IMG/VR virus record: IMGVR_UViG_3300017971_000213 | Span: 1 to 64,000 of that record | Reading direction: 5' to 3' (one strand) | Origin: an uncultured virus (IMG/VR IMGVR_UViG_3300017971_000213) | Lineage: Duplodnaviria; Heunggongvirae; Uroviricota; Caudoviricetes | Length of the DNA: 64,000 nucleotides | The notes under the pieces: generated by a model | What the model was told of the DNA's origin: nothing | Databases searched by the model: none | The model's input: the letters and a program-made list of their open reading frames with translations, nothing else | In this document: piece after piece, positions 1-64,000 of the stretch | How the letters are laid out: each line of letters opens with the position of its first letter | Numbering within the stretch: position 1 is the first letter of the stretch | Translations under genes and position numbers: made by a program

Positions 1-126
1 GGAGCAGCGGCAGCCGGAGGAGCAGCGGCAGCCGGAGGAGCAGCGGCAGCCGGAGGAGCAGCGGCAGCCGGAGGAGCAGCGGCAGCCGGAGGAGCAGCGG
101 CAGCCGGAGGAGCAGCGGCAGCCGGC
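1..126. repeat. 18-bp tandem repeat GGAGCAGCGGCAGCCGGA, about 7 copies, encoding (PPAAAA)n on the minus strand
   Basis: Units start at 1, 19, 37, 55, 73, 91 and 109. The last has one mismatch. Truncated by the window edge. Confidence 0.95.
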
Positions 127-1232
127 GGTGCGCCAACGGGGGAAGCACCCACCGGAGGAGCGCCCGCAGGCATACCAGCGGGAACACCGACAGGAGCACT
201 CGAAGCGTCAGGGGCAGCGTTGTAATCCGCACCGGCCTGGGACTGTTGCTGCTGTGAGACGTAGAACCGTCCCTCCTCGTACGAAAGGAGGTGAACGAAG
301 TCCGTCGGGTCCACCATAGCCGACTGGTTCTGAATGTAGGCAAGCCACGCATCGTCGTAGGCGTAGTACCGGTTGACGAACATGACGTCGTACTCCGTCT
401 TCATCAGCGAGCCGGGCTTGCACTTCGAGGTGTCCTTGACCACAGAGAGAACCGGGAAGCCCTGATCGGTAGGGCTGAAGAAAGCGAACCCTCCTCCACC
501 CGCGACCTCAGCACTCGCCGTGTACAGGTTGAGAAGCTTTGCGTGGACCTTCTTCGGAGCGAACCAGATCTGGTGAGCGACCTGGGCCTCGTCACCCTCG
601 TCGCGCGGACGAACCCCCAAGAACTTGTCGTGGTCGAACACCATGATGACGTACTTGCTGGCGGCCTGCATGCTCCTGGCCATCTTGCGCTCGGCCGACA
701 GGATGGGATCGTTGTCTACGTACTGCCAGTAGCCGTCCTTGGAGAGAGACTTCTTGTCGACGCCACACGACTCCCACCGGGCGTTGTACGCATCCCAGTG
801 GCGCTGCTCTTCCTCGCAAAACGCACACCGAACCGGCTGATCGAAGAGCGGTCCACAACCGAGGCTCTCCACGAGGTACTTGTTCATCTCGATGGGACAG
901 AGCACCGTGCTGTACCCGATTGTTCCATCAGGTCGAGAGAAGTTCTGGACGTTGTGCACCGGAAGCTTGAAGTAGAAGGTGTTGATGGGGTTGGACGCAT
1001 CGAGCGCCACCAAACCACCTCCCGGTCCTACCATCCCGTACTTCTGAACCATCTCCGCCGTCGGGTTGAAAAGACGCCAGTAATGCGGAGAGAAGAGAGG
1101 GACGAGGATGTTGTTGGTGTGAGTGGCACCAGCCTTGTCCGGAAGAGGCTTCCACAACTCTCTCGGGGAGGAGCCGCCCTTCTTCGACTCTGCCTCCTGC
1201 TCACGCTGATAGGGCATAGAAAAACCGTTCAT
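1..1232 (-). CDS. single-stranded DNA-binding protein, T4 gp32-like (runs off window edge, partial)
   Basis: Missing from the ORF track because the stop lies outside the window. Manual translation from ATG at 1232 (ATGA overlap with upstream gene): MNGFSMPYQREQEAESKKGG...FYFKLPVHNV...VLCP...VRCAFCEE...QIWFAPKK...KTEYDV. His/Cys spacing and layout resemble gp32-type Zn-binding SSBs. Ends in a Pro/Ala-rich tail. Confidence 0.7.
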   Translation of the reverse strand, partial: MNGFSMPYQREQEAESKKGGSSPRELWKPLPDKAGATHTNNILVPLFSPHYWRLFNPTAEMVQKYGMVGPGGGLVALDASNPINTFYFKLPVHNVQNFSRPDGTIGYSTVLCPIEMNKYLVESLGCGPLFDQPVRCAFCEEEQRHWDAYNARWESCGVDKKSLSKDGYWQYVDNDPILSAERKMARSMQAASKYVIMVFDHDKFLGVRPRDEGDEAQVAHQIWFAPKKVHAKLLNLYTASAEVAGGGGFAFFSPTDQGFPVLSVVKDTSKCKPGSLMKTEYDVMFVNRYYAYDDAWLAYIQNQSAMVDPTDFVHLLSYEEGRFYVSQQQQSQAGADYNAAPDASSAPVGVPAGMPAGAPPVGASPVGAPPAAAAPPAAAAPPAAAAPPAAAAPPAAAAPPAAAAPPAAAA

Positions 1233-1882
1233 GAACTTCCTCCCATTTGCCGCATCAAGGCGGCTTCGTCGAGGGCCATTGGCCCGATGTTCCCTTTTTT
1301 GGCCATCTGCATCTTGGCGTACAGATCCAGATGGAAGGATTGGCTGTTCAGCCGGTCCGCTACCTTGTGTACGATCTCGAACTCTTCTTGAAGACGGCGC
1401 AAGGTATCCACCACCGTCTCGAAGTACCAAGCGCTCTCGCCCAGCAAGTACTTGTACATATCGGCGTAATACTCCTCTGCGGAACCCTTGTACCCCTTGC
1501 GGGATGCCAGGTTGAACGCCGCCGTACAGAACTTCATACGCTCATTATCGGACGCATCCGCAGTATAGATCTGGATGGCGGTATCCTGGATCACAGAAGC
1601 CGTCGGCTTGTTGTCGCCGTAAGAAGACAAGAGAGCCCGAGCATAGCTATTACTGTGCGCCCACCACTTCCGTGACCAGTTCTCCTTGAAGCCCTCGTAC
1701 CTACTCTTCAGACGAATCGCCAAGGCCTCCCAGTACGCCTGGATACCGGCATGCGTCTGAAGCATCTCCTCCACGTCCTCCGGGCGAAACGTGAGCATCT
1801 GCTGTACGTCCTGCTCGGGCAGGTTCTCGTTCAGAGACACCGTGACGTAACCCCCGTTGACACCTATGGAGAAGTTACCCAT
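1229..1882 (-). CDS. hypothetical helical protein, possibly a UvsY-like recombination mediator
   Basis: 217-aa ORF, helical character, coupled to the SSB gene. The UvsY guess rests on position and composition only. Confidence 0.45.
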   Translation of the reverse strand: MGNFSIGVNGGYVTVSLNENLPEQDVQQMLTFRPEDVEEMLQTHAGIQAYWEALAIRLKSRYEGFKENWSRKWWAHSNSYARALLSSYGDNKPTASVIQDTAIQIYTADASDNERMKFCTAAFNLASRKGYKGSAEEYYADMYKYLLGESAWYFETVVDTLRRLQEEFEIVHKVADRLNSQSFHLDLYAKMQMAKKGNIGPMALDEAALMRQMGGSS

Positions 1883-2533
1883 CTACTCACTGCCCTGAGA
1901 GCCGCCTTGCGGGAACTGGCCCGGCGTGAGACCCAAATTGTTGAGCCCCTGCACGTAATCCGAAGCGTCGTCCAAGCTCAGCCCCACCCCAGACGGGCCG
2001 ATGATGCCCTGCGTCCAGAACACACCGAACTTGTGCAGAACCTTCGAAAAGTCCTGGGTATCGTGCCCGAGGTTGCCATCCATGCCGGGCTTGATGTGCA
2101 GCATCTCGTGGTAAAGCGTGATCGTCTCCAAGATATCGATCATCTTCTCGGACTCTTCGCCCGCACCGACCTTGGCACGGATGGCGCTGTCGTTGAGCGT
2201 AATGACGTACCGGGGATCGAGAAGACTGGCTTGACTCTTCACGAAAGACGTCAGATCGAGCAACCCGGCGTGAACCAAAGAGGCGATGATGTGCCGGTAA
2301 ACAGTAGGCTGGGACTTCGAACCCACGTAGCGGCATTCCCCGAGCCACTTGCCGTTATTTACCCCTATCGCCCTTACGAATACGACGCGCTGAAGGTCGA
2401 TGTGCCCCAGGTCCTCCGAAAATTTCTCGACCAACGCTTCTGCTCGATCCCGAAGAGACTCTTCGAGCACCCACCGGTCGCCCTTCGGACCCACCAGCTC
2501 CAGCACCTCGTTCAACAGATCCCGTTCTTCCAT
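1883..2533 (-). CDS. putative phage metallopeptidase
   Basis: LYHEMLHI (HExxH) followed by GHDTQDFSKVLHKFG, the pattern of the phage metallopeptidase family. Likely start ATG 2533. Confidence 0.75.
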   Translation of the reverse strand: MEERDLLNEVLELVGPKGDRWVLEESLRDRAEALVEKFSEDLGHIDLQRVVFVRAIGVNNGKWLGECRYVGSKSQPTVYRHIIASLVHAGLLDLTSFVKSQASLLDPRYVITLNDSAIRAKVGAGEESEKMIDILETITLYHEMLHIKPGMDGNLGHDTQDFSKVLHKFGVFWTQGIIGPSGVGLSLDDASDYVQGLNNLGLTPGQFPQGGSQGSE

Positions 2534-2720
2534 CTCTGAGACTCCTATACTCCTCAAGGGTCAATTTGCGGATCTCAAAAAACCCACAGATACGGCACCA
2601 CAGCTGAAGGTGACACGCCTCGTCTGTGACCACCGTCCCTCGTACCCGGAGGAAGCGATCTTCGCAGTTCGGACACCTCTGACGATCAAACCACGAATCT
2701 CTGTACTCCTCACTTCGCAA
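2355..2720 (-). CDS. small Zn-ribbon protein overlapping the metallopeptidase gene
   Basis: CPNC...WCRICG fills the gap between dnaX and the peptidase gene. Possible TTG start at 2720. The 3' part overlaps the next gene by about 180 nt. Confidence 0.45.
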   Translation of the reverse strand: MRSEEYRDSWFDRQRCPNCEDRFLRVRGTVVTDEACHLQLWCRICGFFEIRKLTLEEYRSLRDGRTGSVERGAGAGGSEGRPVGARRVSSGSSRSVGREIFGGPGAHRPSARRIRKGDRGK

Positions 2721-3792
2721 CGCTGCATACCTTGGCCGCGAACATGCTCCAAACAACCTTGGGGTCTGGAGCGTACCGCATGAGCTGGGAAGTCTCCTCC
2801 CACTCTCGAACCAGGTACCGAACGTCATCGAGACCTAACCTTAAATTACAAGAAAGGGACTCGTAGGGTAGCCCAGTTTTGTACGCCCCGGTATCTGCGG
2901 GGATACCCGACAGGTAGAGCATAAAATCGTGCAGCAGCGTAGGGATTCCGTCCAAAAACAGCGTACGCAGGTCCCGACCCTCAGAGTTCCACGAACGGAT
3001 TTCCTCCATGAAGACCCGGAGATTTTTCTGATCGAGGACCTCAGCCATATCACCGAACTCCTCCCTCGAAACTACCCCCACAGCCTCCTTGAGAAGGTTG
3101 ACGTCCAGAGGACCATCCCCGGAAGCGATAACCAGGGATTCCAAAATCTGCTGGGTATCCCTCAACGATCCACCGCCGAGCAGGCTCAGTCGCTCGACGA
3201 ACTCCTCCGTATGCGACTTACCTTCGGTCTGGAGAATACGCCGTACCCCCTCTGCTACCTCGGAAGAAGTGAAGGACCTCAGCGGCATCGACAGACACCG
3301 TGACCGCAACGTGTCCGACAGCTTCTGGGGGTCTGTGGTTACGAGTAGGAAGACGGTGTTCCGAGGGGGCTCCTCTACAAGCTTCAACAAGGCTGCCTGG
3401 GCTCCTTTGGAGAGCATGTGACACTCGTCGAAAATGATCACCCGGTATCGGTGGACGATGACCTGCTTCAGCAGACCCTCTAGCTCGCGGACATCATCTA
3501 CGCCGTTGTAGGTAGCAGCATCACGCTCCAGGATGGACTGGTGGCTATCGTAAAGCTCCCTACACGAGGAGCACACCCCACAGACATCCCCGGCTTGCAT
3601 GAAGCTGTCGCAGTTCAAAGCCCGCGCGTACAAACGGGCCAAGGTGGTCTTCCCGGTCCCCCTGATTCCCGCAAAAAGTACCGCCCCCGGAACCCTGCCC
3701 ATCAGGATCGAGTTCACCAGGATGCGCACAGACACCGGCTGTCCGATGACCTCTGAGAATGACCGAGGACGGTACTTGATCGAGAACTGCAT
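2710..3792 (-). CDS. dnaX: DNA polymerase III gamma/tau-like clamp loader ATPase
   Basis: KYRPRSFSEVIGQ, Walker A GIRGTGKTT, Zn module ALNC...CGVCSSC, DECHMLS, LLKLVEEPP, SRC motif, GSLRD. Start ATG 3792. Confidence 0.92.
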   Translation of the reverse strand: MQFSIKYRPRSFSEVIGQPVSVRILVNSILMGRVPGAVLFAGIRGTGKTTLARLYARALNCDSFMQAGDVCGVCSSCRELYDSHQSILERDAATYNGVDDVRELEGLLKQVIVHRYRVIIFDECHMLSKGAQAALLKLVEEPPRNTVFLLVTTDPQKLSDTLRSRCLSMPLRSFTSSEVAEGVRRILQTEGKSHTEEFVERLSLLGGGSLRDTQQILESLVIASGDGPLDVNLLKEAVGVVSREEFGDMAEVLDQKNLRVFMEEIRSWNSEGRDLRTLFLDGIPTLLHDFMLYLSGIPADTGAYKTGLPYESLSCNLRLGLDDVRYLVREWEETSQLMRYAPDPKVVWSMFAAKVCSVAK

Positions 3793-3793
3793 G

Positions 3794-4717
3794 CTACTTG
3801 TAGTAGGAGAGGTCCCTCTCGTAGAACTCCTTGAACGCCTGCTTGATACGCACCACCCGAGGAGTCTTGTTCTCAGGCTTACCCCAACCCCAGTTGCCGA
3901 ACTTGGACCGGTTGACGCGCTTCCACGCCTCCACGAAGACCTGCTCCGGCCAATCACCGATGCGCTTCTTGGAGTTCTGGAACAGCCGATAGGCCGCAGC
4001 AGGGTTGTTCTGCCACAGGTTCAAGAAGAGGGCCACGCAGCCGCTCGACCACCCCGCCTCCTGGTCCGCCATGACCAGATCATTGATCGTAGCTCCCCCA
4101 AGAGGGCTACGGGGGTGTTGCATCTGGCGTGAGAACTCCTGCTCCGCGAAATGGGCCTGGGCAGCGGCCATCCCGAACGCACAACCCATATCCGCGAACA
4201 GACGAGCGAGACGGAGAGCGAACCGCTTCTGGCTCTGGAAGCTGTCCGGGTGCGCAACACGACCCATGCAGATGTCGACGATCTTCTTCTTCTGGGCTTT
4301 CTTACGAGGATCGAGCACCTGCGCTTGAACGCCCCCAGGTACCCACACGAACTTACCCCCAGTGATCCTGAAACCGAACTGCTCGAACTTCTGGCAACCA
4401 GTCTCTTCGTCACAGCAGATCACGTCGAAGAGGGTATCGTGATCGTCCTCCGCACCGTCAAAGTCGTAACAAGGGATCGACTTGAGGCTCTCCAGGAACT
4501 TCTGGAGTCGACCGCTCGTGAACGTCCACTGCATGAACCCAAAGGTGACTCCGGTCTCGTCATACATGACCACAGTGTCGTGCGCGCCCTCACACCGAGC
4601 CACGACACCGAGAACACGCTGCATCGGGGTAAGAGGCCCCGGAGGGTCGTAAAGGTTCTCCCCTCGTACACGAGGGCCTCCCCCGTCCTTCCACTTCACC
4701 CACGTCGCCTTAGCCAT
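3794..4717 (-). CDS. putative lysozyme-fold peptidoglycan hydrolase (endolysin candidate)
   Basis: ARCEGAHDTVVMYDETGVTFGFMQWT resembles the E...D..G.S/T.G..QW motif of lysozyme-superfamily enzymes. Confidence 0.5.
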   Translation of the reverse strand: MAKATWVKWKDGGGPRVRGENLYDPPGPLTPMQRVLGVVARCEGAHDTVVMYDETGVTFGFMQWTFTSGRLQKFLESLKSIPCYDFDGAEDDHDTLFDVICCDEETGCQKFEQFGFRITGGKFVWVPGGVQAQVLDPRKKAQKKKIVDICMGRVAHPDSFQSQKRFALRLARLFADMGCAFGMAAAQAHFAEQEFSRQMQHPRSPLGGATINDLVMADQEAGWSSGCVALFLNLWQNNPAAAYRLFQNSKKRIGDWPEQVFVEAWKRVNRSKFGNWGWGKPENKTPRVVRIKQAFKEFYERDLSYYK

Positions 4718-5534
4718 TGGAGGACCCCTTCTTCTTCGTGGCCTTCTTCTTCGTGGCCTTCTTCCCGTCCACCAGCAACGGCACCTTGCGCGTAGCGACC
4801 TTCTTCTTCGCGACCTTCTTCTTCGCGACCTTCTTCTTCGCGACCTTCTTCTTCGCGACCTTCTTCTTCGCGACCTTCTTCTTCGCGACCTTCTTCTCGT
4901 GCACCCGCATGTGAGCCTTCAATCCAGCGGCAGACTTAGCCTTGAAACCACAAACGGGGCAACGGAGGGCCTTATCGGTCTCGATGGCCTCCTCGGCGGC
5001 CTTGCGCTTAGACCGGAAAGCGTCGTCTCCCGTGTATTCGCACTTCGTCTCCCTGTGGAGGTTGAAGTCGTCCTCGTCACGGAAACCGAGACCGCAATCG
5101 GGACACCAGAAGGGGATCTCATCCTCGGGAGCCGTAGAACGCTCCGGACGGAGTCCCTTCTTCTTCTGCATGAAGTACTGCAACCGCTCCATGAGCATCC
5201 GGTAGGACGTGTAGGAGGTACCATCCCGGTCGGTGAGGACGTCCCGGATAGAACGACGCATCACGGATAGGTCAAAGAGATTCTCCTTCAAGAACGTCAA
5301 GACCCCCAAAATGGAACGCACGTTGTGCCGGCGAGCACGAGCCGACGCCAAAGCCCTCTCGTGGAACCGGATCTGTCCCTCCAGCTCCGCGTCTTCCTCT
5401 CGAAAAGACTCCAAGATGAGATCGAACTTCGTCAAGACAGCGCCCTTGAAGTCGTTGCTGGACCCAAAAACTTCCTCAGCCATCTTTGCGTGAACGTCCT
5501 CGACGTCCAAGTTCTTCTTCTTCGATTCAGTCAT
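4710..5534 (-). CDS. C2H2/C2HC zinc-finger protein with coiled coil and histone H1-like Lys-rich tail
   Basis: CPDCGLGFRDEDDFNLHRETKC and CPVCGFKAKSAAGLKAHMRVH, then (KKKVA)n and KKATKKKATKKK. Start ATG 5534 after a GGAGGAG SD. Confidence 0.8.
   Translation of the reverse strand: MTESKKKNLDVEDVHAKMAEEVFGSSNDFKGAVLTKFDLILESFREEDAELEGQIRFHERALASARARRHNVRSILGVLTFLKENLFDLSVMRRSIRDVLTDRDGTSYTSYRMLMERLQYFMQKKKGLRPERSTAPEDEIPFWCPDCGLGFRDEDDFNLHRETKCEYTGDDAFRSKRKAAEEAIETDKALRCPVCGFKAKSAAGLKAHMRVHEKKVAKKKVAKKKVAKKKVAKKKVAKKKVAKKKVATRKVPLLVDGKKATKKKATKKKGSSNG
4795..4896. repeat. 15-bp tandem repeat GCGACCTTCTTCTTC, 6 full copies plus a partial one, encoding KKKVA
   Basis: Directly visible perfect repeat. 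Confidence 0.95.
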
Positions 5535-5544
5535 CCTCTCCTCC

Positions 5545-7752
5545 TTACACAGCGTCTTCTTGGATGTGCTTGTCACTCCAACGCTGCACAATTTCAGTGT
5601 CCACCAACAACGGTACCCGGAACTGTGTCATCTCTCTGAGCCGGACAGTCATCGCGTCATCCATGATCGCGCACACCTGATCGATGCAAGAAGTATGGGC
5701 GTACACTACCAATTCATCGTGGATATGCAAAATAGGTGCTGCGGGCAACTCGTGACGATGGATCTCCTGGTTGATCCAGACCAGCGATAAGGAAGCCATG
5801 TCCACGGCAGTACCCTGAATAGGGCTGTTGACGGATTGACGCAGCGCGCGACCCACCTTGCCCTTCACGTAGCGAGCTTCCCTGTTGATGACGCACGAGT
5901 GGAGATGCGGGCACGCCTTGCACTTCTCGAACTGCCTGCTCTTGACTGCCCGCATGTGATCACGAAGCTGCTCGGTAGTGATCTGATAGAGTTCCTGAGG
6001 ATCGATGCCAAGCCATAGTGGGTACGGGCCGTCCTTGTAGCACGGAGGACGCGACTCCCACTTGGGAGCGGCTACGGTAGGCGGTACCTGTAGTTGAGCA
6101 TCGGGAAGATGACGTCTACGCCCAAACAGGTTGTTCACGTACCCGTAAGCCTTAACGAACGCGTGCGTATCATCGATCCATTGACGAAGCACAGGGGCTG
6201 CCCCGAAGTAGTCGTCGTTTATAAGAGTGTGTGCCTCATCAGGGGTCATCCCGAGCCTCTCCGCCAAGGAGAACTCGCTCTGCCCGTAAATGATACCGAA
6301 GTTGACCGTCTTGGCCTTGGAGCGATCCGCCTTATGCTGCCGCTTCACCTCCTCGGGTGAGAGATTCGGATGCCAGATCTTGGCAGCCATGGCCGCGTGC
6401 ATGTCGTGCCCTGCGTTGAAACCATCGATCCAGACCGGCTCTCCTGATAAGTGAGCAGCCACCCGCAATTCGATCTGGGAGAAATCCTTGAAGATCAACC
6501 TGTAGTCATCCGCAGCGCACCACATCGACTTCACGATCAAGCCGCCGTTCTCTGGTCTGGGCAACGTGGTGAGGTTCGGGTCGGCGCACTTCAGACGCCC
6601 AGTAGCAGAATCCATCCAGAACGTAGGGTGGACCCACCCCACTCGACCTCCATTGGTGACCTCCTCCACCTTGTCGAGAGCCGCCTCCGCGTACAAACCG
6701 TGGATCTGCTGCGCTCTACGGAAATTGAGCAAAGGTTCTCGAATAGGGTGCTCAAGACCCTTCAAGGCGTCTGCATCGGTAACCCACTCCTTATGCTTGT
6801 TCTTCTTCCCTGGCAGACCCAGCGTTTCGAAAAGCATCTGACCGAGCTGCTTGGGTGAACCCACGTTGAACTTCGCCCCGCACATCTGGTGTACCGCTCG
6901 CTCAGAATCCAGGAGAACCTTCGCCTGCTCGTTGAGAACCTGACGCGCCACCTTGAGGTCGAGCGGAACCCCGTGCAGCTCCATCAAGGTCAGCGTGTGC
7001 TGGAGCGGCATGATGAGATTGTTGAAAACCCACGTCAGCCCCTCTTCCTCCAGCATGGGCGTGAAAACGAACTTGAGAGCCAACGTGAGGTCGGCATCAG
7101 CACAAGCGTAGGGGTATAGGACCTTCAACGGCACCTTGGAGTACCGCTTCATGTGCTGATCGTAGAACTGGAGAGCCTGCTGGAGGTCGTCCTTGAAGTA
7201 GCTAGCCCCTTGAGACAGGTACGCGTCCGAAATACCGAGCTTGATCACCTTTCCGTCGACGGAGAAATCGGACTTCAGCGCGTGAGAAGACACCAGCCGC
7301 TCCTCGTCGAGAAGAGCGTGAGCGAGCATGGTGTCGAACGTCAAGTTCCTAGTGTGGATGCCCATCAGAGCGGCTAGCTGCCGAACATCGAACTTTCCGT
7401 TATGGGCGACCTTGGGAATGTCGGTCTCCAAGATCTCCTTGAGGGACCCCTCGGCGTTTTGTTGACGAGCACCCCAGTACGGGCCGTCGTCGGAACGACT
7501 CACCGGGACGTATGCCGCCGTACCCGCTTCCCACGGAAGTGCCTGGGTACGGCCCCATGCGAACGAGATGCCCGCTACGCGGTGAACAAAGTCTTCGGGA
7601 AGCTTCTTCTTACCCTTCCAGGTAGGGTGGTTGGTCTCGATGTCGAAAGCGAATTCAGCAGAACGCCCCAACTCCTCAAGAAGCCATGACAACTTCTTGG
7701 GGGTGTCGACGAGGTGGTAAGAAGGGGGCGCCTCTACCTTCGAGAAGAACAT
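5545..7752 (-). CDS. polA: family A DNA polymerase (3'-5' exonuclease plus polymerase, no 5'-3' exonuclease domain)
   Basis: ExoI FDIET, ExoII AHNGKFD, ExoIII YACAD, TGRL, motif A DFSQIELR, motif B RSKAKTVNFGIIYG, NSPIQGTA, motif C IHDEL. Confidence 0.96.
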   Translation of the reverse strand: MFFSKVEAPPSYHLVDTPKKLSWLLEELGRSAEFAFDIETNHPTWKGKKKLPEDFVHRVAGISFAWGRTQALPWEAGTAAYVPVSRSDDGPYWGARQQNAEGSLKEILETDIPKVAHNGKFDVRQLAALMGIHTRNLTFDTMLAHALLDEERLVSSHALKSDFSVDGKVIKLGISDAYLSQGASYFKDDLQQALQFYDQHMKRYSKVPLKVLYPYACADADLTLALKFVFTPMLEEEGLTWVFNNLIMPLQHTLTLMELHGVPLDLKVARQVLNEQAKVLLDSERAVHQMCGAKFNVGSPKQLGQMLFETLGLPGKKNKHKEWVTDADALKGLEHPIREPLLNFRRAQQIHGLYAEAALDKVEEVTNGGRVGWVHPTFWMDSATGRLKCADPNLTTLPRPENGGLIVKSMWCAADDYRLIFKDFSQIELRVAAHLSGEPVWIDGFNAGHDMHAAMAAKIWHPNLSPEEVKRQHKADRSKAKTVNFGIIYGQSEFSLAERLGMTPDEAHTLINDDYFGAAPVLRQWIDDTHAFVKAYGYVNNLFGRRRHLPDAQLQVPPTVAAPKWESRPPCYKDGPYPLWLGIDPQELYQITTEQLRDHMRAVKSRQFEKCKACPHLHSCVINREARYVKGKVGRALRQSVNSPIQGTAVDMASLSLVWINQEIHRHELPAAPILHIHDELVVYAHTSCIDQVCAIMDDAMTVRLREMTQFRVPLLVDTEIVQRWSDKHIQEDAV

Positions 7753-8328
7753 CTACCACCTCCGCGCAGAAGCAGACGTGCTGTCACCCCAGTTGTCGCG
7801 CACGTACATCCACGCCCGGAGCAACACGATGATGAGATCACGGAGGTCCCGTTGCTGGATGAAGAACTCCCTCTCCCGATCTCCCGCTCCGTTAACGTAC
7901 TCCCTCCAGCAACACACCGAGAAGGAGGTCACCTCTCCTTCCTCGGTGGCCACAAGCTCCGCGACCACCGACCCTTTGCTGAACTCCTTGAGAGACGTAA
8001 CGTCCTGCATGACCGCAGAGGGCTCAAGCTCCTTGAGACCTGAGCAGGAGCTGCCGGACATCTCCGGCACTTCACGTGCGCCGTCACCGTCACGCATCTC
8101 CTTGTGACGCTCAGAGATGTAGGTCATCGCTTCCACGACCGACATCACCATCAACGGAATATTGGGGACTCGGGTGAACGGAGAAAAATACCGAGCAGTA
8201 CCCTCTACACACTCCGTGGCGCACACGACATCGAAGAACACCTTCTGCGCCGACCCTACATACTTGTGGTAGACCTCGACAACCACCCCCGAATCACCAA
8301 ACTCAGCGACTTTCACAGAATCCACCAT
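7753..8328 (-). CDS. hypothetical protein with two internal beta-beta-beta-alpha repeats (PC4/Whirly-like?)
   Basis: Two similar halves: VVVEVY...FFDVVC...VVEAMTYI and VVAELV...FSVCCWREY...RDLRDLIIVLLRAWMYV. Confidence 0.5.
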   Translation of the reverse strand: MVDSVKVAEFGDSGVVVEVYHKYVGSAQKVFFDVVCATECVEGTARYFSPFTRVPNIPLMVMSVVEAMTYISERHKEMRDGDGAREVPEMSGSSCSGLKELEPSAVMQDVTSLKEFSKGSVVAELVATEEGEVTSFSVCCWREYVNGAGDREREFFIQQRDLRDLIIVLLRAWMYVRDNWGDSTSASARRW

Positions 8329-9020
8329 CAGCCGTCACCCTTACCTTTACGGAGGTTCTCCACATCGACGCGTCGGACGTATGCGGCGCGATCTACGAGA
8401 ATCTTCTCGATTTTCCCCTTCTTGACAAGGTTGAACATCGCCACATGAGTCAAACCTTGCATCCGGGCCGCTTCCGCAACAGTCACCAACTCGTTTCCGT
8501 CGTCGTCACGGAGCTTCTTAGGGGTTGATGGGGCAGCTTGAGCCTCTTCGGGTTCTTCGGTCTCTATCTCCAGGTCCATCTGCGCCTTGTCCTTGGGGGC
8601 TTCTTCGGACTCAACAACCTCAAGCTGACCCTCGCGAAGGACGTGACGCTCCATAACCAGATCGTACAACTCCTGGAAGCTCAGCTCTCGCAGGTTATGC
8701 TTAACGCATGACAAGAACTTCTTCCGCTTAGAAAAACCTATACCCAACCTCACGCCGTAAACGGCCAAACAGAAGTGGTGCACGTCACAGGTAATGTCGC
8801 AAGGACGACCTATGATGTTACCACACTTAGGACACTTCTGACCGCCGTCCATGGGGGCCAAGATGTTACAGATGTGACTCTCTAGCTGAGGATCAGAGAA
8901 GCACTCCCGTCCGATGACTTCCTCCCCGAGCCTAGAGGAGTAGTGCCGGTTCATCTCCTTCAGCACATCCTCGTCGAGGAGTACTTTCGGTGCTACCTTG
9001 GGCTTCTCGTTGCTCGACAC
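8328..9020 (-). CDS. Cys-rich protein with C-terminal excisionase/MerR-type HTH
   Basis: N-terminal Cys cluster (CPKC, CDITC, HHFC). C-terminal LVTVAEAARMQGLTHVAMFNLVKKGKI...YVRRVDVE. Confidence 0.65.
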   Translation of the reverse strand: MSSNEKPKVAPKVLLDEDVLKEMNRHYSSRLGEEVIGRECFSDPQLESHICNILAPMDGGQKCPKCGNIIGRPCDITCDVHHFCLAVYGVRLGIGFSKRKKFLSCVKHNLRELSFQELYDLVMERHVLREGQLEVVESEEAPKDKAQMDLEIETEEPEEAQAAPSTPKKLRDDDGNELVTVAEAARMQGLTHVAMFNLVKKGKIEKILVDRAAYVRRVDVENLRKGKGDG

Positions 9021-9029
9021 GACTACCTC

Positions 9030-10178
9030 CTAGACGGGCGCCTTGATGAGAAGAGTAACGTCGGCTCCAGTCTCATCGGTGATGACCAGAGACGTCTCGT
9101 CCTTGTCATAGAAAACCAAATGCTCCTGATGGAGCTTCATCGAGTTGATCGCTCGGTTCTTGTGAACCCTGAAGGGGATCATGTCGGTCGCTCCCCCCAC
9201 AAGGCACTCTACCAACTCCTGAACCTCGCACCCGTTGTGCGTCTTGGCGCTCACGCTCCACACCGGGTTTCCGCTCGACCCTATACCGGACACCGAGAAC
9301 ACTACCAGCGACTCCTCGGTACCCACCACAGTCGACACCAGGTCCAGCACTTCCAAGAACCTCTTTTTGTTGAAAACGTACTTCCTGCCGGCAGGATCGA
9401 TCTGCATTACCCCCGATTGAAGACCCAACGCGTCGGCGTAACATATTGGCAGATCGTCATAGAGCTTCGGGGTGAGTACGATCACGGAACTGCGTAACTG
9501 GTAGCCGAACATGTTCGAAGAGAAGAAAAAGTTCTGCACCTCGTCCTTGAACACTTGAAGTGCCTTCGACTGGGAGAACGGCAACACGTGCCGGGCACCC
9601 GACCACGGCGCATCGTCCCAGAGAGACAGAGTAGGGTGTGCGCACAACCGAACAGCGGTTTCGCTGAACTTGACGACACGGCACAGACCTTCAACGGTGT
9701 TGTCAATCAGTATGCCCGAAAACCTGGGCGTCTCACCGATAGATCCCCCGCAAGTCACAATAGACTGAGCGAGCCACAGAATCGACTCAGTGTCCTCCTG
9801 ACGGAGACACGACAGCTCCGGTAGAGCCGGCTGCTTGACGTACGACGCGGCAGGGAACTTGACGGAGATGTTGTCCTCGACGACCAAGAGGAAGTTTTTA
9901 CGAGGCGTGAACTTGATCTTACTCCCCTCGTAGAGCCTCTTGAAAAGAGCAACGAACTTGGGCGACTCGACCCCCATGTTGAAGGTCTTGCCACCTTCCA
10001 CAGGGTGAGAGGCGAACACCACGGCTTCGGAGTCCTGGGAGAACAGGTAGAAGTTGGTACCATCGTACGAGATGTACACATAGTCGTTCTTGGGACTACA
10101 CTTCTCGATAGCCCGACAAAAATCAAAACCGAACTTGTAGTCGACAACGAAGCTGGAGCCGTCAACACTTACTAGCAT
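9030..10178 (-). CDS. dnaN: DNA sliding clamp, beta-clamp-like (divergent)
   Basis: 382 aa with a three-fold repeating helix/strand pattern, RFSGILI, and a C-terminal ...LVITDE...TLLIKAPV. A clamp loader lies in the same operon. Confidence 0.65.
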   Translation of the reverse strand: MLVSVDGSSFVVDYKFGFDFCRAIEKCSPKNDYVYISYDGTNFYLFSQDSEAVVFASHPVEGGKTFNMGVESPKFVALFKRLYEGSKIKFTPRKNFLLVVEDNISVKFPAASYVKQPALPELSCLRQEDTESILWLAQSIVTCGGSIGETPRFSGILIDNTVEGLCRVVKFSETAVRLCAHPTLSLWDDAPWSGARHVLPFSQSKALQVFKDEVQNFFFSSNMFGYQLRSSVIVLTPKLYDDLPICYADALGLQSGVMQIDPAGRKYVFNKKRFLEVLDLVSTVVGTEESLVVFSVSGIGSSGNPVWSVSAKTHNGCEVQELVECLVGGATDMIPFRVHKNRAINSMKLHQEHLVFYDKDETSLVITDETGADVTLLIKAPV

Positions 10179-11020
10179 ACCTGGTCTGCCTTGATGTAGA
10201 TGGGCTCACAGCCCTTCTTCTCCGGATACAACTTGTGCACGACACTCACTGTCCTAGAGATCTCCCGACGAGCCACCTCGATCCTGCGGTAGGACATCCC
10301 TAAACGACGGGAAAGGGCCACGTCGGTCGCCCCAGGATCATCACAGAGGCTCTCCAGCACACCCTGCGCGGTCAAGGAGATGCGCTCAGAGATATTGCGG
10401 ACCAAACGGGCTGCCTCGATCCTCACCTCCGGCTCAGGGCCACCGTCAGTCAAGTGCTCCAGCACCTCGTCCCCCGTGGGGTGCTCGAAAGAACTCAGCC
10501 CACCCTCAGCCCGAGAGTCCCCGGCGTACTCCGGAAAGTCGACGTCTACGTGATGCGCGAACCCACCCTCCCCGGCATCGTAGCCGCGTTTTTCCGTCCG
10601 AGTCGACTTGACCAGGTTGAATGCCTTCCCGAGAAGACGGTTATATAGCAACGACTCTATTTTTGCGGTCTTCACGACCTCTACAGAGGACTCGTCCACC
10701 CAGATTTCCTCTGGGACCTTTGTCGTTCGGGGAGTAGAGAGGAGGACCGCGCGTCCGTCTTTGCGCAGCATGTGGTACAGGCGACGATTCCTCCGAAAAA
10801 GAGGGGATCTGTACAGCTCCATGACGTCTGCAACAGAAAGAAGCAGTTCACCGAGAACCTCCTCCTCTGGCAGAAACGTCGACTTCGCCGTGTCCACCGT
10901 CAACCTGAAGATCAGGCCACGCCACTTCTGGACCGCTAGAGCCAGACCAGGATGCTCGTCGTGTAGACGACGGATGACCTGATCGATGACTACCAAGGCA
11001 GAACGCTGACGATTCTTCAC
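10172..11020 (-). CDS. putative sigma-factor-like transcription protein
   Basis: Region-2-like helices (EEEVLGELLLSV...LLYNRL) and a region-4-like C-terminal HTH (ISLTAQGVL...ATDVALSRRLGMSYRRIEVARREI). Confidence 0.5.
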   Translation of the reverse strand: MKNRQRSALVVIDQVIRRLHDEHPGLALAVQKWRGLIFRLTVDTAKSTFLPEEEVLGELLLSVADVMELYRSPLFRRNRRLYHMLRKDGRAVLLSTPRTTKVPEEIWVDESSVEVVKTAKIESLLYNRLLGKAFNLVKSTRTEKRGYDAGEGGFAHHVDVDFPEYAGDSRAEGGLSSFEHPTGDEVLEHLTDGGPEPEVRIEAARLVRNISERISLTAQGVLESLCDDPGATDVALSRRLGMSYRRIEVARREISRTVSVVHKLYPEKKGCEPIYIKADQVC

Positions 11021-11994
11021 AGTCCCTCCGTACGTGACCGCACCTGCGCCAACCTGGAAGCGGAGAGCGCCCCTGGGTCTTCGTCCTTCTCAAGATGAAC
11101 CAAAGCAGGATCTAGCCCGAACGCACACAACTCGTCGTAGATCTTACGACCGTAGTCGACCACCTTGCCGTTCCTCTTCTGAACAACAGCATCCCCGTCC
11201 ATGCACACGACAAGCTTCACCCCGAGACGCACCGAAAGATCCCGCAACCGATTCAGCTGAGCTGCGCTGGCTTCCTTGGTGAACAACCCCACCGCTTCGC
11301 AACCCAGCTTCGCCATGTTCCAGACATCGCTCGGACCTTCTACGACCCACAGCTCACCAGACGTACCGGAGACGAGCCAACCTCCGTAGAGAACGTTCTG
11401 GATGGGGGAACCCGTTGGGGTTCTCCACCGCAGCTTGGCGTCAGGATTCAGATACCGGACCTGGAACGTGATGTACGCCCCGTTTAGATCGTAAACAGGA
11501 ACCACGATGGAGTCCCCAATGAAGATGCCCGCACTGTCTCCGCTACGTCCGTACAAGAGACCAAAACGACCAACTATCTCCGGACCAATCCCCCTCTCGG
11601 TCAGGTACGCCACAGACACGATGGGTTCTACCTGGGGGGCCTGCGGAAACTCACTGATCCAGTAGTTTCGCTTCTTCTCCGGATGGGCAGCAAGGAGGGC
11701 TTCGATGTCTGGGGTGACCTGGGTGACACGGAGGTCCCGGTACACCTGAGCCCAGCTCTCGATCCCCTCCATGAGCTTGTAGAAGTACGCGAACGACCCC
11801 CTGACGCCACAACGCGGAGAACCGCATACAAAAACGCCACGGTCTATATCTATGCTGAACGACGGAGAATTGTCGTCATGGAAAGGGCACTGGGTGTGTA
11901 GCTGGCCGCCAGAACTAGGCGTTTTATCAGGGAACTTCGAAAGTATATACCCACGAACGTCCAAAAAACACCTACCAGACACGTAGAGACTCAC
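11017..11994 (-). CDS. dnaG: DNA primase (CHC2 Zn finger plus TOPRIM)
   Basis: CPFHDDNSPSF...CGSPRC, YLTERGI, VVEGPSD, MDGD, EDPG. Confidence 0.92.
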   Translation of the reverse strand: MSLYVSGRCFLDVRGYILSKFPDKTPSSGGQLHTQCPFHDDNSPSFSIDIDRGVFVCGSPRCGVRGSFAYFYKLMEGIESWAQVYRDLRVTQVTPDIEALLAAHPEKKRNYWISEFPQAPQVEPIVSVAYLTERGIGPEIVGRFGLLYGRSGDSAGIFIGDSIVVPVYDLNGAYITFQVRYLNPDAKLRWRTPTGSPIQNVLYGGWLVSGTSGELWVVEGPSDVWNMAKLGCEAVGLFTKEASAAQLNRLRDLSVRLGVKLVVCMDGDAVVQKRNGKVVDYGRKIYDELCAFGLDPALVHLEKDEDPGALSASRLAQVRSRTEGL

Positions 11995-12009
11995 ATAGCG
12001 TGAGCACTA

Positions 12010-12039
12010 TACCTAGCACATACAAAAAGGGGCTGTCAA
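12010..12039 (-). promoter_or_regulatory. sigma70-like promoter upstream of the primase gene
   Basis: Minus strand TTGACA-N18-TAGGTA with a T-rich upstream tract, in an intergenic gap. Confidence 0.55.
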
Positions 12040-12068
12040 GAAAAATCCACTGAACAAAAGAACGGTAC

Positions 12069-13415
12069 CTAAGTACCCGTTATGTATGGATTTATCTTAA
12101 CTGCATGAGCCCAGAGACGGTGAAGTTCCCTAGAAATCGTCATCCGGGGCAAATCCGCGTCCAAAACAACCTCCGGTATAGTGATAGACCCTCCCCGGAC
12201 GAACTGAGGACTGAGAACGATGATCCCCTCCGCCTTCTCCTCATCGGTCTGATCGATGGCAATACTCAGATCGAGAGCCCTGGAGATGTCCGTGCTGAGA
12301 CCACGATGCTTCAAGCCGATACGCTCGACCGTTGCGCCTTCCATGTTCGCCTGAGAGGCCACGAAAAGCGGAACCGAGAACTTCTCGGCATGCCGCTTGA
12401 GGTCCCACACGATCTGCTTTTGGTCACGGCGCTCTTCACGGAAAGAACGGCTAGGCGCAATAATGTTCAGGTAGTCCCACACTTCGACATCCGGAATCCA
12501 ACCTTCTTTCACGCGGAAGTGTTCCAGCTCTGACTCGATGTCCGGGACGGTCGTCTCCTCCGGAGTTGCCTTGATGACCTTCAGCCGATTACCCCACGTG
12601 CTCATCCACCGGAAGGTGGCATCCATGGCGTCCTTCTCTGCCTGTGTCAGCAGGAGGCCGGAGACGCGTTCGTAGTTCAGCTCACTGAACATAGCGTCAT
12701 AGCGGTCCATGGTCATCTCCTGGGAGTTCTCGTACGTCACATGCAGGACGTTGAAACCCTGCAAGAGCGTCGAGTACCCCATCGCGTTCAAGAAGATGGA
12801 CTTGTACCGCTTGAAGGGGGCGAGAAAATCGACAAGCATCGGAGCGCGGATGGTGAACTGCGCGTCCAGACCTTGAATACCGGTAAGCACCCGTGGACTT
12901 GTCGCCGGGTTGTCACGGAGGACACGACGACGCTCGACACGCTCCTCGTAGGTCGACGCGTAGTCGACAATTTCCAACTGAGAACCCTCCACGACACGGC
13001 GACCTTCGAGGACAGCCTCGTGCAGCTCGTCGAAGAGAAAATCAATGCGAGAAGTCCGAGCGAACCCCTCATAGGCCGACCGCGTCTTAGTGTTGGCGAC
13101 ACAGTACGCCACGTAGGCCCGGAATCGATCCGAAGCATCCTGCTCGAACGTAAGTTGCTTCGCGTACAGATTCCAGATCTGGAGACGGTGCTTCTCCCGA
13201 ACGTCTTCGTCCTCAAGGGACAAAAACTCCTGCTCCATGAAGTCCCACACCGGAGGACTCCAGTCGCGCTCACGAAGGAGCTTCACCATCCACTGGTAGG
13301 ACTCGACCTGGAAGTGCTCGGGCTGCGTAGAGTGAAGGACGTCCGGATCGATAACGCCTGACCGCTGAACAACGGCGGCCAGGAACTCCTCCTCTACGCG
13401 AACATCGATTTTCAT
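12069..13415 (-). CDS. dnaB: DnaB-like replicative helicase
   Basis: TGIQGLD, variant Walker A APFKRYKS, HVTYE, Walker B VWDYL, VASQAN. Start ATG 13415 overlaps the loader stop. Confidence 0.8.
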   Translation of the reverse strand: MKIDVRVEEEFLAAVVQRSGVIDPDVLHSTQPEHFQVESYQWMVKLLRERDWSPPVWDFMEQEFLSLEDEDVREKHRLQIWNLYAKQLTFEQDASDRFRAYVAYCVANTKTRSAYEGFARTSRIDFLFDELHEAVLEGRRVVEGSQLEIVDYASTYEERVERRRVLRDNPATSPRVLTGIQGLDAQFTIRAPMLVDFLAPFKRYKSIFLNAMGYSTLLQGFNVLHVTYENSQEMTMDRYDAMFSELNYERVSGLLLTQAEKDAMDATFRWMSTWGNRLKVIKATPEETTVPDIESELEHFRVKEGWIPDVEVWDYLNIIAPSRSFREERRDQKQIVWDLKRHAEKFSVPLFVASQANMEGATVERIGLKHRGLSTDISRALDLSIAIDQTDEEKAEGIIVLSPQFVRGGSITIPEVVLDADLPRMTISRELHRLWAHAVKINPYITGT

Positions 13416-14155
13416 ACCGGCCACTCACTCATGCCATCAGCGGTTCTGAAGTCCTCGCCGCCCCCGACCTCTACCTGCCGAAAAACACGACCCCCAATGA
13501 CGCCGTCAGGACGAATCTCCAGCACCGAGTCCAGAACACCACCGTAGAACCCCGAAAGACTCGACGGGGCATAGTTGGAAGTGATGATGGTGGGGAGCCG
13601 ATGATCGAGCCGGTGGTGCATGATACGGTGCAGCATCGTAATGTTGGACTCTTTTTTCCAGTCTGCACTACGGGACTCCGTCCCGAGGTCATCGATAACG
13701 AGGACAGACGCGCGCCACGTCTCTTCGTCCCAACCCCTGCGCTCTTTCTCGCACATGGCGTGAATGTTCTCGAAAGCATAGGTACGGCGGGGATCGTAGT
13801 TCTCAGTCTTCGACAACGTCCACAAGAGCACGTACAGCAGGTAGTGCGCCAAGGTGGTCTTCCCGCGACCGTTCTCTTTCGAGAAGATGTACAGACACAG
13901 CCCCTTCGACATCACCTCGAAAGGGTTGTAGAGAAAGTACTGAACCGCTTCCGCACCGTTCTCTATCATCGGGAGTTGGTACTGAGGTGAGCTAACCAGG
14001 TCCAGGGTGTGCTCGTGGAAACCACCCCCTACGAGACGGTTGAACGCCCGAAACTTGATCGCACACGCACACAGCTCGTCACCGAGGTAACCCGTACCTC
14101 GGCACGCAGGACAATCGCGCTGGATCTTGATTCGCAGCGGTGACCAGTCGCTCAT
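13412..14155 (-). CDS. DnaC/IstB-like helicase loader ATPase
   Basis: N-terminal CPACRGTG...CAC, NGRGKTT, LVIDDLGTE, HRLDHRLPTIITSN. Confidence 0.88.
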   Translation of the reverse strand: MSDWSPLRIKIQRDCPACRGTGYLGDELCACAIKFRAFNRLVGGGFHEHTLDLVSSPQYQLPMIENGAEAVQYFLYNPFEVMSKGLCLYIFSKENGRGKTTLAHYLLYVLLWTLSKTENYDPRRTYAFENIHAMCEKERRGWDEETWRASVLVIDDLGTESRSADWKKESNITMLHRIMHHRLDHRLPTIITSNYAPSSLSGFYGGVLDSVLEIRPDGVIGGRVFRQVEVGGGEDFRTADGMSEWPV

Positions 14156-14871
14156 TCCTCGGACAACTCCTTCAGCGTCTTAGAAGACTCCGAGTGGGAG
14201 ACTCCATGAGCTTCCTGCCACGCCACAAGCGCGTTCACAACGATCTGAGACCACCCCTCCAGAACCCGCAAGCGGTGAAGTTCCTTCAACGGAAGCCACC
14301 GAAGGTTCTTCCCCTCAGACAGCATCTGTAGGCGCTGAGAGTCCCCCAGATCGACCTGTGCCTCCAATATGAGCCCAAGATGGACCCTCCCCACCTCGTC
14401 GCTCTCGTCATACAGGATACCCCTCACTCGCAGCTTATCGTGCAGAACAGAGCTGGCCGGAAAATGCTTACCGCCGTCCACGTACACCAACTCCTCGTCG
14501 ATCTCCCGGAGTGCCGCGTGGTACACCATCCGCTTCCAAAAAGTCTGCGCGTCGTCCTTGTTGATGTGGCCCCCGATACCGATGGAGTGCTTGGCGTCCA
14601 GACGGGATTCTCGGCCACCGGACCGTTGGTAGGTCAGGAACATTCCGTCGCAGGAAATGACGTTGTACGGGATGACCTGCTTGTACTGCGGACTCTTCTC
14701 TGCCTCGTCCCGGTCCACGAAGAACGCCCCCGACAGGAGACCCCAAAAAGCCTCGACAGCCTCATCCCCGAACACCAACGGGCTATCCGCGAGTCCCGGC
14801 ACCAGATTCAGTTCACTCTCCTTGATCACCCACACCCACTCTCGCTCGTTGGTCATCCTCTTTTCCTCCAT
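14152..14871 (-). CDS. Nudix-family phosphoesterase
   Basis: YKQVIPY, ESRL...SIGIGGHIN, AALREIDEEL, VGRVHLG, LEGWS. Confidence 0.85.
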   Translation of the reverse strand: MEEKRMTNEREWVWVIKESELNLVPGLADSPLVFGDEAVEAFWGLLSGAFFVDRDEAEKSPQYKQVIPYNVISCDGMFLTYQRSGGRESRLDAKHSIGIGGHINKDDAQTFWKRMVYHAALREIDEELVYVDGGKHFPASSVLHDKLRVRGILYDESDEVGRVHLGLILEAQVDLGDSQRLQMLSEGKNLRWLPLKELHRLRVLEGWSQIVVNALVAWQEAHGVSHSESSKTLKELSEE

Positions 14872-16004
14872 CGAACATCACGGATCGCCCGATACGGTGA
14901 CACGTTGATCCCGACGTCGTTCCAGATGTCGGGATAAAGACCCCACTTGCTGTACTCCTCCCACGTTGGCGAACCTGACAACAGCCGAGCGTCGTCCCAC
15001 GAGTGCTTGAACTCCACAAAGTTCTCCGGGAGGCACGAAATGCACAGATACTTGTTGTTGGCGTAGTGACGCTTGCCCCGACGCTGCGTGCCATCCGAAT
15101 AGTAATAGTACCCGTCCGCACGGATAGAAACTATCTGAGATGCGTCCTCGGAGTCGTCCGAAGAGGGCCTCCACCCCTTGGGGATGCAAGAATCTGGAAA
15201 GTCGCACTCAGCTGACAACCCCAAAAACTCCCGAATCGGGCGCCACGGATCGTTCTGGGTCTTCTTCAGAACTCTCATATCGGGGTCAAGGGCGTTGACG
15301 TTCACTATCGCCATGATGCCTACGTGATCGTCGGGACTGATCTCGACGCACCTAGAGAACTTCTGCTGAAGCCACCACAAGTAGTCGACACCCTCCGCTT
15401 TGAGAGAACGGATACGGTCGGTGATTCTGTGGTAGAGCACCAGGTACTTCTTCGGAGCACGTTTCCCGGAAGAAAACGACTTCGGCTCCGGACCCACAAA
15501 AACGCCTTTCCCGAAGTACGCCCGGCGTCGATGCTCGATCTGCAAGCGGATGAACTCCAGCATGAAGAACGCCACCTCGTCGACAGCCTCCCGAGAACCA
15601 GCGTGCTCCCGGAATTTCTCGAACCACGTCCAGTGGATACGCTGGTTGAGAAGCAGCGTCGGACGTTCCCACATCTCGTAGGGCGTCATCAAGCACGACA
15701 AGACCAGGTAGGACTTCCAGTGAACGTCCATCTCGTCCATCCGATAGAGGAACATCCGAAAGTTGTCGCGCTTGATCTTCAGGTACTTGTAAGGGTCCTC
15801 CTCGTGCCATGGCTTCATCAGCCCCGAGTACCCCATGTAGGCCCACATCTGCCCCGAGAGTTCGATGATCTCCGGAAAAATGGGGTCTGGGTCTGGGCGT
15901 GTGGTCTTGTCAAAATAGATCGGAGACAGCCCTTGCTCGGACGCCTTCAAAATAGGGTGACCGTGGAGATCAGTACGCACCATCTGGTCCAGGAACTCGT
16001 TCAC
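14853..16004 (-). CDS. hypothetical protein
   Basis: 383-aa ORF in frame with operon structure. No motif recognised. Confidence 0.7.
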   Translation of the reverse strand: MNEFLDQMVRTDLHGHPILKASEQGLSPIYFDKTTRPDPDPIFPEIIELSGQMWAYMGYSGLMKPWHEEDPYKYLKIKRDNFRMFLYRMDEMDVHWKSYLVLSCLMTPYEMWERPTLLLNQRIHWTWFEKFREHAGSREAVDEVAFFMLEFIRLQIEHRRRAYFGKGVFVGPEPKSFSSGKRAPKKYLVLYHRITDRIRSLKAEGVDYLWWLQQKFSRCVEISPDDHVGIMAIVNVNALDPDMRVLKKTQNDPWRPIREFLGLSAECDFPDSCIPKGWRPSSDDSEDASQIVSIRADGYYYYSDGTQRRGKRHYANNKYLCISCLPENFVEFKHSWDDARLLSGSPTWEEYSKWGLYPDIWNDVGINVSPYRAIRDVRWRKRG

Positions 16005-16012
16005 ACTTCACC

Positions 16013-17824
16013 TCACAGAGACAAGTACCGCAAGAGGTCCTCACGTCCCATCTCTACCAGCTTTTCGTTACTCGTCGTGATCGCATCGGCCATGTCCTGC
16101 TTGCCCAGCAGCTTGTCCCGGATCAGCTCATCCACCGAGGCCACCACATCCAGAAAAACTACCGTCGCTGGTTTGGCGCGGATCATATCGAGCCTGGTCG
16201 GAGCGGACGCCGCTACCCGGCGGTGGATACGGTCCAGGGACTGCTTGTACAGAGTGAATGAGTACGGACGGTCTATGTAGATCGACGTGCGGCCTCGCGC
16301 CAAGAAGTCGACCCCCGTCCCTGCCTTGGCCGGAATGCACACCGCGACCCTCGGAGACGCGGCGTTCTCGAACTGGTCTGCGATAACTGCCAGCTCGTCG
16401 TTACCCACCCCTCCGTAGATCTTGACCGCTCCGTAGGTGGAGTTGTAGCGCTCGTAGAGCAGCTCCACCCCCTTCCGGTACTCCGTCCACAAAACGACCT
16501 TGGCCTCTGGATCGGAAAGCACCTCTTCGAGGACCGAATCGCACTCCACGTACTTCGCAGACTCCCCCTCCTCGTCCAGAAGACTCGGATGGTTCATCAC
16601 CTGACGTAGCCGCAAAACCGTCGAGTTGTCAGAGAGAAAGCGGTACAGGTTGACCATGCTGTCACGAGGAAGATCGGCAACGATCTCCCCGCAAATGGTC
16701 TTGTACAGAGCCAGCTGCTTGCCTGACATCTCGACGTCTCTGACCATGAACACCCGGTCCGGGAACCCAGTCATGTCGTCCTTGGTGCGCCTGATCGACA
16801 CCGCCTCCAGCAGACCCTTCAGCTCGTCGAGATTCTTGAAGCCCACCACCTTGCGGTGGGTCCCTCTATGCCCGTACGTGACGTTCTTCTTGACCACAAA
16901 ATGGTTCTCGAACTTGTTCTGATGGGGAACCGTGTCCAGGGACAGAGAACGGAGGACGACGAAAGCGTTCAACGGGCTCTCGCTGACGGGAGTACCGGTC
17001 ATCAGGATCGCACGAGGTCGATTACCCTCTCGATCCCTGGAGTCGTTCAGCAACGACAAAACACACTTCGTACGCTTCGCGTCCGGGTTCTTGTACATGT
17101 GGAACTCGTCAACGATAATCATATCCCACTGCATATCCCGGAGGAGCTTCAAAATCTGGCCACCCCACTGCTTGCCGCCCCCGATAAGGTTCTCCGGATG
17201 GATGAGCAAGACGTCCCACTCGGTGTCCTTGTTCCCTTGGATAAAGCTGAGCGCTCTCTTGCGTCCGTTCGGGACCGCCAAGGGCTTCAAATGTGTGTGC
17301 TTTTTGATCTCCTTCAGGAAACCGATCTGCACTGTGTAAGGGCAAATAAGGAGCGAACGACGTACCTTCGGACCCAAGGCAACGACAGTCGCCAGGGCTT
17401 CCAAACTCTTGCCAACTCCCATCTCGTCGAAAATCCCCACACGCCGATTGTTGTACGCGAAGGAGATCGCAGAGAGCTGATCTTCGTACGGAACCGTCTT
17501 CAACTTACCGTCGAGAAGACCGCTCACGAACTGATTGTTGACGCCCTTCTTGATCTCTTCGTTGCGCACCCGCTGTGAGTGAATCCACGTGATCCACTGG
17601 AAAGCATCCTCGTGGATGGTTCGCCCCTCCACGAGACCCAGCATATCGAGACGGTGCCGGAGCATCGCCATGTCGTAGTAAGAGATTGTCCAGGTGTTCT
17701 CGTCCACCTCGTACGACGACAGCAGACCACGCACTACCAGGTACACCCGCTCGTAGTAGGGATGCCGGGGATCTAACTGAACGCAGATGCGTTTCCCCTT
17801 GAGAGAGATCTCAATCAAAATCAC
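16013..17824 (-). CDS. SNF2-family helicase/translocase
   Basis: DEMGVGKS, IIVDEFH, MTGTP, RRTK, LRLRQVMNHP, AGTGVDF, QSLDRIHR. Confidence 0.93.
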   Translation of the reverse strand: MILIEISLKGKRICVQLDPRHPYYERVYLVVRGLLSSYEVDENTWTISYYDMAMLRHRLDMLGLVEGRTIHEDAFQWITWIHSQRVRNEEIKKGVNNQFVSGLLDGKLKTVPYEDQLSAISFAYNNRRVGIFDEMGVGKSLEALATVVALGPKVRRSLLICPYTVQIGFLKEIKKHTHLKPLAVPNGRKRALSFIQGNKDTEWDVLLIHPENLIGGGKQWGGQILKLLRDMQWDMIIVDEFHMYKNPDAKRTKCVLSLLNDSRDREGNRPRAILMTGTPVSESPLNAFVVLRSLSLDTVPHQNKFENHFVVKKNVTYGHRGTHRKVVGFKNLDELKGLLEAVSIRRTKDDMTGFPDRVFMVRDVEMSGKQLALYKTICGEIVADLPRDSMVNLYRFLSDNSTVLRLRQVMNHPSLLDEEGESAKYVECDSVLEEVLSDPEAKVVLWTEYRKGVELLYERYNSTYGAVKIYGGVGNDELAVIADQFENAASPRVAVCIPAKAGTGVDFLARGRTSIYIDRPYSFTLYKQSLDRIHRRVAASAPTRLDMIRAKPATVVFLDVVASVDELIRDKLLGKQDMADAITTSNEKLVEMGREDLLRYLSL

Positions 17825-18239
17825 CCCTCAAGAACTCGTCAACCTCAGACTCCCGCTTATCCTGCTCGGACACCGACGCCATCTCCAAGACACGACCCTT
17901 CAGGAGGGGGTACCCCTTGCACCCTACCCCCTTGACCTCGATCTCGCGTACAGGAGCCCCAGGGCTCAAGTAGTAGAGCGACTCGAACGTCCTACGCTCG
18001 TCCGCCCCCACGTTGACCAACGACGTCTTGACCGAGATCCGAATAACGTCACCCGAGTCGGCCTCACCCTTCCACAGGTACCACAGGATGCCCTTGGAAG
18101 ACTCCAACCGCGACGTCAGGTACTTGCCGCACTTGTCCTGCCACGAACACTCCTCGTCGTTGATCCACGCACGGATGAGCTGGCCCTCTCGACGTCGTTG
18201 AGCCGTCTTCTGGTAGCCAATCTGTACGATGAACTTCAC
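17811..18239 (-). CDS. hypothetical protein
   Basis: 142-aa ORF overlapping both neighbours. Confidence 0.65.
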   Translation of the reverse strand: MKFIVQIGYQKTAQRRREGQLIRAWINDEECSWQDKCGKYLTSRLESSKGILWYLWKGEADSGDVIRISVKTSLVNVGADERRTFESLYYLSPGAPVREIEVKGVGCKGYPLLKGRVLEMASVSEQDKRESEVDEFLRGDFD

Positions 18240-18769
18240 TCGCCACCCTGCGGAGCTGTGCTGACCTCCTCAACAACCTGCTGCCACTCGGCGTCGGCCT
18301 CATTGAGGGGCAAGCCGGTCTTCGCCGTCGGAGGAAGCTTGGCCTCCATCCACCGAACAACGAGATCTACGAGAGATTTCGCCACAGGAACATCAGGAAC
18401 ACCGCTGATGCCCGACGGCTGGAACTCTTGGTACTTGAACTTCTCGTAGACCTTCGCCGGAGGAACCCCGAACTGAAGAAGCAGCGAAAGGGCGATGGAC
18501 CACATGTCCGCGAGACCATGCAACTCGTGCCCGTGCTTGCCCATCCGGATGAACACCTCGCCAGGGGTACCGTCGGGGTAGCAACCCACCGTGAAGTACC
18601 CCTTGATCTCCGTGATCTCCTTCTTCTCGTTCTCACGAGTCAGGGTGAACCGCACCGTACGGCTCTTGCGCTCATCGAGAAGGGGACGACGGATAGGCTC
18701 GTCCCCGTAGCACTCGTGGAGTCCAACCAGAGAGGTCTCGATGTCGACCGGCTGTTCTTTCTTGATCAT
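18236..18769 (-). CDS. stand-alone TSCPD domain protein (class II ribonucleotide reductase C-terminal domain)
   Basis: YFTVGCYPDGTPGEVFIRMGKHG...SLLLQFGVP...FQPSG...AKSLVD matches the NrdJ C-terminal TSCPD domain. Confidence 0.8.
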   Translation of the reverse strand: MIKKEQPVDIETSLVGLHECYGDEPIRRPLLDERKSRTVRFTLTRENEKKEITEIKGYFTVGCYPDGTPGEVFIRMGKHGHELHGLADMWSIALSLLLQFGVPPAKVYEKFKYQEFQPSGISGVPDVPVAKSLVDLVVRWMEAKLPPTAKTGLPLNEADAEWQQVVEEVSTAPQGGE

Positions 18770-20310
18770 CGCGTCACCTTGTCCAGAAAAGTTCTGATCG
18801 TGGTCGCCGCGTAATCCATATCACGCGAGGTCTTGACAGACCGAAGTGCTCCCGAAGGGTGCACGCAGATAGCCACCTTGGCGTCAACGTCCCCCACGAG
18901 ACCAGTAGGGTTCTCCAGGATTTCCCCACAGTGCTTGGACACCCGGCTCCGATACGGCGTCACCGCAGACATCGCTTCGTTCCCGAAGCAGATGATGAAC
19001 TTGGGCTTGAGCAGATCCAGCTCGGCGCGCAGATACGGAAGGCACGCCATGACCTCGGGGTACGTAGGGGGTCGATTGTTCTCCGAATAGCACTTGCAGG
19101 TGTTGGTGATCCAGCACTCCGACCGGCTAACACCGATCTGCTCAAGAAATCGATCCAACCGGGACCCCGCAGGGGCCTCGGGGAAGAAGGGCACGCCGTT
19201 CTCCAGCTCCTGCGCCCCTGGGTTGCGACCGAGGAGAAGAATCTCGCGATCTTCCGCCCCCGAAGCGTACGTGGGGCCTTTATCCCCGCAATGAGACCTC
19301 AGCTCACAACGGTTGCACTCCGAGATGGCCCAATCGACCTCCCTCAGAGAGCCCCAGGACGGATTCTGCGCGCCGTAAGCTTCCATGTAGTCCACCATGC
19401 CCGTCAGGTCCGTTACACGGTCTGGAAGGAGCCCTGACGGCACAGGATAGCGTCTCCCTATGTGCTCCGACAAGATCTGAACCCGCATAGGGTCCCTGTA
19501 GAGGGGTTTGGACACCTGTTCGAGGAGAACTTGGCGTTCCTTCTCAGAAAGACAGTGAATCGCCTCCCGTAGAGATGGAATCTTGACGAGCCGGTACATC
19601 TCGGCAAGAAAATCCCCCTCGGGGAGTATCTTGGAGGTGGATTTCTTCTCGTCGAGTTCCTTGGCGTGCTCCGGGTTGAGCAGCTCGCCAAGACTCCCGA
19701 ACCGGCGCAACAAAGCAGACCCGGTTTTCGGCCCAACCCCCTTCACCCCCGGAAGATTGTCCGAGGCATCCCCAACGAGAGCCTTCAGATCGGGAATCTG
19801 AGCACAATCCACCTCGAAGTGAGCCTGCGCGGACGTCTGATCCACGAACAGCTCCTTCTGATGGTCGTAGACGTGGACCCGGTCGCTCACGAGCTGCCAG
19901 AGATCGCGATCTCCGGTCGCCAGGATGACTTCCCAGCCACCGAGGACGTACGCGAAGTACTCAGCGAGCCACGCCAATACGTCGTCGGCCTCCACCCCGT
20001 GGACAACTACCTGACGGACTCCGTACGCGTCGAGATACCGGCGTGCGAGCATCAACTGCTCGTCGAGGGCCTCCAGATCGATGGCAGAGTCCCTCTTTTT
20101 CTGCGCCCGGTGGGCTTTGTACTCCGAGTACAGCTCCGTCCGCCACCGAGATTTCCCCCTATCCCAGCACACCACAACATCCTGAGGCGTGAATTTCGAC
20201 ATCACCTCGAAGAAGTAAGTGATGACCTTCTGAGCGATGCCCTCGATGGGGCTGGAGTGGGCGGCACGCCACAGAAGAGGGTTACCGTCGATGAGAAGCA
20301 CGCGACTCAT
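18766..20310 (-). CDS. 5'-3' exonuclease (FEN/PolI-like) fused to a family-4-like uracil-DNA glycosylase domain
   Basis: LLIDGN, YKAHR, EADD, TGDRD, GDASDNLPGVKGVGPKTG; then CNRCEL, GRNPG, PF, TNTCKC, NRPP..E..AC, HPS. Confidence 0.88.
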   Translation of the reverse strand: MSRVLLIDGNPLLWRAAHSSPIEGIAQKVITYFFEVMSKFTPQDVVVCWDRGKSRWRTELYSEYKAHRAQKKRDSAIDLEALDEQLMLARRYLDAYGVRQVVVHGVEADDVLAWLAEYFAYVLGGWEVILATGDRDLWQLVSDRVHVYDHQKELFVDQTSAQAHFEVDCAQIPDLKALVGDASDNLPGVKGVGPKTGSALLRRFGSLGELLNPEHAKELDEKKSTSKILPEGDFLAEMYRLVKIPSLREAIHCLSEKERQVLLEQVSKPLYRDPMRVQILSEHIGRRYPVPSGLLPDRVTDLTGMVDYMEAYGAQNPSWGSLREVDWAISECNRCELRSHCGDKGPTYASGAEDREILLLGRNPGAQELENGVPFFPEAPAGSRLDRFLEQIGVSRSECWITNTCKCYSENNRPPTYPEVMACLPYLRAELDLLKPKFIICFGNEAMSAVTPYRSRVSKHCGEILENPTGLVGDVDAKVAICVHPSGALRSVKTSRDMDYAATTIRTFLDKVTR

Positions 20311-20359
20311 GCTCTTAAAATACAAGATGGGGTTGAAGGTGGCAGAACTAGGGGTTGGG

Positions 20360-21679
20360 CTACTCGGCTAGACGGTTCACCAGAAGTCGTTCCCTGTCGT
20401 CCTCCTTGCGAGGCTGCTCTACCTCACGAATGAACTCCGCAGGAACCAGCCTCTGGCCTTGAGTGTTCACCTCACCCTTCAAGGCATTCCACTTGGGAAC
20501 GTCGAGAACAAGCCTGAGGCAGTCGTCGAACCCGTTGGCCGTGAGCCACTCGACGATGCGCGCCTCGTCCCGCTTGATCACCGTATCCCCGACCGAAACG
20601 ACCACCTGAGCCGCAAAACCGCCGTCTTCTAGGTACTTGGAGGGCTTGCCCGGCTCCGACTCCACTCCGTGCTCCTTCACGTAAGCCATGAGAGGTGCAC
20701 GAAGCTCCTTCTGGACCTCCTCGAAGGCCTTCTTGTACTCAGCCTGGGCATCACGGGCCGCAGCGTACCTCTGAAGATCCTCGCAGTACTTCACGCGAAG
20801 CTGAGCCTGCTCCTCCTGGAGTCGCTGCTCCTCGAAGTAGTCGTACTCGGGCTCGTCGATATCTCGCTCACCGTCATCAGGCTTGAAGCCCAGCGCCCCC
20901 ATCGAGGGCTCGACCGGAGACAGCTTGAGGACACGGACATGACCCGCCAGGACCTGCTTCTCCTGGACCGCCCAGAGCGCCTCTCCGCCTTCGGCACGAC
21001 AGATCAGCATCACGTCTCCCTGCACGACCTCCTTCTGGAGCACCTGAACCGTCAGATCCTCGACATCGACTGCCTGCCAGGAAGCCGTCTGGGGGTTCTG
21101 CCACCAGGTAGGGCCGTTCAGGATGAGAGCAGACCCCACGGGCACCGTCAGAATAACAGCAGGCGGCACTTCCGGAGGTGGAGGAGCGTCCGGAATCGGG
21201 TCCGCAGCCGGAGCGGTGATCGTCTGGTTCCCTTCGAGGGGAGGGGTGACCTCCACGGGCGTTGAGGTCGGGACAGTAGACGAGACATTCTCGGTCGACG
21301 GGACCTCCGGCTCCGCAGGAACCTCCTCGGTTTTCTCGGGAGCCTTCTCTGCCTCCTCAGGAGCAACAGGCTTCGTCGCAGTCGTCTTCTGAGGTGCCTT
21401 GCGGGCCGGGACTGCGGGAGCTGCCGGCGCGGCCTCCCCGTCATCGACCACAGGGTCCGGAGGGACGTTCCCCATCTTCTCCAGCTCCGCCTTATGCTTG
21501 AGCTTCATGTGGGTCTTCACGTACCTCTCGGCCTTGAAACCACCTTTTCCGCAAATCGCGCACTTCCACTTGGTCCCCTCGGACATCATCTCCTCCTTGG
21601 CAGATCGTACCCTGTCTAAGGTCCTCTCAAGCGGAGGCGTGAGAGCCCTTTCTACAGCACCGAGAGCCTTTGCAAACAT
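20360..21679 (-). CDS. C2H2 zinc-finger protein with Pro/Ala/Glu linker and C-terminal coiled-coil domain
   Basis: WKCAICGKGGFKAERYVKTHMKLKH. Two in-frame ATGs (21679 and 21589) each follow a GGAGG SD. Confidence 0.7.
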   Translation of the reverse strand: MFAKALGAVERALTPPLERTLDRVRSAKEEMMSEGTKWKCAICGKGGFKAERYVKTHMKLKHKAELEKMGNVPPDPVVDDGEAAPAAPAVPARKAPQKTTATKPVAPEEAEKAPEKTEEVPAEPEVPSTENVSSTVPTSTPVEVTPPLEGNQTITAPAADPIPDAPPPPEVPPAVILTVPVGSALILNGPTWWQNPQTASWQAVDVEDLTVQVLQKEVVQGDVMLICRAEGGEALWAVQEKQVLAGHVRVLKLSPVEPSMGALGFKPDDGERDIDEPEYDYFEEQRLQEEQAQLRVKYCEDLQRYAAARDAQAEYKKAFEEVQKELRAPLMAYVKEHGVESEPGKPSKYLEDGGFAAQVVVSVGDTVIKRDEARIVEWLTANGFDDCLRLVLDVPKWNALKGEVNTQGQRLVPAEFIREVEQPRKEDDRERLLVNRLAE

Positions 21680-21721
21680 CGATTGTCCTCCCGTACAGCC
21701 CACATACAAGCCAACGAGGCA

Positions 21722-21750
21722 ACCTTACTATAGCATTGAGGCTCTGTCAA
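21722..21750 (-). promoter_or_regulatory. sigma70-like promoter
   Basis: Minus strand TTGACA-N17-TAAGGT, intergenic, T-rich upstream. Confidence 0.65.
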
Positions 21751-21758
21751 TGAAAAAA

Positions 21759-22208
21759 TCAGGAGGCGTCTTCGGAGTCCGGCGGGGTGAGGTCAGCGAA
21801 GGGGTCCCGAATCGGGGAAAGGTTCTTGATCCCCGTGATGACCATGTTGACGACGAACGCGTTCTTGGACATCTCCGCGCGCTTGGAGAACTCGACAATA
21901 CGGTCATGAACAGACGAAGGGAAGCTGACCAGCATCTTCCTCGGGATGTCCGGTGCGTACTCCGTCCCTGTCAACTTCCACTGGCGTACACCGCGCCGAA
22001 CCTTGTCCTCGACCACCCGGTGCTCTCTCAAAACACGAAGATTGTTCCCCACCTTTGACAAGGTGTGAGTCTCCGCGAACTTCATCTCCAAGAACTTGAC
22101 CACCATCTCGGTAGTCACCCACTCGTGCTCGCGCTCTAGGTACCCCAGAGCCTCGATGATCTTGTGACGCAGGACAATAAGGGGGTCTTCCTGCCGGCCC
22201 GTGCTCAT
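21759..22208 (-). CDS. transcription regulator, winged HTH plus ribbon-helix-helix
   Basis: wHTH: LSKVGNNLRVLREHRVVE...RQWKL. RHH: KMLVSFPSSVHDRIVEFSKRAEMSKNAFVVNMV. Confidence 0.75.
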   Translation of the reverse strand: MSTGRQEDPLIVLRHKIIEALGYLEREHEWVTTEMVVKFLEMKFAETHTLSKVGNNLRVLREHRVVEDKVRRGVRQWKLTGTEYAPDIPRKMLVSFPSSVHDRIVEFSKRAEMSKNAFVVNMVITGIKNLSPIRDPFADLTPPDSEDAS

Positions 22209-22254
22209 GAGAATCCTCCTCTCCGGTATACACCGGAAGCCTTAACATCTTGAA

Positions 22255-22283
22255 GATATATCACGAATCCCGGAGGCTGTCAA
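22255..22283 (-). promoter_or_regulatory. sigma70-like promoter at the structural/replication boundary
   Basis: Minus strand TTGACA-N17-TATATC. Confidence 0.7.
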
Positions 22284-22296
22284 TAGAGGGGAGTCT

Positions 22297-25200
22297 CTAT
22301 ACCCAGGTGTAGATGGGGGGAGTACCGCCGTTATAAGACGTGAAGTTGGTGAAGGTCAACGTCTCATAGAAGCACCCGCCGTAGTAGTTTGAAGGCCAGC
22401 CGCCAGATTTCGCCAAGTAGACTTTAGGGGTATCGGAAAGCAGAGAAACGGATGCAACAACGTGAATGGCATTTCCGTTGAAGAAGAATTCCGGAAGCCT
22501 CCCCGCACCGCCCGTATTCAGCAGAGACTGCACGTGCATCACGTAAGGGTGGTTTGCGGAAACTGCCCCTGAGTTCCCCTCCCAGTTGAACGCACTCGTA
22601 CTCGTGCACGTGGTGTAGAAAGTATTCCCTTCTACGTGAACAAGAGGGTATTCCCCGTTAGCAGCATCCCACCCAGAAGCCGGGAGGATGTAGAGAGCAT
22701 GGAGCGGAGTAGGAACTCCGGTGAACACGGAGTCCGTATCATCGAAAACACACCCCTTGATCGAATACTGGGAAGGGTACGACGTCGGCATCCTCAAGTA
22801 GCAGAGATAACCGTAAGTGGACGAACCATTCGTGCCTGCAACGGTCTGTACACCTCCCCCAGGACCTGCCCTTGTCGTCAGGAGACAACCGTCGATGGTC
22901 ACGTTAGCGCAGTCCCTGGCCTTGATGCACGCGCTACCCGCCGGAACGTCCAAAGTGGACCCATTGAAGATCGGCTGGAGGAGCATCTTGTTGCCGCTTA
23001 GAGAAACCCCAGCGCAATCATCCCCGTACACCACGCAATGCGAGCCTGAACCACCCCCGAGGCTGCTATAGGGGTTCCCGTTGTACGCCGCAGCCACGAC
23101 CACGTTGTCGCTGATCAGAGAAAGAGGGGTGGAGGTGGCGGCGTAGATCCCCGTCCCGTTCCCGTAGATGTAGTTGTTGTTCACGGAAACTTGATTGGCG
23201 ATCTTTCCGAAGAAACCCGCCCGGAGACCGCTCAGCACGTTTCCGCTGACCGTGCAGTTGATCGGCACCCTGTCCGAAGAAGACGTACTCCCCATGTAGA
23301 GCGCCGCTCCGTTAGACGAGTTGTCCCCGTTCAGGATCACGGTATTACCGGACACCGCGCTGTCCGCCAAGGCGTGGTCCACGTCGATCCCAGCCACCCG
23401 GAAAGAGGTCGTCGACATCCCAGGAAGGATGACAACGTTATCGTTGATAGTGGCACCCTGGATTCCCTGCGTGCCCACCACATAGCTAGTACCGCTGATG
23501 TAGATCCCGCGAGTGCTGTTACCACTGGACCTGAGACCGTACAGGATGTTCGCGTCCACAGTGAGGCCCCTGGTATGGTCTCCCCCGGAAGAGGTGTGGT
23601 CCAGGGTGATGCGGATACCACGAACCGACCCCTCGGACGACAGACCTCCCATCAGGTTCTCGCTCACAGAGATCATCGAGAGGTCGGGCTCCGTCACCGT
23701 CAAATCGCACTCGACGATGACCCCCGTCAGCTCGCTGCTCAAGTAGTGCCCGGAAGAAGTACCCTTCACGAAAGCCGTCATGAAGTTACCGTCGATCTTC
23801 AGAACACCAGCTGTGTTCAGGACCGGGAAGCTATTGATGTTGGCCCGAACACCCAAATGGTAGAGATACGTCATCGTGTTGCGGGAGATCTCCACCCCGT
23901 AACACGCCCCTTCCAGGAGAACACCCCCTCCAAGATACGAGAACGCGTTCCCCGTAACGGAAATACCACCTCCGTCGAGGAGCAGCACCCCTGTGATGAT
24001 CTGCGTCGACGATCCAGAGTGCCTATCAACGTTGTTCCCCTCGATATGCACTGAGAACAGCTGATCGACGATGATGCCCGTAGGGGAGTTGAGTTGCGCT
24101 CCGTTGTTGCCGATCCTGATCGTGTTGTCCCTGATGTAGATGTCTCTCGTATCGATACTGGAAGAAGATGTATTCTGCACCAGAATACCAGCACCGATAG
24201 CAGAATCATTCGTGTCAGGAACCTCGATGTAGTTCCCCTCCAGGTGGAGGTCTGCCACATCGAAGAGCGAGATCGCTATCGGGTAGATCGAGGGGACGCT
24301 GTAGATTCGGTTGTTCCGGACCGACCAGCTCGTCATCCCGTCGGCCTTGAGACCTGCGCCAAAGATAAACGGACAACCGATGGATACGTTGTTCTCGATA
24401 GTGACGTTGTTGACAGACGTCTCACCGATCACAAGCAGCTCCCAGGCCACGAAAGGGGCTCCCGTGCTGAAGTGATAGCAATCCCGGATCGTGGTCAAGG
24501 AACCGGCAGCGAAAGTGATCGAAGTAGCATCGTTGTTGACGATGTTGACCCCTTCGACCACGCAACCCTGCTGGACGTGCCAGTTGTAATCAGCTGCGAC
24601 GTTACACTGGACGACAGCGCCAACAGGGCTCACGGAGAGCCCCTTCACGCCGCGAACATTCACATACTGCGGCTGCCAGACCGGAAAATCGATGGTCACG
24701 CTGCCGATGATGTTGATCCAGTGGGCACCGAGATTCTCGGTGCCGGACATCGCGTGACGCGCATACTCAAACGCCGCGAAGAGGTTGTCGTACGCCGCCT
24801 GCCCGTGGTGGGCAACGCTGGTAGCGATACGAGACGCTACCGACCACGGATCGGTGACGTGGTTCACGTTCTGGGTGAAGTCGACAATCCGCGTAATGTC
24901 AGTGGAATCCGTAGCCAGATAGTAGAGGAGAACCCCTCGTTCCGGAGGATCTCCCGGACCCGAGAAGTGGTAGGTATCCGAAACGTTCGGGATGTTCTCC
25001 GTCAGCCCAAGAACGTACCTCATAGCCGCAGAGACGTCACCGCCGTAGCCCCCTGTGATGTCGAGAACGTGATAGTTGCCCTCCATGTCAGCCCACACGA
25101 ACTGAGACGTGCTGGGGAGAGCCGAAACCGTCTGCACGGAATCCGCCACGATCCTCTGCCCACGGCAGTAATAGGCACCTCCGTTGATATCGATGCCGAA

Positions 25201-27039
25201 CCCGGTGCCCCCGTAGTCGTACCCAAATTCGTTGTAGACACCGTTACGCCGCATCACGCAGCCCGAACGTCCAAGCTCGTTATTCGGGGAGTAGATGAGG
25301 TCCTGTAGCGCGCTATCCGCCATGTTGCGCTTACAGGTGTTGCCCCAGTGACGCTTGTCCACAGAGTTCCGGCTGGAGCTGAGAGGGTTGTACCCGAGAA
25401 CCCAAGAAGGTCCCGTAGGCTCGTAGTAGTACACCAGGGACGCGATGTGCATGTACTCATCGGTACCGTCGGTGAGAGACGCGAAGATGGTAATCGTGTC
25501 CGAAGCATTCGCCAGAGGCAAAAACTCGTCAGAAGCCACAGCGGAGAACGTGGGGTTGACCCACAGATCGATCCAGTGGACGCCGTCAGCGGCATAGAGC
25601 CTGATAGCCTGCGGAGGGACGGCAACCGAGGTCACCGTGACCGGCTTGCCTCCATCCCAGATGAACGTCCACGGCGCCCCTCCCGTGCACTGCACCTCCA
25701 ACGTCGCGCTGCCGGAGGGGTAGTTGTCGCTCATGTCGACGATCCAACAGCCCGTGACGTTGCGAGAGTGGCCGGAAGGCGAACCAGGGAAGGCCGCCTT
25801 CATCTCGTGGATCATATCCCCTTCGTCGGTCACCAAGACCTCGTAGAGATACGCCGACTTGTCCGTCGGAGGCGTGATAGTGACAGCCGACGTAGGTTCG
25901 ACGGTAGTCAGCTTCTGCCCGTTCACGTAGTAGGTGTCGCCGCCTACAGCACCTACGACAGTGTAGGTGTCCGGGGTCTGTGTCTCGTCGATACTCACGG
26001 AGAGGAAGTTGGGCTGCGATATCCACGAGATCCCATTACAGTGCATGAGGTTCTGATGCTCATCCAGTAGCGAGAACGACTCCCCGGTGATGTCGTCCAA
26101 AGACAACGCATGGGGGTTGGTGGGGGATAGAACACCCGTACCAAGCATGTTTCGATGCAGGGAGTCCTCGCCCGTCAGCCTCGGGATGTCCTGGTAGTAG
26201 AGATTAGAGATCGTGATGGTCTCCGTCATCGGGAACGTACCCGACGTCGGAAGAACCGACGTGGCGACAGAAATCCTGATGTACTCACCTGCACCATCAG
26301 GGACATCGATGGTCGCGTCAGCGCTGATCGTCTGCGTGGCACCTGCTCCGTTGGAGGTGGTCCACGTGAAGTCATAAGTACTCGGAGCCGTGTAATCGTA
26401 CTCAAGCGTGCCATCACCGACCGGGGTGTCCGGAGAGACCGCCAAGACGTCCACACCGAGAATCGTCGTCAAGGCCCGAGGAGTCGCGTACAGGATGTTG
26501 TTGAACTCCAACGGGTGCTGAATACTGCTCGCGGTCAAGTCCGAAGCCGGTCCGTTGGCGGTCACCTTGGCCAGGATCATGCACCTGTCCTGCGCGTCGT
26601 TGGCCAGATTGTCGTCCGTGGCGGCAAGCGCCAAGAACTCCGCCTCGGTGTAAACCCGAAGACGCCAACCCATCTCGGAGAAGATAGGGTAGGTGTGTTG
26701 ATCGCTCTCGTGGGGCTGACTGTGAGTGTTGTTCTCGGTGTAGATGGCCAACACGTAGTTGACCACGCCGCTCGTCTCGTCCGACAACGCGATGTCGAAG
26801 TAATCGCTGTCGCTCTCCAGGTACTCACCGTTAGGAGCGAAACCCCCAAACTGCGTCACGTCGATGTGCGTGTACGGGCCTGGGCCAAAGGTATTCACCG
26901 ACACTACACCGCCGTACAGGATGCCCCTGCTTGTCCAGTCCAGGCGATTCCTGAGAATCTCGGCAGCCTTGGTGGTCTCGGTACGACGCAGCGCAATGTG
27001 GTCAACAGTTACGCCATCAGGATAGAGAGAACCCAGCAT
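22297..27039 (-). CDS. tailspike/tail fibre with right-handed beta-helix (possible depolymerase)
   Basis: 1580 aa, last gene of the tail module. The C-terminal half has many I.GN/V.GN/I.DN repeats typical of pectin-lyase-like beta-helices. Confidence 0.75.
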   Translation of the reverse strand: MLGSLYPDGVTVDHIALRRTETTKAAEILRNRLDWTSRGILYGGVVSVNTFGPGPYTHIDVTQFGGFAPNGEYLESDSDYFDIALSDETSGVVNYVLAIYTENNTHSQPHESDQHTYPIFSEMGWRLRVYTEAEFLALAATDDNLANDAQDRCMILAKVTANGPASDLTASSIQHPLEFNNILYATPRALTTILGVDVLAVSPDTPVGDGTLEYDYTAPSTYDFTWTTSNGAGATQTISADATIDVPDGAGEYIRISVATSVLPTSGTFPMTETITISNLYYQDIPRLTGEDSLHRNMLGTGVLSPTNPHALSLDDITGESFSLLDEHQNLMHCNGISWISQPNFLSVSIDETQTPDTYTVVGAVGGDTYYVNGQKLTTVEPTSAVTITPPTDKSAYLYEVLVTDEGDMIHEMKAAFPGSPSGHSRNVTGCWIVDMSDNYPSGSATLEVQCTGGAPWTFIWDGGKPVTVTSVAVPPQAIRLYAADGVHWIDLWVNPTFSAVASDEFLPLANASDTITIFASLTDGTDEYMHIASLVYYYEPTGPSWVLGYNPLSSSRNSVDKRHWGNTCKRNMADSALQDLIYSPNNELGRSGCVMRRNGVYNEFGYDYGGTGFGIDINGGAYYCRGQRIVADSVQTVSALPSTSQFVWADMEGNYHVLDITGGYGGDVSAAMRYVLGLTENIPNVSDTYHFSGPGDPPERGVLLYYLATDSTDITRIVDFTQNVNHVTDPWSVASRIATSVAHHGQAAYDNLFAAFEYARHAMSGTENLGAHWINIIGSVTIDFPVWQPQYVNVRGVKGLSVSPVGAVVQCNVAADYNWHVQQGCVVEGVNIVNNDATSITFAAGSLTTIRDCYHFSTGAPFVAWELLVIGETSVNNVTIENNVSIGCPFIFGAGLKADGMTSWSVRNNRIYSVPSIYPIAISLFDVADLHLEGNYIEVPDTNDSAIGAGILVQNTSSSSIDTRDIYIRDNTIRIGNNGAQLNSPTGIIVDQLFSVHIEGNNVDRHSGSSTQIITGVLLLDGGGISVTGNAFSYLGGGVLLEGACYGVEISRNTMTYLYHLGVRANINSFPVLNTAGVLKIDGNFMTAFVKGTSSGHYLSSELTGVIVECDLTVTEPDLSMISVSENLMGGLSSEGSVRGIRITLDHTSSGGDHTRGLTVDANILYGLRSSGNSTRGIYISGTSYVVGTQGIQGATINDNVVILPGMSTTSFRVAGIDVDHALADSAVSGNTVILNGDNSSNGAALYMGSTSSSDRVPINCTVSGNVLSGLRAGFFGKIANQVSVNNNYIYGNGTGIYAATSTPLSLISDNVVVAAAYNGNPYSSLGGGSGSHCVVYGDDCAGVSLSGNKMLLQPIFNGSTLDVPAGSACIKARDCANVTIDGCLLTTRAGPGGGVQTVAGTNGSSTYGYLCYLRMPTSYPSQYSIKGCVFDDTDSVFTGVPTPLHALYILPASGWDAANGEYPLVHVEGNTFYTTCTSTSAFNWEGNSGAVSANHPYVMHVQSLLNTGGAGRLPEFFFNGNAIHVVASVSLLSDTPKVYLAKSGGWPSNYYGGCFYETLTFTNFTSYNGGTPPIYTWV

Positions 27040-27119
27040 GTATCAGCCTCCTGCTACATGCCCGTCGGTATCGAGGAGATGTGACCGACGGGCCTCGGAA
27101 CACGTTTCCGGTTCCACCC

Positions 27120-27150
27120 ACTCTACCATCTCGGAGGTGGGGATTCTAAA
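27120..27150 (-). promoter_or_regulatory. putative late promoter TTTAGAATCCC-N14-TAGAGT
   Basis: The same 11-mer recurs in two other intergenic gaps of the structural region (51528 and 58778). Confidence 0.6.
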
Positions 27151-27300
27151 CCCAAGGAACCTCCAAGAAGAAACCCTGCCAAACAGAGAATCCCTACGAA
27201 AAAGGACACAAGCAGGAACGCCAAGGAGACGTCCTCAGCGAAAGAATAATACGGCAATTTCGAACCCTTAGGTGCTATAGGAGTAACCCCCACGACGCCC

Positions 27301-30300
27301 CTACACATTCGTCAAGCCGGGAACATACGCCCCCGGACCGAAGAGATGCAGACCCTTGAGCAACACGGAGTGCATCCTGAAATCCCTCAGGTCTCGAACA
27401 CCGCTCACCGACAACCGTAGCTGATGGATGACGTGGCCACCTGCGGGCTGGGTCACGTCGACGTTCTCGTTGCGCTCGATCTCTACCCAGGAAGCGGCCA
27501 AGCACGCCGAAGAGTCTACCCCGGAACGATGCTCGAACTTGATGGTCAGCTCGTTCTGGACGTACATCCTGGCTTCCTGATGAGTCAGGAAGTACTGAGC
27601 ACCCTCCAGGTACTGCGAGGAGTCCATGCTGACCGTAAAGGGATCAACGAACCGCCAGTTGGCCGGAGAGATTTCCCGACGCTCCTCGGGACCTTCGAAG
27701 TAGAGAGAAGCCTGCGCCTGGTCCATGTTCGAACGCCGGTCGAGTGCAGCACGCCGAGTCTCCCTGTTGAAGTACACCGGGACAGTGGCCTCTCGGGTGA
27801 GAACGTTGTGCTCCATCCGGTTCCACAAGAGGTAGTCTGCAAGCCACATGTAGTCCTGGTAGGGACTTCCTAGATCGAGAAGAGGTGTCGTGAGCTGGTA
27901 AACCGGATTGTAGTTCATCGTGTAAGACGACGACGGCTTGTAGTCGGCGGGGTTGATGAACTGGATCTGGTTGGACGAGTTGAACTGCCAGAGATCGTTC
28001 GGTACGGAGATGCCGTCTTCGAACAAGATCGCAGCTACCTGGTCCATGTCAGACTCGTAGAGAAGTGAAGCCGTGTAAGGTGCACCCGCACTGAACGTCA
28101 ACTGCTCCCCTTTTACCGGCAGCAACGACGGAGACAAGAAGGAGTACCGGAACGGCGTCGTAGGGACGATATCCAGGTTGACCAAAGTGGCAACGGAGAA
28201 GTCGGCCTCACCGATAGAGCCGTGCACGTTCACCGGCACTCCGTTAGAGTCGAACTCCGTCACATCGAAGATATCGAGTGACGAATGCGCCGGCATGATG
28301 TCGCGCGTACGACCCTGCTGCACGGTGTTGTCGGTAATGGCGATGGTCTTGGAGGTAGTAACCGCTGGGGGACTGCCGGTGGGCAGCGGCAATAGCGAGT
28401 ACACCACGTCTACCTCGATCTCAGAGCCATCGGGAGCCACCAAGATGTAGCTTCCATCACTGGGGATGGACACCCACCCGGCCCCTGGAGTCCACGACGT
28501 GCCGTAAGGAGTCCACCGGAACCGACGAAGGTCACCCACAGAGTTGTACTCGTACTCGAACGCTCCGTTCCCGGCTGGCGTGTCATCAGAGAGACGAATG
28601 ATCTGGGCACCCGCGAACACCCTCTCGCGGCTCGCCTCCTTGAAGTGCAGACCGAGGTACTTCTGCGTCGTCGTCCGTAGTTCTTCCGGAGACCACGAGA
28701 AGACCAGCTCACCGAAGAACTGTCGGTGCCGATACCGGGGGACGGTGACCTCCCCGAGAGCCCTGGAAGTGATGTACTCGATGTCGATCCGAGGATCATC
28801 CACCGAGACCTCCATCCCTGGAGTTGCCTGAGCCATCTCCACGGACACCAGAACCTCGTTCGGGATCAATCCAGCGGGAATGATCTGCTCTACTTCCACG
28901 TAGGTAGCCTTTTCGATCCCCGTACCGCCAGCATCGGTGGCCACTGGAGTCAATGTGCCTGAACGCCACGTAGCTCCACCGTCGAAGCTGAAGCTCAGAA
29001 CAGCCTGAACAGCGGTGGCGTTGTGGGACAAAATCCACGCGGAGAACTTGGCCTTGAAGCCCTCGTAGTCGTAGAGGAGACCGGAGTTCTTCTGCGGGGA
29101 CAACCCTCCGCGCTCCACCATAGGAGCCGGATACTGAAGGGCGCGACCCCTGAAGTTCACGTAGTCCCCGGCAGCGTCACGGTAGACGTACCTGAAAGCC
29201 GGACACGGGGCCAACGGATGTGTCCTGCCCCGTATCACACGAGAAGGTTCGATCCTGGAAGTTGCTCCCGCACCCCATCCGGTGAGGTACCACGCATCCG
29301 GTGTTTCAGGATCTCCTACCGACGTGTCATCGAAGATATCAACAAGACCTGCCGTGACAACCGCCGGTAGCGCAGAGGTGTCCACAGTCACCCAGGTCCC
29401 CTTCGTCGACGACAGCTGATGTGCTTTCTTGCTGTAGTTGGTCGAGAAAGCGTAGATGAAGCTGACCGTAGAGGACCCGTAGGTGGGGAGATCATCCAGG
29501 AACACGTGCACCGTCAGGGTATGCCCCAGGGCGTCCGTCAGCGTGTAGGTGCCGTCTTCGGTGATCGTCACCCATCCGAGACCGGGTGCCCACGTACCAC
29601 CTGGAGAACCCCATCTCAATCGTTGCACCGGGGGTGTGACGGTCCCGTCGTAGTAGTACTCCAAGGTGGAATCCGTATCGACCCGGATAGCACCCATGAT
29701 GTTACGAAAGGTCACCCCCGCTAGCGTACCCGTAGGCGCAAATACGATGTCACCCGGCTCCACGCCGAAGATCTCGACCGCCGCGTTCAGAGGTCCCGGC
29801 TCGACGCAGACCCAAGGCTTCGTGAACCCGTACGCAAACAGGACCTTGGAGTTGTAGGACGAGAAGATGGTCAAGCCCGCAGCGGCGTTCACAAACGCCA
29901 CTACTTGCGCCACAGACGGAGTAGGGTAGCCGGGGATGGTGCTGAGATCGACCGTAAGGGTACCATTCCCCCAGTTGAGGTAGAGATAACGAGTGGTCGC
30001 GTTCAAGACGAAAGGACCCGCTCGTCCGAGAATAGAAGGCGGATTGGTCTCCACCGGTCCAGGGAGGAACATCTCCCCGTCAACGGCTTTCACCGGAAGA
30101 CCAGGGGTGAACAACGTGCCCCACCGAAGCTCCTGCGTGACAGGGTTGTACTGGAGCGCCATGGAAGGCGCACCGCCGGAAACGTCAGCCTCGGGCGTGC
30201 CGAGAACCACCCCAGGAACGCCAGCACCGCTGTACTGCGAGTACGCCGACCTCTCCAGGAATCGATGATTATCGAGCATCGACTGGTCTAGCACCCAGTT

Positions 30301-30903
30301 CGGCCCCCAGAACCGACGAGTGTATCCGAACGGAGGGATCTGAGTGAACGCGGCTACAGAGGTCTCCAAGCCGCGCACTTTTCCGCCATAGTTTCGATAC
30401 GCATTATGCATCTCGTGCACTACGTACCGATACGTATCGAGGTCCTGACCCAAGTCGTTGTAGACCCCGATATTCTTCCCGAAACGATCCTCGATACCGT
30501 TAATGGTAACCGTCTCGATGGACAGGTCGTCCTTGGCTTCTTGCCAGTCGTCGTCCATCCCCTCGAAGACCTCAGCATAAGCGACATGCCAGATCGCACT
30601 CTCGCGAACGGTGACCCAACTCGGGAGACGACGACCGTTAGCGAGATTCACGAGCAGGAACTCGTTCTCCCCCAGGTTGAGGTGGCGACTGAAAACCACG
30701 TTCCCTTGGCTGTCAGAGGTGACGTGTCCGGAGAAAAACTCGTTGATGTAGAGCCCGAACTGCGTGTTCGGATACGCCGTACGGAGACGAATATCCGTGT
30801 TCCCGTGCCGGTAGGGAATGATGGTACCCTTGGCCTCGTAGAAGGGACCATCGATGACAGCCTTGACCAGCTCAGCGTACCTGTTCACACCTTCGAGAGC
30901 CAT
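27301..30903 (-). CDS. large baseplate/tail-associated structural protein
   Basis: 1200 aa, beta-rich, downstream of the baseplate J-like gene. Contains repeated modules shared with the tailspike and sheath. Confidence 0.6.
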   Translation of the reverse strand: MALEGVNRYAELVKAVIDGPFYEAKGTIIPYRHGNTDIRLRTAYPNTQFGLYINEFFSGHVTSDSQGNVVFSRHLNLGENEFLLVNLANGRRLPSWVTVRESAIWHVAYAEVFEGMDDDWQEAKDDLSIETVTINGIEDRFGKNIGVYNDLGQDLDTYRYVVHEMHNAYRNYGGKVRGLETSVAAFTQIPPFGYTRRFWGPNWVLDQSMLDNHRFLERSAYSQYSGAGVPGVVLGTPEADVSGGAPSMALQYNPVTQELRWGTLFTPGLPVKAVDGEMFLPGPVETNPPSILGRAGPFVLNATTRYLYLNWGNGTLTVDLSTIPGYPTPSVAQVVAFVNAAAGLTIFSSYNSKVLFAYGFTKPWVCVEPGPLNAAVEIFGVEPGDIVFAPTGTLAGVTFRNIMGAIRVDTDSTLEYYYDGTVTPPVQRLRWGSPGGTWAPGLGWVTITEDGTYTLTDALGHTLTVHVFLDDLPTYGSSTVSFIYAFSTNYSKKAHQLSSTKGTWVTVDTSALPAVVTAGLVDIFDDTSVGDPETPDAWYLTGWGAGATSRIEPSRVIRGRTHPLAPCPAFRYVYRDAAGDYVNFRGRALQYPAPMVERGGLSPQKNSGLLYDYEGFKAKFSAWILSHNATAVQAVLSFSFDGGATWRSGTLTPVATDAGGTGIEKATYVEVEQIIPAGLIPNEVLVSVEMAQATPGMEVSVDDPRIDIEYITSRALGEVTVPRYRHRQFFGELVFSWSPEELRTTTQKYLGLHFKEASRERVFAGAQIIRLSDDTPAGNGAFEYEYNSVGDLRRFRWTPYGTSWTPGAGWVSIPSDGSYILVAPDGSEIEVDVVYSLLPLPTGSPPAVTTSKTIAITDNTVQQGRTRDIMPAHSSLDIFDVTEFDSNGVPVNVHGSIGEADFSVATLVNLDIVPTTPFRYSFLSPSLLPVKGEQLTFSAGAPYTASLLYESDMDQVAAILFEDGISVPNDLWQFNSSNQIQFINPADYKPSSSYTMNYNPVYQLTTPLLDLGSPYQDYMWLADYLLWNRMEHNVLTREATVPVYFNRETRRAALDRRSNMDQAQASLYFEGPEERREISPANWRFVDPFTVSMDSSQYLEGAQYFLTHQEARMYVQNELTIKFEHRSGVDSSACLAASWVEIERNENVDVTQPAGGHVIHQLRLSVSGVRDLRDFRMHSVLLKGLHLFGPGAYVPGLTNV

Positions 30904-30905
30904 CT

Positions 30906-31907
30906 CTAGTATCCTCCACCGAGACCCTTCGACGCATCACTGGGAGTGACGAGCTGGGTATCGTTCACGATGTCCATCTCTACCCCGGATTGAGCGCTGT
31001 TGATCGATCTCAAGCCGTCCACATAGTAGTACCTGTACGAATCCCTGGAGGTGGCCTTGTCGTTACCCACAACGGAGACGTCCACCTCCCCCTCGTAGGC
31101 CGCCGACTGCCACGCATCGTCCCGGCTCGCCGGCACCAGACCGCGTACTCGTTTATCGGAGACCACCACAGTGTCATGCACAGGCTGGTTCTGAAAAACC
31201 GCGAACGGTCTGTAGTAGAACCACTCCACACGAGCCACGTCGACGTCGTAAGAAGCTGACCCGTTGAAAGAGTAGATGACGAAATGCGCTGGGTTAACGA
31301 TGTACCTCACAGAGCGCATCACTACCGAACCGTTCGCGATGAAGTACACGTCGGTTCCCCAACGCAGTATCTTGAACATCGAGAGACCGGTCGTCCAGGG
31401 AAGCTCGATCTTCAACAGATCTACCGGAGAGCCTCCGACGTAGACTCCACATTCCAGACGAAGGTTCCCTTCATCTGAGAGATAGACAACCATGGCCGCG
31501 AAGTTAGAAGAGTCCACAAACAGGTTGAGGGCAAACAGAGCGACATTGCTCGAAGGGTTCGCAGTCGGAGCAGACAAGGACATACGGACTTCACCTTGGG
31601 TATCGCCCCACTGCTTCACCGACTGAACACCAGCGATGCTTGCCGGAGTAGTTCCGGTGGACATCTGCAAGTGATCGGCCCCTACCGTGATCGAACCGCT
31701 CCCCGTCGAAGCGTCCGTCCACTTGAGGGGGTCAAGAACCGCTCCAGTGAAGTAGTCATCCCACTGACGAGGATCGAACCCCTCACCGAGGATGACGAAG
31801 CGGTTACCTCCCGGAGCAGGGCCTTCGAGAGGGTCCACCGAGTGAACCACGGCCTGCGGGCCGTACAGGACCCCGCTACCGTACTTGAATAGCTGATAGT
31901 AGCCCAT
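30906..31907 (-). CDS. baseplate-associated protein, IPT/TIG-like Ig fold with inserted beta-sandwich
   Basis: VHSVDPLEGPAPGGNRFVILGEGF at the start and VVSDKRVRGLVPA...GEVDVSV near the end are IPT/TIG hallmarks. Confidence 0.6.
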   Translation of the reverse strand: MGYYQLFKYGSGVLYGPQAVVHSVDPLEGPAPGGNRFVILGEGFDPRQWDDYFTGAVLDPLKWTDASTGSGSITVGADHLQMSTGTTPASIAGVQSVKQWGDTQGEVRMSLSAPTANPSSNVALFALNLFVDSSNFAAMVVYLSDEGNLRLECGVYVGGSPVDLLKIELPWTTGLSMFKILRWGTDVYFIANGSVVMRSVRYIVNPAHFVIYSFNGSASYDVDVARVEWFYYRPFAVFQNQPVHDTVVVSDKRVRGLVPASRDDAWQSAAYEGEVDVSVVGNDKATSRDSYRYYYVDGLRSINSAQSGVEMDIVNDTQLVTPSDASKGLGGGY

Positions 31908-33337
31908 TACGACACCAAGCTGACCACGAGGTCTGCGTCCTCGATGAAAGCGTGTTCGTATGGTCCGATTTCGATGTCCGACACCCCCGTACCGTCTTTC
32001 TCAGCCAAGGTCACGTAGACCCAGTTGTCCACACCGAAGATCTCAGCCACCTGAGCATCGATATCAAACTCCTCCAGATTCTCCCCAAGCTTCAACCCGT
32101 TGATGTAGCTGATGACGCGCTCCCTGACCAAGTTGAGGACCGTAGTCGGGTTACCCGACTTCACCTTCAGTTCCGCCTCGATCTCCACCAGCTTCGGCTG
32201 CGCCCACCGGAACAAGACGTCGGAGCCCATCACGAAGTACTCGGGCTGCGTGTAGTAAGAAGTGACGATGGTGATCATCGAGTTGTAGTTGTAGACAATC
32301 CGCAACGGGTCCCCGAGAGCAGGTGCCGTCCCTCCAAGGATGAACCGGATACCGTCCTGACCCCGGTCGCTGTAGGCGTAGATCCCTTCCCCGGTGACGA
32401 CTTCGTAGTCAGTCCCTTCGGTATACACGGTCACGCCGCTCGAAACCGTCAAGACCGACATCAACGGTTGCTTGGGAACCGGTATCAGCTCCCCCAGACC
32501 GGGATAGGTAGTGTCGAACGTGTCGTTGAGGGGAGCCTCTGCCATCAGCCAGACGTCGACTGCCCCGGCGTCGTCGGTATGCCGGGTCAGGTTGACGTCA
32601 TTGCCGTACACAACATACACATCCTCGATATTGTTAAAGTTGTCCAACCCAAAAAGCGACAAACCCGCCGGAGTCGACCCCTGATTCCCCCGCACTTGCA
32701 TCAAGTAGCGCTCAGCAAGATCGCTATTGGTTTCTCGACCAAGACCACTGGTGGTGGCTTCCTTATTCGTCACGTACTCGAACGAAGAAAACGCACGGCG
32801 AAATTGAACAATCGTGTTCGCCCCCACCATCGAAGCTTCTCCGGCGAGAACACTCGCCACCGCAACATCAATTTCGTACCTCTCGGTCGCGGCGTTGTAA
32901 TAGCTAGACGAGGGGACAGTCAGAGGACCGTACATCACCGCTGACTCAATCGTCCTGAAGTTGATGACGTTCCCCGTCTGAGGGTTTGCTGTCGTAGCCA
33001 AAGGGAAATTGACGGGTATATGGATATCAGTCGTCGGAGGCTGAAGTCGGGAAAACGTCACTGTGGTCACTGCCGGAGAACCAGACCAGCGGATCATCCC
33101 TTCGTTGAACACAAACGCGTCCAGATCATCCGGGTTGAAGCGCTCCGCGTACCTCATGCTCATCAGCTGGCTGAGATAGACGGTGTTGTCGTGCATGTCC
33201 TTCATCACCGACGCCGGAGGGGTGACGAAGAGGTCCTTGACCGGACCTATCGAAGTGTCGAGGTTACCATCCCTCGCTGCCGCTGCATCGGAGATCTCAC
33301 CTTCGAACTGAGCTACTGTTTTTCGTTGAATAACCAT
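31907..33337 (-). CDS. baseplate J-like wedge protein
   Basis: LDAFVFNEGMIR...A...VTF, VTNKEATTSGLGRETNSDLAER, AGAVDVW, YINGLKLGE. Confidence 0.85.
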   Translation of the reverse strand: MVIQRKTVAQFEGEISDAAAARDGNLDTSIGPVKDLFVTPPASVMKDMHDNTVYLSQLMSMRYAERFNPDDLDAFVFNEGMIRWSGSPAVTTVTFSRLQPPTTDIHIPVNFPLATTANPQTGNVINFRTIESAVMYGPLTVPSSSYYNAATERYEIDVAVASVLAGEASMVGANTIVQFRRAFSSFEYVTNKEATTSGLGRETNSDLAERYLMQVRGNQGSTPAGLSLFGLDNFNNIEDVYVVYGNDVNLTRHTDDAGAVDVWLMAEAPLNDTFDTTYPGLGELIPVPKQPLMSVLTVSSGVTVYTEGTDYEVVTGEGIYAYSDRGQDGIRFILGGTAPALGDPLRIVYNYNSMITIVTSYYTQPEYFVMGSDVLFRWAQPKLVEIEAELKVKSGNPTTVLNLVRERVISYINGLKLGENLEEFDIDAQVAEIFGVDNWVYVTLAEKDGTGVSDIEIGPYEHAFIEDADLVVSLVS

Positions 33338-33340
33338 GAT

Positions 33341-33778
33341 CTACCTCGTAGTACCCCCCAAAGAAAAATTAGGAAGATTACCCAACGTGTAAAAATCTAC
33401 ACGCCAACGGAAATTGCGAGGATCAGTCTCATCGCCCCACACCTGTATAGGCGAGAATGAATCCAGCAGCTCTCTGTAGGTACGCCGACTATACTGTTTG
33501 TGGCGCTGAGTCCACTGATACCGATTCAGGGAGTTCCTAAGGAGAGTCTGGAACTGGAACAACGCAGGCATGCTCCAACCCAGCTCGGGCTCCCCATCTA
33601 CGGCCCTCCCGACGACACGATTGAGCCCGGCACCGATCCCATCAGCGCGCACCCCCGTAGTGAGCACCATCCGACATTCCTGGCGTAGCTTCTCCTCGCC
33701 CGTGATAGTCTCGTACCCGTTGTTATCGTGGTACCGAACGATGTCACCATTTTCGATTTTCAGAGTCCAACTCATCAC
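33341..33778 (-). CDS. baseplate wedge gp25/W-like protein
   Basis: LKIENGDIV...ITGEEKLRQ...VLTT; size and position directly before the J-like gene. Confidence 0.65.
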   Translation of the reverse strand: MMSWTLKIENGDIVRYHDNNGYETITGEEKLRQECRMVLTTGVRADGIGAGLNRVVGRAVDGEPELGWSMPALFQFQTLLRNSLNRYQWTQRHKQYSRRTYRELLDSFSPIQVWGDETDPRNFRWRVDFYTLGNLPNFSLGGTTR

Positions 33779-34275
33779 GGCACCGCCGATGCTGCTTCCA
33801 TCATGGCCCAGTAATGAGCGTCATCGACAGACTCTACTAGGGCCACGAGTTCGTTCTTGATACCCTCCCAGTACTGAAGAAGCACTTCCAGCTCGTCCGT
33901 GAAGGATACCACGTTCTTGTACCGTTCCCTCCAGACCGTGAGCGCAGACGTTGCGGTGTCGAACAGCAACAGCGCAGGGTCGGTGATCATCTGGTAGAAC
34001 TCCGGGCACAGTTCTTTCAAAGGGCCGTCCGGTATGTTCGTCAACGCGTCCCTGACCTGATCAATGATCGTCTGGACAATCGCCCACGCAGCCTCCTCCA
34101 GAGCCTTCAAGATGTCGAACTGCGCCAACCAAGCCACGAGCCACTGAATCTGTAGATCGATGTACTCGATGATGGCCAACAAGATGGCCTTCAGCGCCTC
34201 AAGCAGAGGAGCCACCTGTGCGTAGAGCCATCTCAAGATGCACAACGCGATAGTCCCTGCGCCTGTTAGAGCCAT
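33775..34275 (-). CDS. hypothetical helical protein in the baseplate cluster
   Basis: 166-aa amphipathic helical ORF between the spike and gp25-like genes. Confidence 0.6.
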   Translation of the reverse strand: MALTGAGTIALCILRWLYAQVAPLLEALKAILLAIIEYIDLQIQWLVAWLAQFDILKALEEAAWAIVQTIIDQVRDALTNIPDGPLKELCPEFYQMITDPALLLFDTATSALTVWRERYKNVVSFTDELEVLLQYWEGIKNELVALVESVDDAHYWAMMEAASAVP

Positions 34276-34284
34276 CCTGTCCTC

Positions 34285-35802
34285 CTACAACGTCATCGAC
34301 TTCGTGGACAACGTACCGCTCAAGGCAGACAACAAGGTCTGCGCCGCTGTAGCCAATGTCTGGAAAGGAACAGACAGTGGCGTCAAGGGCGGAGATGATG
34401 TCGCCGTAGAAAGCGCCTGGAACGTCGTCGCCGTGAGAGTCAAGTATGCCGTCAACGCCGTGTTGAAAGTAGTACCCTTGATCAGCGGCTCTACCGCACC
34501 TGTTCCGAGCTGCAAAAGAGGAGCTTCGAAAGTCAAGTTGCCCAGACAAGTCACCACGGCAGGGCTTGCCCCAAGACTGATCGACCCCGACGCTAGGGAG
34601 ATCGAAGGTGCCGTAAGAGTCATCGCCCCTGCGGAAGTGAGGTCCATGACGCCACCAGCAGTAAGACCTAGAAGACCGCCCACGGTTATGTCCCCGAGAC
34701 CGCCAACAGCGACCCCGTAGTCACCACCCACATTCAAGGAGTACGAACCCCCAACAGTCAAATCGTAGGTCCCCGTCGAAGTCCAGCTCGTAGAGGTGTT
34801 GAGAACAGTCCACGTCGAGACCGGGGTGAACCATTGGAAACCGGTAACCAACGGAGCGGAGACTCCGTAGTTCCCCAGATTGTCTACAAGTTCCGTCCAC
34901 AAGGCAACCTGGCCCGTCGCGTCGTCAAAAGTACGACGAAGAACGCGCGTAGCGGTGCCGGTCATGGCCACCGATAGGTCCGGAGAAAAGACTTGGGGAC
35001 CAACGATCTGCTTAGTCGTGTCGTCGACAACCTGACCCTCGGAGGTACGCACCATCAGGAGACCGTTTTGGTCCACAGAAGTCAGCGAAGCGCGCCTAAT
35101 GTAGTTGGTGTGCTCCTGCCCGACATTGCCAGCGCCCGGAGTGACCAAATCGTAGATGTAGCTCTCCTGGGAATCCACGCCGGGAACGAGGATGCGCCGG
35201 GCCGACCCAGCCCTGATCTCGGAAGAGTCTCCGTACCGGGTGTGCACGAGGTCGGATTGGATGCGTACCTCGCCGTTAGGCTTATCGAGAGTCACCGAGT
35301 GGGGACCTGCTGTCAGGGACGCTCGGTCCCCCAAGTAGAGAGCGCAATTCCGCGCGCTCTTGAACGACCAGTCCCCCGGACGTAGCCGCTTACCCGAAGC
35401 ATCCCCCCACCCGATGCCGCCCCTCTCTTCGTTAGCGTCATCGTACCTCTTAAAAGCAGAAAAATCTATCGTGTGGTAGCTAAGGGAGAACGCATTCCCC
35501 ATTGCGTCGAAACCCACCAACAGGGTATCGCCTATCTGGGGTAGATAGACACCCCACGAAGAACGAAGATAGTTCTTGTCCGTATCACTTTGCTTCGGAG
35601 GGAAAGACCACCCCGCAAGAGGTATCGGGACTTCAGGACGCGGATGACCCCCTCCTTTCAGGAACTCCACGCTCACCGTACCACGCTCCAAGTGCAAGTC
35701 CTTTACACGAACCATATGTATGGTTGAGTAAAACTCCCGGTAAAGACGTCTTTCCTCCAAGATCGGAGAAGTACTGGGATTCATGTTGGAGCGGCCAGAC
35801 AT
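34285..35802 (-). CDS. baseplate central spike (gpV/gp5-like)
   Basis: OB-fold-like N terminus (GTVSVEF...LPQIGDTLLVGF) and (LTVGG)-type beta repeats near the C terminus. Confidence 0.75.
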   Translation of the reverse strand: MSGRSNMNPSTSPILEERRLYREFYSTIHMVRVKDLHLERGTVSVEFLKGGGHPRPEVPIPLAGWSFPPKQSDTDKNYLRSSWGVYLPQIGDTLLVGFDAMGNAFSLSYHTIDFSAFKRYDDANEERGGIGWGDASGKRLRPGDWSFKSARNCALYLGDRASLTAGPHSVTLDKPNGEVRIQSDLVHTRYGDSSEIRAGSARRILVPGVDSQESYIYDLVTPGAGNVGQEHTNYIRRASLTSVDQNGLLMVRTSEGQVVDDTTKQIVGPQVFSPDLSVAMTGTATRVLRRTFDDATGQVALWTELVDNLGNYGVSAPLVTGFQWFTPVSTWTVLNTSTSWTSTGTYDLTVGGSYSLNVGGDYGVAVGGLGDITVGGLLGLTAGGVMDLTSAGAMTLTAPSISLASGSISLGASPAVVTCLGNLTFEAPLLQLGTGAVEPLIKGTTFNTALTAYLTLTATTFQALSTATSSPPLTPLSVPFQTLATAAQTLLSALSGTLSTKSMTL

Positions 35803-35805
35803 TTT

Positions 35806-38316
35806 CTAACCCTTCGCGTTCTCTGACAAAAGCCTCGCGTAGTTGAACGGCGTCTCTCCTCCGAAATGCTGAAAGTCCTCTAGCTTAGGGGAAGTCCCTT
35901 CCTTGTAGACGCCTTTCCACCCCCTAGCCAGATTAACGTTAACCGTCGTATCGCAAGCGCTGTTGACGACCATGCTGTGCTGACAACTAACGATATTCGC
36001 CACGTAGTTCCTCTGCCTCCAGTACAACGGACGGTTCACCATGAGTCCAAAATGAGGGAGAGTCTGTAACCCGATATTACGAGCCTCCGCATTCGTCTTC
36101 CTTAGCTCCACCGCAGCAAAAAGACGGGCAGCCTCTTCAGAAGTGACCTCCGTCCAAGGACCTTTATCAGCTGCGGGGCGTACACCAAGCAGAGGAACAA
36201 GGCCGTGGGCTGCCGCCCACTGAAAGCGCCGAGAGTTGATGTCGTTGGCCTCTTCAACACGAGCGATGTTGTTCGGAGCTATTCGAGCCAACGTCTTGAG
36301 ACCGTTATCGTTCAGCGAACTGCTGAAACCGAAGGTTTCGTGACGGTTAATAGTAAAGTAGTCAGAATAGTTAAAATTCTGCGCGTTGTAGGAACCACCG
36401 AACCCCTCCAACGTGAGCTGAAGATCCGAAGACAGCTCCATCATCTCCAAAATATCAGACTCCGTGTAGTCCCCGCTCGCAGCAGACCACTCCGACACCC
36501 ATTCACGAAGCGGCTTCTCCCCTTCCTTTCGCAAACCCTGCAAACCTGCACGACCTTCGATCTCCGCATTCGTGATATGGGAGTCCTCTCCATCGAACAT
36601 CCAAGGATCGAAATCGTAGAAAGGCATCTCGAAAACAAGGTCCCCCCTACCTGTGGAGTAAAAACAGAACTGAATCTGCTCCGCCAAATCGTAAATGTAG
36701 GTAAGACGGTCACGAAAATCGGAATGGAGATCCCCCTGAGCCCCACTAACCATCTCGTTCATTACGCCTGCGGAGAGACCGAGACCCAGACGCGTCGGGG
36801 CCACGTAAAACACACGACCACCCCCTACTGGATAGGTGTCTATGTCCGACCCAATGATGCTGACAACGTCCACCACGCCGAGACCGTCAGAATTAGGGGC
36901 GGAGGTCTCGTCGGCAGCCATATCGGTTAGATCGTCAACACGAACCCGACTGTGCAACATGTCGTTGAGCTGACGCAGATTCCCCATCGTGATCGGACTT
37001 CCTGTGGCCTTCTCTAAACCGTCTAGCTCGGCGTCCCCGATGTAATATGCGTACACCCCCTTGGACTCTTCTTTGCGCTTAAACGTTACCCCGTGAGGAG
37101 CATACACCGGAGGGAAGAAGGACCCCTGGAACCTACTCTGCTTAGCGCCAATCAGGTACTCTTCCAAGGATGACCGCCGTTGAGTATCGGTCATCTTGTT
37201 GATTTCATCCAAACTCTTATAAACACCGTGCTTCTGAAGGAAGACCTGCACCTCTGAGTCACTGAAAGCCTCTACAGCCCGATTGGTCAACTCAGTCATG
37301 ACCCCCTCGTAGGCTTCCTTACCGAAGAAGAGCATCTCCAGAATCTCGTACGCAGTAAAATGAGCAAATAGCTCCTGATACGCAACCCAGTTCAACGCGG
37401 CTACGTCGCCCGCACCCTCGAACGCAGGATCAAACTTGAAGATCTCCTGAATGCTCTTGTCGAGCCCAGCGTCTACGTTGAGCTGGAAATAAGAGTACCG
37501 AAGTGTTTTACTGACGTCAGTCCCTACGATAGTAACCGTGGACTCCTGATTCACCCCAACGTCTTCGGTGAAACCGTCTACAAAGCCGGAAAACATCCAG
37601 TACCATATGGTCGGGACAAAAGGATCGCGAAACGCAATTCTTATAGGATCGTTCGGATGGAAGATGCAGTCACCTTCAGTAAAAGGGTACGTGTATATGT
37701 AATCTTCCAAAAAAATAGGAAACGCGTCCCAATCCTCTCCCAAGGCGTCTATGACCTTCTGAGACTCCGGGGCATACTGCGTGGCCTTCTTTTCCACTAC
37801 CGTCTTCTTTATGGAATCGGGGACAGAACCCTCCTCCCAGTTCTCCTGGAACCAACCCGAGGCAGCTCTCAACTCGTCATTGAATGCGCTAACCACGTCC
37901 ACAAAAGACTGCCCCACCTGCTCATTGGCGAATGCCCCAAAAAAAGCCTCTAGTACATCTACGTCCTCCCCCGCTTCGTCGCGAAAGTACTGCTGCAACC
38001 CTGCGAAGAGGGTAACGTTGTCTTTAAGGTAGTTGACAAGCTGTTCCCGGCTGTCGCTAAGCGCAACCATATCGGTATGATCGATGATGTATTTGTCCAA
38101 CGGGTTATGCAGAGTGATTGAACACGTAGAAGGAGCGCGATCCATGCTGCCCCCGGATTGGTTGACACGCACGTCTATAACGTCCCCCGACACCTCCTGC
38201 CCGTAAATGAAAACACGGAACGCCGGAAAAGCGGCGCGGTAGATGCCTTCTTGAGACGAGAGGACCGACTGCTCCGTCCAGAGTTTTTCACCCAGTTTAC
38301 CCAGTTCAACCATCAC
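35806..38316 (-). CDS. baseplate hub protein (gp27/gpD-like) with large insertions
   Basis: FRVFIYGQEV...CSITLHN, FSGFVD, GTDVSK, FYSTGRGDLVFEMP, and a C-terminal NIVSCQHSM...DTTVNV. Confidence 0.7.
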   Translation of the reverse strand: MMVELGKLGEKLWTEQSVLSSQEGIYRAAFPAFRVFIYGQEVSGDVIDVRVNQSGGSMDRAPSTCSITLHNPLDKYIIDHTDMVALSDSREQLVNYLKDNVTLFAGLQQYFRDEAGEDVDVLEAFFGAFANEQVGQSFVDVVSAFNDELRAASGWFQENWEEGSVPDSIKKTVVEKKATQYAPESQKVIDALGEDWDAFPIFLEDYIYTYPFTEGDCIFHPNDPIRIAFRDPFVPTIWYWMFSGFVDGFTEDVGVNQESTVTIVGTDVSKTLRYSYFQLNVDAGLDKSIQEIFKFDPAFEGAGDVAALNWVAYQELFAHFTAYEILEMLFFGKEAYEGVMTELTNRAVEAFSDSEVQVFLQKHGVYKSLDEINKMTDTQRRSSLEEYLIGAKQSRFQGSFFPPVYAPHGVTFKRKEESKGVYAYYIGDAELDGLEKATGSPITMGNLRQLNDMLHSRVRVDDLTDMAADETSAPNSDGLGVVDVVSIIGSDIDTYPVGGGRVFYVAPTRLGLGLSAGVMNEMVSGAQGDLHSDFRDRLTYIYDLAEQIQFCFYSTGRGDLVFEMPFYDFDPWMFDGEDSHITNAEIEGRAGLQGLRKEGEKPLREWVSEWSAASGDYTESDILEMMELSSDLQLTLEGFGGSYNAQNFNYSDYFTINRHETFGFSSSLNDNGLKTLARIAPNNIARVEEANDINSRRFQWAAAHGLVPLLGVRPAADKGPWTEVTSEEAARLFAAVELRKTNAEARNIGLQTLPHFGLMVNRPLYWRQRNYVANIVSCQHSMVVNSACDTTVNVNLARGWKGVYKEGTSPKLEDFQHFGGETPFNYARLLSENAKG

Positions 38317-39065
38317 ACCAACTCGTTAAAAAACTCAGTCCCCAGCGTGAGGGAAATGTACCTAAAAATGTCATCCATTGAAGGAATCGTTTCTGTCGCC
38401 ACGAAAGAAAAAGAGTACGTCTTGCTGAAAGGGTTAGCCGCGTCGTCGGTAAACTCCAGCACACGGTCAAAATGACCGATGAACTGAATCAACGCATTGG
38501 CCAACATAGGGCTACTGTACATGAAATAAAAACGATTAGGGTACCCCCCGAACGGATCAATAACAGGCTCCCGCGTGAGGCTGTACAGGTTCCAGAAGTT
38601 CACGAGCTTCGAAGCACCTTGCAACGCCTCGATATCAAGCCCCTCCTGGTTCGTGACCGACTTCACCCAGTCCCGGAACTTCTTGATATTCTCAGAGAGA
38701 TACTTGCTGTTGCGCTGCATCCCAGTACGGATGTTGATGTTCCCCGTCGCCCCAGCAAAACTGATGTTGATGACGTCGTTGTTGCGACCCTTCGCGTTCG
38801 TCCAGTGATAGAACACAGCACCGGACTGCGTATCTCGCCTCGTAATCCTCTTGTTCTGCGAAAAGGTCACAGTCTCCGGATTCATCTTCATGCGCACAGG
38901 ATCAATGCCGTTGTTCATACGTTGATCCGAAGTGAACATAAAAGGAACTCGATACGCAACATCCTCGTAGGGGTTGAGTATCCGATCAAGAATACGTTCT
39001 GTAGAAGGTGTAGGAGTCGTCTCCCCACCAAACGTATTACGCAAATTTTCCAAAAATGTCGCCAT
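38313..39065 (-). CDS. tail tube initiator / baseplate tube-like protein
   Basis: MKMNPETVTFS...TQSG...ISFAGATG...GHF...FTDDAANPFSKTYSFSF; position after the tape measure genes. Confidence 0.7.
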   Translation of the reverse strand: MATFLENLRNTFGGETTPTPSTERILDRILNPYEDVAYRVPFMFTSDQRMNNGIDPVRMKMNPETVTFSQNKRITRRDTQSGAVFYHWTNAKGRNNDVINISFAGATGNINIRTGMQRNSKYLSENIKKFRDWVKSVTNQEGLDIEALQGASKLVNFWNLYSLTREPVIDPFGGYPNRFYFMYSSPMLANALIQFIGHFDRVLEFTDDAANPFSKTYSFSFVATETIPSMDDIFRYISLTLGTEFFNELV

Positions 39066-39073
39066 TACCTACC

Positions 39074-41869
39074 TCAGCCCGGAGCGAGCCCCAGCGCAGC
39101 AAGCTGGTTAGCCTGCTCCCCTTGGCGCTTCTTGGTTCGCTCTCGATGTTGCTTTCCGGTTGCCCATTCACGCGCCTCGCGACCAGCAGCGGTATCAGCT
39201 CCTGGCCTCCAGAAGAGGGCACGCTCGTAGTTCCGTCCTCCAGAAGGAATGGAACCTAAGAGACCCCCACCCCTCATGAACGGCGGAAGTCCCTCGCCCT
39301 CGTTGGCGTGAATGAACCCCGTCGCACCCTTCGTCCAGTCCTGTGTCCCGGAATCACCTCTCAAGATGCTGCGCGCGAAATCAATCGTAGCCTGCGAGGG
39401 GCGACGGCGCGTAGCGTACTGGCGGTTGTACCGCTTATTGTTGTTCTGCTTCCCCCACCCCTTACCGGAAGTGGCCTTGTTCTTGAGAGCACCCCCACCC
39501 CTGCCCTTGGCACGATTGATCAGAGTGTGCGCGATACCTACCAGCTCCTTCTTGCGCGCAGGACTGTACCCTCCAGCTTCGCTCTGAAGGACACGAGCCA
39601 GCGCCTCCACGTCGTCCCCGGTGTACTTGCCCTCACTGGCAAGAGCCATACTGCTGAACTCTCCCTCCAGCTCCGCTTCCTCGGAAGCGAAGGAAAGCCC
39701 ACAACGAGGGCAGTTGCCGCCGATCTCGAATGAAATGTTGCCCTGGGTGTCTACACCGCCCACTTCGAGAGTGACTCCGCCTCCAGCCCACGGGCCGTCC
39801 CATTCCGACTGCGCAGCCTGAGGGTCCTTCTTTACCGAAGCAGGTGCCTTCGCCATCTGCTTGGGAGCCATCGAAGATTGACCCGACTGGAGCGATGCCA
39901 CGGGGATCTGCACCACTTGAGACGGAGCGAACGCGTTGCCCGCACCCCGACCCTTGGTACCCGGCATCGATCTGAGTCGAGAAGACGCAGGATCGAAGTT
40001 CCAGGCCTCCTGGAGGGTCTTCATCGAGGTCCCCAGGACGTCAGAACCCATGCGCTTCATCGCCTTTGTCATCTGGGACAGACCCCGGTTCATCTTGCGC
40101 TTGTGCTCTTCCGTGTTCCCGAACAAGGCGTTGATGTCAGCCGCCAACCGATTATTGTCCTGCTGATCGCCGCTGATGCCGTTCACAATGAACTCAGGGA
40201 GGGCCTTGAAGAACGCAATCAGCCACGACACGGCCTGGATGACCATGCCCATGATACCCTGCCCTACCTTGGCCAGTCCCTTCATCCACGAGTTCATCGT
40301 GCGCTCGAATTTGCTGCGCTTGGTGGCCTCCACGCCAAACGACTTGGACAGGATCTCGGAATTCTGCTTGGCCGCCGTGGCTGCCTCTACGGTCTTCCCC
40401 TCCTTCATCTTGGAACCGATCTCGGCTATCAGACGGGCACCCTCAAACCCGAGACCCATCTGCTTCTCCATGTAGAACCGCGCGGTCTCCTCGTCCCCTC
40501 CAGTGGCCTCCATGGCGATGTCGTAGACGGCCTCGACGATTCGCGTGACTTCTCCACTGTTGTTGCCCTCGGCAACACGGCGGAATGCGTCCATCATCTT
40601 CTGCCGTGCTTCGAGTCCTCGACCGTAGCCGAGCCGTTCCCCGAGAATGATCTTCCAGGAATCCGACATCTTGGCGATCCCAGACGCCATCTGCTGTATC
40701 CCCATCGCGGCCTGCTTTCCCGCGAACTGCTTGGGAACACCCATCTTGGAGAACTGCTCCGTAACGTGCGAGTAGATGTCCACGACGTTATCGATGTCGT
40801 ACCCCATCTTGGCCAGCTCCTTGCCAGCATCCTCCACGTTCTTCACGTACTGCATCGCACCGATACCGGAATCCCGACCCACCATGTACATCCGGGTCAA
40901 GGACTCCCTGGCCTCGTCAGTGGTCTTGCCGTAGTCGGCCATCAGGCCCACCATCCGCTTAGCGCTCTCCCCACCTCCCAGCTCGAACATCTTGTCCAGA
41001 GCCAGAGTCACCGTGACGGCACTGCTGTGGACGCCCTTGAGCCGCGTATCGACAGTCCGCGTCATCTGATCGACGCTGACACCGCCGTCGACAAAAGCCT
41101 GGGCAACCGACTGAATCTGTTCCCGGTTGATCCCCATGTACTGCTGCAACGACTCCTGGATCGAGGACAGGTGACGAGTTCCAGAACGTACAGCCCCCTT
41201 CACCCCGTCATCGTAGGCGGCGATGAGGATGTTCTTCATCTCCCCGGCCTGGGCACGAACCCTGTCGCGGTCCATGTAGCCGTGGATCATGATGCCGATA
41301 CCACCCGCTGCAAGGGCCTTCCACTTCGGCACCTTGAGCTTCTGCATCATGCCGCCGATCTTACCCTTCAGCGTCCTCCACTCTGACCGAACCACCTGCT
41401 TGGACTTGTTGGCCGCCCAAGCACGCGCACCGCTCTTCTTACGGCCCTTGCTGTCACGCCCCTTAGCGCCTCCTCCGCCGTCCTCGGCGTCCACCTGACC
41501 CGCAACAGCGTCTGCCTTGTCTACAAGCCCCCTTGCGCCCGCTGAGAGGCTCTCAAAGTCCTTCTCGGCGGCCTTGACCGTCTTCTCCAGCTCGTCGAAG
41601 GACTTACCCATGCTCCCCGCGAGCTTCTCGAACTTCTGAGAAACCCCCTGGACGTACTCCTGCCCCATACCGGTCAGCTTCGACCCCTCCTTGAGGGTGG
41701 GATCGTTCTCCAGATCCGAGAACACGGTCTTGAAGCTGTCGCGTAGAGACGCACCGAGCGCATCGATCATCTCAGTGTTGCGCTGAGATACCTCACTGAT
41801 GGCGTCACCGAGTTCGGTGAACTTGAACCGAGCAGCATCGAGATGCTGTATGTCAACGATATCGGTCAT
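39074..41869 (-). CDS. tape-measure-like protein 3 with C-terminal SleB-like cell wall hydrolase domain
   Basis: Helical Ala/Gly/Met-rich core homologous to the two upstream genes. DVEALARVLQSEAGG...VGIAHTLINR...DWTKGATGF is the SleB/Hydrolase_2 pattern. Confidence 0.8.
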   Translation of the reverse strand: MTDIVDIQHLDAARFKFTELGDAISEVSQRNTEMIDALGASLRDSFKTVFSDLENDPTLKEGSKLTGMGQEYVQGVSQKFEKLAGSMGKSFDELEKTVKAAEKDFESLSAGARGLVDKADAVAGQVDAEDGGGGAKGRDSKGRKKSGARAWAANKSKQVVRSEWRTLKGKIGGMMQKLKVPKWKALAAGGIGIMIHGYMDRDRVRAQAGEMKNILIAAYDDGVKGAVRSGTRHLSSIQESLQQYMGINREQIQSVAQAFVDGGVSVDQMTRTVDTRLKGVHSSAVTVTLALDKMFELGGGESAKRMVGLMADYGKTTDEARESLTRMYMVGRDSGIGAMQYVKNVEDAGKELAKMGYDIDNVVDIYSHVTEQFSKMGVPKQFAGKQAAMGIQQMASGIAKMSDSWKIILGERLGYGRGLEARQKMMDAFRRVAEGNNSGEVTRIVEAVYDIAMEATGGDEETARFYMEKQMGLGFEGARLIAEIGSKMKEGKTVEAATAAKQNSEILSKSFGVEATKRSKFERTMNSWMKGLAKVGQGIMGMVIQAVSWLIAFFKALPEFIVNGISGDQQDNNRLAADINALFGNTEEHKRKMNRGLSQMTKAMKRMGSDVLGTSMKTLQEAWNFDPASSRLRSMPGTKGRGAGNAFAPSQVVQIPVASLQSGQSSMAPKQMAKAPASVKKDPQAAQSEWDGPWAGGGVTLEVGGVDTQGNISFEIGGNCPRCGLSFASEEAELEGEFSSMALASEGKYTGDDVEALARVLQSEAGGYSPARKKELVGIAHTLINRAKGRGGGALKNKATSGKGWGKQNNNKRYNRQYATRRRPSQATIDFARSILRGDSGTQDWTKGATGFIHANEGEGLPPFMRGGGLLGSIPSGGRNYERALFWRPGADTAAGREAREWATGKQHRERTKKRQGEQANQLAALGLAPG

Positions 41870-44175
41870 CGTGCGCCCATCCGGGTAGAGCTATTCTGAG
41901 AAACCCGTTTCCTCGATTCTATCAGAGAAGATGTCGTTCCTTTTTTACCCACAGCGGGTTTTGAAATACCGTCAGAAGACTCACTCACGTTGGAGTTCAT
42001 CGTGCGGTCCTTGGCACGAGCCTCCCTGCGAACCTTCTGCGGAGAGCGGCGTCTAGACTTTCTACCAGCCTGCGGTTTGTCTGCGGAGGAGACTGCCTTC
42101 TGGACCTTCCCTCGACGTTCCGTCTGATCAGGAACCGCCGCGTCCAGCTCCACGTCGGCGTCCGTATCGACATCGAGATCGTAGTCTCCGCTAGACAGAA
42201 TATCCGGGTCTTCGTCGATCAGGTCCTCCCGAACCCTTTCCTCGTCAACGTCCATACCCCCACCGTACCCAGGAGCCATCGGAGCCTCTACCGGGGCTTG
42301 ATCACGCAAAACATCCAAGAGAGGGCCAAACGTCTCCCGAAACTCACCACCCAAGGCCTGTCCGGCGATCTCGAAACCACCGATGAGCTTCTCCCAGCTA
42401 CCGGCCATCGTGTTGAAGACCTTGTTCTGCTGAGCGTAGATGCGGTGATACACCTCTTGACGCTCAGAAACAGGAGTCAAGAGAATCTGAGCCTCCCCTT
42501 TGAGGCCGACCATCAACACCGAGACCAGGTCCACCAGGATCGCCAGGATCGCCTCACCGATACGCGCCATCCCGCGAATCAGCTCTCTCCGAGTACGGTG
42601 CAAAGAGGAGACACGCTCGCTCTCCGTCTGGAAAGCCTTGCGAAGCTCTTTTCGCTCTTTCTCGGACAGGTCCTCCAGCTTGCCACCCTCAGCTAGCTTC
42701 TCCCCCGCGTCCCAAACCAACTGAGCAGTCCGGTTCTTGACGTTCAGAAGCTTCGAAGTGGCGTAGATCCCCCGACTCCGCGACGTAGAGGTCTTGGACT
42801 TCAGAGTACGTACGGTGGAACGGATGAGATTCTCCAAAAACTGGTCATCATCCCCCTTAGAGATGCGGCGCAGACCGTCGTCGAACCTCAGCATCAACGA
42901 AACCGCATCCGCCTCCTGGTCCTGGTACATGTCCCTAGCAAGAACGATCTTGAGCTGATCGTCCAGCTTCGTAAACGACGTCATCAGATCGGCTACAACA
43001 CCTTCGGCCTGCTTCCCCGCGTACCTCTCGGACAACCCATGCGCGGAGTAGAAATCGATCACCTTCCCCGCGAAAACAGCAGCCGTCTCCGCCTGTACGC
43101 CCATTCGCGAAAGAGGATCAGCAGCAGACATAACGATGCGCGTGAAGTTACGAACACCGATAGCGCTCCGAGCACCGGCAGCGGTCAACCGAGTGTAGAA
43201 CCCCGCAGCGTCATCCAACTTCATCCCGTAGTCGCGAACGAGACTCGTGATGTCCCCCATGGCCTCCGCCGTGGCGAAGTTGAAGTGCTTCCCTATACCC
43301 AGCGCCAGGGTGACGACGTTCTTCCCCACCTTCCCCAACCCATCATCAAAGGTCTTCAACATGTCAGAAGCGCGGAAGCCATTGTCGACCATCAACTTCA
43401 CCGCGCCCTGGGTTTCTTTCCGACCCACACCCCATTGCCACTGGGCACGCTCACCCCAGTTGGCAAACCACCGAGTGGCTCTCCGGGAACTCGCTGAGAA
43501 CAGCGAGTCCACACTACCCTCGAAGAGGTTGGCCATCTCGGACATCTCAGCACGCCGACGGTCACGCTCTGTGTACCCGAGAACCATCGCCCCGATGAGA
43601 CCACCGACAAAACCCGTAGCCACTCCCCCTGGAATCTTGCGCAGAACGCTCTGTAGCTGTTTCTTGACCGAAGCTGCCTCTTTGCCAACAAACTTCGCAA
43701 GACGTGATTGCCGCTCTTCGGCCTCATCAGTGGCGCTGTCTGCCTCCTGGGCCACCTTCTCGGTCGACTTCAGGGCCTCCTCGGCATCGTTCTTAGCCCC
43801 TGCCGTATCCGGGACCGGCGGAAGAGGTTGCGTCTTCTCGGGGGCTTCCCCTCGGGGGTCCTCGTTACCGAGAAAGTTTTCGATCTTCAACGACCGGAGC
43901 TTGTCGAGAGCGCTGCTCATGGTGCGCTCCTGTCGGTCGTACGCGCTGAGGCTGCTCTCAATCTTGGACACCGAGGCATCCGTCATGGGAAGAATCAACG
44001 GAGGAGGATCACCCACTGAACCGGAACCCAACGTGATGTCGTCCGATGCACGCATAACGCGCGCTGAAAGCATCTGAATCGTGTTCCCCAGCTCAGTGTA
44101 TGCTCGCGTGGTACCCTCTAGCTGAGAACTCAGCCAAGGGAGATCAACTACGAGCCGTGGAATACCGTCGGTCAT
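41866..44175 (-). CDS. tape-measure-like protein 2
   Basis: 769 aa helical; clear paralog of 44172-46544 (IPGG...GGL..AMV.GY.ERDR...ETQ...MVD.G...GKNV). Confidence 0.7.
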   Translation of the reverse strand: MTDGIPRLVVDLPWLSSQLEGTTRAYTELGNTIQMLSARVMRASDDITLGSGSVGDPPPLILPMTDASVSKIESSLSAYDRQERTMSSALDKLRSLKIENFLGNEDPRGEAPEKTQPLPPVPDTAGAKNDAEEALKSTEKVAQEADSATDEAEERQSRLAKFVGKEAASVKKQLQSVLRKIPGGVATGFVGGLIGAMVLGYTERDRRRAEMSEMANLFEGSVDSLFSASSRRATRWFANWGERAQWQWGVGRKETQGAVKLMVDNGFRASDMLKTFDDGLGKVGKNVVTLALGIGKHFNFATAEAMGDITSLVRDYGMKLDDAAGFYTRLTAAGARSAIGVRNFTRIVMSAADPLSRMGVQAETAAVFAGKVIDFYSAHGLSERYAGKQAEGVVADLMTSFTKLDDQLKIVLARDMYQDQEADAVSLMLRFDDGLRRISKGDDDQFLENLIRSTVRTLKSKTSTSRSRGIYATSKLLNVKNRTAQLVWDAGEKLAEGGKLEDLSEKERKELRKAFQTESERVSSLHRTRRELIRGMARIGEAILAILVDLVSVLMVGLKGEAQILLTPVSERQEVYHRIYAQQNKVFNTMAGSWEKLIGGFEIAGQALGGEFRETFGPLLDVLRDQAPVEAPMAPGYGGGMDVDEERVREDLIDEDPDILSSGDYDLDVDTDADVELDAAVPDQTERRGKVQKAVSSADKPQAGRKSRRRSPQKVRREARAKDRTMNSNVSESSDGISKPAVGKKGTTSSLIESRKRVSQNSSTRMGAR

Positions 44176-46544
44176 TCGCTGTTCGGCCTCTTGAGGATAT
44201 TCTTCTGGGCTTCCTGGTTGGCAGTCCCGGCGTCACCGGCACTGAGCACCGTCTTGCCTTTGCTGGCACCCACCTGCTGGTCCACCTGGGAGCGCTTCTT
44301 CTGTCTCTTGTAAGCACGGCGTATACGAGCCAACTCTTTCTTCTGCAAATGCCCCTCTACGGCGCTCGCCCTCTCTTCCAGTGCCTGAGTGCGCCTACTC
44401 CACTTCTGGAAGTCTTCGCTCGGTGCCTCGCCTTCTTCAGGAGCGTGCATGAGCTTCATCATCTCCGACGCCCACGCAGCGTTCTTCAAGAAGTCGACCG
44501 TCATCTGGTCCTTGACCTGACGACGAAAGTCCTCGTCCCCCGCCAGGTCACTAAAAACACTCCCTAGCTCCTTGGCAGCCGCATCCGCATCCTCCAGAGA
44601 GGTAATAGGCCTCATGCCGCCGCCCGTAGGAACCTTGTAGTTCAGTGCGTCCAAAAGGGGCTTGAAGTCCCGTCCGAACTCCTTACCCAAGATGCCGGGA
44701 ACCATACCCGCGCCCTTCATGATCTGGTCCACACCGGTACCCATGTGCGCGTTCAGCGTGTCGAGTTGATCACTGATGCGACTCAGCTCGGTCTGCACCT
44801 GACCGGGGCTACCTGAAACCGCAGCGGAAACGATATCCGGGAGCGCACGGATACCTGTCACGATAACCCCTAGCAGCCCCACGAGAACCTTGATCAAGCC
44901 GCGACCGATCTCACCTATCGCACGGTAGAGACGACGCTGCGTCTTGTGCAACGATGATACCCGCTGACTCTCCGTCATGAAGGCACGACGCAGGTGCTTC
45001 GTCTCATCCTTCGACAGCTCGGACAAATCGTTGGTCCGCGCGAGCTTCTCCCCCAGATCGTACAACGTCGCCGCCGTACGGTTATCCATACCCTGGTACT
45101 CCATGACACGGATGGATTGAGCACGACTACGACCACCGCGACTGGACCACTGAGTGAAAAGCACCAACGCCTTCTGCATGAAGTCGTCGCCCCCACCCTC
45201 AGCAACACGAAGAAAACCGTCCTCCCACTTCTGGAGGGCGTCCAGCGCGTTCAGCTCAGGGAACATCTGCTGCGCCAGAACAGCCTTCATGCTCGGGTTG
45301 AGGTTCGCGAGACCTGCGGACATGCCACCGATGACCTGCGAGGCCTGATTGCCCGCGTATCGGGGATCGAGCCCCATGTCCTCGTAGTGCTTCCGGATGG
45401 TCTCCATGACGGACGCAACGTTGGACACGTCAACGCCGTACTGCTGCATCGCGGAGGAGCCTGAGATGACAGAATCGACGAACCTACCGATACCCATCGC
45501 GCTACGCTGCCCCGCGAAAGCCAGCTTGACGTACTTGTCCGTAGCGGTATCGAGAGAATCACCAAGCTCAGTAGTGATCTTGATGATGTTGCTCATGGAG
45601 GTACCGGTCTTCTGGTTGAAGTGCTTGTCCACGGCGATGGACGCAACAGTCACGTTCTTGCCAACAAGACCCAAGTCTTTGTTGTACGTGGTCATGAAGT
45701 CCTTCGACCGGTACCCAGCGTCAACCATGCTCTTCAGTACAGCCTGCGTTTCCTCCTTGGCCACCCCGTAGAACCACTGCGCGGTCTCTTGGAACCCAGA
45801 GAAGAACCGAGTAGCTCGCTTCGATGCTTTCGAAGAAAGCGCCTCTCCGGTAGCTTCGAAGACATTCAGAATCTCTCCCGATTGCCACCGAAGACGGTCC
45901 CTCTCCTGATACCCCATGACCATCGCAGCCAGGAGACCCCCAGCGATGCCCCCGGCAGTCATAACGCCGCCAGGAACATGACTGAGCACGCTCTTGACCT
46001 GACCCTTGGCGGCGTCCAGCTCAGACTTCAAGTACCGCTTAGCGCGGTTGATAACCATCACCGAGGCCTTATCGGCCTCCTGAATCTTCTTGATCGACTC
46101 CAAAGCCGCATGCTTGACCTCGTCGGAGGACATGCTGGCCAGGCGAACGCTCTCCTTGACGATTTCCGCCTTGGCCTCCGCTGCGCTGAGCTGAGGAGGT
46201 GTGGGGTCCTTGGTAGCGGCCCCCATCTTGACCCCCGACAGGCGAGTCATGTCGTTAGCGATCTTCTCGCTATGACGTGACATCTCTTCGAGGAGGTTGG
46301 ACGTAGAGCCTACCCCGGACTCCATGATCTGGACCGACCGCTCCATCTGCGGAGTGATCGAAGAGAGACTGACATTGACCGACGCCGCCTGCTCCTGGAG
46401 AGAGACCAGCTCTTCGTCCGTACGGGAAATGAGACCCTGAAGAGACCTGCCGAAATCCGTGTAGGTCCTCCGAACGTCGTCGATCTGAGCCTGGAACTTA
46501 TCCAGGTCGAATCGAAGCAGGTACTCTTCAGTGGTCGCCATCAA
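44172..46544 (-). CDS. tape-measure-like protein 1
   Basis: 790 aa helical, immediately after the G/GT chaperone pair, the canonical tape measure position. Confidence 0.75.
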   Translation of the reverse strand: MMATTEEYLLRFDLDKFQAQIDDVRRTYTDFGRSLQGLISRTDEELVSLQEQAASVNVSLSSITPQMERSVQIMESGVGSTSNLLEEMSRHSEKIANDMTRLSGVKMGAATKDPTPPQLSAAEAKAEIVKESVRLASMSSDEVKHAALESIKKIQEADKASVMVINRAKRYLKSELDAAKGQVKSVLSHVPGGVMTAGGIAGGLLAAMVMGYQERDRLRWQSGEILNVFEATGEALSSKASKRATRFFSGFQETAQWFYGVAKEETQAVLKSMVDAGYRSKDFMTTYNKDLGLVGKNVTVASIAVDKHFNQKTGTSMSNIIKITTELGDSLDTATDKYVKLAFAGQRSAMGIGRFVDSVISGSSAMQQYGVDVSNVASVMETIRKHYEDMGLDPRYAGNQASQVIGGMSAGLANLNPSMKAVLAQQMFPELNALDALQKWEDGFLRVAEGGGDDFMQKALVLFTQWSSRGGRSRAQSIRVMEYQGMDNRTAATLYDLGEKLARTNDLSELSKDETKHLRRAFMTESQRVSSLHKTQRRLYRAIGEIGRGLIKVLVGLLGVIVTGIRALPDIVSAAVSGSPGQVQTELSRISDQLDTLNAHMGTGVDQIMKGAGMVPGILGKEFGRDFKPLLDALNYKVPTGGGMRPITSLEDADAAAKELGSVFSDLAGDEDFRRQVKDQMTVDFLKNAAWASEMMKLMHAPEEGEAPSEDFQKWSRRTQALEERASAVEGHLQKKELARIRRAYKRQKKRSQVDQQVGASKGKTVLSAGDAGTANQEAQKNILKRPNSE

Positions 46545-47374
46545 TCACTCTCCACGATCACAGTCGGCCTGTCGAGGCTCGGTTCTGCCTCCACGGACTT
46601 GTCCGATGTGACTTGGACCGACACCAAATCAACGTGCTCCACAATGTGCTGCTGAGAATGCTCGCGCTTCATGTCATGCCGGGCTTGACCGATAGTGCGC
46701 GCAGCGACATCCGACAGGGAGTTTTCCTCGATGTCGTCTTTGTTGAGAACCAGAGACTCCAGAAGGGCCTGGTTGTCCCGACCACCCCAGGACATCATCC
46801 GTTGCAGCTCCTCAGGGGTGCTGTCGCACTCGACGTCGCCGTCGTCCTCCATGAAGGCTTCCAGCTCGTCGGGGGTCATCTCCACGACACCGGTATCGAC
46901 GGGGCGACCGTCGTCACCAACCTGGCCCGATGCAGCGAGCTGACCCGCCACCTCCTGCTGGGTATGGAGCTGTTCGGTACGGTCTTTGATCATCGAGAGG
47001 ACGTCATCACGCCCAGTCATCACAGAAAGTGGCATGATCTCGTCAGGAGTAGGCATCCGAAGCAACCCCGTCTCCTCGTCCTCCACCGGACACAGGTTGA
47101 GGCCCAACATGCTCACCACCTGGTCTTTCACTATGTCCGCCATCAGCTCGATGTCCTTGTACCGATCCAAGTCCTCCTTGTTCATCGCCTCAAGCTCAAA
47201 CACCCACTGGGTATCGTTCATCCCCTTGATACGGGGGTCCCCGATGGGGATCTGTCGCTTCGTCAAGACCTTGGCCTTGATCCGAAGGCGAGAAGCTATT
47301 CGTCGCCAGACGGGGAAGACTCGGTCCCAGTGGGCTTCTCGCCCTCTTCCGAACCCTCCCCGGAGGATTTTTTT
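46541..47374 (-). CDS. tail assembly chaperone GT extension (reached by -1 frameshift)
   Basis: The -1 frame is open from the A-AAA-AAA site (47374-47368): AKKILRGGFGR...RLRIKAKVLTKRQIPIGDPRIKGMNDTQW to the stop at 46541. Confidence 0.75.
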   Translation of the reverse strand, partial: KKILRGGFGRGREAHWDRVFPVWRRIASRLRIKAKVLTKRQIPIGDPRIKGMNDTQWVFELEAMNKEDLDRYKDIELMADIVKDQVVSMLGLNLCPVEDEETGLLRMPTPDEIMPLSVMTGRDDVLSMIKDRTEQLHTQQEVAGQLAASGQVGDDGRPVDTGVVEMTPDELEAFMEDDGDVECDSTPEELQRMMSWGGRDNQALLESLVLNKDDIEENSLSDVAARTIGQARHDMKREHSQQHIVEHVDLVSVQVTSDKSVEAEPSLDRPTVIVESD

Positions 47375-47832
47375 GCTGCGTCCTGGGCGTCCTCCCTACG
47401 CTGTTCGAGAGACTCCCAGAAACCCCACATCTCCTCCAGACGCTCCGGAGGACGCTCCGCCAGGTACTGCATCAGGTACTCGGCCGCGAAGTACTTCTGA
47501 TTGTAACGCCCCCGACCATCGACGAGCTGCACGATCTGACGTCCCTCCTCGGTGCTCTCCCACTCCTCGCGGAAGAACTCGAAGACAGGAATTCCGTTGA
47601 TGGCGCGAATGCCGATGGACAGTGTGGGCAACCTCCAGGAAGAAACCGTCGAGATGCGCGACCCGGTGTTGATGAACGAGTTACGCCAGTTCGACTCTTC
47701 CTCCGTCAGCAGACGTATCGTCCACTCACGGCCCATCCACAGGAAAGTATCCTCGATGGTCTCGCCATCGAGTTCCCGAGCAAGGTCCAGCAACATCTTT
47801 TTGGGACTTTGATTGTCGTTTGAAGGCAACAC
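47296..47832 (-). CDS. tail assembly chaperone G
   Basis: GTG start after a GGAGGAGG SD; lies between the tube and tape measure genes; slippery site near the 3' end. Confidence 0.75.
   Translation of the reverse strand: MLPSNDNQSPKKMLLDLARELDGETIEDTFLWMGREWTIRLLTEEESNWRNSFINTGSRISTVSSWRLPTLSIGIRAINGIPVFEFFREEWESTEEGRQIVQLVDGRGRYNQKYFAAEYLMQYLAERPPERLEEMWGFWESLEQRREDAQDAAKKSSGEGSEEGEKPTGTESSPSGDE
47368..47374 (-). other. programmed -1 ribosomal frameshift slippery heptamer A AAA AAA
   Basis: Minus strand GCA AAA AAA TCC in the G frame, a correct X XXY YYZ phase. Confidence 0.75.
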
Positions 47833-47891
47833 GGCTTTCGCTCCTCCTCCCGCTACGCGGGGTCTAATTGTGAGTCGCTTTCGCGACAAAC

Positions 47892-48497
47892 CTACAACAG
47901 AGGTCTCACCTTGGTGTAGACCATCGTTGCGTTGACTGAGACGATACGGTCTCCTTGCGCTTGCATGTTCCGACCCAGACTGGTGAACCAGCAACCCGAG
48001 TACCAGAGCTTCTCCACGCTCACTTCCATCCCCTGAGGGACGGCCCCGGTGTCGATACCATCGAGGTCGTTCTCGGTCCCGATACCCAGTGCACCCCCGA
48101 CCTTAGTGTTGCCGAGAGTGTTGAGCATGCTGTCGCTGACCGACTGAAGCCACGGGGTGAACGGGGAGTCGTCCTTCTTCCCGTACCTGACCCATTTCTC
48201 CTCAACGTCGAACGGGTTGTGCTGGTCGGTGAGCATGTAGAGTGCCTTGTCGGTCCCCCAGATCTCCTCCATCTTCTTCGTGAAGAGATCGTACCTCGCC
48301 ACCTGAACGGTCTGGGAAGACGAGATGCCGGCAACGTGCTCGATGGGCGCCCCGAGACCGACAGCGTTGATCTCGTACTTCGGCTTGACGTCCCTCGCCT
48401 GGGAAGGAGCCCACGTCTGGATATGTCCGATGGTCTTCCCGCCCGCTCTGATAGAGATCGCATGGCTAGTGCGTACTTGCGTGACGGGTACTGGCAT
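47892..48497 (-). CDS. tail tube protein paralog 2 (with about 50-aa insertion)
   Basis: Closely similar to the adjacent tube gene at both ends (RTSHAISI.AGG..IG.IQTWAP.Q.R and GCWF...GRNMQAQGDRIV.VNAT). Confidence 0.8.
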   Translation of the reverse strand: MPVPVTQVRTSHAISIRAGGKTIGHIQTWAPSQARDVKPKYEINAVGLGAPIEHVAGISSSQTVQVARYDLFTKKMEEIWGTDKALYMLTDQHNPFDVEEKWVRYGKKDDSPFTPWLQSVSDSMLNTLGNTKVGGALGIGTENDLDGIDTGAVPQGMEVSVEKLWYSGCWFTSLGRNMQAQGDRIVSVNATMVYTKVRPLL

Positions 48498-48504
48498 GTG
48501 AGGC

Positions 48505-48951
48505 CTAGAGCGGTCGGATCTTGACGTAGTTGAGGGTCGCGTTGACCATCACGATACGGTCGCCCTGAGCTTGCATGTTGCGACCGATCTGCGAGAACCA
48601 GCAACCCTCGTAGTGGTAGAACTCGGTAGCGCCGTCCGGGTTTCTCCACTTCTCGCGCAGCTCCAAGGGATTGAGCTGGTCGGACAGCATCCAGAGAGCC
48701 TTCGCCGTACCCCAGACCTCCTCCATCTTGGAAGCAAAGAGGTCGTAACGCGCCACCTGGACGGTCAGGCCGGTGATGTTCCCCGGAACGTTCTCCGTCA
48801 CCTCACCACTCGTCTCCGACCGCAACTCGTACGTTGGCGTTATGGTACGAGACTGGTTGGGCGCCCACGTCTGGATCTGCCCAATGGGCACCCCTCCTGC
48901 CAGGATCGATATTGCATGGCTGGTGCGGATGTTTGTCTGCGGAACTGGCAT
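48505..48951 (-). CDS. tail tube protein
   Basis: 148 aa directly after the sheath gene; YEGCWFS motif common in contractile-tail tube proteins. Confidence 0.85.
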   Translation of the reverse strand: MPVPQTNIRTSHAISILAGGVPIGQIQTWAPNQSRTITPTYELRSETSGEVTENVPGNITGLTVQVARYDLFASKMEEVWGTAKALWMLSDQLNPLELREKWRNPDGATEFYHYEGCWFSQIGRNMQAQGDRIVMVNATLNYVKIRPL

Positions 48952-48974
48952 CTCTTAGCCTCCTCCCCTCTCGC

Positions 48975-51476
48975 CTACGCTGCCACGCTGAAGAAGGGGT
49001 TGTCGACGGAGAACTCACCGAAGAACCGCTTGGCCGGGTACTTCAGGTTGTACCAGTACTTGAAGTAGAACGTCCTCGGATCGGTCGAGGACTGGTACAC
49101 CTGGATGTCCGTGGTGGCGTCGATGTCCCTCGGGAGACCGGAAGAATCGCGGTAAGCCGCGATGGAACCGTTGTTGATGTTCGCCAGGATACCGAGCAGA
49201 ATCCACTTCTTGCAGTCTGTGATGAAGTCCGCGAGGTCGTCCGGAACGATACCCACAACGTTGCTCGTGAGCAACGTATCGACAGTCTTGGTGACAGCGT
49301 CCTTCTGCGCACTCGCTGAAGGCTCCTCGAACTGCACCACCTTGCCCCCGCCGGCCTCGGTGGTGAGAGGATCGAGCATGACGAAGCGACCTGCGTCGTA
49401 GGTGACTACGAGGACACCTTTGTCCGCCAGAGCGTGCCGCTCCCCGCGCAGGTAGGTCCCGAAACCGTCAGCGGTGAAGCCGGTGATCTGGAGACCGATG
49501 AGCGCCGACGAGGGACTCGGGAGACCCGCATAGATGGACGCCACCGCCGCCGCGATGTAGGTCCCGTCTAGATCGACGTTGACCTCCTGTCCCGTATCCA
49601 GGGTGAGGGTACGGGTAGCGTTCGGCGGAGCGATAAGGTGCATGCGCCCGCGCCCCGGAGAGTTGTTGCCCGGCTGGAGCGTCTGGGTGGACGCGAAGAT
49701 CAAGGTCCCCGGCGTATCGGGATCACCGACGTCGGTGTCCCTGGCCATGCCGAACCAGCCGCGACGATAGTGCTTCTCCAGCATCGACGACTCGCTGGAC
49801 ACATGGTTCATCTGGTAAACCATCGTCTCCAGCGCCGTATCGAGGGTCAACACTTCGGTGATGTTGACGTACTCCTTGGCCACGTCGATAGCAGAGTTGA
49901 TCTGGGTCTGCGTGGGAGAACCCGGCACCGTGGCATCGTTGACCTGGACCAAGTAGAGCGAAGACGCTCCGTTCTCGAAAGCAATCTCACCTGCGATACA
50001 CAGATGGTTGCGGATGTAGTTGCTCAGGTTGAGCTGCGTCGTATACGCGTAGAGCTGGTCGACATCGAAGACCCGGTGAGCGGTGGAGTAGTCCGTGGAA
50101 GGCCGGGTGTAGTCGTAAGTGCTGTAGAAGGAGGTCCCGTAAGCGGGACGCTGTCCGGTCCCGTTCACGATGTAGGGCTGCGTGATGTTGCCGAAGATGG
50201 TCGTGAAGGCGTCGGTGGCGTTCGACAGGAACATGATCGAGGACGCGGCGCCCTTCTCGGCCGGCGTGTTCTCGAACGCATCCGGAGCTGTCAGCACCAC
50301 CGTGTTGCCCAACACCTGCGCCACATGGCTGAACTCGGGACCGTAGGCGGTAGCGATGCTGTTCAGTGCCGTGTTGATGTCATCCGCCACCGTGGTCACG
50401 TTGGTCGGAGCGCCTGGGGTTAGCGTAACCGCCACCTGGGTGAGACCGTTGATCTGGATGAGCAACTGGTCGTTCACGCCGGCCACAATCGTCGGAGGAG
50501 ACGCAACGAAGTCAACCGAAGTCACCGTAGCCTGCGACCACGAAGTGGTGTCCCAATCAAGATCGTTGGAAGCACCATTCTCGTAATCGTAGTTCTTGAT
50601 GTAGTCGATACCGCCCGGATACGAACCCACGCTGACAATGTCGGACAGCGGCGTCGAAGTGCCGGCTCCGGACAGAGCGTCTGTGAGCGTCTCGATTGAG
50701 ATGTACTCGATGGTGTAGGTGGCGGCGGAGTTGTAAGCGGCGTCAGCAACCGTGATGGACGTCGCGGCCTGCACCCCACCCGAAGCCGCCGGAACCCACG
50801 CAGCGTTTGAAATGATGGACGCGGCGTCTTCTTCCATCGACAGGAAGACCTTCACGTCACTGGCAGACTCCGTCGAGGGAGACGTGAGAGTGATGTACTT
50901 CTGCGTCACACCAGCGACCGCCGCTGCCACCGCAGAGTATGCAGCACCGTAAGTGCTGTAGTAGGTCCCCAAGGGATTACCCAACTCGTAGTTGACGTAT
51001 GCCGCGACCTCGTCCGCAGTCGCCGTAGCAGGGGCCGCGATGATGCCAACCGGGGCAACACCGAAATCGATGGTCACCGCGCGCTTCCCATCGAGAGACA
51101 CGGTGAAGTTGTGAGTACCGCCAGCGGTGGATACGTCCACCGTGGCAGCGCCCCACTCCGAGCCGGTCAAGACCGCCGGGTTGAACGACCAATCTCCGAG
51201 ACCCAGCTCGTTGTCGTTCATATACAGGACGGCCTCGTTGCGGGATCTGTTCGAAGCGTTCGACAGAGTAGCCGTATGAGGGCTAGAAGACGCCACGGTC
51301 AAGGTCTCGTCGTACACCTTTCCGCGAACGATCTCCTCGTCGACGCTACGACGAGTCCGGGGCGCAATCCCGACCAGAGCGAGCGTTCTCTCGGACGTCA
51401 CCGAAACGGAACCCGGAGTGATTACCTCCGAGATATATACGCCAGGGTCAACGTATCGTGAAATCGAGATTGCCAT
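48975..51476 (-). CDS. contractile tail sheath protein
   Basis: N-terminal YVDPGVYISE, ALVG, AFENGAS, LADKGVLVV, and a C-terminal FYFKYWYNLKYPAK. Confidence 0.9.
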   Translation of the reverse strand: MAISISRYVDPGVYISEVITPGSVSVTSERTLALVGIAPRTRRSVDEEIVRGKVYDETLTVASSSPHTATLSNASNRSRNEAVLYMNDNELGLGDWSFNPAVLTGSEWGAATVDVSTAGGTHNFTVSLDGKRAVTIDFGVAPVGIIAAPATATADEVAAYVNYELGNPLGTYYSTYGAAYSAVAAAVAGVTQKYITLTSPSTESASDVKVFLSMEEDAASIISNAAWVPAASGGVQAATSITVADAAYNSAATYTIEYISIETLTDALSGAGTSTPLSDIVSVGSYPGGIDYIKNYDYENGASNDLDWDTTSWSQATVTSVDFVASPPTIVAGVNDQLLIQINGLTQVAVTLTPGAPTNVTTVADDINTALNSIATAYGPEFSHVAQVLGNTVVLTAPDAFENTPAEKGAASSIMFLSNATDAFTTIFGNITQPYIVNGTGQRPAYGTSFYSTYDYTRPSTDYSTAHRVFDVDQLYAYTTQLNLSNYIRNHLCIAGEIAFENGASSLYLVQVNDATVPGSPTQTQINSAIDVAKEYVNITEVLTLDTALETMVYQMNHVSSESSMLEKHYRRGWFGMARDTDVGDPDTPGTLIFASTQTLQPGNNSPGRGRMHLIAPPNATRTLTLDTGQEVNVDLDGTYIAAAVASIYAGLPSPSSALIGLQITGFTADGFGTYLRGERHALADKGVLVVTYDAGRFVMLDPLTTEAGGGKVVQFEEPSASAQKDAVTKTVDTLLTSNVVGIVPDDLADFITDCKKWILLGILANINNGSIAAYRDSSGLPRDIDATTDIQVYQSSTDPRTFYFKYWYNLKYPAKRFFGEFSVDNPFFSVAA

Positions 51477-51507
51477 CTGGAATCCTCCCTTAGATTCGTT
51501 GTGACCT

Positions 51508-51538
51508 AGTATAGCGTGCCCGGCCTCGGGATTCTAAA
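51508..51538 (-). promoter_or_regulatory. putative late promoter TTTAGAATCCC-N14-TATACT upstream of the sheath gene
   Basis: Conserved 11-mer plus a near-consensus -10 element in an intergenic gap. Confidence 0.65.
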
Positions 51539-51547
51539 GACAAGGGG

Positions 51548-52705
51548 TCAACCTATCTTCAAGTAATTGGCACCGAAATAGTCCCCTTGGGGCAGCTCCT
51601 CGGTACTCACCAGATCCGTCTCGCGGATAAAGGTGTACTCGCCTCTGTTGAAGGGCCGATCCACGAAGTCCGCCGTCACCACAGGCACGCTACCCCGGAT
51701 GGAGTGGATAAACGCCTGCTGCTCTCCGCCCTGTCGGGGTACGTTGTACTCGCCAGCCCAGGTGAATTCTCTCTTCAAGATGATCTGGAACCACTCCGGA
51801 GGGCTCAACTCGGGGTCGTCGTATGAACGCCCGAGCATCTGGAAGAACTGACGTGACATGTAAAAAGTGAAAAAATCGTACACCAGATCGGCCAAAGCCG
51901 TACGGGTGTTCAAGCTGTCCGCGACCACATCGATGTTGATGGTGAGATCGGCAGCCACGGCATACCTACGATACGGAGGGTTGACCTCGTAGTCGAGGTA
52001 CGTGACGTACTGACCGGTCTTGTACCCCAACGCCAACAAGCAATCAGGGGTACCTCCGATGACCTCCATAGCGTTCGGAGTTCCGTGAGCGGCAGGTCCC
52101 CCGCTGACGATCTGAAGCTGTCCGGTACCGTTCTTCTGCGCGTGAGTATACAGGACCTGGGCGTTGATGGCTTGGATGACATCGTCCACCGTAGCGCTGT
52201 GGATATCCGGGAACAGGATGTCCTCGAACAGAATCACAGTATCCACAGGATCGTTGTCCAGCCCGAGAGGCCACGTACGGATATGAAGCTCCCACCCCGG
52301 TGAGAGGTCGTAAGGACCCCCATTCTCAGCGGTCAGGCGAGGAAGAGTCTGATTCGTCACCGCGTGAACATCACCAAGACCCAACGCCTTCTCTTTGGCG
52401 TTGGCAGACGTAATCACCACCATCGGAAACTTGTCCGGAGTGTCCCCAAAGCTCATGATGAAGTTCATCACGGTCTCCATGGACTGCGTGGTGTTGTTGG
52501 TTCCCATGTGAGCGAACTTCTCGATGGCCGGGAACTCTCCGATCTTAGCCCGGATGTCATCCGAACGGTAATCGAAGAAACGACGAATCTCGGACGCGAA
52601 GGCGTCCTTGGTCGTCTCGATCAGCTGACCAAACCTGGGCGGATCGTCAGGATCGAACGGCTGCGTGGGTCGGTACTCGCGCGGCCCTGAGAAGTCATCA
52701 ACCAT
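51548..52705 (-). CDS. tail terminator / neck protein
   Basis: Position before the sheath gene; FPMVVIT...LTINIDVVADS...RTALADLV pattern of tail terminators, with an inserted domain. Confidence 0.6.
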   Translation of the reverse strand: MVDDFSGPREYRPTQPFDPDDPPRFGQLIETTKDAFASEIRRFFDYRSDDIRAKIGEFPAIEKFAHMGTNNTTQSMETVMNFIMSFGDTPDKFPMVVITSANAKEKALGLGDVHAVTNQTLPRLTAENGGPYDLSPGWELHIRTWPLGLDNDPVDTVILFEDILFPDIHSATVDDVIQAINAQVLYTHAQKNGTGQLQIVSGGPAAHGTPNAMEVIGGTPDCLLALGYKTGQYVTYLDYEVNPPYRRYAVAADLTINIDVVADSLNTRTALADLVYDFFTFYMSRQFFQMLGRSYDDPELSPPEWFQIILKREFTWAGEYNVPRQGGEQQAFIHSIRGSVPVVTADFVDRPFNRGEYTFIRETDLVSTEELPQGDYFGANYLKIG

Positions 52706-53421
52706 TAGGCCCTCTCGTCCATATCCGGATCATACGTGTACGGGCGCATGTACTCGTCCCTCAGGGTATCCATGGCATCCCGCCAGTCGGACTCCTGCTG
52801 CTCCAGCGCGCGAACCCTCCGAGCCACCTCGGAGGTGTCGACCCCGAACATCTTGGCTGCGATGTGGATCGACAGCCCCCGACCCTGATCCCGAGCAGCC
52901 ATGTCCTGTAGAGCCCACGCCGCAGCGTCCTCTACAGGATCGGTAGACGCGTACTTCTCCTCCATCTCGTTGAGATGAGTGTAGTACTTGGGGTCCTCGA
53001 CCAGGTGGTCGAGGGCGATCTCCAGCGCGAGCTTGGGGTCGTCGGTGTGCTCCATCTCCACGCGAACACCCTCGAAGACCTGACACAGGCAGAAATCGCT
53101 CGGGTACATATCGTCCCCGAGACCACCGTCGAGACGATCACCTTCAGCGGCACGACGACGGAGCGCAACCTTGATCATCGAGTCCAGGTACCCAAGCACC
53201 TTCTCTGCGTTGTGCTCGTACGCCAACTCGTAGATCTCCTCAACGTCAGCCCCGGCATCCATGAGCCGGTCAACGTAGCTCACATCGTCGGACATCACAG
53301 CATCCCAGAGGTACTGGTGGTACTCCGGAGGAAGGGCGGCTTTGCGCTTCTCCATGAAAGACGCCATGCGGACTTCCGCACCCTCCAAGAAACCGCGCTT
53401 CATCAGGCTTCGAGTGAACAT
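52705..53421 (-). CDS. protein with ankyrin-like repeat and DUF5661-like motif
   Basis: LWDAVMSDDVSYVDRLMDAGADV (ankyrin-like); GVRVEMEHTDDPKLALEIALDHLVEDPKYYTHL (DUF5661-like). Confidence 0.6.
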   Translation of the reverse strand: MFTRSLMKRGFLEGAEVRMASFMEKRKAALPPEYHQYLWDAVMSDDVSYVDRLMDAGADVEEIYELAYEHNAEKVLGYLDSMIKVALRRRAAEGDRLDGGLGDDMYPSDFCLCQVFEGVRVEMEHTDDPKLALEIALDHLVEDPKYYTHLNEMEEKYASTDPVEDAAAWALQDMAARDQGRGLSIHIAAKMFGVDTSEVARRVRALEQQESDWRDAMDTLRDEYMRPYTYDPDMDERA

Positions 53422-53430
53422 TCTGTCCTC

Positions 53431-54543
53431 CTACCAAACGAGACTCATGGGCTCGACCGGGTCTGCAATACGAATCTTGAACGTCTGTGACGTGATGATG
53501 TACCCAAAGGGATCGGAGTTCTTCCAGGTCGTGGTCACGTACCGGTTGCCTGCACGCGCGCCATCGAGAACCTCGATCAGCACGTTCGGACCCTTGATCA
53601 TCTCTTCCTCGCTCCCCACGGTGATCGTGGGATCGAACAAGGACAATCCGGCTGTCCAGAACTCCAACCCGTCCTCCAGCGGGATGTCACCGTACTCCTG
53701 CTTCTTGTACCCCGTCGTCGGAGGCTCTCGCATGATGAGAATCCAGGGACCCATCCTGTAGGAGCCGCCAACGTCCTCCCTGCTGAGAGCGATGGTGGCG
53801 TACCTGGCCCGGACGACCTCGAAAAAAGGCGACAGAACGTTCGCGGTATCCCTGGTCAAGGTAGCCCGGAAACGGATGTTGCCGCTGCTCGGGTTGACCG
53901 TCAGCAAGTCACAGATCGGGCTCCAGCTACCGCCAGAGTCCAGAGAGAACTCCACAACGACGTCAGAGACGCCGTCCTCGCGCACCAGAGACCAGTAGTC
54001 GGCTTCCCAGGTAGAACCCAGGACGTCACGGATAAACGGCTTGTCAGCGCTCTCGATAGTACCTGAGAGTGCATCATCTACGAGTTCGAGCTTGGCCGAT
54101 TTGAAATTCTTGGACAGGCGCAGGTTCGTCAACGTCGCGTCAACGTCCATGCCGGTCATCCAGAGGGTTTCGTAGCCGAACTTGAAGAACCCAGGAACCT
54201 TTCCCACTCCGTGACAGGCAGAGCACTTCCGATCCGGTTGCTGGTTCGACTCCTTGTAGCACCCGCACTTGACGCCGTCCTCGACACCCTGCCAGAGATC
54301 AGCACGAATACTACCGGCGAGAATCTGCTCGATCAGGAGCGCCCTCTCCTTGGAGAGTTGCTGCTCACCGAAGACGTGGGAATGAATGTCGCGACCCCAG
54401 TAGCCGACGGCCATGTGTCCCAGGTCCATACAACCCGGACGCTTCGGCCCGCACACACCTTGGTCGCCGTCACCGTTGCCGTTCGAGCCGTTCCCGTTTC
54501 CGGAACCGTTGCCGTTAAGGCCACTGGGAGTACACGTGGTCAC
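53431..54543 (-). CDS. head closure / neck protein with Zn-binding motif
   Basis: KCGC...KCSACHGVG..PGF motif seen in large-phage neck proteins; GN-rich N terminus; neck-region position. Confidence 0.55.
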   Translation of the reverse strand: MTTCTPSGLNGNGSGNGNGSNGNGDGDQGVCGPKRPGCMDLGHMAVGYWGRDIHSHVFGEQQLSKERALLIEQILAGSIRADLWQGVEDGVKCGCYKESNQQPDRKCSACHGVGKVPGFFKFGYETLWMTGMDVDATLTNLRLSKNFKSAKLELVDDALSGTIESADKPFIRDVLGSTWEADYWSLVREDGVSDVVVEFSLDSGGSWSPICDLLTVNPSSGNIRFRATLTRDTANVLSPFFEVVRARYATIALSREDVGGSYRMGPWILIMREPPTTGYKKQEYGDIPLEDGLEFWTAGLSLFDPTITVGSEEEMIKGPNVLIEVLDGARAGNRYVTTTWKNSDPFGYIITSQTFKIRIADPVEPMSLVW

Positions 54544-54722
54544 CGTCCCTCCAAAAGCTCCTCGAACAACTCATCGAGCGGCCGACCCTGTCCGCCGTCG
54601 TACTCATCGATCAGCTTCCGCCACCGTCCATCATCGAAAAGGTTGACCGTCTTCTGGTTGTCCTTCTTGGCAGGATCGAAGAGGTCTGCTCGGATCTCTT
54701 CGGTCATCAGCTCGAACTCCAC
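54540..54722 (-). CDS. small hypothetical protein
   Basis: 60-aa ORF filling the gap and overlapping both neighbours. Confidence 0.5.
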   Translation of the reverse strand: MEFELMTEEIRADLFDPAKKDNQKTVNLFDDGRWRKLIDEYDGGQGRPLDELFEELLEGR

Positions 54723-55615
54723 AGGTTACGGAACAAGGACCCTGGAGGTGCACTGGCCAGCATCATCGAGAACGCCATGTCCATACGAACCTCGACACCT
54801 ATGGTACCGGAGTTGATGAAGTGTCGCTTGAAGTTGGGAACACGCTCCTCCAGCTCAGCGCGGAGCTGCTGGATGTACCCCGCCAGAGGCGTGGCGTGTT
54901 GCAGAACAAAGCTGTGACCGGAATCCGAGAAGTTCGGAACGTCGGTGTCGATGGAGAACAGGAGCTGACTCGTGATTCCCTGGTAGAGCGCAGCCCGGAG
55001 TAGGATGTCCGAATGCAGCTCAATGGGGAAGTAATCGATATTGTGCCACATCGGATAGGGCTGGAAGGTGTTGATGTACGCCAACCCCAGCTTGAGGAAG
55101 AGAGCCAGCATGCCGTCGGTGTACCCGATGAAGCAGTACTTCTCTGGCAGGTTGGGCTTGACCGTCTTGTCGATGAGCAAACGAAGAGCCGGCAGCAACG
55201 ACAAGGTTCTCGGCGTAACCACCTCTACAACCTGCGTACGGTATGCATCCTCGGAGGTAGCGTTCTGCCGCGAGTGCCAATTGAACAACAACGTCTGCGC
55301 CGTGTCCGTCTCGCCGTCCTCGGAACCAAACCTGAGATAGTACTTTCCCGTAGTGAGGTTCTTCAAACGCCGTTGATCGGGATCGGCCAACGGCGGGTTG
55401 TAGGCCTCGGAGTAGATGACGTTGCCGCCAACATCCGTGACCTCGACCTCCAGCTCGCCTTTGGGATCTCCAGCCGCGTCAACACCCGTCTCAATGTCAA
55501 TGACGGACCCCGTGGAGTCTTGCAGCTCTATGTCTATTCGACGCACCGCATTCGTACGAACAAGCTCCGTCATGTTCGCCACGGACGGGTGCTCAGCTCC
55601 GGGCTGGATGATCAA
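54707..55615 (-). CDS. head-tail adaptor / neck protein
   Basis: Ig-like N terminus, then LRLLIDK...YTDGML..FL..GL..IN..QP and a helical adaptor-like C terminus. Confidence 0.6.
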   Translation of the reverse strand: MIIQPGAEHPSVANMTELVRTNAVRRIDIELQDSTGSVIDIETGVDAAGDPKGELEVEVTDVGGNVIYSEAYNPPLADPDQRRLKNLTTGKYYLRFGSEDGETDTAQTLLFNWHSRQNATSEDAYRTQVVEVVTPRTLSLLPALRLLIDKTVKPNLPEKYCFIGYTDGMLALFLKLGLAYINTFQPYPMWHNIDYFPIELHSDILLRAALYQGITSQLLFSIDTDVPNFSDSGHSFVLQHATPLAGYIQQLRAELEERVPNFKRHFINSGTIGVEVRMDMAFSMMLASAPPGSLFRNLWSSS

Positions 55616-55616
55616 C

Positions 55617-56003
55617 CTACTCTCCTACGATCAGGACGTACACGTTCGCGTCGAGGACACCAGGATTGGTGATCTCCAACGCTGTCAAGGTCGCGCCGTT
55701 CCACATGATGAAACCGCCCTCAGCGAGGTTAAAGACCTCCGTGCCGCCATTGACCTTGTACGTGACCGCCTTGTCGGTCCCCACATAGACGAACTTGCCG
55801 TCCGCGACGGTACCGAAGTTCACCGGCTGGATACCGGCAGGCGCGATGGTGTACTCGAACACCACCTTCTCGGCGTAAGTCACCTCAACGCCAGTGTCAG
55901 AGTCGTCAGGGGTCACTTCCGGGGTTCCGATGATGATCGGCGTGGTGGAACCGCCCGGAGAGTTCGGAAGGGTCATGCGCCCCGTCACCGCCAGAGTTGC
56001 CAT
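55617..56003 (-). CDS. small beta-rich virion protein
   Basis: 128 aa, beta-strand pattern, in the head-neck region. Confidence 0.55.
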   Translation of the reverse strand: MATLAVTGRMTLPNSPGGSTTPIIIGTPEVTPDDSDTGVEVTYAEKVVFEYTIAPAGIQPVNFGTVADGKFVYVGTDKAVTYKVNGGTEVFNLAEGGFIMWNGATLTALEITNPGVLDANVYVLIVGE

Positions 56004-56015
56004 GTCGTGTCTCCT

Positions 56016-56468
56016 CTATCTCGTTTCGGCCAAACCGAAATTCAAACCCACAGCGAGCGCAGCAGCACCCACAAAACCGACACTGAACCAAAGAATGGGA
56101 GATCGATACCACTTCCGCAAAGACTCGATCTCGCTCTCGTAGTAGTCTTGCTGAGCCTCTGTCACCGAGACCTGATCGTTGAAAGCCTTTTCCCACTTGC
56201 CGGAGATCTTCTCAGTGATCTCTATGTCACGCTTCAGCAGTAACGTGTAGTCCTCGAACTTCTCAACCTTCAGCTCCAGCTTCGATACCTTGAGACGGAG
56301 CGGAGGAAGCTCCTTGAGGTCCTTGAGCATCCGGGTCGCGCTCTCTTCGGGGAACCAGAAACCCGGATGGCCCTCGTGCTCCAGCTCGACACTCTCCACG
56401 TCCTCCGCGAGAACAACTGACGGTGTCAGCAGGGTGATGAAGACGAAGACGAGAAGGAGCAGCCTCAT
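56016..56468 (-). CDS. exported coiled-coil membrane protein (spanin-like candidate)
   Basis: Signal-peptide-like N terminus (MRLLLLVFVFITLLTPSVVLA), coiled coil, C-terminal hydrophobic helix. Confidence 0.55.
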   Translation of the reverse strand: MRLLLLVFVFITLLTPSVVLAEDVESVELEHEGHPGFWFPEESATRMLKDLKELPPLRLKVSKLELKVEKFEDYTLLLKRDIEITEKISGKWEKAFNDQVSVTEAQQDYYESEIESLRKWYRSPILWFSVGFVGAAALAVGLNFGLAETR

Positions 56469-56473
56469 GGCGA

Positions 56474-56779
56474 CTAAAGACCCTTAGGGGCACCGGACGG
56501 TGTCGTGTCTATCGCAGTGAACTCTTCCACGATGCGCTCTACGGCATCCAACCGCTCAGAGGCTTCCTCGTGTTTCCCCTCATCAGCGAGCCTGTGCGCC
56601 TGGTCCCAAGCGTCCCACGCCATATCGTACCAGTACCCACCCGTATCGAGGAGCCGGTCCTCTATCGCCGCCAGCTCCTCTTTCCAGTAGTGAAGAGAAT
56701 CCCACGCCAGGTATTCTTCCTGCGCGGTCTTGCTGGCAATACGATAAAGGGAATCATCGCTGAAAGTGGTATTCCTCAT
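56474..56779 (-). CDS. small acidic hypothetical protein
   Basis: 101-aa ORF tightly packed between neighbours. Confidence 0.6.
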   Translation of the reverse strand: MRNTTFSDDSLYRIASKTAQEEYLAWDSLHYWKEELAAIEDRLLDTGGYWYDMAWDAWDQAHRLADEGKHEEASERLDAVERIVEEFTAIDTTPSGAPKGL

Positions 56780-56780
56780 G

Positions 56781-57131
56781 CTAGTACCTCAGCTTTCTGA
56801 ACTCTTCGAGCTTCTCCTTCGAAGAGAGACGGTCTACCTCGTCCCGCTCGTTCTTAATCTTCTCGTTGAGCTTCTCAATGTCTGCATCAATGGCTTTGAT
56901 CTCTTCCTCTACGTCGCCCTCGCGCTCGCGAATGATGTCGCGCTTCCCTTCGAGACGCGCAACCTCTCGCTCGGCCTTGAGCACCTTAACCTTGTGCTGC
57001 TGAATGAGGCGCTTCTTCTGATCTCGGATAATGGTCGCCCCGAAAAACGCAGCGAAAAGGAGCACGACAGTACCCGCGATCCACTCCCAGTTACGCTTCA
57101 ACCAGCGCCAAGCTTTCTTCAGCCAAGACAT
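56781..57131 (-). CDS. membrane-anchored coiled-coil protein (i-spanin-like candidate)
   Basis: Basic amphipathic N terminus, one TM segment (WIAGTVVLLFAAFFGATII), then a charged coiled coil. Confidence 0.55.
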   Translation of the reverse strand: MSWLKKAWRWLKRNWEWIAGTVVLLFAAFFGATIIRDQKKRLIQQHKVKVLKAEREVARLEGKRDIIREREGDVEEEIKAIDADIEKLNEKIKNERDEVDRLSSKEKLEEFRKLRY

Positions 57132-57913
57132 CAGCGGTTACGACCAACAGCGTCCTCTGCACCTTCAAGTCCCTCAACAATCAGTTCCAGCGCGTCCCAG
57201 TCATTCAGCATATAGTGCACAGAGTAATCCAGAAGATTCTGCGCGTAAAACAACGCTTCCGGGGCCGTCAAATTGGCCGTATGCGCGTTCCTATTGATGA
57301 ATCTGGAAATATAGCTCAAGAGTTCCGTCCAGTCCAAAACCCCAGGGACTCCGCCATGCATAAGAGCGTCTACGCGATCCTCGTCCATGACAGGAGCGTC
57401 CTCCTGCGCCACTCTATCGAGAGACCTTCCACCCTTACGTTCGTGCGGTCGCTGACCGTAGATGTCGCTCTGGCAATACGGACATTCTCCGTACTCCTCC
57501 AGCTCACCGCTCCACTCCCCGCAATACGGACACCGACGCTCCTCCTCTGACTCCTCGTGCTGGCGCTCCGCCTCTTCGAGCCAGTCACCCCACGACGAGA
57601 TGAAAAAACCCTCCGCGTCCGTATACATCAGGGTAGGGACATAGGTATCTCCGGCGTTGAGATAAAGGACCTCCTGATCCCTGAGAGGGCCGCCGCTCTC
57701 GTACGGCAGCACCTCCACGCCGAAACTCATGACGTCATTCTCGTTCAGGTATTTATCCGCCTCTTCGAGCGCCGCATGCGGAGGAAGAGCACTCTCCTCG
57801 ACGATCCCCAGAGCCTCGTTCAACACACGCAACTCATCGCCATGTCCGGCGCGCTTGGGTCCGTACTGCTTGGCCAGCCGCTTCAACCCGGCATCCTTGA
57901 TCGCACGTTCCAT
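57131..57913 (-). CDS. acidic hypothetical protein with Zn ribbon
   Basis: LYLNAGDTY..T...SSWGDWLE motif; CPYC...CPYC. Confidence 0.6.
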   Translation of the reverse strand: MERAIKDAGLKRLAKQYGPKRAGHGDELRVLNEALGIVEESALPPHAALEEADKYLNENDVMSFGVEVLPYESGGPLRDQEVLYLNAGDTYVPTLMYTDAEGFFISSWGDWLEEAERQHEESEEERRCPYCGEWSGELEEYGECPYCQSDIYGQRPHERKGGRSLDRVAQEDAPVMDEDRVDALMHGGVPGVLDWTELLSYISRFINRNAHTANLTAPEALFYAQNLLDYSVHYMLNDWDALELIVEGLEGAEDAVGRNR

Positions 57914-57916
57914 GAC

Positions 57917-58237
57917 TCAACCCTCCCGAGAACCGGCCTTAGCCATCAGCTTGGCCTTGCTGGCAAACGTACGAGTAAGAGCCTTGTAGATCAGGCTCGA
58001 ACACGTACCGAGCGCACCACCGATGAGCAGCTTGTCCGCGAAGGACTCCGGAGGAAGCAGTAATCCCCCAACCATGCCCAAGAGAATCGGGATGAACGGA
58101 AGGATGCGCATCCCGACATGATGCTTGGTGAAAAACTTCTTGAAGCCCTGCTTGAACGCCTGCACGACTCCAGCCACTACCACAGCGAGACCCACGTAAG
58201 GGCCATACTCGGTCAGAATGACGATGAACTCTTCCAC
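57917..58237 (-). CDS. holin-like membrane protein
   Basis: 106 aa with three hydrophobic segments and a basic C terminus. Confidence 0.6.
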   Translation of the reverse strand: MEEFIVILTEYGPYVGLAVVVAGVVQAFKQGFKKFFTKHHVGMRILPFIPILLGMVGGLLLPPESFADKLLIGGALGTCSSLIYKALTRTFASKAKLMAKAGSREG

Positions 58238-58246
58238 GATGTCCTC

Positions 58247-58717
58247 CTAGCCCGACTCGGAGACGGTCTCCGACACGAAGACAACCTTGCACCGGAGGGG
58301 GGCTCCGCCGCCACAGTTGTTGTAGATGTGCAACGCACGCGCCCGGTTACCGTCCTCCCGAACACGCCAACCATCCCGGACTCGGTCAGCCGGGAAGATC
58401 TCCAGGTTGGTAGAACCCTGAAAAACAGTCAGCGGAAACGTAATAGTGTTCGCCGGAAGAGTAACCGTCGACCCCTGCTGAATACCCGTCTCGTAGTTCG
58501 GGACAGCGTAAGCCTTGGCTGGTTGACCGTAGCCGCCGCCGTAGAAGGTCTTGACGATGACGTTACCCGCACCAGCCGGAGTCTTCGGACCGTCGTAGAG
58601 CGGAATGATGTCGATGGTCAGGTTCTTGATCGGCTCGCTGACAGGGGCATCCGTCACCCTGATCTCCTGACCATCAGGGAGATCGATCTCGATCTCTCGC
58701 TGCCTGTATCTTCCCAT
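58247..58717 (-). CDS. hypothetical protein
   Basis: 156-aa ORF with a GAGG SD, first gene after the putative late promoter. Confidence 0.6.
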   Translation of the reverse strand: MGRYRQREIEIDLPDGQEIRVTDAPVSEPIKNLTIDIIPLYDGPKTPAGAGNVIVKTFYGGGYGQPAKAYAVPNYETGIQQGSTVTLPANTITFPLTVFQGSTNLEIFPADRVRDGWRVREDGNRARALHIYNNCGGGAPLRCKVVFVSETVSESG

Positions 58718-58756
58718 GATTCACCTCTTTAGACGTACGTGTCCTGGTGACTATAT

Positions 58757-58788
58757 ACGATAGCATAGTCGAATGTGGGGATTCTAAA
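58757..58788 (-). promoter_or_regulatory. putative late promoter TTTAGAATCCC-N15-TATCGT
   Basis: Third copy of the intergenic 11-mer. Confidence 0.55.
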
Positions 58789-58817
58789 ATTGAAGAGGAA
58801 GTTCTCAGAAGGAGGAG

Positions 58818-59663
58818 CTAGAAGCGCGCACCCAACTCACGCTCTGCCCACTTCTTCACCGACGGGTAGAAACCGTGTCCGAGCAAGTACTCCAGATCTC
58901 CCCGCGTGAGCTGCTGCCCCTCGTCGAGATCCCGCAACTCGTCCAACATCGGCCCGGCCTTCATCCGGTCCTTCTCCTCGACGTCGTCCCCCACGCTGTT
59001 GCAGATGCCCACTACACGCGCCGTGACCTTGTCCTGGGGGTCCATGGGCTCCGCCTCACGCTCCTCGGCCATCTGCTCGATGGTCTTGCGCGGCTCCGGA
59101 GAGGGCTTCGTGAAAGTGCGTCGGTTCTGGAGGTCAGACTGCTCCTGGTGAGCCATGTCGATGGCCTCCTCAGCCGAGATACCGTACTGAGCACCGAGCT
59201 TCTCGTAGTACTCCAAGTACTCCCCCTCGTCCATGAGGACGAGTACCGGCGGACGGCGGTTGACCATCTTGCGCAGGTCCGTGGACGCCTTGATGGCGTG
59301 GAACGGAACGAGCTGCGTCAAGTTGATCGGCTTCTTCCCCTTCGGGATGAGGATCGACTCGGTGCGACCCACGATAAGCTCGAACTGGAGCGACACCTGA
59401 GTGTTACTGCGGTTCTGCACGTAGACGTCGCGCTCCTCACGGAAGTACTCCGTGAAGTTGGTGATGATCGGAACCCTGTTACCTTGACCGTTCATGACAA
59501 CCTCCCTGGGATCTCTCGCCAGTTTGATGATGAAAGGCTCTCGCTTCACCACGACAGCCTTCCCCTTCTTGACCAGTTTTCTCGCCCTGGCGGGATGGGT
59601 GTACGACAGGACGGACCCGGACGTGTCCAAAACCGGGACCCGCGAACCTGTCGTACGTACCAT
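58818..59663 (-). CDS. protein with N-terminal RRXRR/PLMP-like domain fused to an unknown phage domain
   Basis: VPVLDTSGSVLSYTHPARARKLVKKGKAVVVKREPFIIKL matches the IscB N-terminal PLMP/RRXRR consensus. A second in-frame ATG at 59495 has a GGAGG SD. Confidence 0.75.
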   Translation of the reverse strand: MVRTTGSRVPVLDTSGSVLSYTHPARARKLVKKGKAVVVKREPFIIKLARDPREVVMNGQGNRVPIITNFTEYFREERDVYVQNRSNTQVSLQFELIVGRTESILIPKGKKPINLTQLVPFHAIKASTDLRKMVNRRPPVLVLMDEGEYLEYYEKLGAQYGISAEEAIDMAHQEQSDLQNRRTFTKPSPEPRKTIEQMAEEREAEPMDPQDKVTARVVGICNSVGDDVEEKDRMKAGPMLDELRDLDEGQQLTRGDLEYLLGHGFYPSVKKWAERELGARF

Positions 59664-59665
59664 CA

Positions 59666-59774
59666 GTGACCTTCAGGTGTGCCAGGGTGTTACCCTACCT
59701 CCCGCCGAAGCGGGGTTCATCGGATTAGGCGGCGGCGCGCGATGCGCCGCCGCCTGCACCTGCTTCCACGTCAC
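59666..59774 (-). ncRNA. candidate structured RNA element (multibranch) between the capsid gene and the PLMP-domain gene
   Basis: Nested pairings on the minus strand: GUGAC/GUCAC and CAGGUG/CACCUG enclose a 12-bp hairpin, a CCCGC-UUCG-GCGGG hairpin and AGGGU-AAC-ACCCU. Confidence 0.55.
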
Positions 59775-59777
59775 GCG

Positions 59778-61040
59778 CTACTTCTGGCCCTTGGCGCAGG
59801 AGCGAGCGTTGGCAATCGCGAACCCGACCATCTCGATGAAGGCCCAGCCCTTGACCGTCTCCTGGTGGCTGTACTTGTTGTACGGCTCGGAGAACAGCTC
59901 GATCCTGACACCCATCTCGCCCATGTAATCCGCGCCCGTCGTGGCATAGAAGCTTCCGGGCTCGATCACCTCTTCAACCCCCGTGCCTGCGGCGGTCAGA
60001 ATCTGGGCGTTCAGGACGTTGCCGATGTAGCCCGCGAGGATCAACTCGCGCTCCGTCACCGGGTCCACGCTGGTCGACATGGTCTTGACGATGTCGCTCA
60101 GCTCGGACCGCGAGATCAGGAAGTTCTCGACCATCAGACGATGGCGCTCGACCTGGAACCGGACGTCCTCGAAGGCGCCGATGCCCAACGTCGCGAACGT
60201 GGTCACGGCGTTGTCGGTCTGCGCGGCCTCGTCGATGAGGCTGATCGCAGCCTTGTCCTCCTGAAGCTCGATCTCCTGACGCGCGGTGTCCTGCGCCCGG
60301 TCGAGGACATCGAAGTTCATCTGGTAGATGTCCATGATGTCGATGGCCGGGAAGCTCGTCACCTTCCACTCGGGCGGGGTGATCCACTTCGTCTTGATGC
60401 GGCTCTCGGGGGACTGACCGTCCTGGCCGATGACCCACGCCGTCGAACGGATGTCCAGCGGGATACGGAACAGCTCGGCCTGGGCCAGCTTCCGAACCCG
60501 GTAGATCTTCCGCGCGAAGCCCTCGTAGTCGAGGATCGCCTTGATCGGGAGCGCCAGCTCCTGACCGACGATGTGGAAGCCCTGTCCGGTCGGGTCGGTG
60601 AGCGCGGCGGCGAGAATGTCGCGCCGAGCTTCCTTGCTGATCGAGGTCTCCGTGTCGGGACGGTAGAAGGAGAGCGCCTGAGCGTTCTTCTTCGTGACCT
60701 CGTTCATCAGCTGATGGATCTGCGTCATCGCCTCGCGCTTGTCGTGCGCGTTGATCTCACCCCTGCCGTCGAACATGCGACGGTCGGTGCTGCTGGCGGT
60801 GGCGCGACGGCTCGACGGAAGGTCGTACCGCTGCGGGTTGAACGTGCCGTTGCCCTCGAAGAGGCCCTCGTCGCGCTTGTTGGCGAAGCGGCCCGGACGT
60901 ACGGCCATGCGGTCACGCGGCTGCTCGGAAGCCTCGCGACGGGGAGCGCGCTGTCGCCGGGTCTGGTCGCCATTCCTCTGCGCGGACCGCGAGGGGCCGG
61001 GGCGACGATTCTTGCTGATGCTCTTGAACGGATTGGACAT
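59778..61040 (-). CDS. major capsid protein (HK97-like fold)
   Basis: 420 aa, strong codon bias, position after the scaffold and decoration genes; LDYEGFARK, FDVLDRAQ..ARQEI..QED, GYIGNVLNAQI, GWAFIEMVGFAIAN. Confidence 0.85.
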   Translation of the reverse strand: MSNPFKSISKNRRPGPSRSAQRNGDQTRRQRAPRREASEQPRDRMAVRPGRFANKRDEGLFEGNGTFNPQRYDLPSSRRATASSTDRRMFDGRGEINAHDKREAMTQIHQLMNEVTKKNAQALSFYRPDTETSISKEARRDILAAALTDPTGQGFHIVGQELALPIKAILDYEGFARKIYRVRKLAQAELFRIPLDIRSTAWVIGQDGQSPESRIKTKWITPPEWKVTSFPAIDIMDIYQMNFDVLDRAQDTARQEIELQEDKAAISLIDEAAQTDNAVTTFATLGIGAFEDVRFQVERHRLMVENFLISRSELSDIVKTMSTSVDPVTERELILAGYIGNVLNAQILTAAGTGVEEVIEPGSFYATTGADYMGEMGVRIELFSEPYNKYSHQETVKGWAFIEMVGFAIANARSCAKGQK

Positions 61041-61054
61041 CGTCAGCCTCCTTC

Positions 61055-61834
61055 CTAGCTGGTGGGTCCGCCGGCATACTGGACGCCGAGGAACGGGTCA
61101 TCGGGGGTCGGGACCTGGTAGACGCGGCCGATGTACGGACCGGCGCCACCCTTCGTCACGAGACCCTCCATGTTGGCAGCCGAAGTGCCAGCGGTGAGGG
61201 CATCGTTGACCGCGAAGGTCTGGGCGACATCGTACTGGGTCGTAAAGATCAGTGACCAGTCGTTGATCACGGTGATCTTCCGATCCTGAATGTCAACGTC
61301 ATTCAGGAAGTTCCAGAAGTTGCGGCCCTCGAACTTCAGCTCCTGCTCGGTCACCGTGTACTGGTAGTCCACGCCGACGATCTCGCCGTCAGCGATGGTA
61401 CCGCCAGCCACGCGGGTGATCTGACCGTTGGTGTAGTTCGCCGTGTAGTCGCTACCGGCGCCCTCGGTGTAGACCGTACCCGTGGTCAGGTTGTAGACCC
61501 GAACACCGCCCGTCGCGCCCGGAACCCACAGGTTCGAATGCGCGAGATTGGTGGCGGCTACGCCAACGAGCTGGATCTGCTCGCCAACGACAGACGCGTA
61601 GAGCGTGTTCGCCTTCGTGTACTTCGCGAAGCCGAAGGGATTCGTCGCGCCGCCGTTACCACAGATCTCGATCTCCTGGCTGCTGTTCAACTGAACGAGC
61701 ATCCCGGCCCGGAACGTGGAAGAAGCGGAAGCGACGAAATGCCCCAGGTTCCGCGTGTACTGGGAGCGCATCAGGTCGATACCGATTGCTCGGCTCGATA
61801 CCCGAAACGCCTCCATGCGCGGTGAGAAAGACAT
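61055..61834 (-). CDS. capsid decoration/cement protein with inserted Ig-like domain
   Basis: Directly upstream of the capsid gene; FRAGMLVQL...PFGF, then TVYTEG..SDY...GQITR, then IGRVYQVPT.DDPFLGV. Confidence 0.6.
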   Translation of the reverse strand: MSFSPRMEAFRVSSRAIGIDLMRSQYTRNLGHFVASASSTFRAGMLVQLNSSQEIEICGNGGATNPFGFAKYTKANTLYASVVGEQIQLVGVAATNLAHSNLWVPGATGGVRVYNLTTGTVYTEGAGSDYTANYTNGQITRVAGGTIADGEIVGVDYQYTVTEQELKFEGRNFWNFLNDVDIQDRKITVINDWSLIFTTQYDVAQTFAVNDALTAGTSAANMEGLVTKGGAGPYIGRVYQVPTPDDPFLGVQYAGGPTS

Positions 61835-61866
61835 TCGTTTGCTCCTCTGCTTTGCCTACTTCGAAG

Positions 61867-63834
61867 CTACTGGCCCTGGACCCCGCCGAGACGTCCGAGT
61901 CTACGTCCCAGAAGAGTGCTTCCACCAATAGCGCTACGAAGATCAGCGACACCTGAAGATTGCGGAGGGCTGGATGCAGGAGCCCCATCGACCTCGAAAT
62001 TGCCCTCGGCGGCTTCCCTACGAACCAGAGAAGCGCGACGAGAGGTACGTCGCATATCAGTCGCCTCGGCAGATCCCCTCACAGCAACCGGAGCGAGGTT
62101 CCTGAGGTCCTCCTCCGCGTCCTTGAGGTACGAGGCGTCCTTGGCCATCAGGTCGGCGGCTTTCTCCAAGAGAGCCTCCACGAACCTGTCATGACCTTCT
62201 GCGGTAATCAGCTCCGTCAGATCGACGGCGGCGGAAACGTCCATACCCGAATAGACGTCACCGTTGGCGAACTCGATGTCACCGGACTCCGCCGACAGGA
62301 CGTCGACGGCGGCAACCTTGATCGGGTGCTCCTCATGGTTGAGGCGCATCCGCGACGACGCCACCCGGACCGCACGAGCGAACTTCCGGACGAAGTCCTC
62401 CTTGGCCTCAGCGACAGCCTTCTTCGTCCGCTCGTCGTAGAGCTTCTTGAAGTTGGCGTGCGCCGAACGAATCACGTCATCTCCGCCCGAGAGAACATCA
62501 CCTTCGGAACCGTTGTGCTGCTCCTGGGCGTTGGTGTCGGCGTCGGAAGTGGAGTCCATGGACGGCTTGGAGGGCTTCTTCTCCTCGATGACGTTCTCGG
62601 CTTCGTCGAGGATGTCCTTGGTCTCGCCCTCAGCCTTCTTGCGAGCTTCGAAAGTAAGGCGCGCTCGCCGCAGGACAGCCCTGCGCTCACCGCTCAGGGT
62701 GCGCGGGGTCACCTTGTCGGGCTTCTCCCTGGTATCAACCTCGCCACCGGGAAGCGCCGAGTCCGGATCGGAGTCGTCGTACTCCTGACGGTTGACGTCC
62801 TCGGCGTCCGCGAGGATGCCCTGATTCTTCGGCTCGACTTCCTCGGCGCTGTTCAGCTCGATGTCATCGTCGACACCGGCAGCCCGCAGCATCTTCGCGT
62901 TACAGAACTCAGCGGCCTTGCTAAACCCCTGGTAAACAGCGAGCCCGTACACACGGTTGGCCAAACGCCGAAGAGCTTCGGGGTCGTTGCGATACTTGTC
63001 AGCAGGAACTGCGTGGAAGATCGCGCCATGATCCTCGTGATGCGCGACCAGCGTACGGCTTCGGGTGATGGCGATCTTGATCTTCTTCGCCCTGGCAGGC
63101 ATCGTAGTGTCCTCGTGAGCCATCGAACCCTCCCCGGCATCCGAGATGCCCATCTCCTCCGCTGAAGGAGAAGTGCCGGCTTCCTCTGCGCGCTCCTGAA
63201 GCTCCTGGATGTCTCCGTGCTCCTGCTCCTGCGCACGCCGCAACGTGGCCTCGCGCTCCTTGGAGAGGTCCGGCTTGTCGTCCTTCTTTTCCTCGGGCTT
63301 GTCGTCCTTCTTTTCCTCGGGCTTGTCGTCCTTCTTGGGAGGCTTCTCCTCGCCGGACTCGTCCTTCTTGGGAGGCTTCTCCTCGTCGGGCTTTCCACCC
63401 ATCGAGGGCACCGGCTTGTCGTCGAGCTTGACCTCGATGGGATCGCCGCCACCCATCTCCTTGACCTTCTCCGTGATCGGAGACGAGGGACCATCGGTAG
63501 CCTTCTCCTTGACGTCCGCCAGCTCGTCTTCCAGAATCTCGGCCTCCTCAGCCCTCTCGATCTCTTCCTTGATGATTCCCTCGGTCTTCAGGAAGTCGAC
63601 GATCACGTTGTACGCCGCGTCGGCATCGGGAGCCTTCTCCAGCTCCATGAGAACCTTCTCGAACCCCGGAGGGGCGGACATGGCCGTCCGGTTCAATACC
63701 GACTTACGAACGAGATCCATGGTCTCGGATTCGATGCGCTCCTGGTCTGATGCCGAGAGGTTGATCGTGCCCTTGGCGTGAAGATCCGCCACGGTCTTGA
63801 AGAGCTTGAATCGTTCGGTAAACGGCATTGTCAT
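61867..63834 (-). CDS. prohead scaffold-like protein
   Basis: 655 aa, highly charged and low complexity with coiled-coil C terminus, upstream of the capsid genes. Confidence 0.6.
   Translation of the reverse strand: MTMPFTERFKLFKTVADLHAKGTINLSASDQERIESETMDLVRKSVLNRTAMSAPPGFEKVLMELEKAPDADAAYNVIVDFLKTEGIIKEEIERAEEAEILEDELADVKEKATDGPSSPITEKVKEMGGGDPIEVKLDDKPVPSMGGKPDEEKPPKKDESGEEKPPKKDDKPEEKKDDKPEEKKDDKPDLSKEREATLRRAQEQEHGDIQELQERAEEAGTSPSAEEMGISDAGEGSMAHEDTTMPARAKKIKIAITRSRTLVAHHEDHGAIFHAVPADKYRNDPEALRRLANRVYGLAVYQGFSKAAEFCNAKMLRAAGVDDDIELNSAEEVEPKNQGILADAEDVNRQEYDDSDPDSALPGGEVDTREKPDKVTPRTLSGERRAVLRRARLTFEARKKAEGETKDILDEAENVIEEKKPSKPSMDSTSDADTNAQEQHNGSEGDVLSGGDDVIRSAHANFKKLYDERTKKAVAEAKEDFVRKFARAVRVASSRMRLNHEEHPIKVAAVDVLSAESGDIEFANGDVYSGMDVSAAVDLTELITAEGHDRFVEALLEKAADLMAKDASYLKDAEEDLRNLAPVAVRGSAEATDMRRTSRRASLVRREAAEGNFEVDGAPASSPPQSSGVADLRSAIGGSTLLGRRLGRLGGVQGQ
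63272..63385. repeat. coding tandem repeats (24-bp unit EEKKDDKP, 2 copies plus partial; 33-bp-period EEKPPKKD, 2 copies)
   Basis: Directly visible within the scaffold-like gene. Confidence 0.85.
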
Positions 63835-63844
63835 CAGACCTCTC

Positions 63845-64000
63845 CTAACGTCCCGCCAAAGCTGAGTTAATCAGCCCAGCCAGGGACTCCGGGATCTTAC
63901 TGGCGTTCTTCGCAACGTAGGTGGTGATCTCACGCACCTGATCTTCTGTCAAGGAATGAGCCTGCGGGTCCGTGGCAGCCACCCGAAGGATACCCTCCTG
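63845..64000 (-). CDS. 3' end of an upstream gene (partial; possibly prohead protease by position)
   Basis: Open frame QEGILRVAATDPQ...LINSALAGR* ending just before the scaffold SD. The function is a positional guess. Confidence 0.5.
   Translation of the reverse strand, partial: QEGILRVAATDPQAHSLTEDQVREITTYVAKNASKIPESLAGLINSALAGR

Follow-up and report, generated by a model that had tools for sequence, protein, structure and literature searches.

A tail gene cluster with three tape-measure-like genes

The window that we analysed is a stretch of 64,000 nucleotides from an uncultured tailed virus (Caudoviricetes; IMG/VR record IMGVR_UViG_3300017971_000213). Its minus strand carries a tail operon in which three similar genes, referred to here as A, B and C, stand in the place of the tape measure gene, a gene that is normally single and that sets tail length and helps DNA injection. 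From sheath to hub, the features are as follows.

48975..51476, minus strand: tail sheath of 833 aa, present once in the contig; by tblastn it matches Rctr197k_065 at 40% and the phage G tail sheath gp178 at E 3e-9
48505..48951, minus strand: tail tube protein 1, 148 aa, PHROG 985 (E 2.7e-7); follows the sheath gene, tube role probable
47892..48497, minus strand: tube paralogue 2, 201 aa, PHROG 985 (E 4.8e-6); 45% to tube protein 1
47296..47994, minus strand: tail assembly chaperone G, limits as given by the ORF finder
47368..47374, minus strand: slippery heptamer A AAA AAA (-1, in frame), predicted G-T fusion site
46541..47266, minus strand: T part of the G-T chaperone, in the -1 frame relative to G
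44172..46544, minus strand: tape-measure paralogue A, 790 aa, from the ORF, pairwise homology, model and hydropathy
41866..44175, minus strand: tape-measure paralogue B of 769 aa, forming a sister pair with A
39074..41869, minus strand: tape-measure paralogue C, 931 aa, whose A/B-like body is followed by a beta-hairpin, a CxxC motif and a hydrolase domain
39701..39790, minus strand: conserved beta-hairpin and CxxC (C720, C723) of C
39200..39634, minus strand: SleB-like (Hydrolase_2, PF07486) domain of C, by transitive homology
39578-39580, minus strand: putative catalytic Glu764 of C, from aligned tails
38313..39065, minus strand: 250-aa product of a single-copy gene, probably the tube initiator; PHROG 1011 (E 0.001), conserved position
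35806..38316, minus strand: 836-aa product of a single-copy gene, probably the baseplate hub; conserved position, homologue in Rctr197k

The earlier note had described three coupled open reading frames of 790, 769 and 931 aa, and these are present on the minus strand, with each of A, B and C overlapping the gene ahead of it by 4 nt. The 790 aa of A are counted from a TTG start, and the following codon is ATG. The shared motifs quoted in that note all occur in the three translations, and pairwise alignment bears out the colinear core that it proposed, with 33% identity over 650 columns for A and B (E 1e-102), 23% over 589 columns for A and C (E 1e-43), and 25% over 431 columns for B and C (E 2e-43). 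The paralogy of A, B and C is well above chance level. The similarity runs from a common N-terminal motif to residue ~630 in all three, indicating that they are three complete copies and not fragments of one gene. A split tape measure gene was rejected because A, B and C each cover the same span and not different parts of a parent. A has an N-terminal coiled coil, hydrophobic helices at residues 192-210 and 550-568, and a helical globular domain at residues ~201-526; the hydrophobic helices of B lie at residues 181-199 and 539-557. Hydropathy profiles show these helices to be stronger in A and B than in C. Neither A nor B has an enzyme domain, and the C-termini of the three proteins are mutually unlike and weakly conserved within each.

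An assembly artefact was rejected, since one contig of sequencing run X3 (possibly the window's own source) covers the whole 64-kb window and no joints, inversions or deletions were seen at the trio in any of the 4 runs. The 129-kb contig holds a single tail module, with one each of the sheath, initiator, hub and spike genes, and the complete 192-kb record G001 holds exactly three family matches. The trio thus departs from the one gene per tail module of a canonical homo-oligomeric tape measure.

The G/GT chaperone, which the earlier note placed ahead of the trio, is borne out by an in-frame -1 slippery heptamer before the G stop and by a T frame that is -1 relative to G, each in 24 of 25 loci, the 25th locus being truncated; the frameshift itself is predicted. 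The true start of G is probably further in than the ORF limit, since close relatives are 174-186 aa long. A hairpin 3' of the slippery site does fold, though no more stably than shuffled sequence (z -0.57), and we make no claim for it. Gene order indicates that the genes after the trio probably encode the initiator and the hub. Junctions between copies fall at -8 to +11 nt in 37 of 37 cases. Between loci L012 and L013 the sheath is 95% identical, and identity is 64% for GT, 47% for A, 40% for B, 55% for C and 56% for the hub. These values point to block exchange, in which the copies would have been swapped jointly with the chaperone and the hub.

The trio lies after the tube and frameshift chaperone genes and before the initiator and hub genes, in a slot of the contractile-tail type. 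A profile of the family core finds one match in phage G gp183 (34.6 bits, residues 1185-1400), and 200 shuffles and 2 reversals gave at most 3.8 bits. Since the profile matches gp183 once, gp183 as a fusion of three cores was rejected. In the available text of PMC8570332, gp183 is the virion tape measure of phage G. AlphaFold2 models show A and C as long, almost entirely alpha-helical chains with a helical globular domain and hydrophobic segments, and a fold search of BFVD returned 101 matches for each at E<=0.001, with low Foldseek TM-scores (0.14-0.32, depending on the query). The named neighbours are mostly tape measure or minor tail proteins. The gp183 match and the BFVD neighbours tie the genes to known tape measures, and, together with the slot and the chaperone, they uphold the tape-measure identity of the trio. 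Direct Pfam and PHROG searches gave no tape-measure match above cut-off for A, B or C; those of B, all under cut-off, are to PHROG 1272 (tape measure, E 0.009), TMP_3 (E 0.005) and PhageMin_Tail (E 0.009). A PDB fold search with the model of A gave 0 matches at E<=0.001, and profiles A1 and A2, run against PDB sequences, gave mostly generic coiled coils; FtbJ (9j1k) appeared weakly in these (E 0.003 and 0.04) and was left out as evidence. Neither B nor P0073 had a match when 50,697 phage records were searched by tblastn. A profile of C against bacterial and archaeal genomes gave 115 pattern matches, 0 of them confirmed, and so no prophage or host clue.

The enzyme-bearing copy and the copy-number series

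All 42 rows of alignment A8 have both C720 and C723, and the modelled strands of the hairpin span residues 699-706 and 712-719; the hairpin and CxxC may bind metal or anchor C to the baseplate. The SleB-like domain is found on C alone, as first proposed, although its assignment is transitive and not a direct Pfam match: the hydrolase tail of C matches the tail of L055 (BLAST E 2e-14), and the orthologues L026 and L055, homologous to the C domain, pass the Pfam Hydrolase_2 cut-off. The domain of C has no Pfam match of its own, PDB searches with it alone or with a 17-row profile returned nothing, and 6 of 39 C-type rows match Hydrolase_2 at E<=0.01. Its language-model neighbours are also Hydrolase_2 (0.87-0.89), which we take as a lead only. 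Glu764, at the end of the first helix, where we take the catalytic glutamate of SleB and Hydrolase_2 enzymes to lie, is invariant in 17 of 17 aligned tails, a count that is not independent since the rows were chosen by a motif containing that residue. C carries a putative wall hydrolase domain.

Each of 29 multi-copy sets has exactly one hydrolase-bearing copy. In the window's clade, a SleB-like, M23 or M15 tail is found on all 25 last copies and on none of the 37 other tails, and a Pfam enzyme match occurs in 19 of 39 C-type proteins versus 0 of 51 A/B-type proteins. Other lineages likewise have one enzyme copy in 5 of 5 sets, with 2 of the matches under the Pfam cut-off. The enzyme on the tape-measure copy is swappable, belonging to four or more families (SleB-like, M15, M23 and CHAP among them), and it sits on the first copy, not the last, in L081 and L083.

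A synteny survey of 31 related phages in which the whole slot is visible gave a series of one copy (n=2), two copies (n=17) and three copies (n=12); none has more than three, a maximum valid within this family and for a sample that is biased. Searching 10 records over their full length brought up no further copies. A and B are sisters (SH-aLRT 98 in a quick tree, 96/94 in a careful tree), and their group sits inside the first-gene clade of the two-copy phages; the sister clade of the window's lineage has two copies only. A second three-copy lineage, of 3 phages, has a different copy order, with the initiator gene between copy 1 and copies 2 and 3. AU tests (LG+G4, 22 of 32 rows, 10 rows left out) rejected a grouping of B with the second copy of that lineage at p 4e-6, and at p 0.009 one of C with the copy that bears its enzyme. 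Apart from the careful tree, those quoted are quick trees, and the root position is not fixed; the three copies of the second lineage are monophyletic in one tree (97) and without resolution in another, and the two three-copy lineages come apart in a tree of a neighbouring gene. These trees show two lineages to have gained the third copy independently.

The helical bodies of A, B and C are 596±3, 588±6 and 592±5 residues long in 9 phages, and in two-copy phages the bodies are ~27 residues apart (616±7 vs 589±10). Much of the A/B/C length match may come from the fold of the shared domain. B was kept intact in 9 of 9 three-copy phages at 29-50% identity, and it is the fastest evolving of the trio. 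Its variants comprise 15 synonymous and 3 non-synonymous changes, and its dN/dS is ~0.2 in the one pair with usable dS, dS being saturated in most pairs. A, B and C are under purifying selection and have been retained.

Proposed arrangement of the three proteins in the tail

We think it fairly probable that a single tail contains A, B and C in parallel, together making up a hetero-oligomeric ruler and ejection channel whose simplest form would be 1:1:1. This heteromeric ruler, proposed in the earlier note, remains the best reading, with comparative support from the one-two-three copy series, the independent second route to three copies, the matched lengths and the single tail module; its co-assembly and stoichiometry stay predictions. 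The overlapping stop and start codons would yield roughly equal amounts of A, B and C, and one G/GT chaperone would keep the three chains stretched, parallel and in register, with their N-termini at the neck and their C-termini at the hub. The stoichiometry could also be 2:2:2, and the tail would be about one chain length, or about 115-130 nm. On contraction the chains would be ejected, the lone hydrolase would open the peptidoglycan, and in every chain the helical domain and both hydrophobic helices would refold into a membrane conduit for DNA. Such an assembly could have arisen when the gene of a homo-oligomer duplicated to give an enzyme-free and an enzyme-bearing chain (2:1 or 3:3), the enzyme-free gene later duplicating again into A and B. 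In the 17 of 31 phages with two copies, 1:1:1 is impossible, and 2:1 or 3:3 would be needed. The second three-copy lineage suggests, without proving, a tail core built of different chains. We put forward more tentatively, as a slightly less than even prospect, an obligate 1:1:1 heterotrimer in which every lumen strand comes from its own gene and one bears the hydrolase, reached at least twice from a homotrimer by way of a 2:1 state, with copy number limited to the three strands for which the tube has room. Complex prediction with A 190-640 and C 176-630 gave 0.01, 0.33 and 0.01 in three runs, the mark being 0.32, and speaks neither for nor against co-assembly.

It is rather unlikely that one paralogue forms a homotrimeric ruler while the others are accessory ejection proteins, carried in the head or baseplate, that become part of the DNA channel or aid it after injection. 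The stronger hydrophobic helices of A and B, the confinement of CxxC and enzyme to C, the differing C-termini, and, in the second three-copy lineage, an initiator gene that sets the first copy apart from the other two would fit such a division, as would the annotation of the MarsHill twins as tape measure and tail lysin in the available text of 10.1101/2020.12.14.422802. However, all copies have the N-terminal motif and a near-equal body, which a head-packed protein need not keep, and all lie in the tail-assembly block, apparently exchanged along with the chaperone and hub. Alternative or mixed tails, in which separate homo-oligomers or random mixing would give virion subtypes for different hosts or conditions, were also entertained in the earlier note and are now disfavoured as improbable. 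Paralogues of a homo-oligomer can in general stay self-specific, and the frequent swapping of the enzyme among its families resembles that of host-range parts. Against this, the contig has one sheath, initiator, hub and spike, no rearrangement was seen in the 4 runs, translational coupling at all 37 junctions leaves little room for switching, B is retained under purifying selection, and tails of A only or B only would be without enzyme.

A serial ruler, in which A, B and C would be joined lengthwise like the parts of one giant tape measure in a tail of ~385 nm, strikes us as very improbable. Every gene is complete and has an N-terminal motif and a core of its own, that core occurs once and not three times in gp183, the enzyme copy comes first in L081 and L083, and we know of no mechanism for end-to-end joining of tape measures. 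The summed 2490 aa do come near the 2893 aa of gp183, from a phage with a 450 nm tail (as described in PMC8570332), and the enzyme is on the last gene, as at the gp183 end. If the copies were redundant or in decay, without a shared function, this would accord with the fast evolution of B, but its intactness across divergent phages, its low dN/dS and its excess of synonymous variants largely refute that idea, to which we give hardly any credence.

Known tape measures and the meaning of the series

The closest named genome is Virus Rctr197k (KX853510; capsid 60%, sheath 40%), in which the 669-aa Rctr197k_071 is a family member in the same slot (132 bits), with the same gene order and slippery site. 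Unlike the window, this genome, unannotated and from an enrichment culture, has one copy, on which no hydrolase domain was found. Bacillus phage G gp178-gp183 resemble the window in having sheath, two tube genes, G-T chaperone and tape measure (as far as described in PMC8570332), and gp183, like C, has C-terminal wall hydrolases; unlike the trio, it is a single 2893-aa gene with the core once and enzymes on every chain. Mycobacteriophage Bxz1 (cluster C) gp124-gp137 share the module order, and the phage has a 25% capsid match and a tape measure close in size to those of the trio (752 aa), encoded, unlike in the window, by one gene; the family profile gave no match to that protein, gp129.

Diffocin CD1366, JBD30 gp46, Pa193 gp41 and phi92 gp134 are described as homotrimers, attached to a three-fold hub or spike by C-termini that are all alike (PMC10996793, PMC11445458, PMC11456595, PMC13450770). 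These four are helical like the trio, a globular domain and transmembrane helices being predicted in them, and are proposed to form a channel by refolding once ejected; Pa193 gp41 also has a putative transglycosylase domain. They differ from the trio in having one gene, three identical chains and three-fold C-terminal anchors, and this counts against the heteromeric ruler, as the C-termini of A, B and C are unlike each other. The structures in the available papers are all homo-oligomers of one gene; the choice between trimer and hexamer, and the form taken after ejection, are still debated. Twin tape-measure-like genes are already published for Staphylococcus jumbo phages: MarsHill and DC4 are described as having two potential tape measure proteins, helical and with transmembrane segments, which in DC4 are encoded by adjacent genes of 1962 and 1990 aa (10.1101/2020.12.14.422802; PMC10638138). 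They are likened to the trio by description, and differ in having two copies, ~2.5 times longer; the available text of these two sources proposes no hetero-oligomer. A phrase-based literature search, which could miss other wordings, found no heteromeric tape measure.

The members of the present family are all uncultured, and the nearest bench system is the twin genes of the Staphylococcus jumbo phages. The one-, two- and three-gene series gives every strand its own sequence, so that stoichiometry, register and the post-ejection channel become readable by proteomics, cryo-EM and single-gene deletion. If the heteromeric ruler is true, it would be a clear phage case of a homo-oligomer turned heteromeric twice independently, with labour divided between ruler and channel chains and a single enzyme chain.

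Three coupled paralogous genes in one tail module

Three coupled open reading frames with a shared core were described in the earlier note, and both observations were confirmed. The genes lie on the minus strand, with a 4-nt overlap between each gene and the preceding one:

44172-46544, minus strand, tape-measure-like gene A, 790 aa
41866-44175, minus strand, tape-measure-like gene B, 769 aa
39074-41869, minus strand, tape-measure-like gene C, 931 aa

Pairwise alignment indicates that A, B and C are paralogues over their whole length, with identities of 33% for A-B (E 1e-102), 23% for A-C (E 1e-43) and 25% for B-C (E 2e-43). The stretch is covered by a single contig of sequencing run X3, possibly the source of the window DNA, and no assembly joint was found in it in any of four runs. 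All 39 strain variants listed for runs X4 and X5 fall in B and the 3' end of A (window 42647-44436), with 15 synonymous and 3 non-synonymous variants in B, 14 and 7 in A, and none in C. This segment has possibly recombined in the population.

The window belongs to a 129-kb virus record; a 192-kb record with terminal repeats encodes the same proteins at 100% identity and, in a whole-record search, exactly three family members. The module runs through capsid, neck genes, sheath, two tube genes, chaperone G/GT, A, B and C to a probable initiator, hub, spike, gp25-like gene and baseplate J; the initiator, hub and spike roles are probable assignments from gene order. Sheath, initiator, hub, spike and J each occur once within the 129-kb contig. 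The proposed G/GT chaperone ahead of the trio is borne out by an in-frame -1 slippery heptamer, which lies ahead of the G stop codon in 24 of 25 loci (the remaining locus is truncated). Such a heptamer is described, in the cited parts of PMC3556154 and PMC8570332, as the usual mark of the gene preceding a tape measure.

An inverted repeat just 3' of the slippery site (47310-47362) appears by eye to be conserved in many relatives, and its stability is not above that of shuffles. The two tube paralogues (47892-48951) are 45% identical. Relatives have one, two or three tube-like genes (three in locus L076) and two-copy tape-measure phages have one or two, so tube and tape-measure copy numbers are not tied. 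Between the spike and gp25-like genes, a 166-aa amphipathic helical protein (33775-34275) has two cysteines invariant in 22/22 homologues and a weak PHROG tape-measure match (E 0.002). One of the neck-region genes (52705-53421; 238 aa) encodes a DUF5661 domain (E 4.6e-12), and an RRXRR/HNH-like gene (58818-59663) lies directly 3' of the major capsid gene, a position matched by an HNH gene in Bxz1.

Tape-measure identity and the hydrolase of C

Direct matches of the trio to tape-measure families are weak and below cut-off, yet three other lines agree on a tape measure. The AlphaFold2 models are helical, running from a coiled coil and a first hydrophobic helix through a confidently modelled helical domain to another hydrophobic helix and a hairpin. 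Among their named BFVD neighbours, tape measure and minor tail proteins predominate, at low TM-scores. The family core profile gave one match in phage G gp183 (34.6 bits; at most 3.8 bits among 202 control sequences) and a match of 132 bits to the single gene that occupies this slot in Rctr197k; it did not match Bxz1 gp129. The tape-measure identity claimed earlier is thus upheld by profile, models and neighbours, and not by family cut-offs or a PDB fold search of the model, which was blank. The trio has those features of a tape measure that sequence and models can show; the canonical single gene is replaced by three.

The SleB-like hydrolase attributed to C stands in part: the C-terminal domain is homologous to orthologue tails above the Hydrolase_2 cut-off and has no match of its own in Pfam or PDB. 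This putative domain retains a glutamate (in aligned rows chosen by the motif containing it) within what we take to be the motif expected of a SleB-like (Hydrolase_2) domain. It is preceded by a hairpin and by a CxxC conserved in 42/42 aligned rows, and orthologues carry M15, M23 or CHAP domains in its place. Restriction of the enzyme to the last copy was confirmed in the window's clade, where 25/25 last copies (24 whole-slot phages plus locus L058) and 0/37 other tails bear an enzyme. Other lineages have one enzyme copy per set in 5/5 sets, two of these matches being below cut-off, and neither of two single-copy proteins has an enzyme domain.

Copy number and duplication history

A search of 1.84 billion representatives returned 273 relatives at E<=0.001 (best 150 of 273 listed). 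The pattern scans that supplied the loci were seeded with members of multi-copy sets, which leaves single-copy phages under-represented. Clustering the 152 full-length members of the first 72 loci at 95% identity gave 31 groups; with six truncated-slot groups left out (L008, L057, L058, L065, L067, L070), there remained 9 phages with three copies (one pieced from two overlapping partial loci), 15 with two and 1 with one. A second batch of thirteen loci contributed 3, 2 and 1, respectively, and 1 repeat. Synteny, proposed earlier as a check, thus shows a multi-copy slot in 29/31 phages: one copy in 2, two in 17, three in 12, and four in none of the 31 with the whole slot seen. Whole-record searches of 10 records gave the same copy numbers as their loci. 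At each of the 37 junctions between copies, the spacing falls in the range -8 to +11 nt (two of the loci being one phage). Body lengths between fixed landmarks are 596±3 (A), 588±6 (B) and 592±5 (C), and 616±7 and 589±10 in two-copy phages. A further two-copy type (L081:7068-12064, L083:7095-12070), sister to single-copy phages on the neighbour-gene tree, has an M23-bearing copy first and an enzyme-free copy second.

The tree of the window's clade holds a C-type clade of last genes and a clade of first genes, in which A and B form sister groups (SH-aLRT 98; 96/94 in another tree). The nine three-copy phages cluster by C (support 99) and, by neighbouring genes, are sister to two-copy phages (7 and 11 of them in that tree). 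The A/B and neighbour-gene sister groups suggest that B arose when the enzyme-free gene duplicated once more; B is retained in 9/9 three-copy phages of this clade.

A second three-copy lineage (L074:6605-14534, L075:6872-14895, L085:9428-17219) is ordered copy 1, initiator gene, copy 2, copy 3 with a glucosaminidase or SLT domain, and hub; a beta-strand-like segment ends all three copies. Within it, copies 2 and 3 group together as sisters (99/97). The lineage's separate place on the neighbour-gene tree, its different gene order and AU tests (LG+G4, 22 of 32 rows, unrooted trees), which reject a grouping of B with copy 2 of this lineage (p 4e-6) as well as one of C with copy 3 (p 0.009), argue that the step to three copies was made twice. 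The three copies of this lineage form one clade in one of two trees. One tail pair otherwise 95% identical diverges from GT through hub, as if the whole segment had been swapped in one piece, in one event only. In that pair, L012/L024 versus L013/L031, the 95% identity is in the sheath and the gene before it; GT chaperone through hub is 40-64%, with the initiator at 79%.

Proposed strand composition of the tail lumen

The cited parts of structural reports describe three tape-measure chains in the lumen with anchored C-termini, propose refolding into a channel after ejection, and discuss both trimers and hexamers (PMC10996793, PMC11445458, PMC11456595, PMC13450770). At a rise of 1.56-1.7 A per residue, as given for phage G (cited part of PMC8570332) and diffocin, side-by-side chains of ~750 residues would give a tail of 115-130 nm, and end-to-end joining one of ~385 nm. 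We favour three lumen strands that are different gene products, which is probably correct and would most simply explain a single tail module and chaperone locus, translational coupling and similar body lengths, as well as the long-term retention of the copies and the fact that three copies with one enzyme were reached twice independently. A 1:1:1 ratio specifically is more tentative, its chances falling a little short of even.

Against different strands, the C-termini of A, B and C are unlike one another, whereas known C-terminal anchors are three-fold symmetric, and two-copy phages would need 2:1 or 3:3. One paralogue could instead be the ruler and the others accessory ejection proteins, which we consider unlikely; alternative or mixed tails are less probable still. 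A serial ruler is very improbable, and redundancy we regard as scarcely tenable. The trio appears to work like a tape measure.

Twin tape-measure candidates are already in print: in the cited parts of the reports, MarsHill encodes a pair of potential tape measure proteins, of which one carries the annotation tail lysin (10.1101/2020.12.14.422802), and DC4 has adjacent 1962- and 1990-aa genes (PMC10638138). A heteromeric or three-gene tape measure was not found in the literature searched, including the parts consulted of PMC13250141, PMC8718954, PMC8407745, PMC7824862 and PMC13252515. The trio is real, conserved and unusual, and what is new here is the series of one, two and three copies, the independent second route to three, the one-enzyme pattern and the block exchange.
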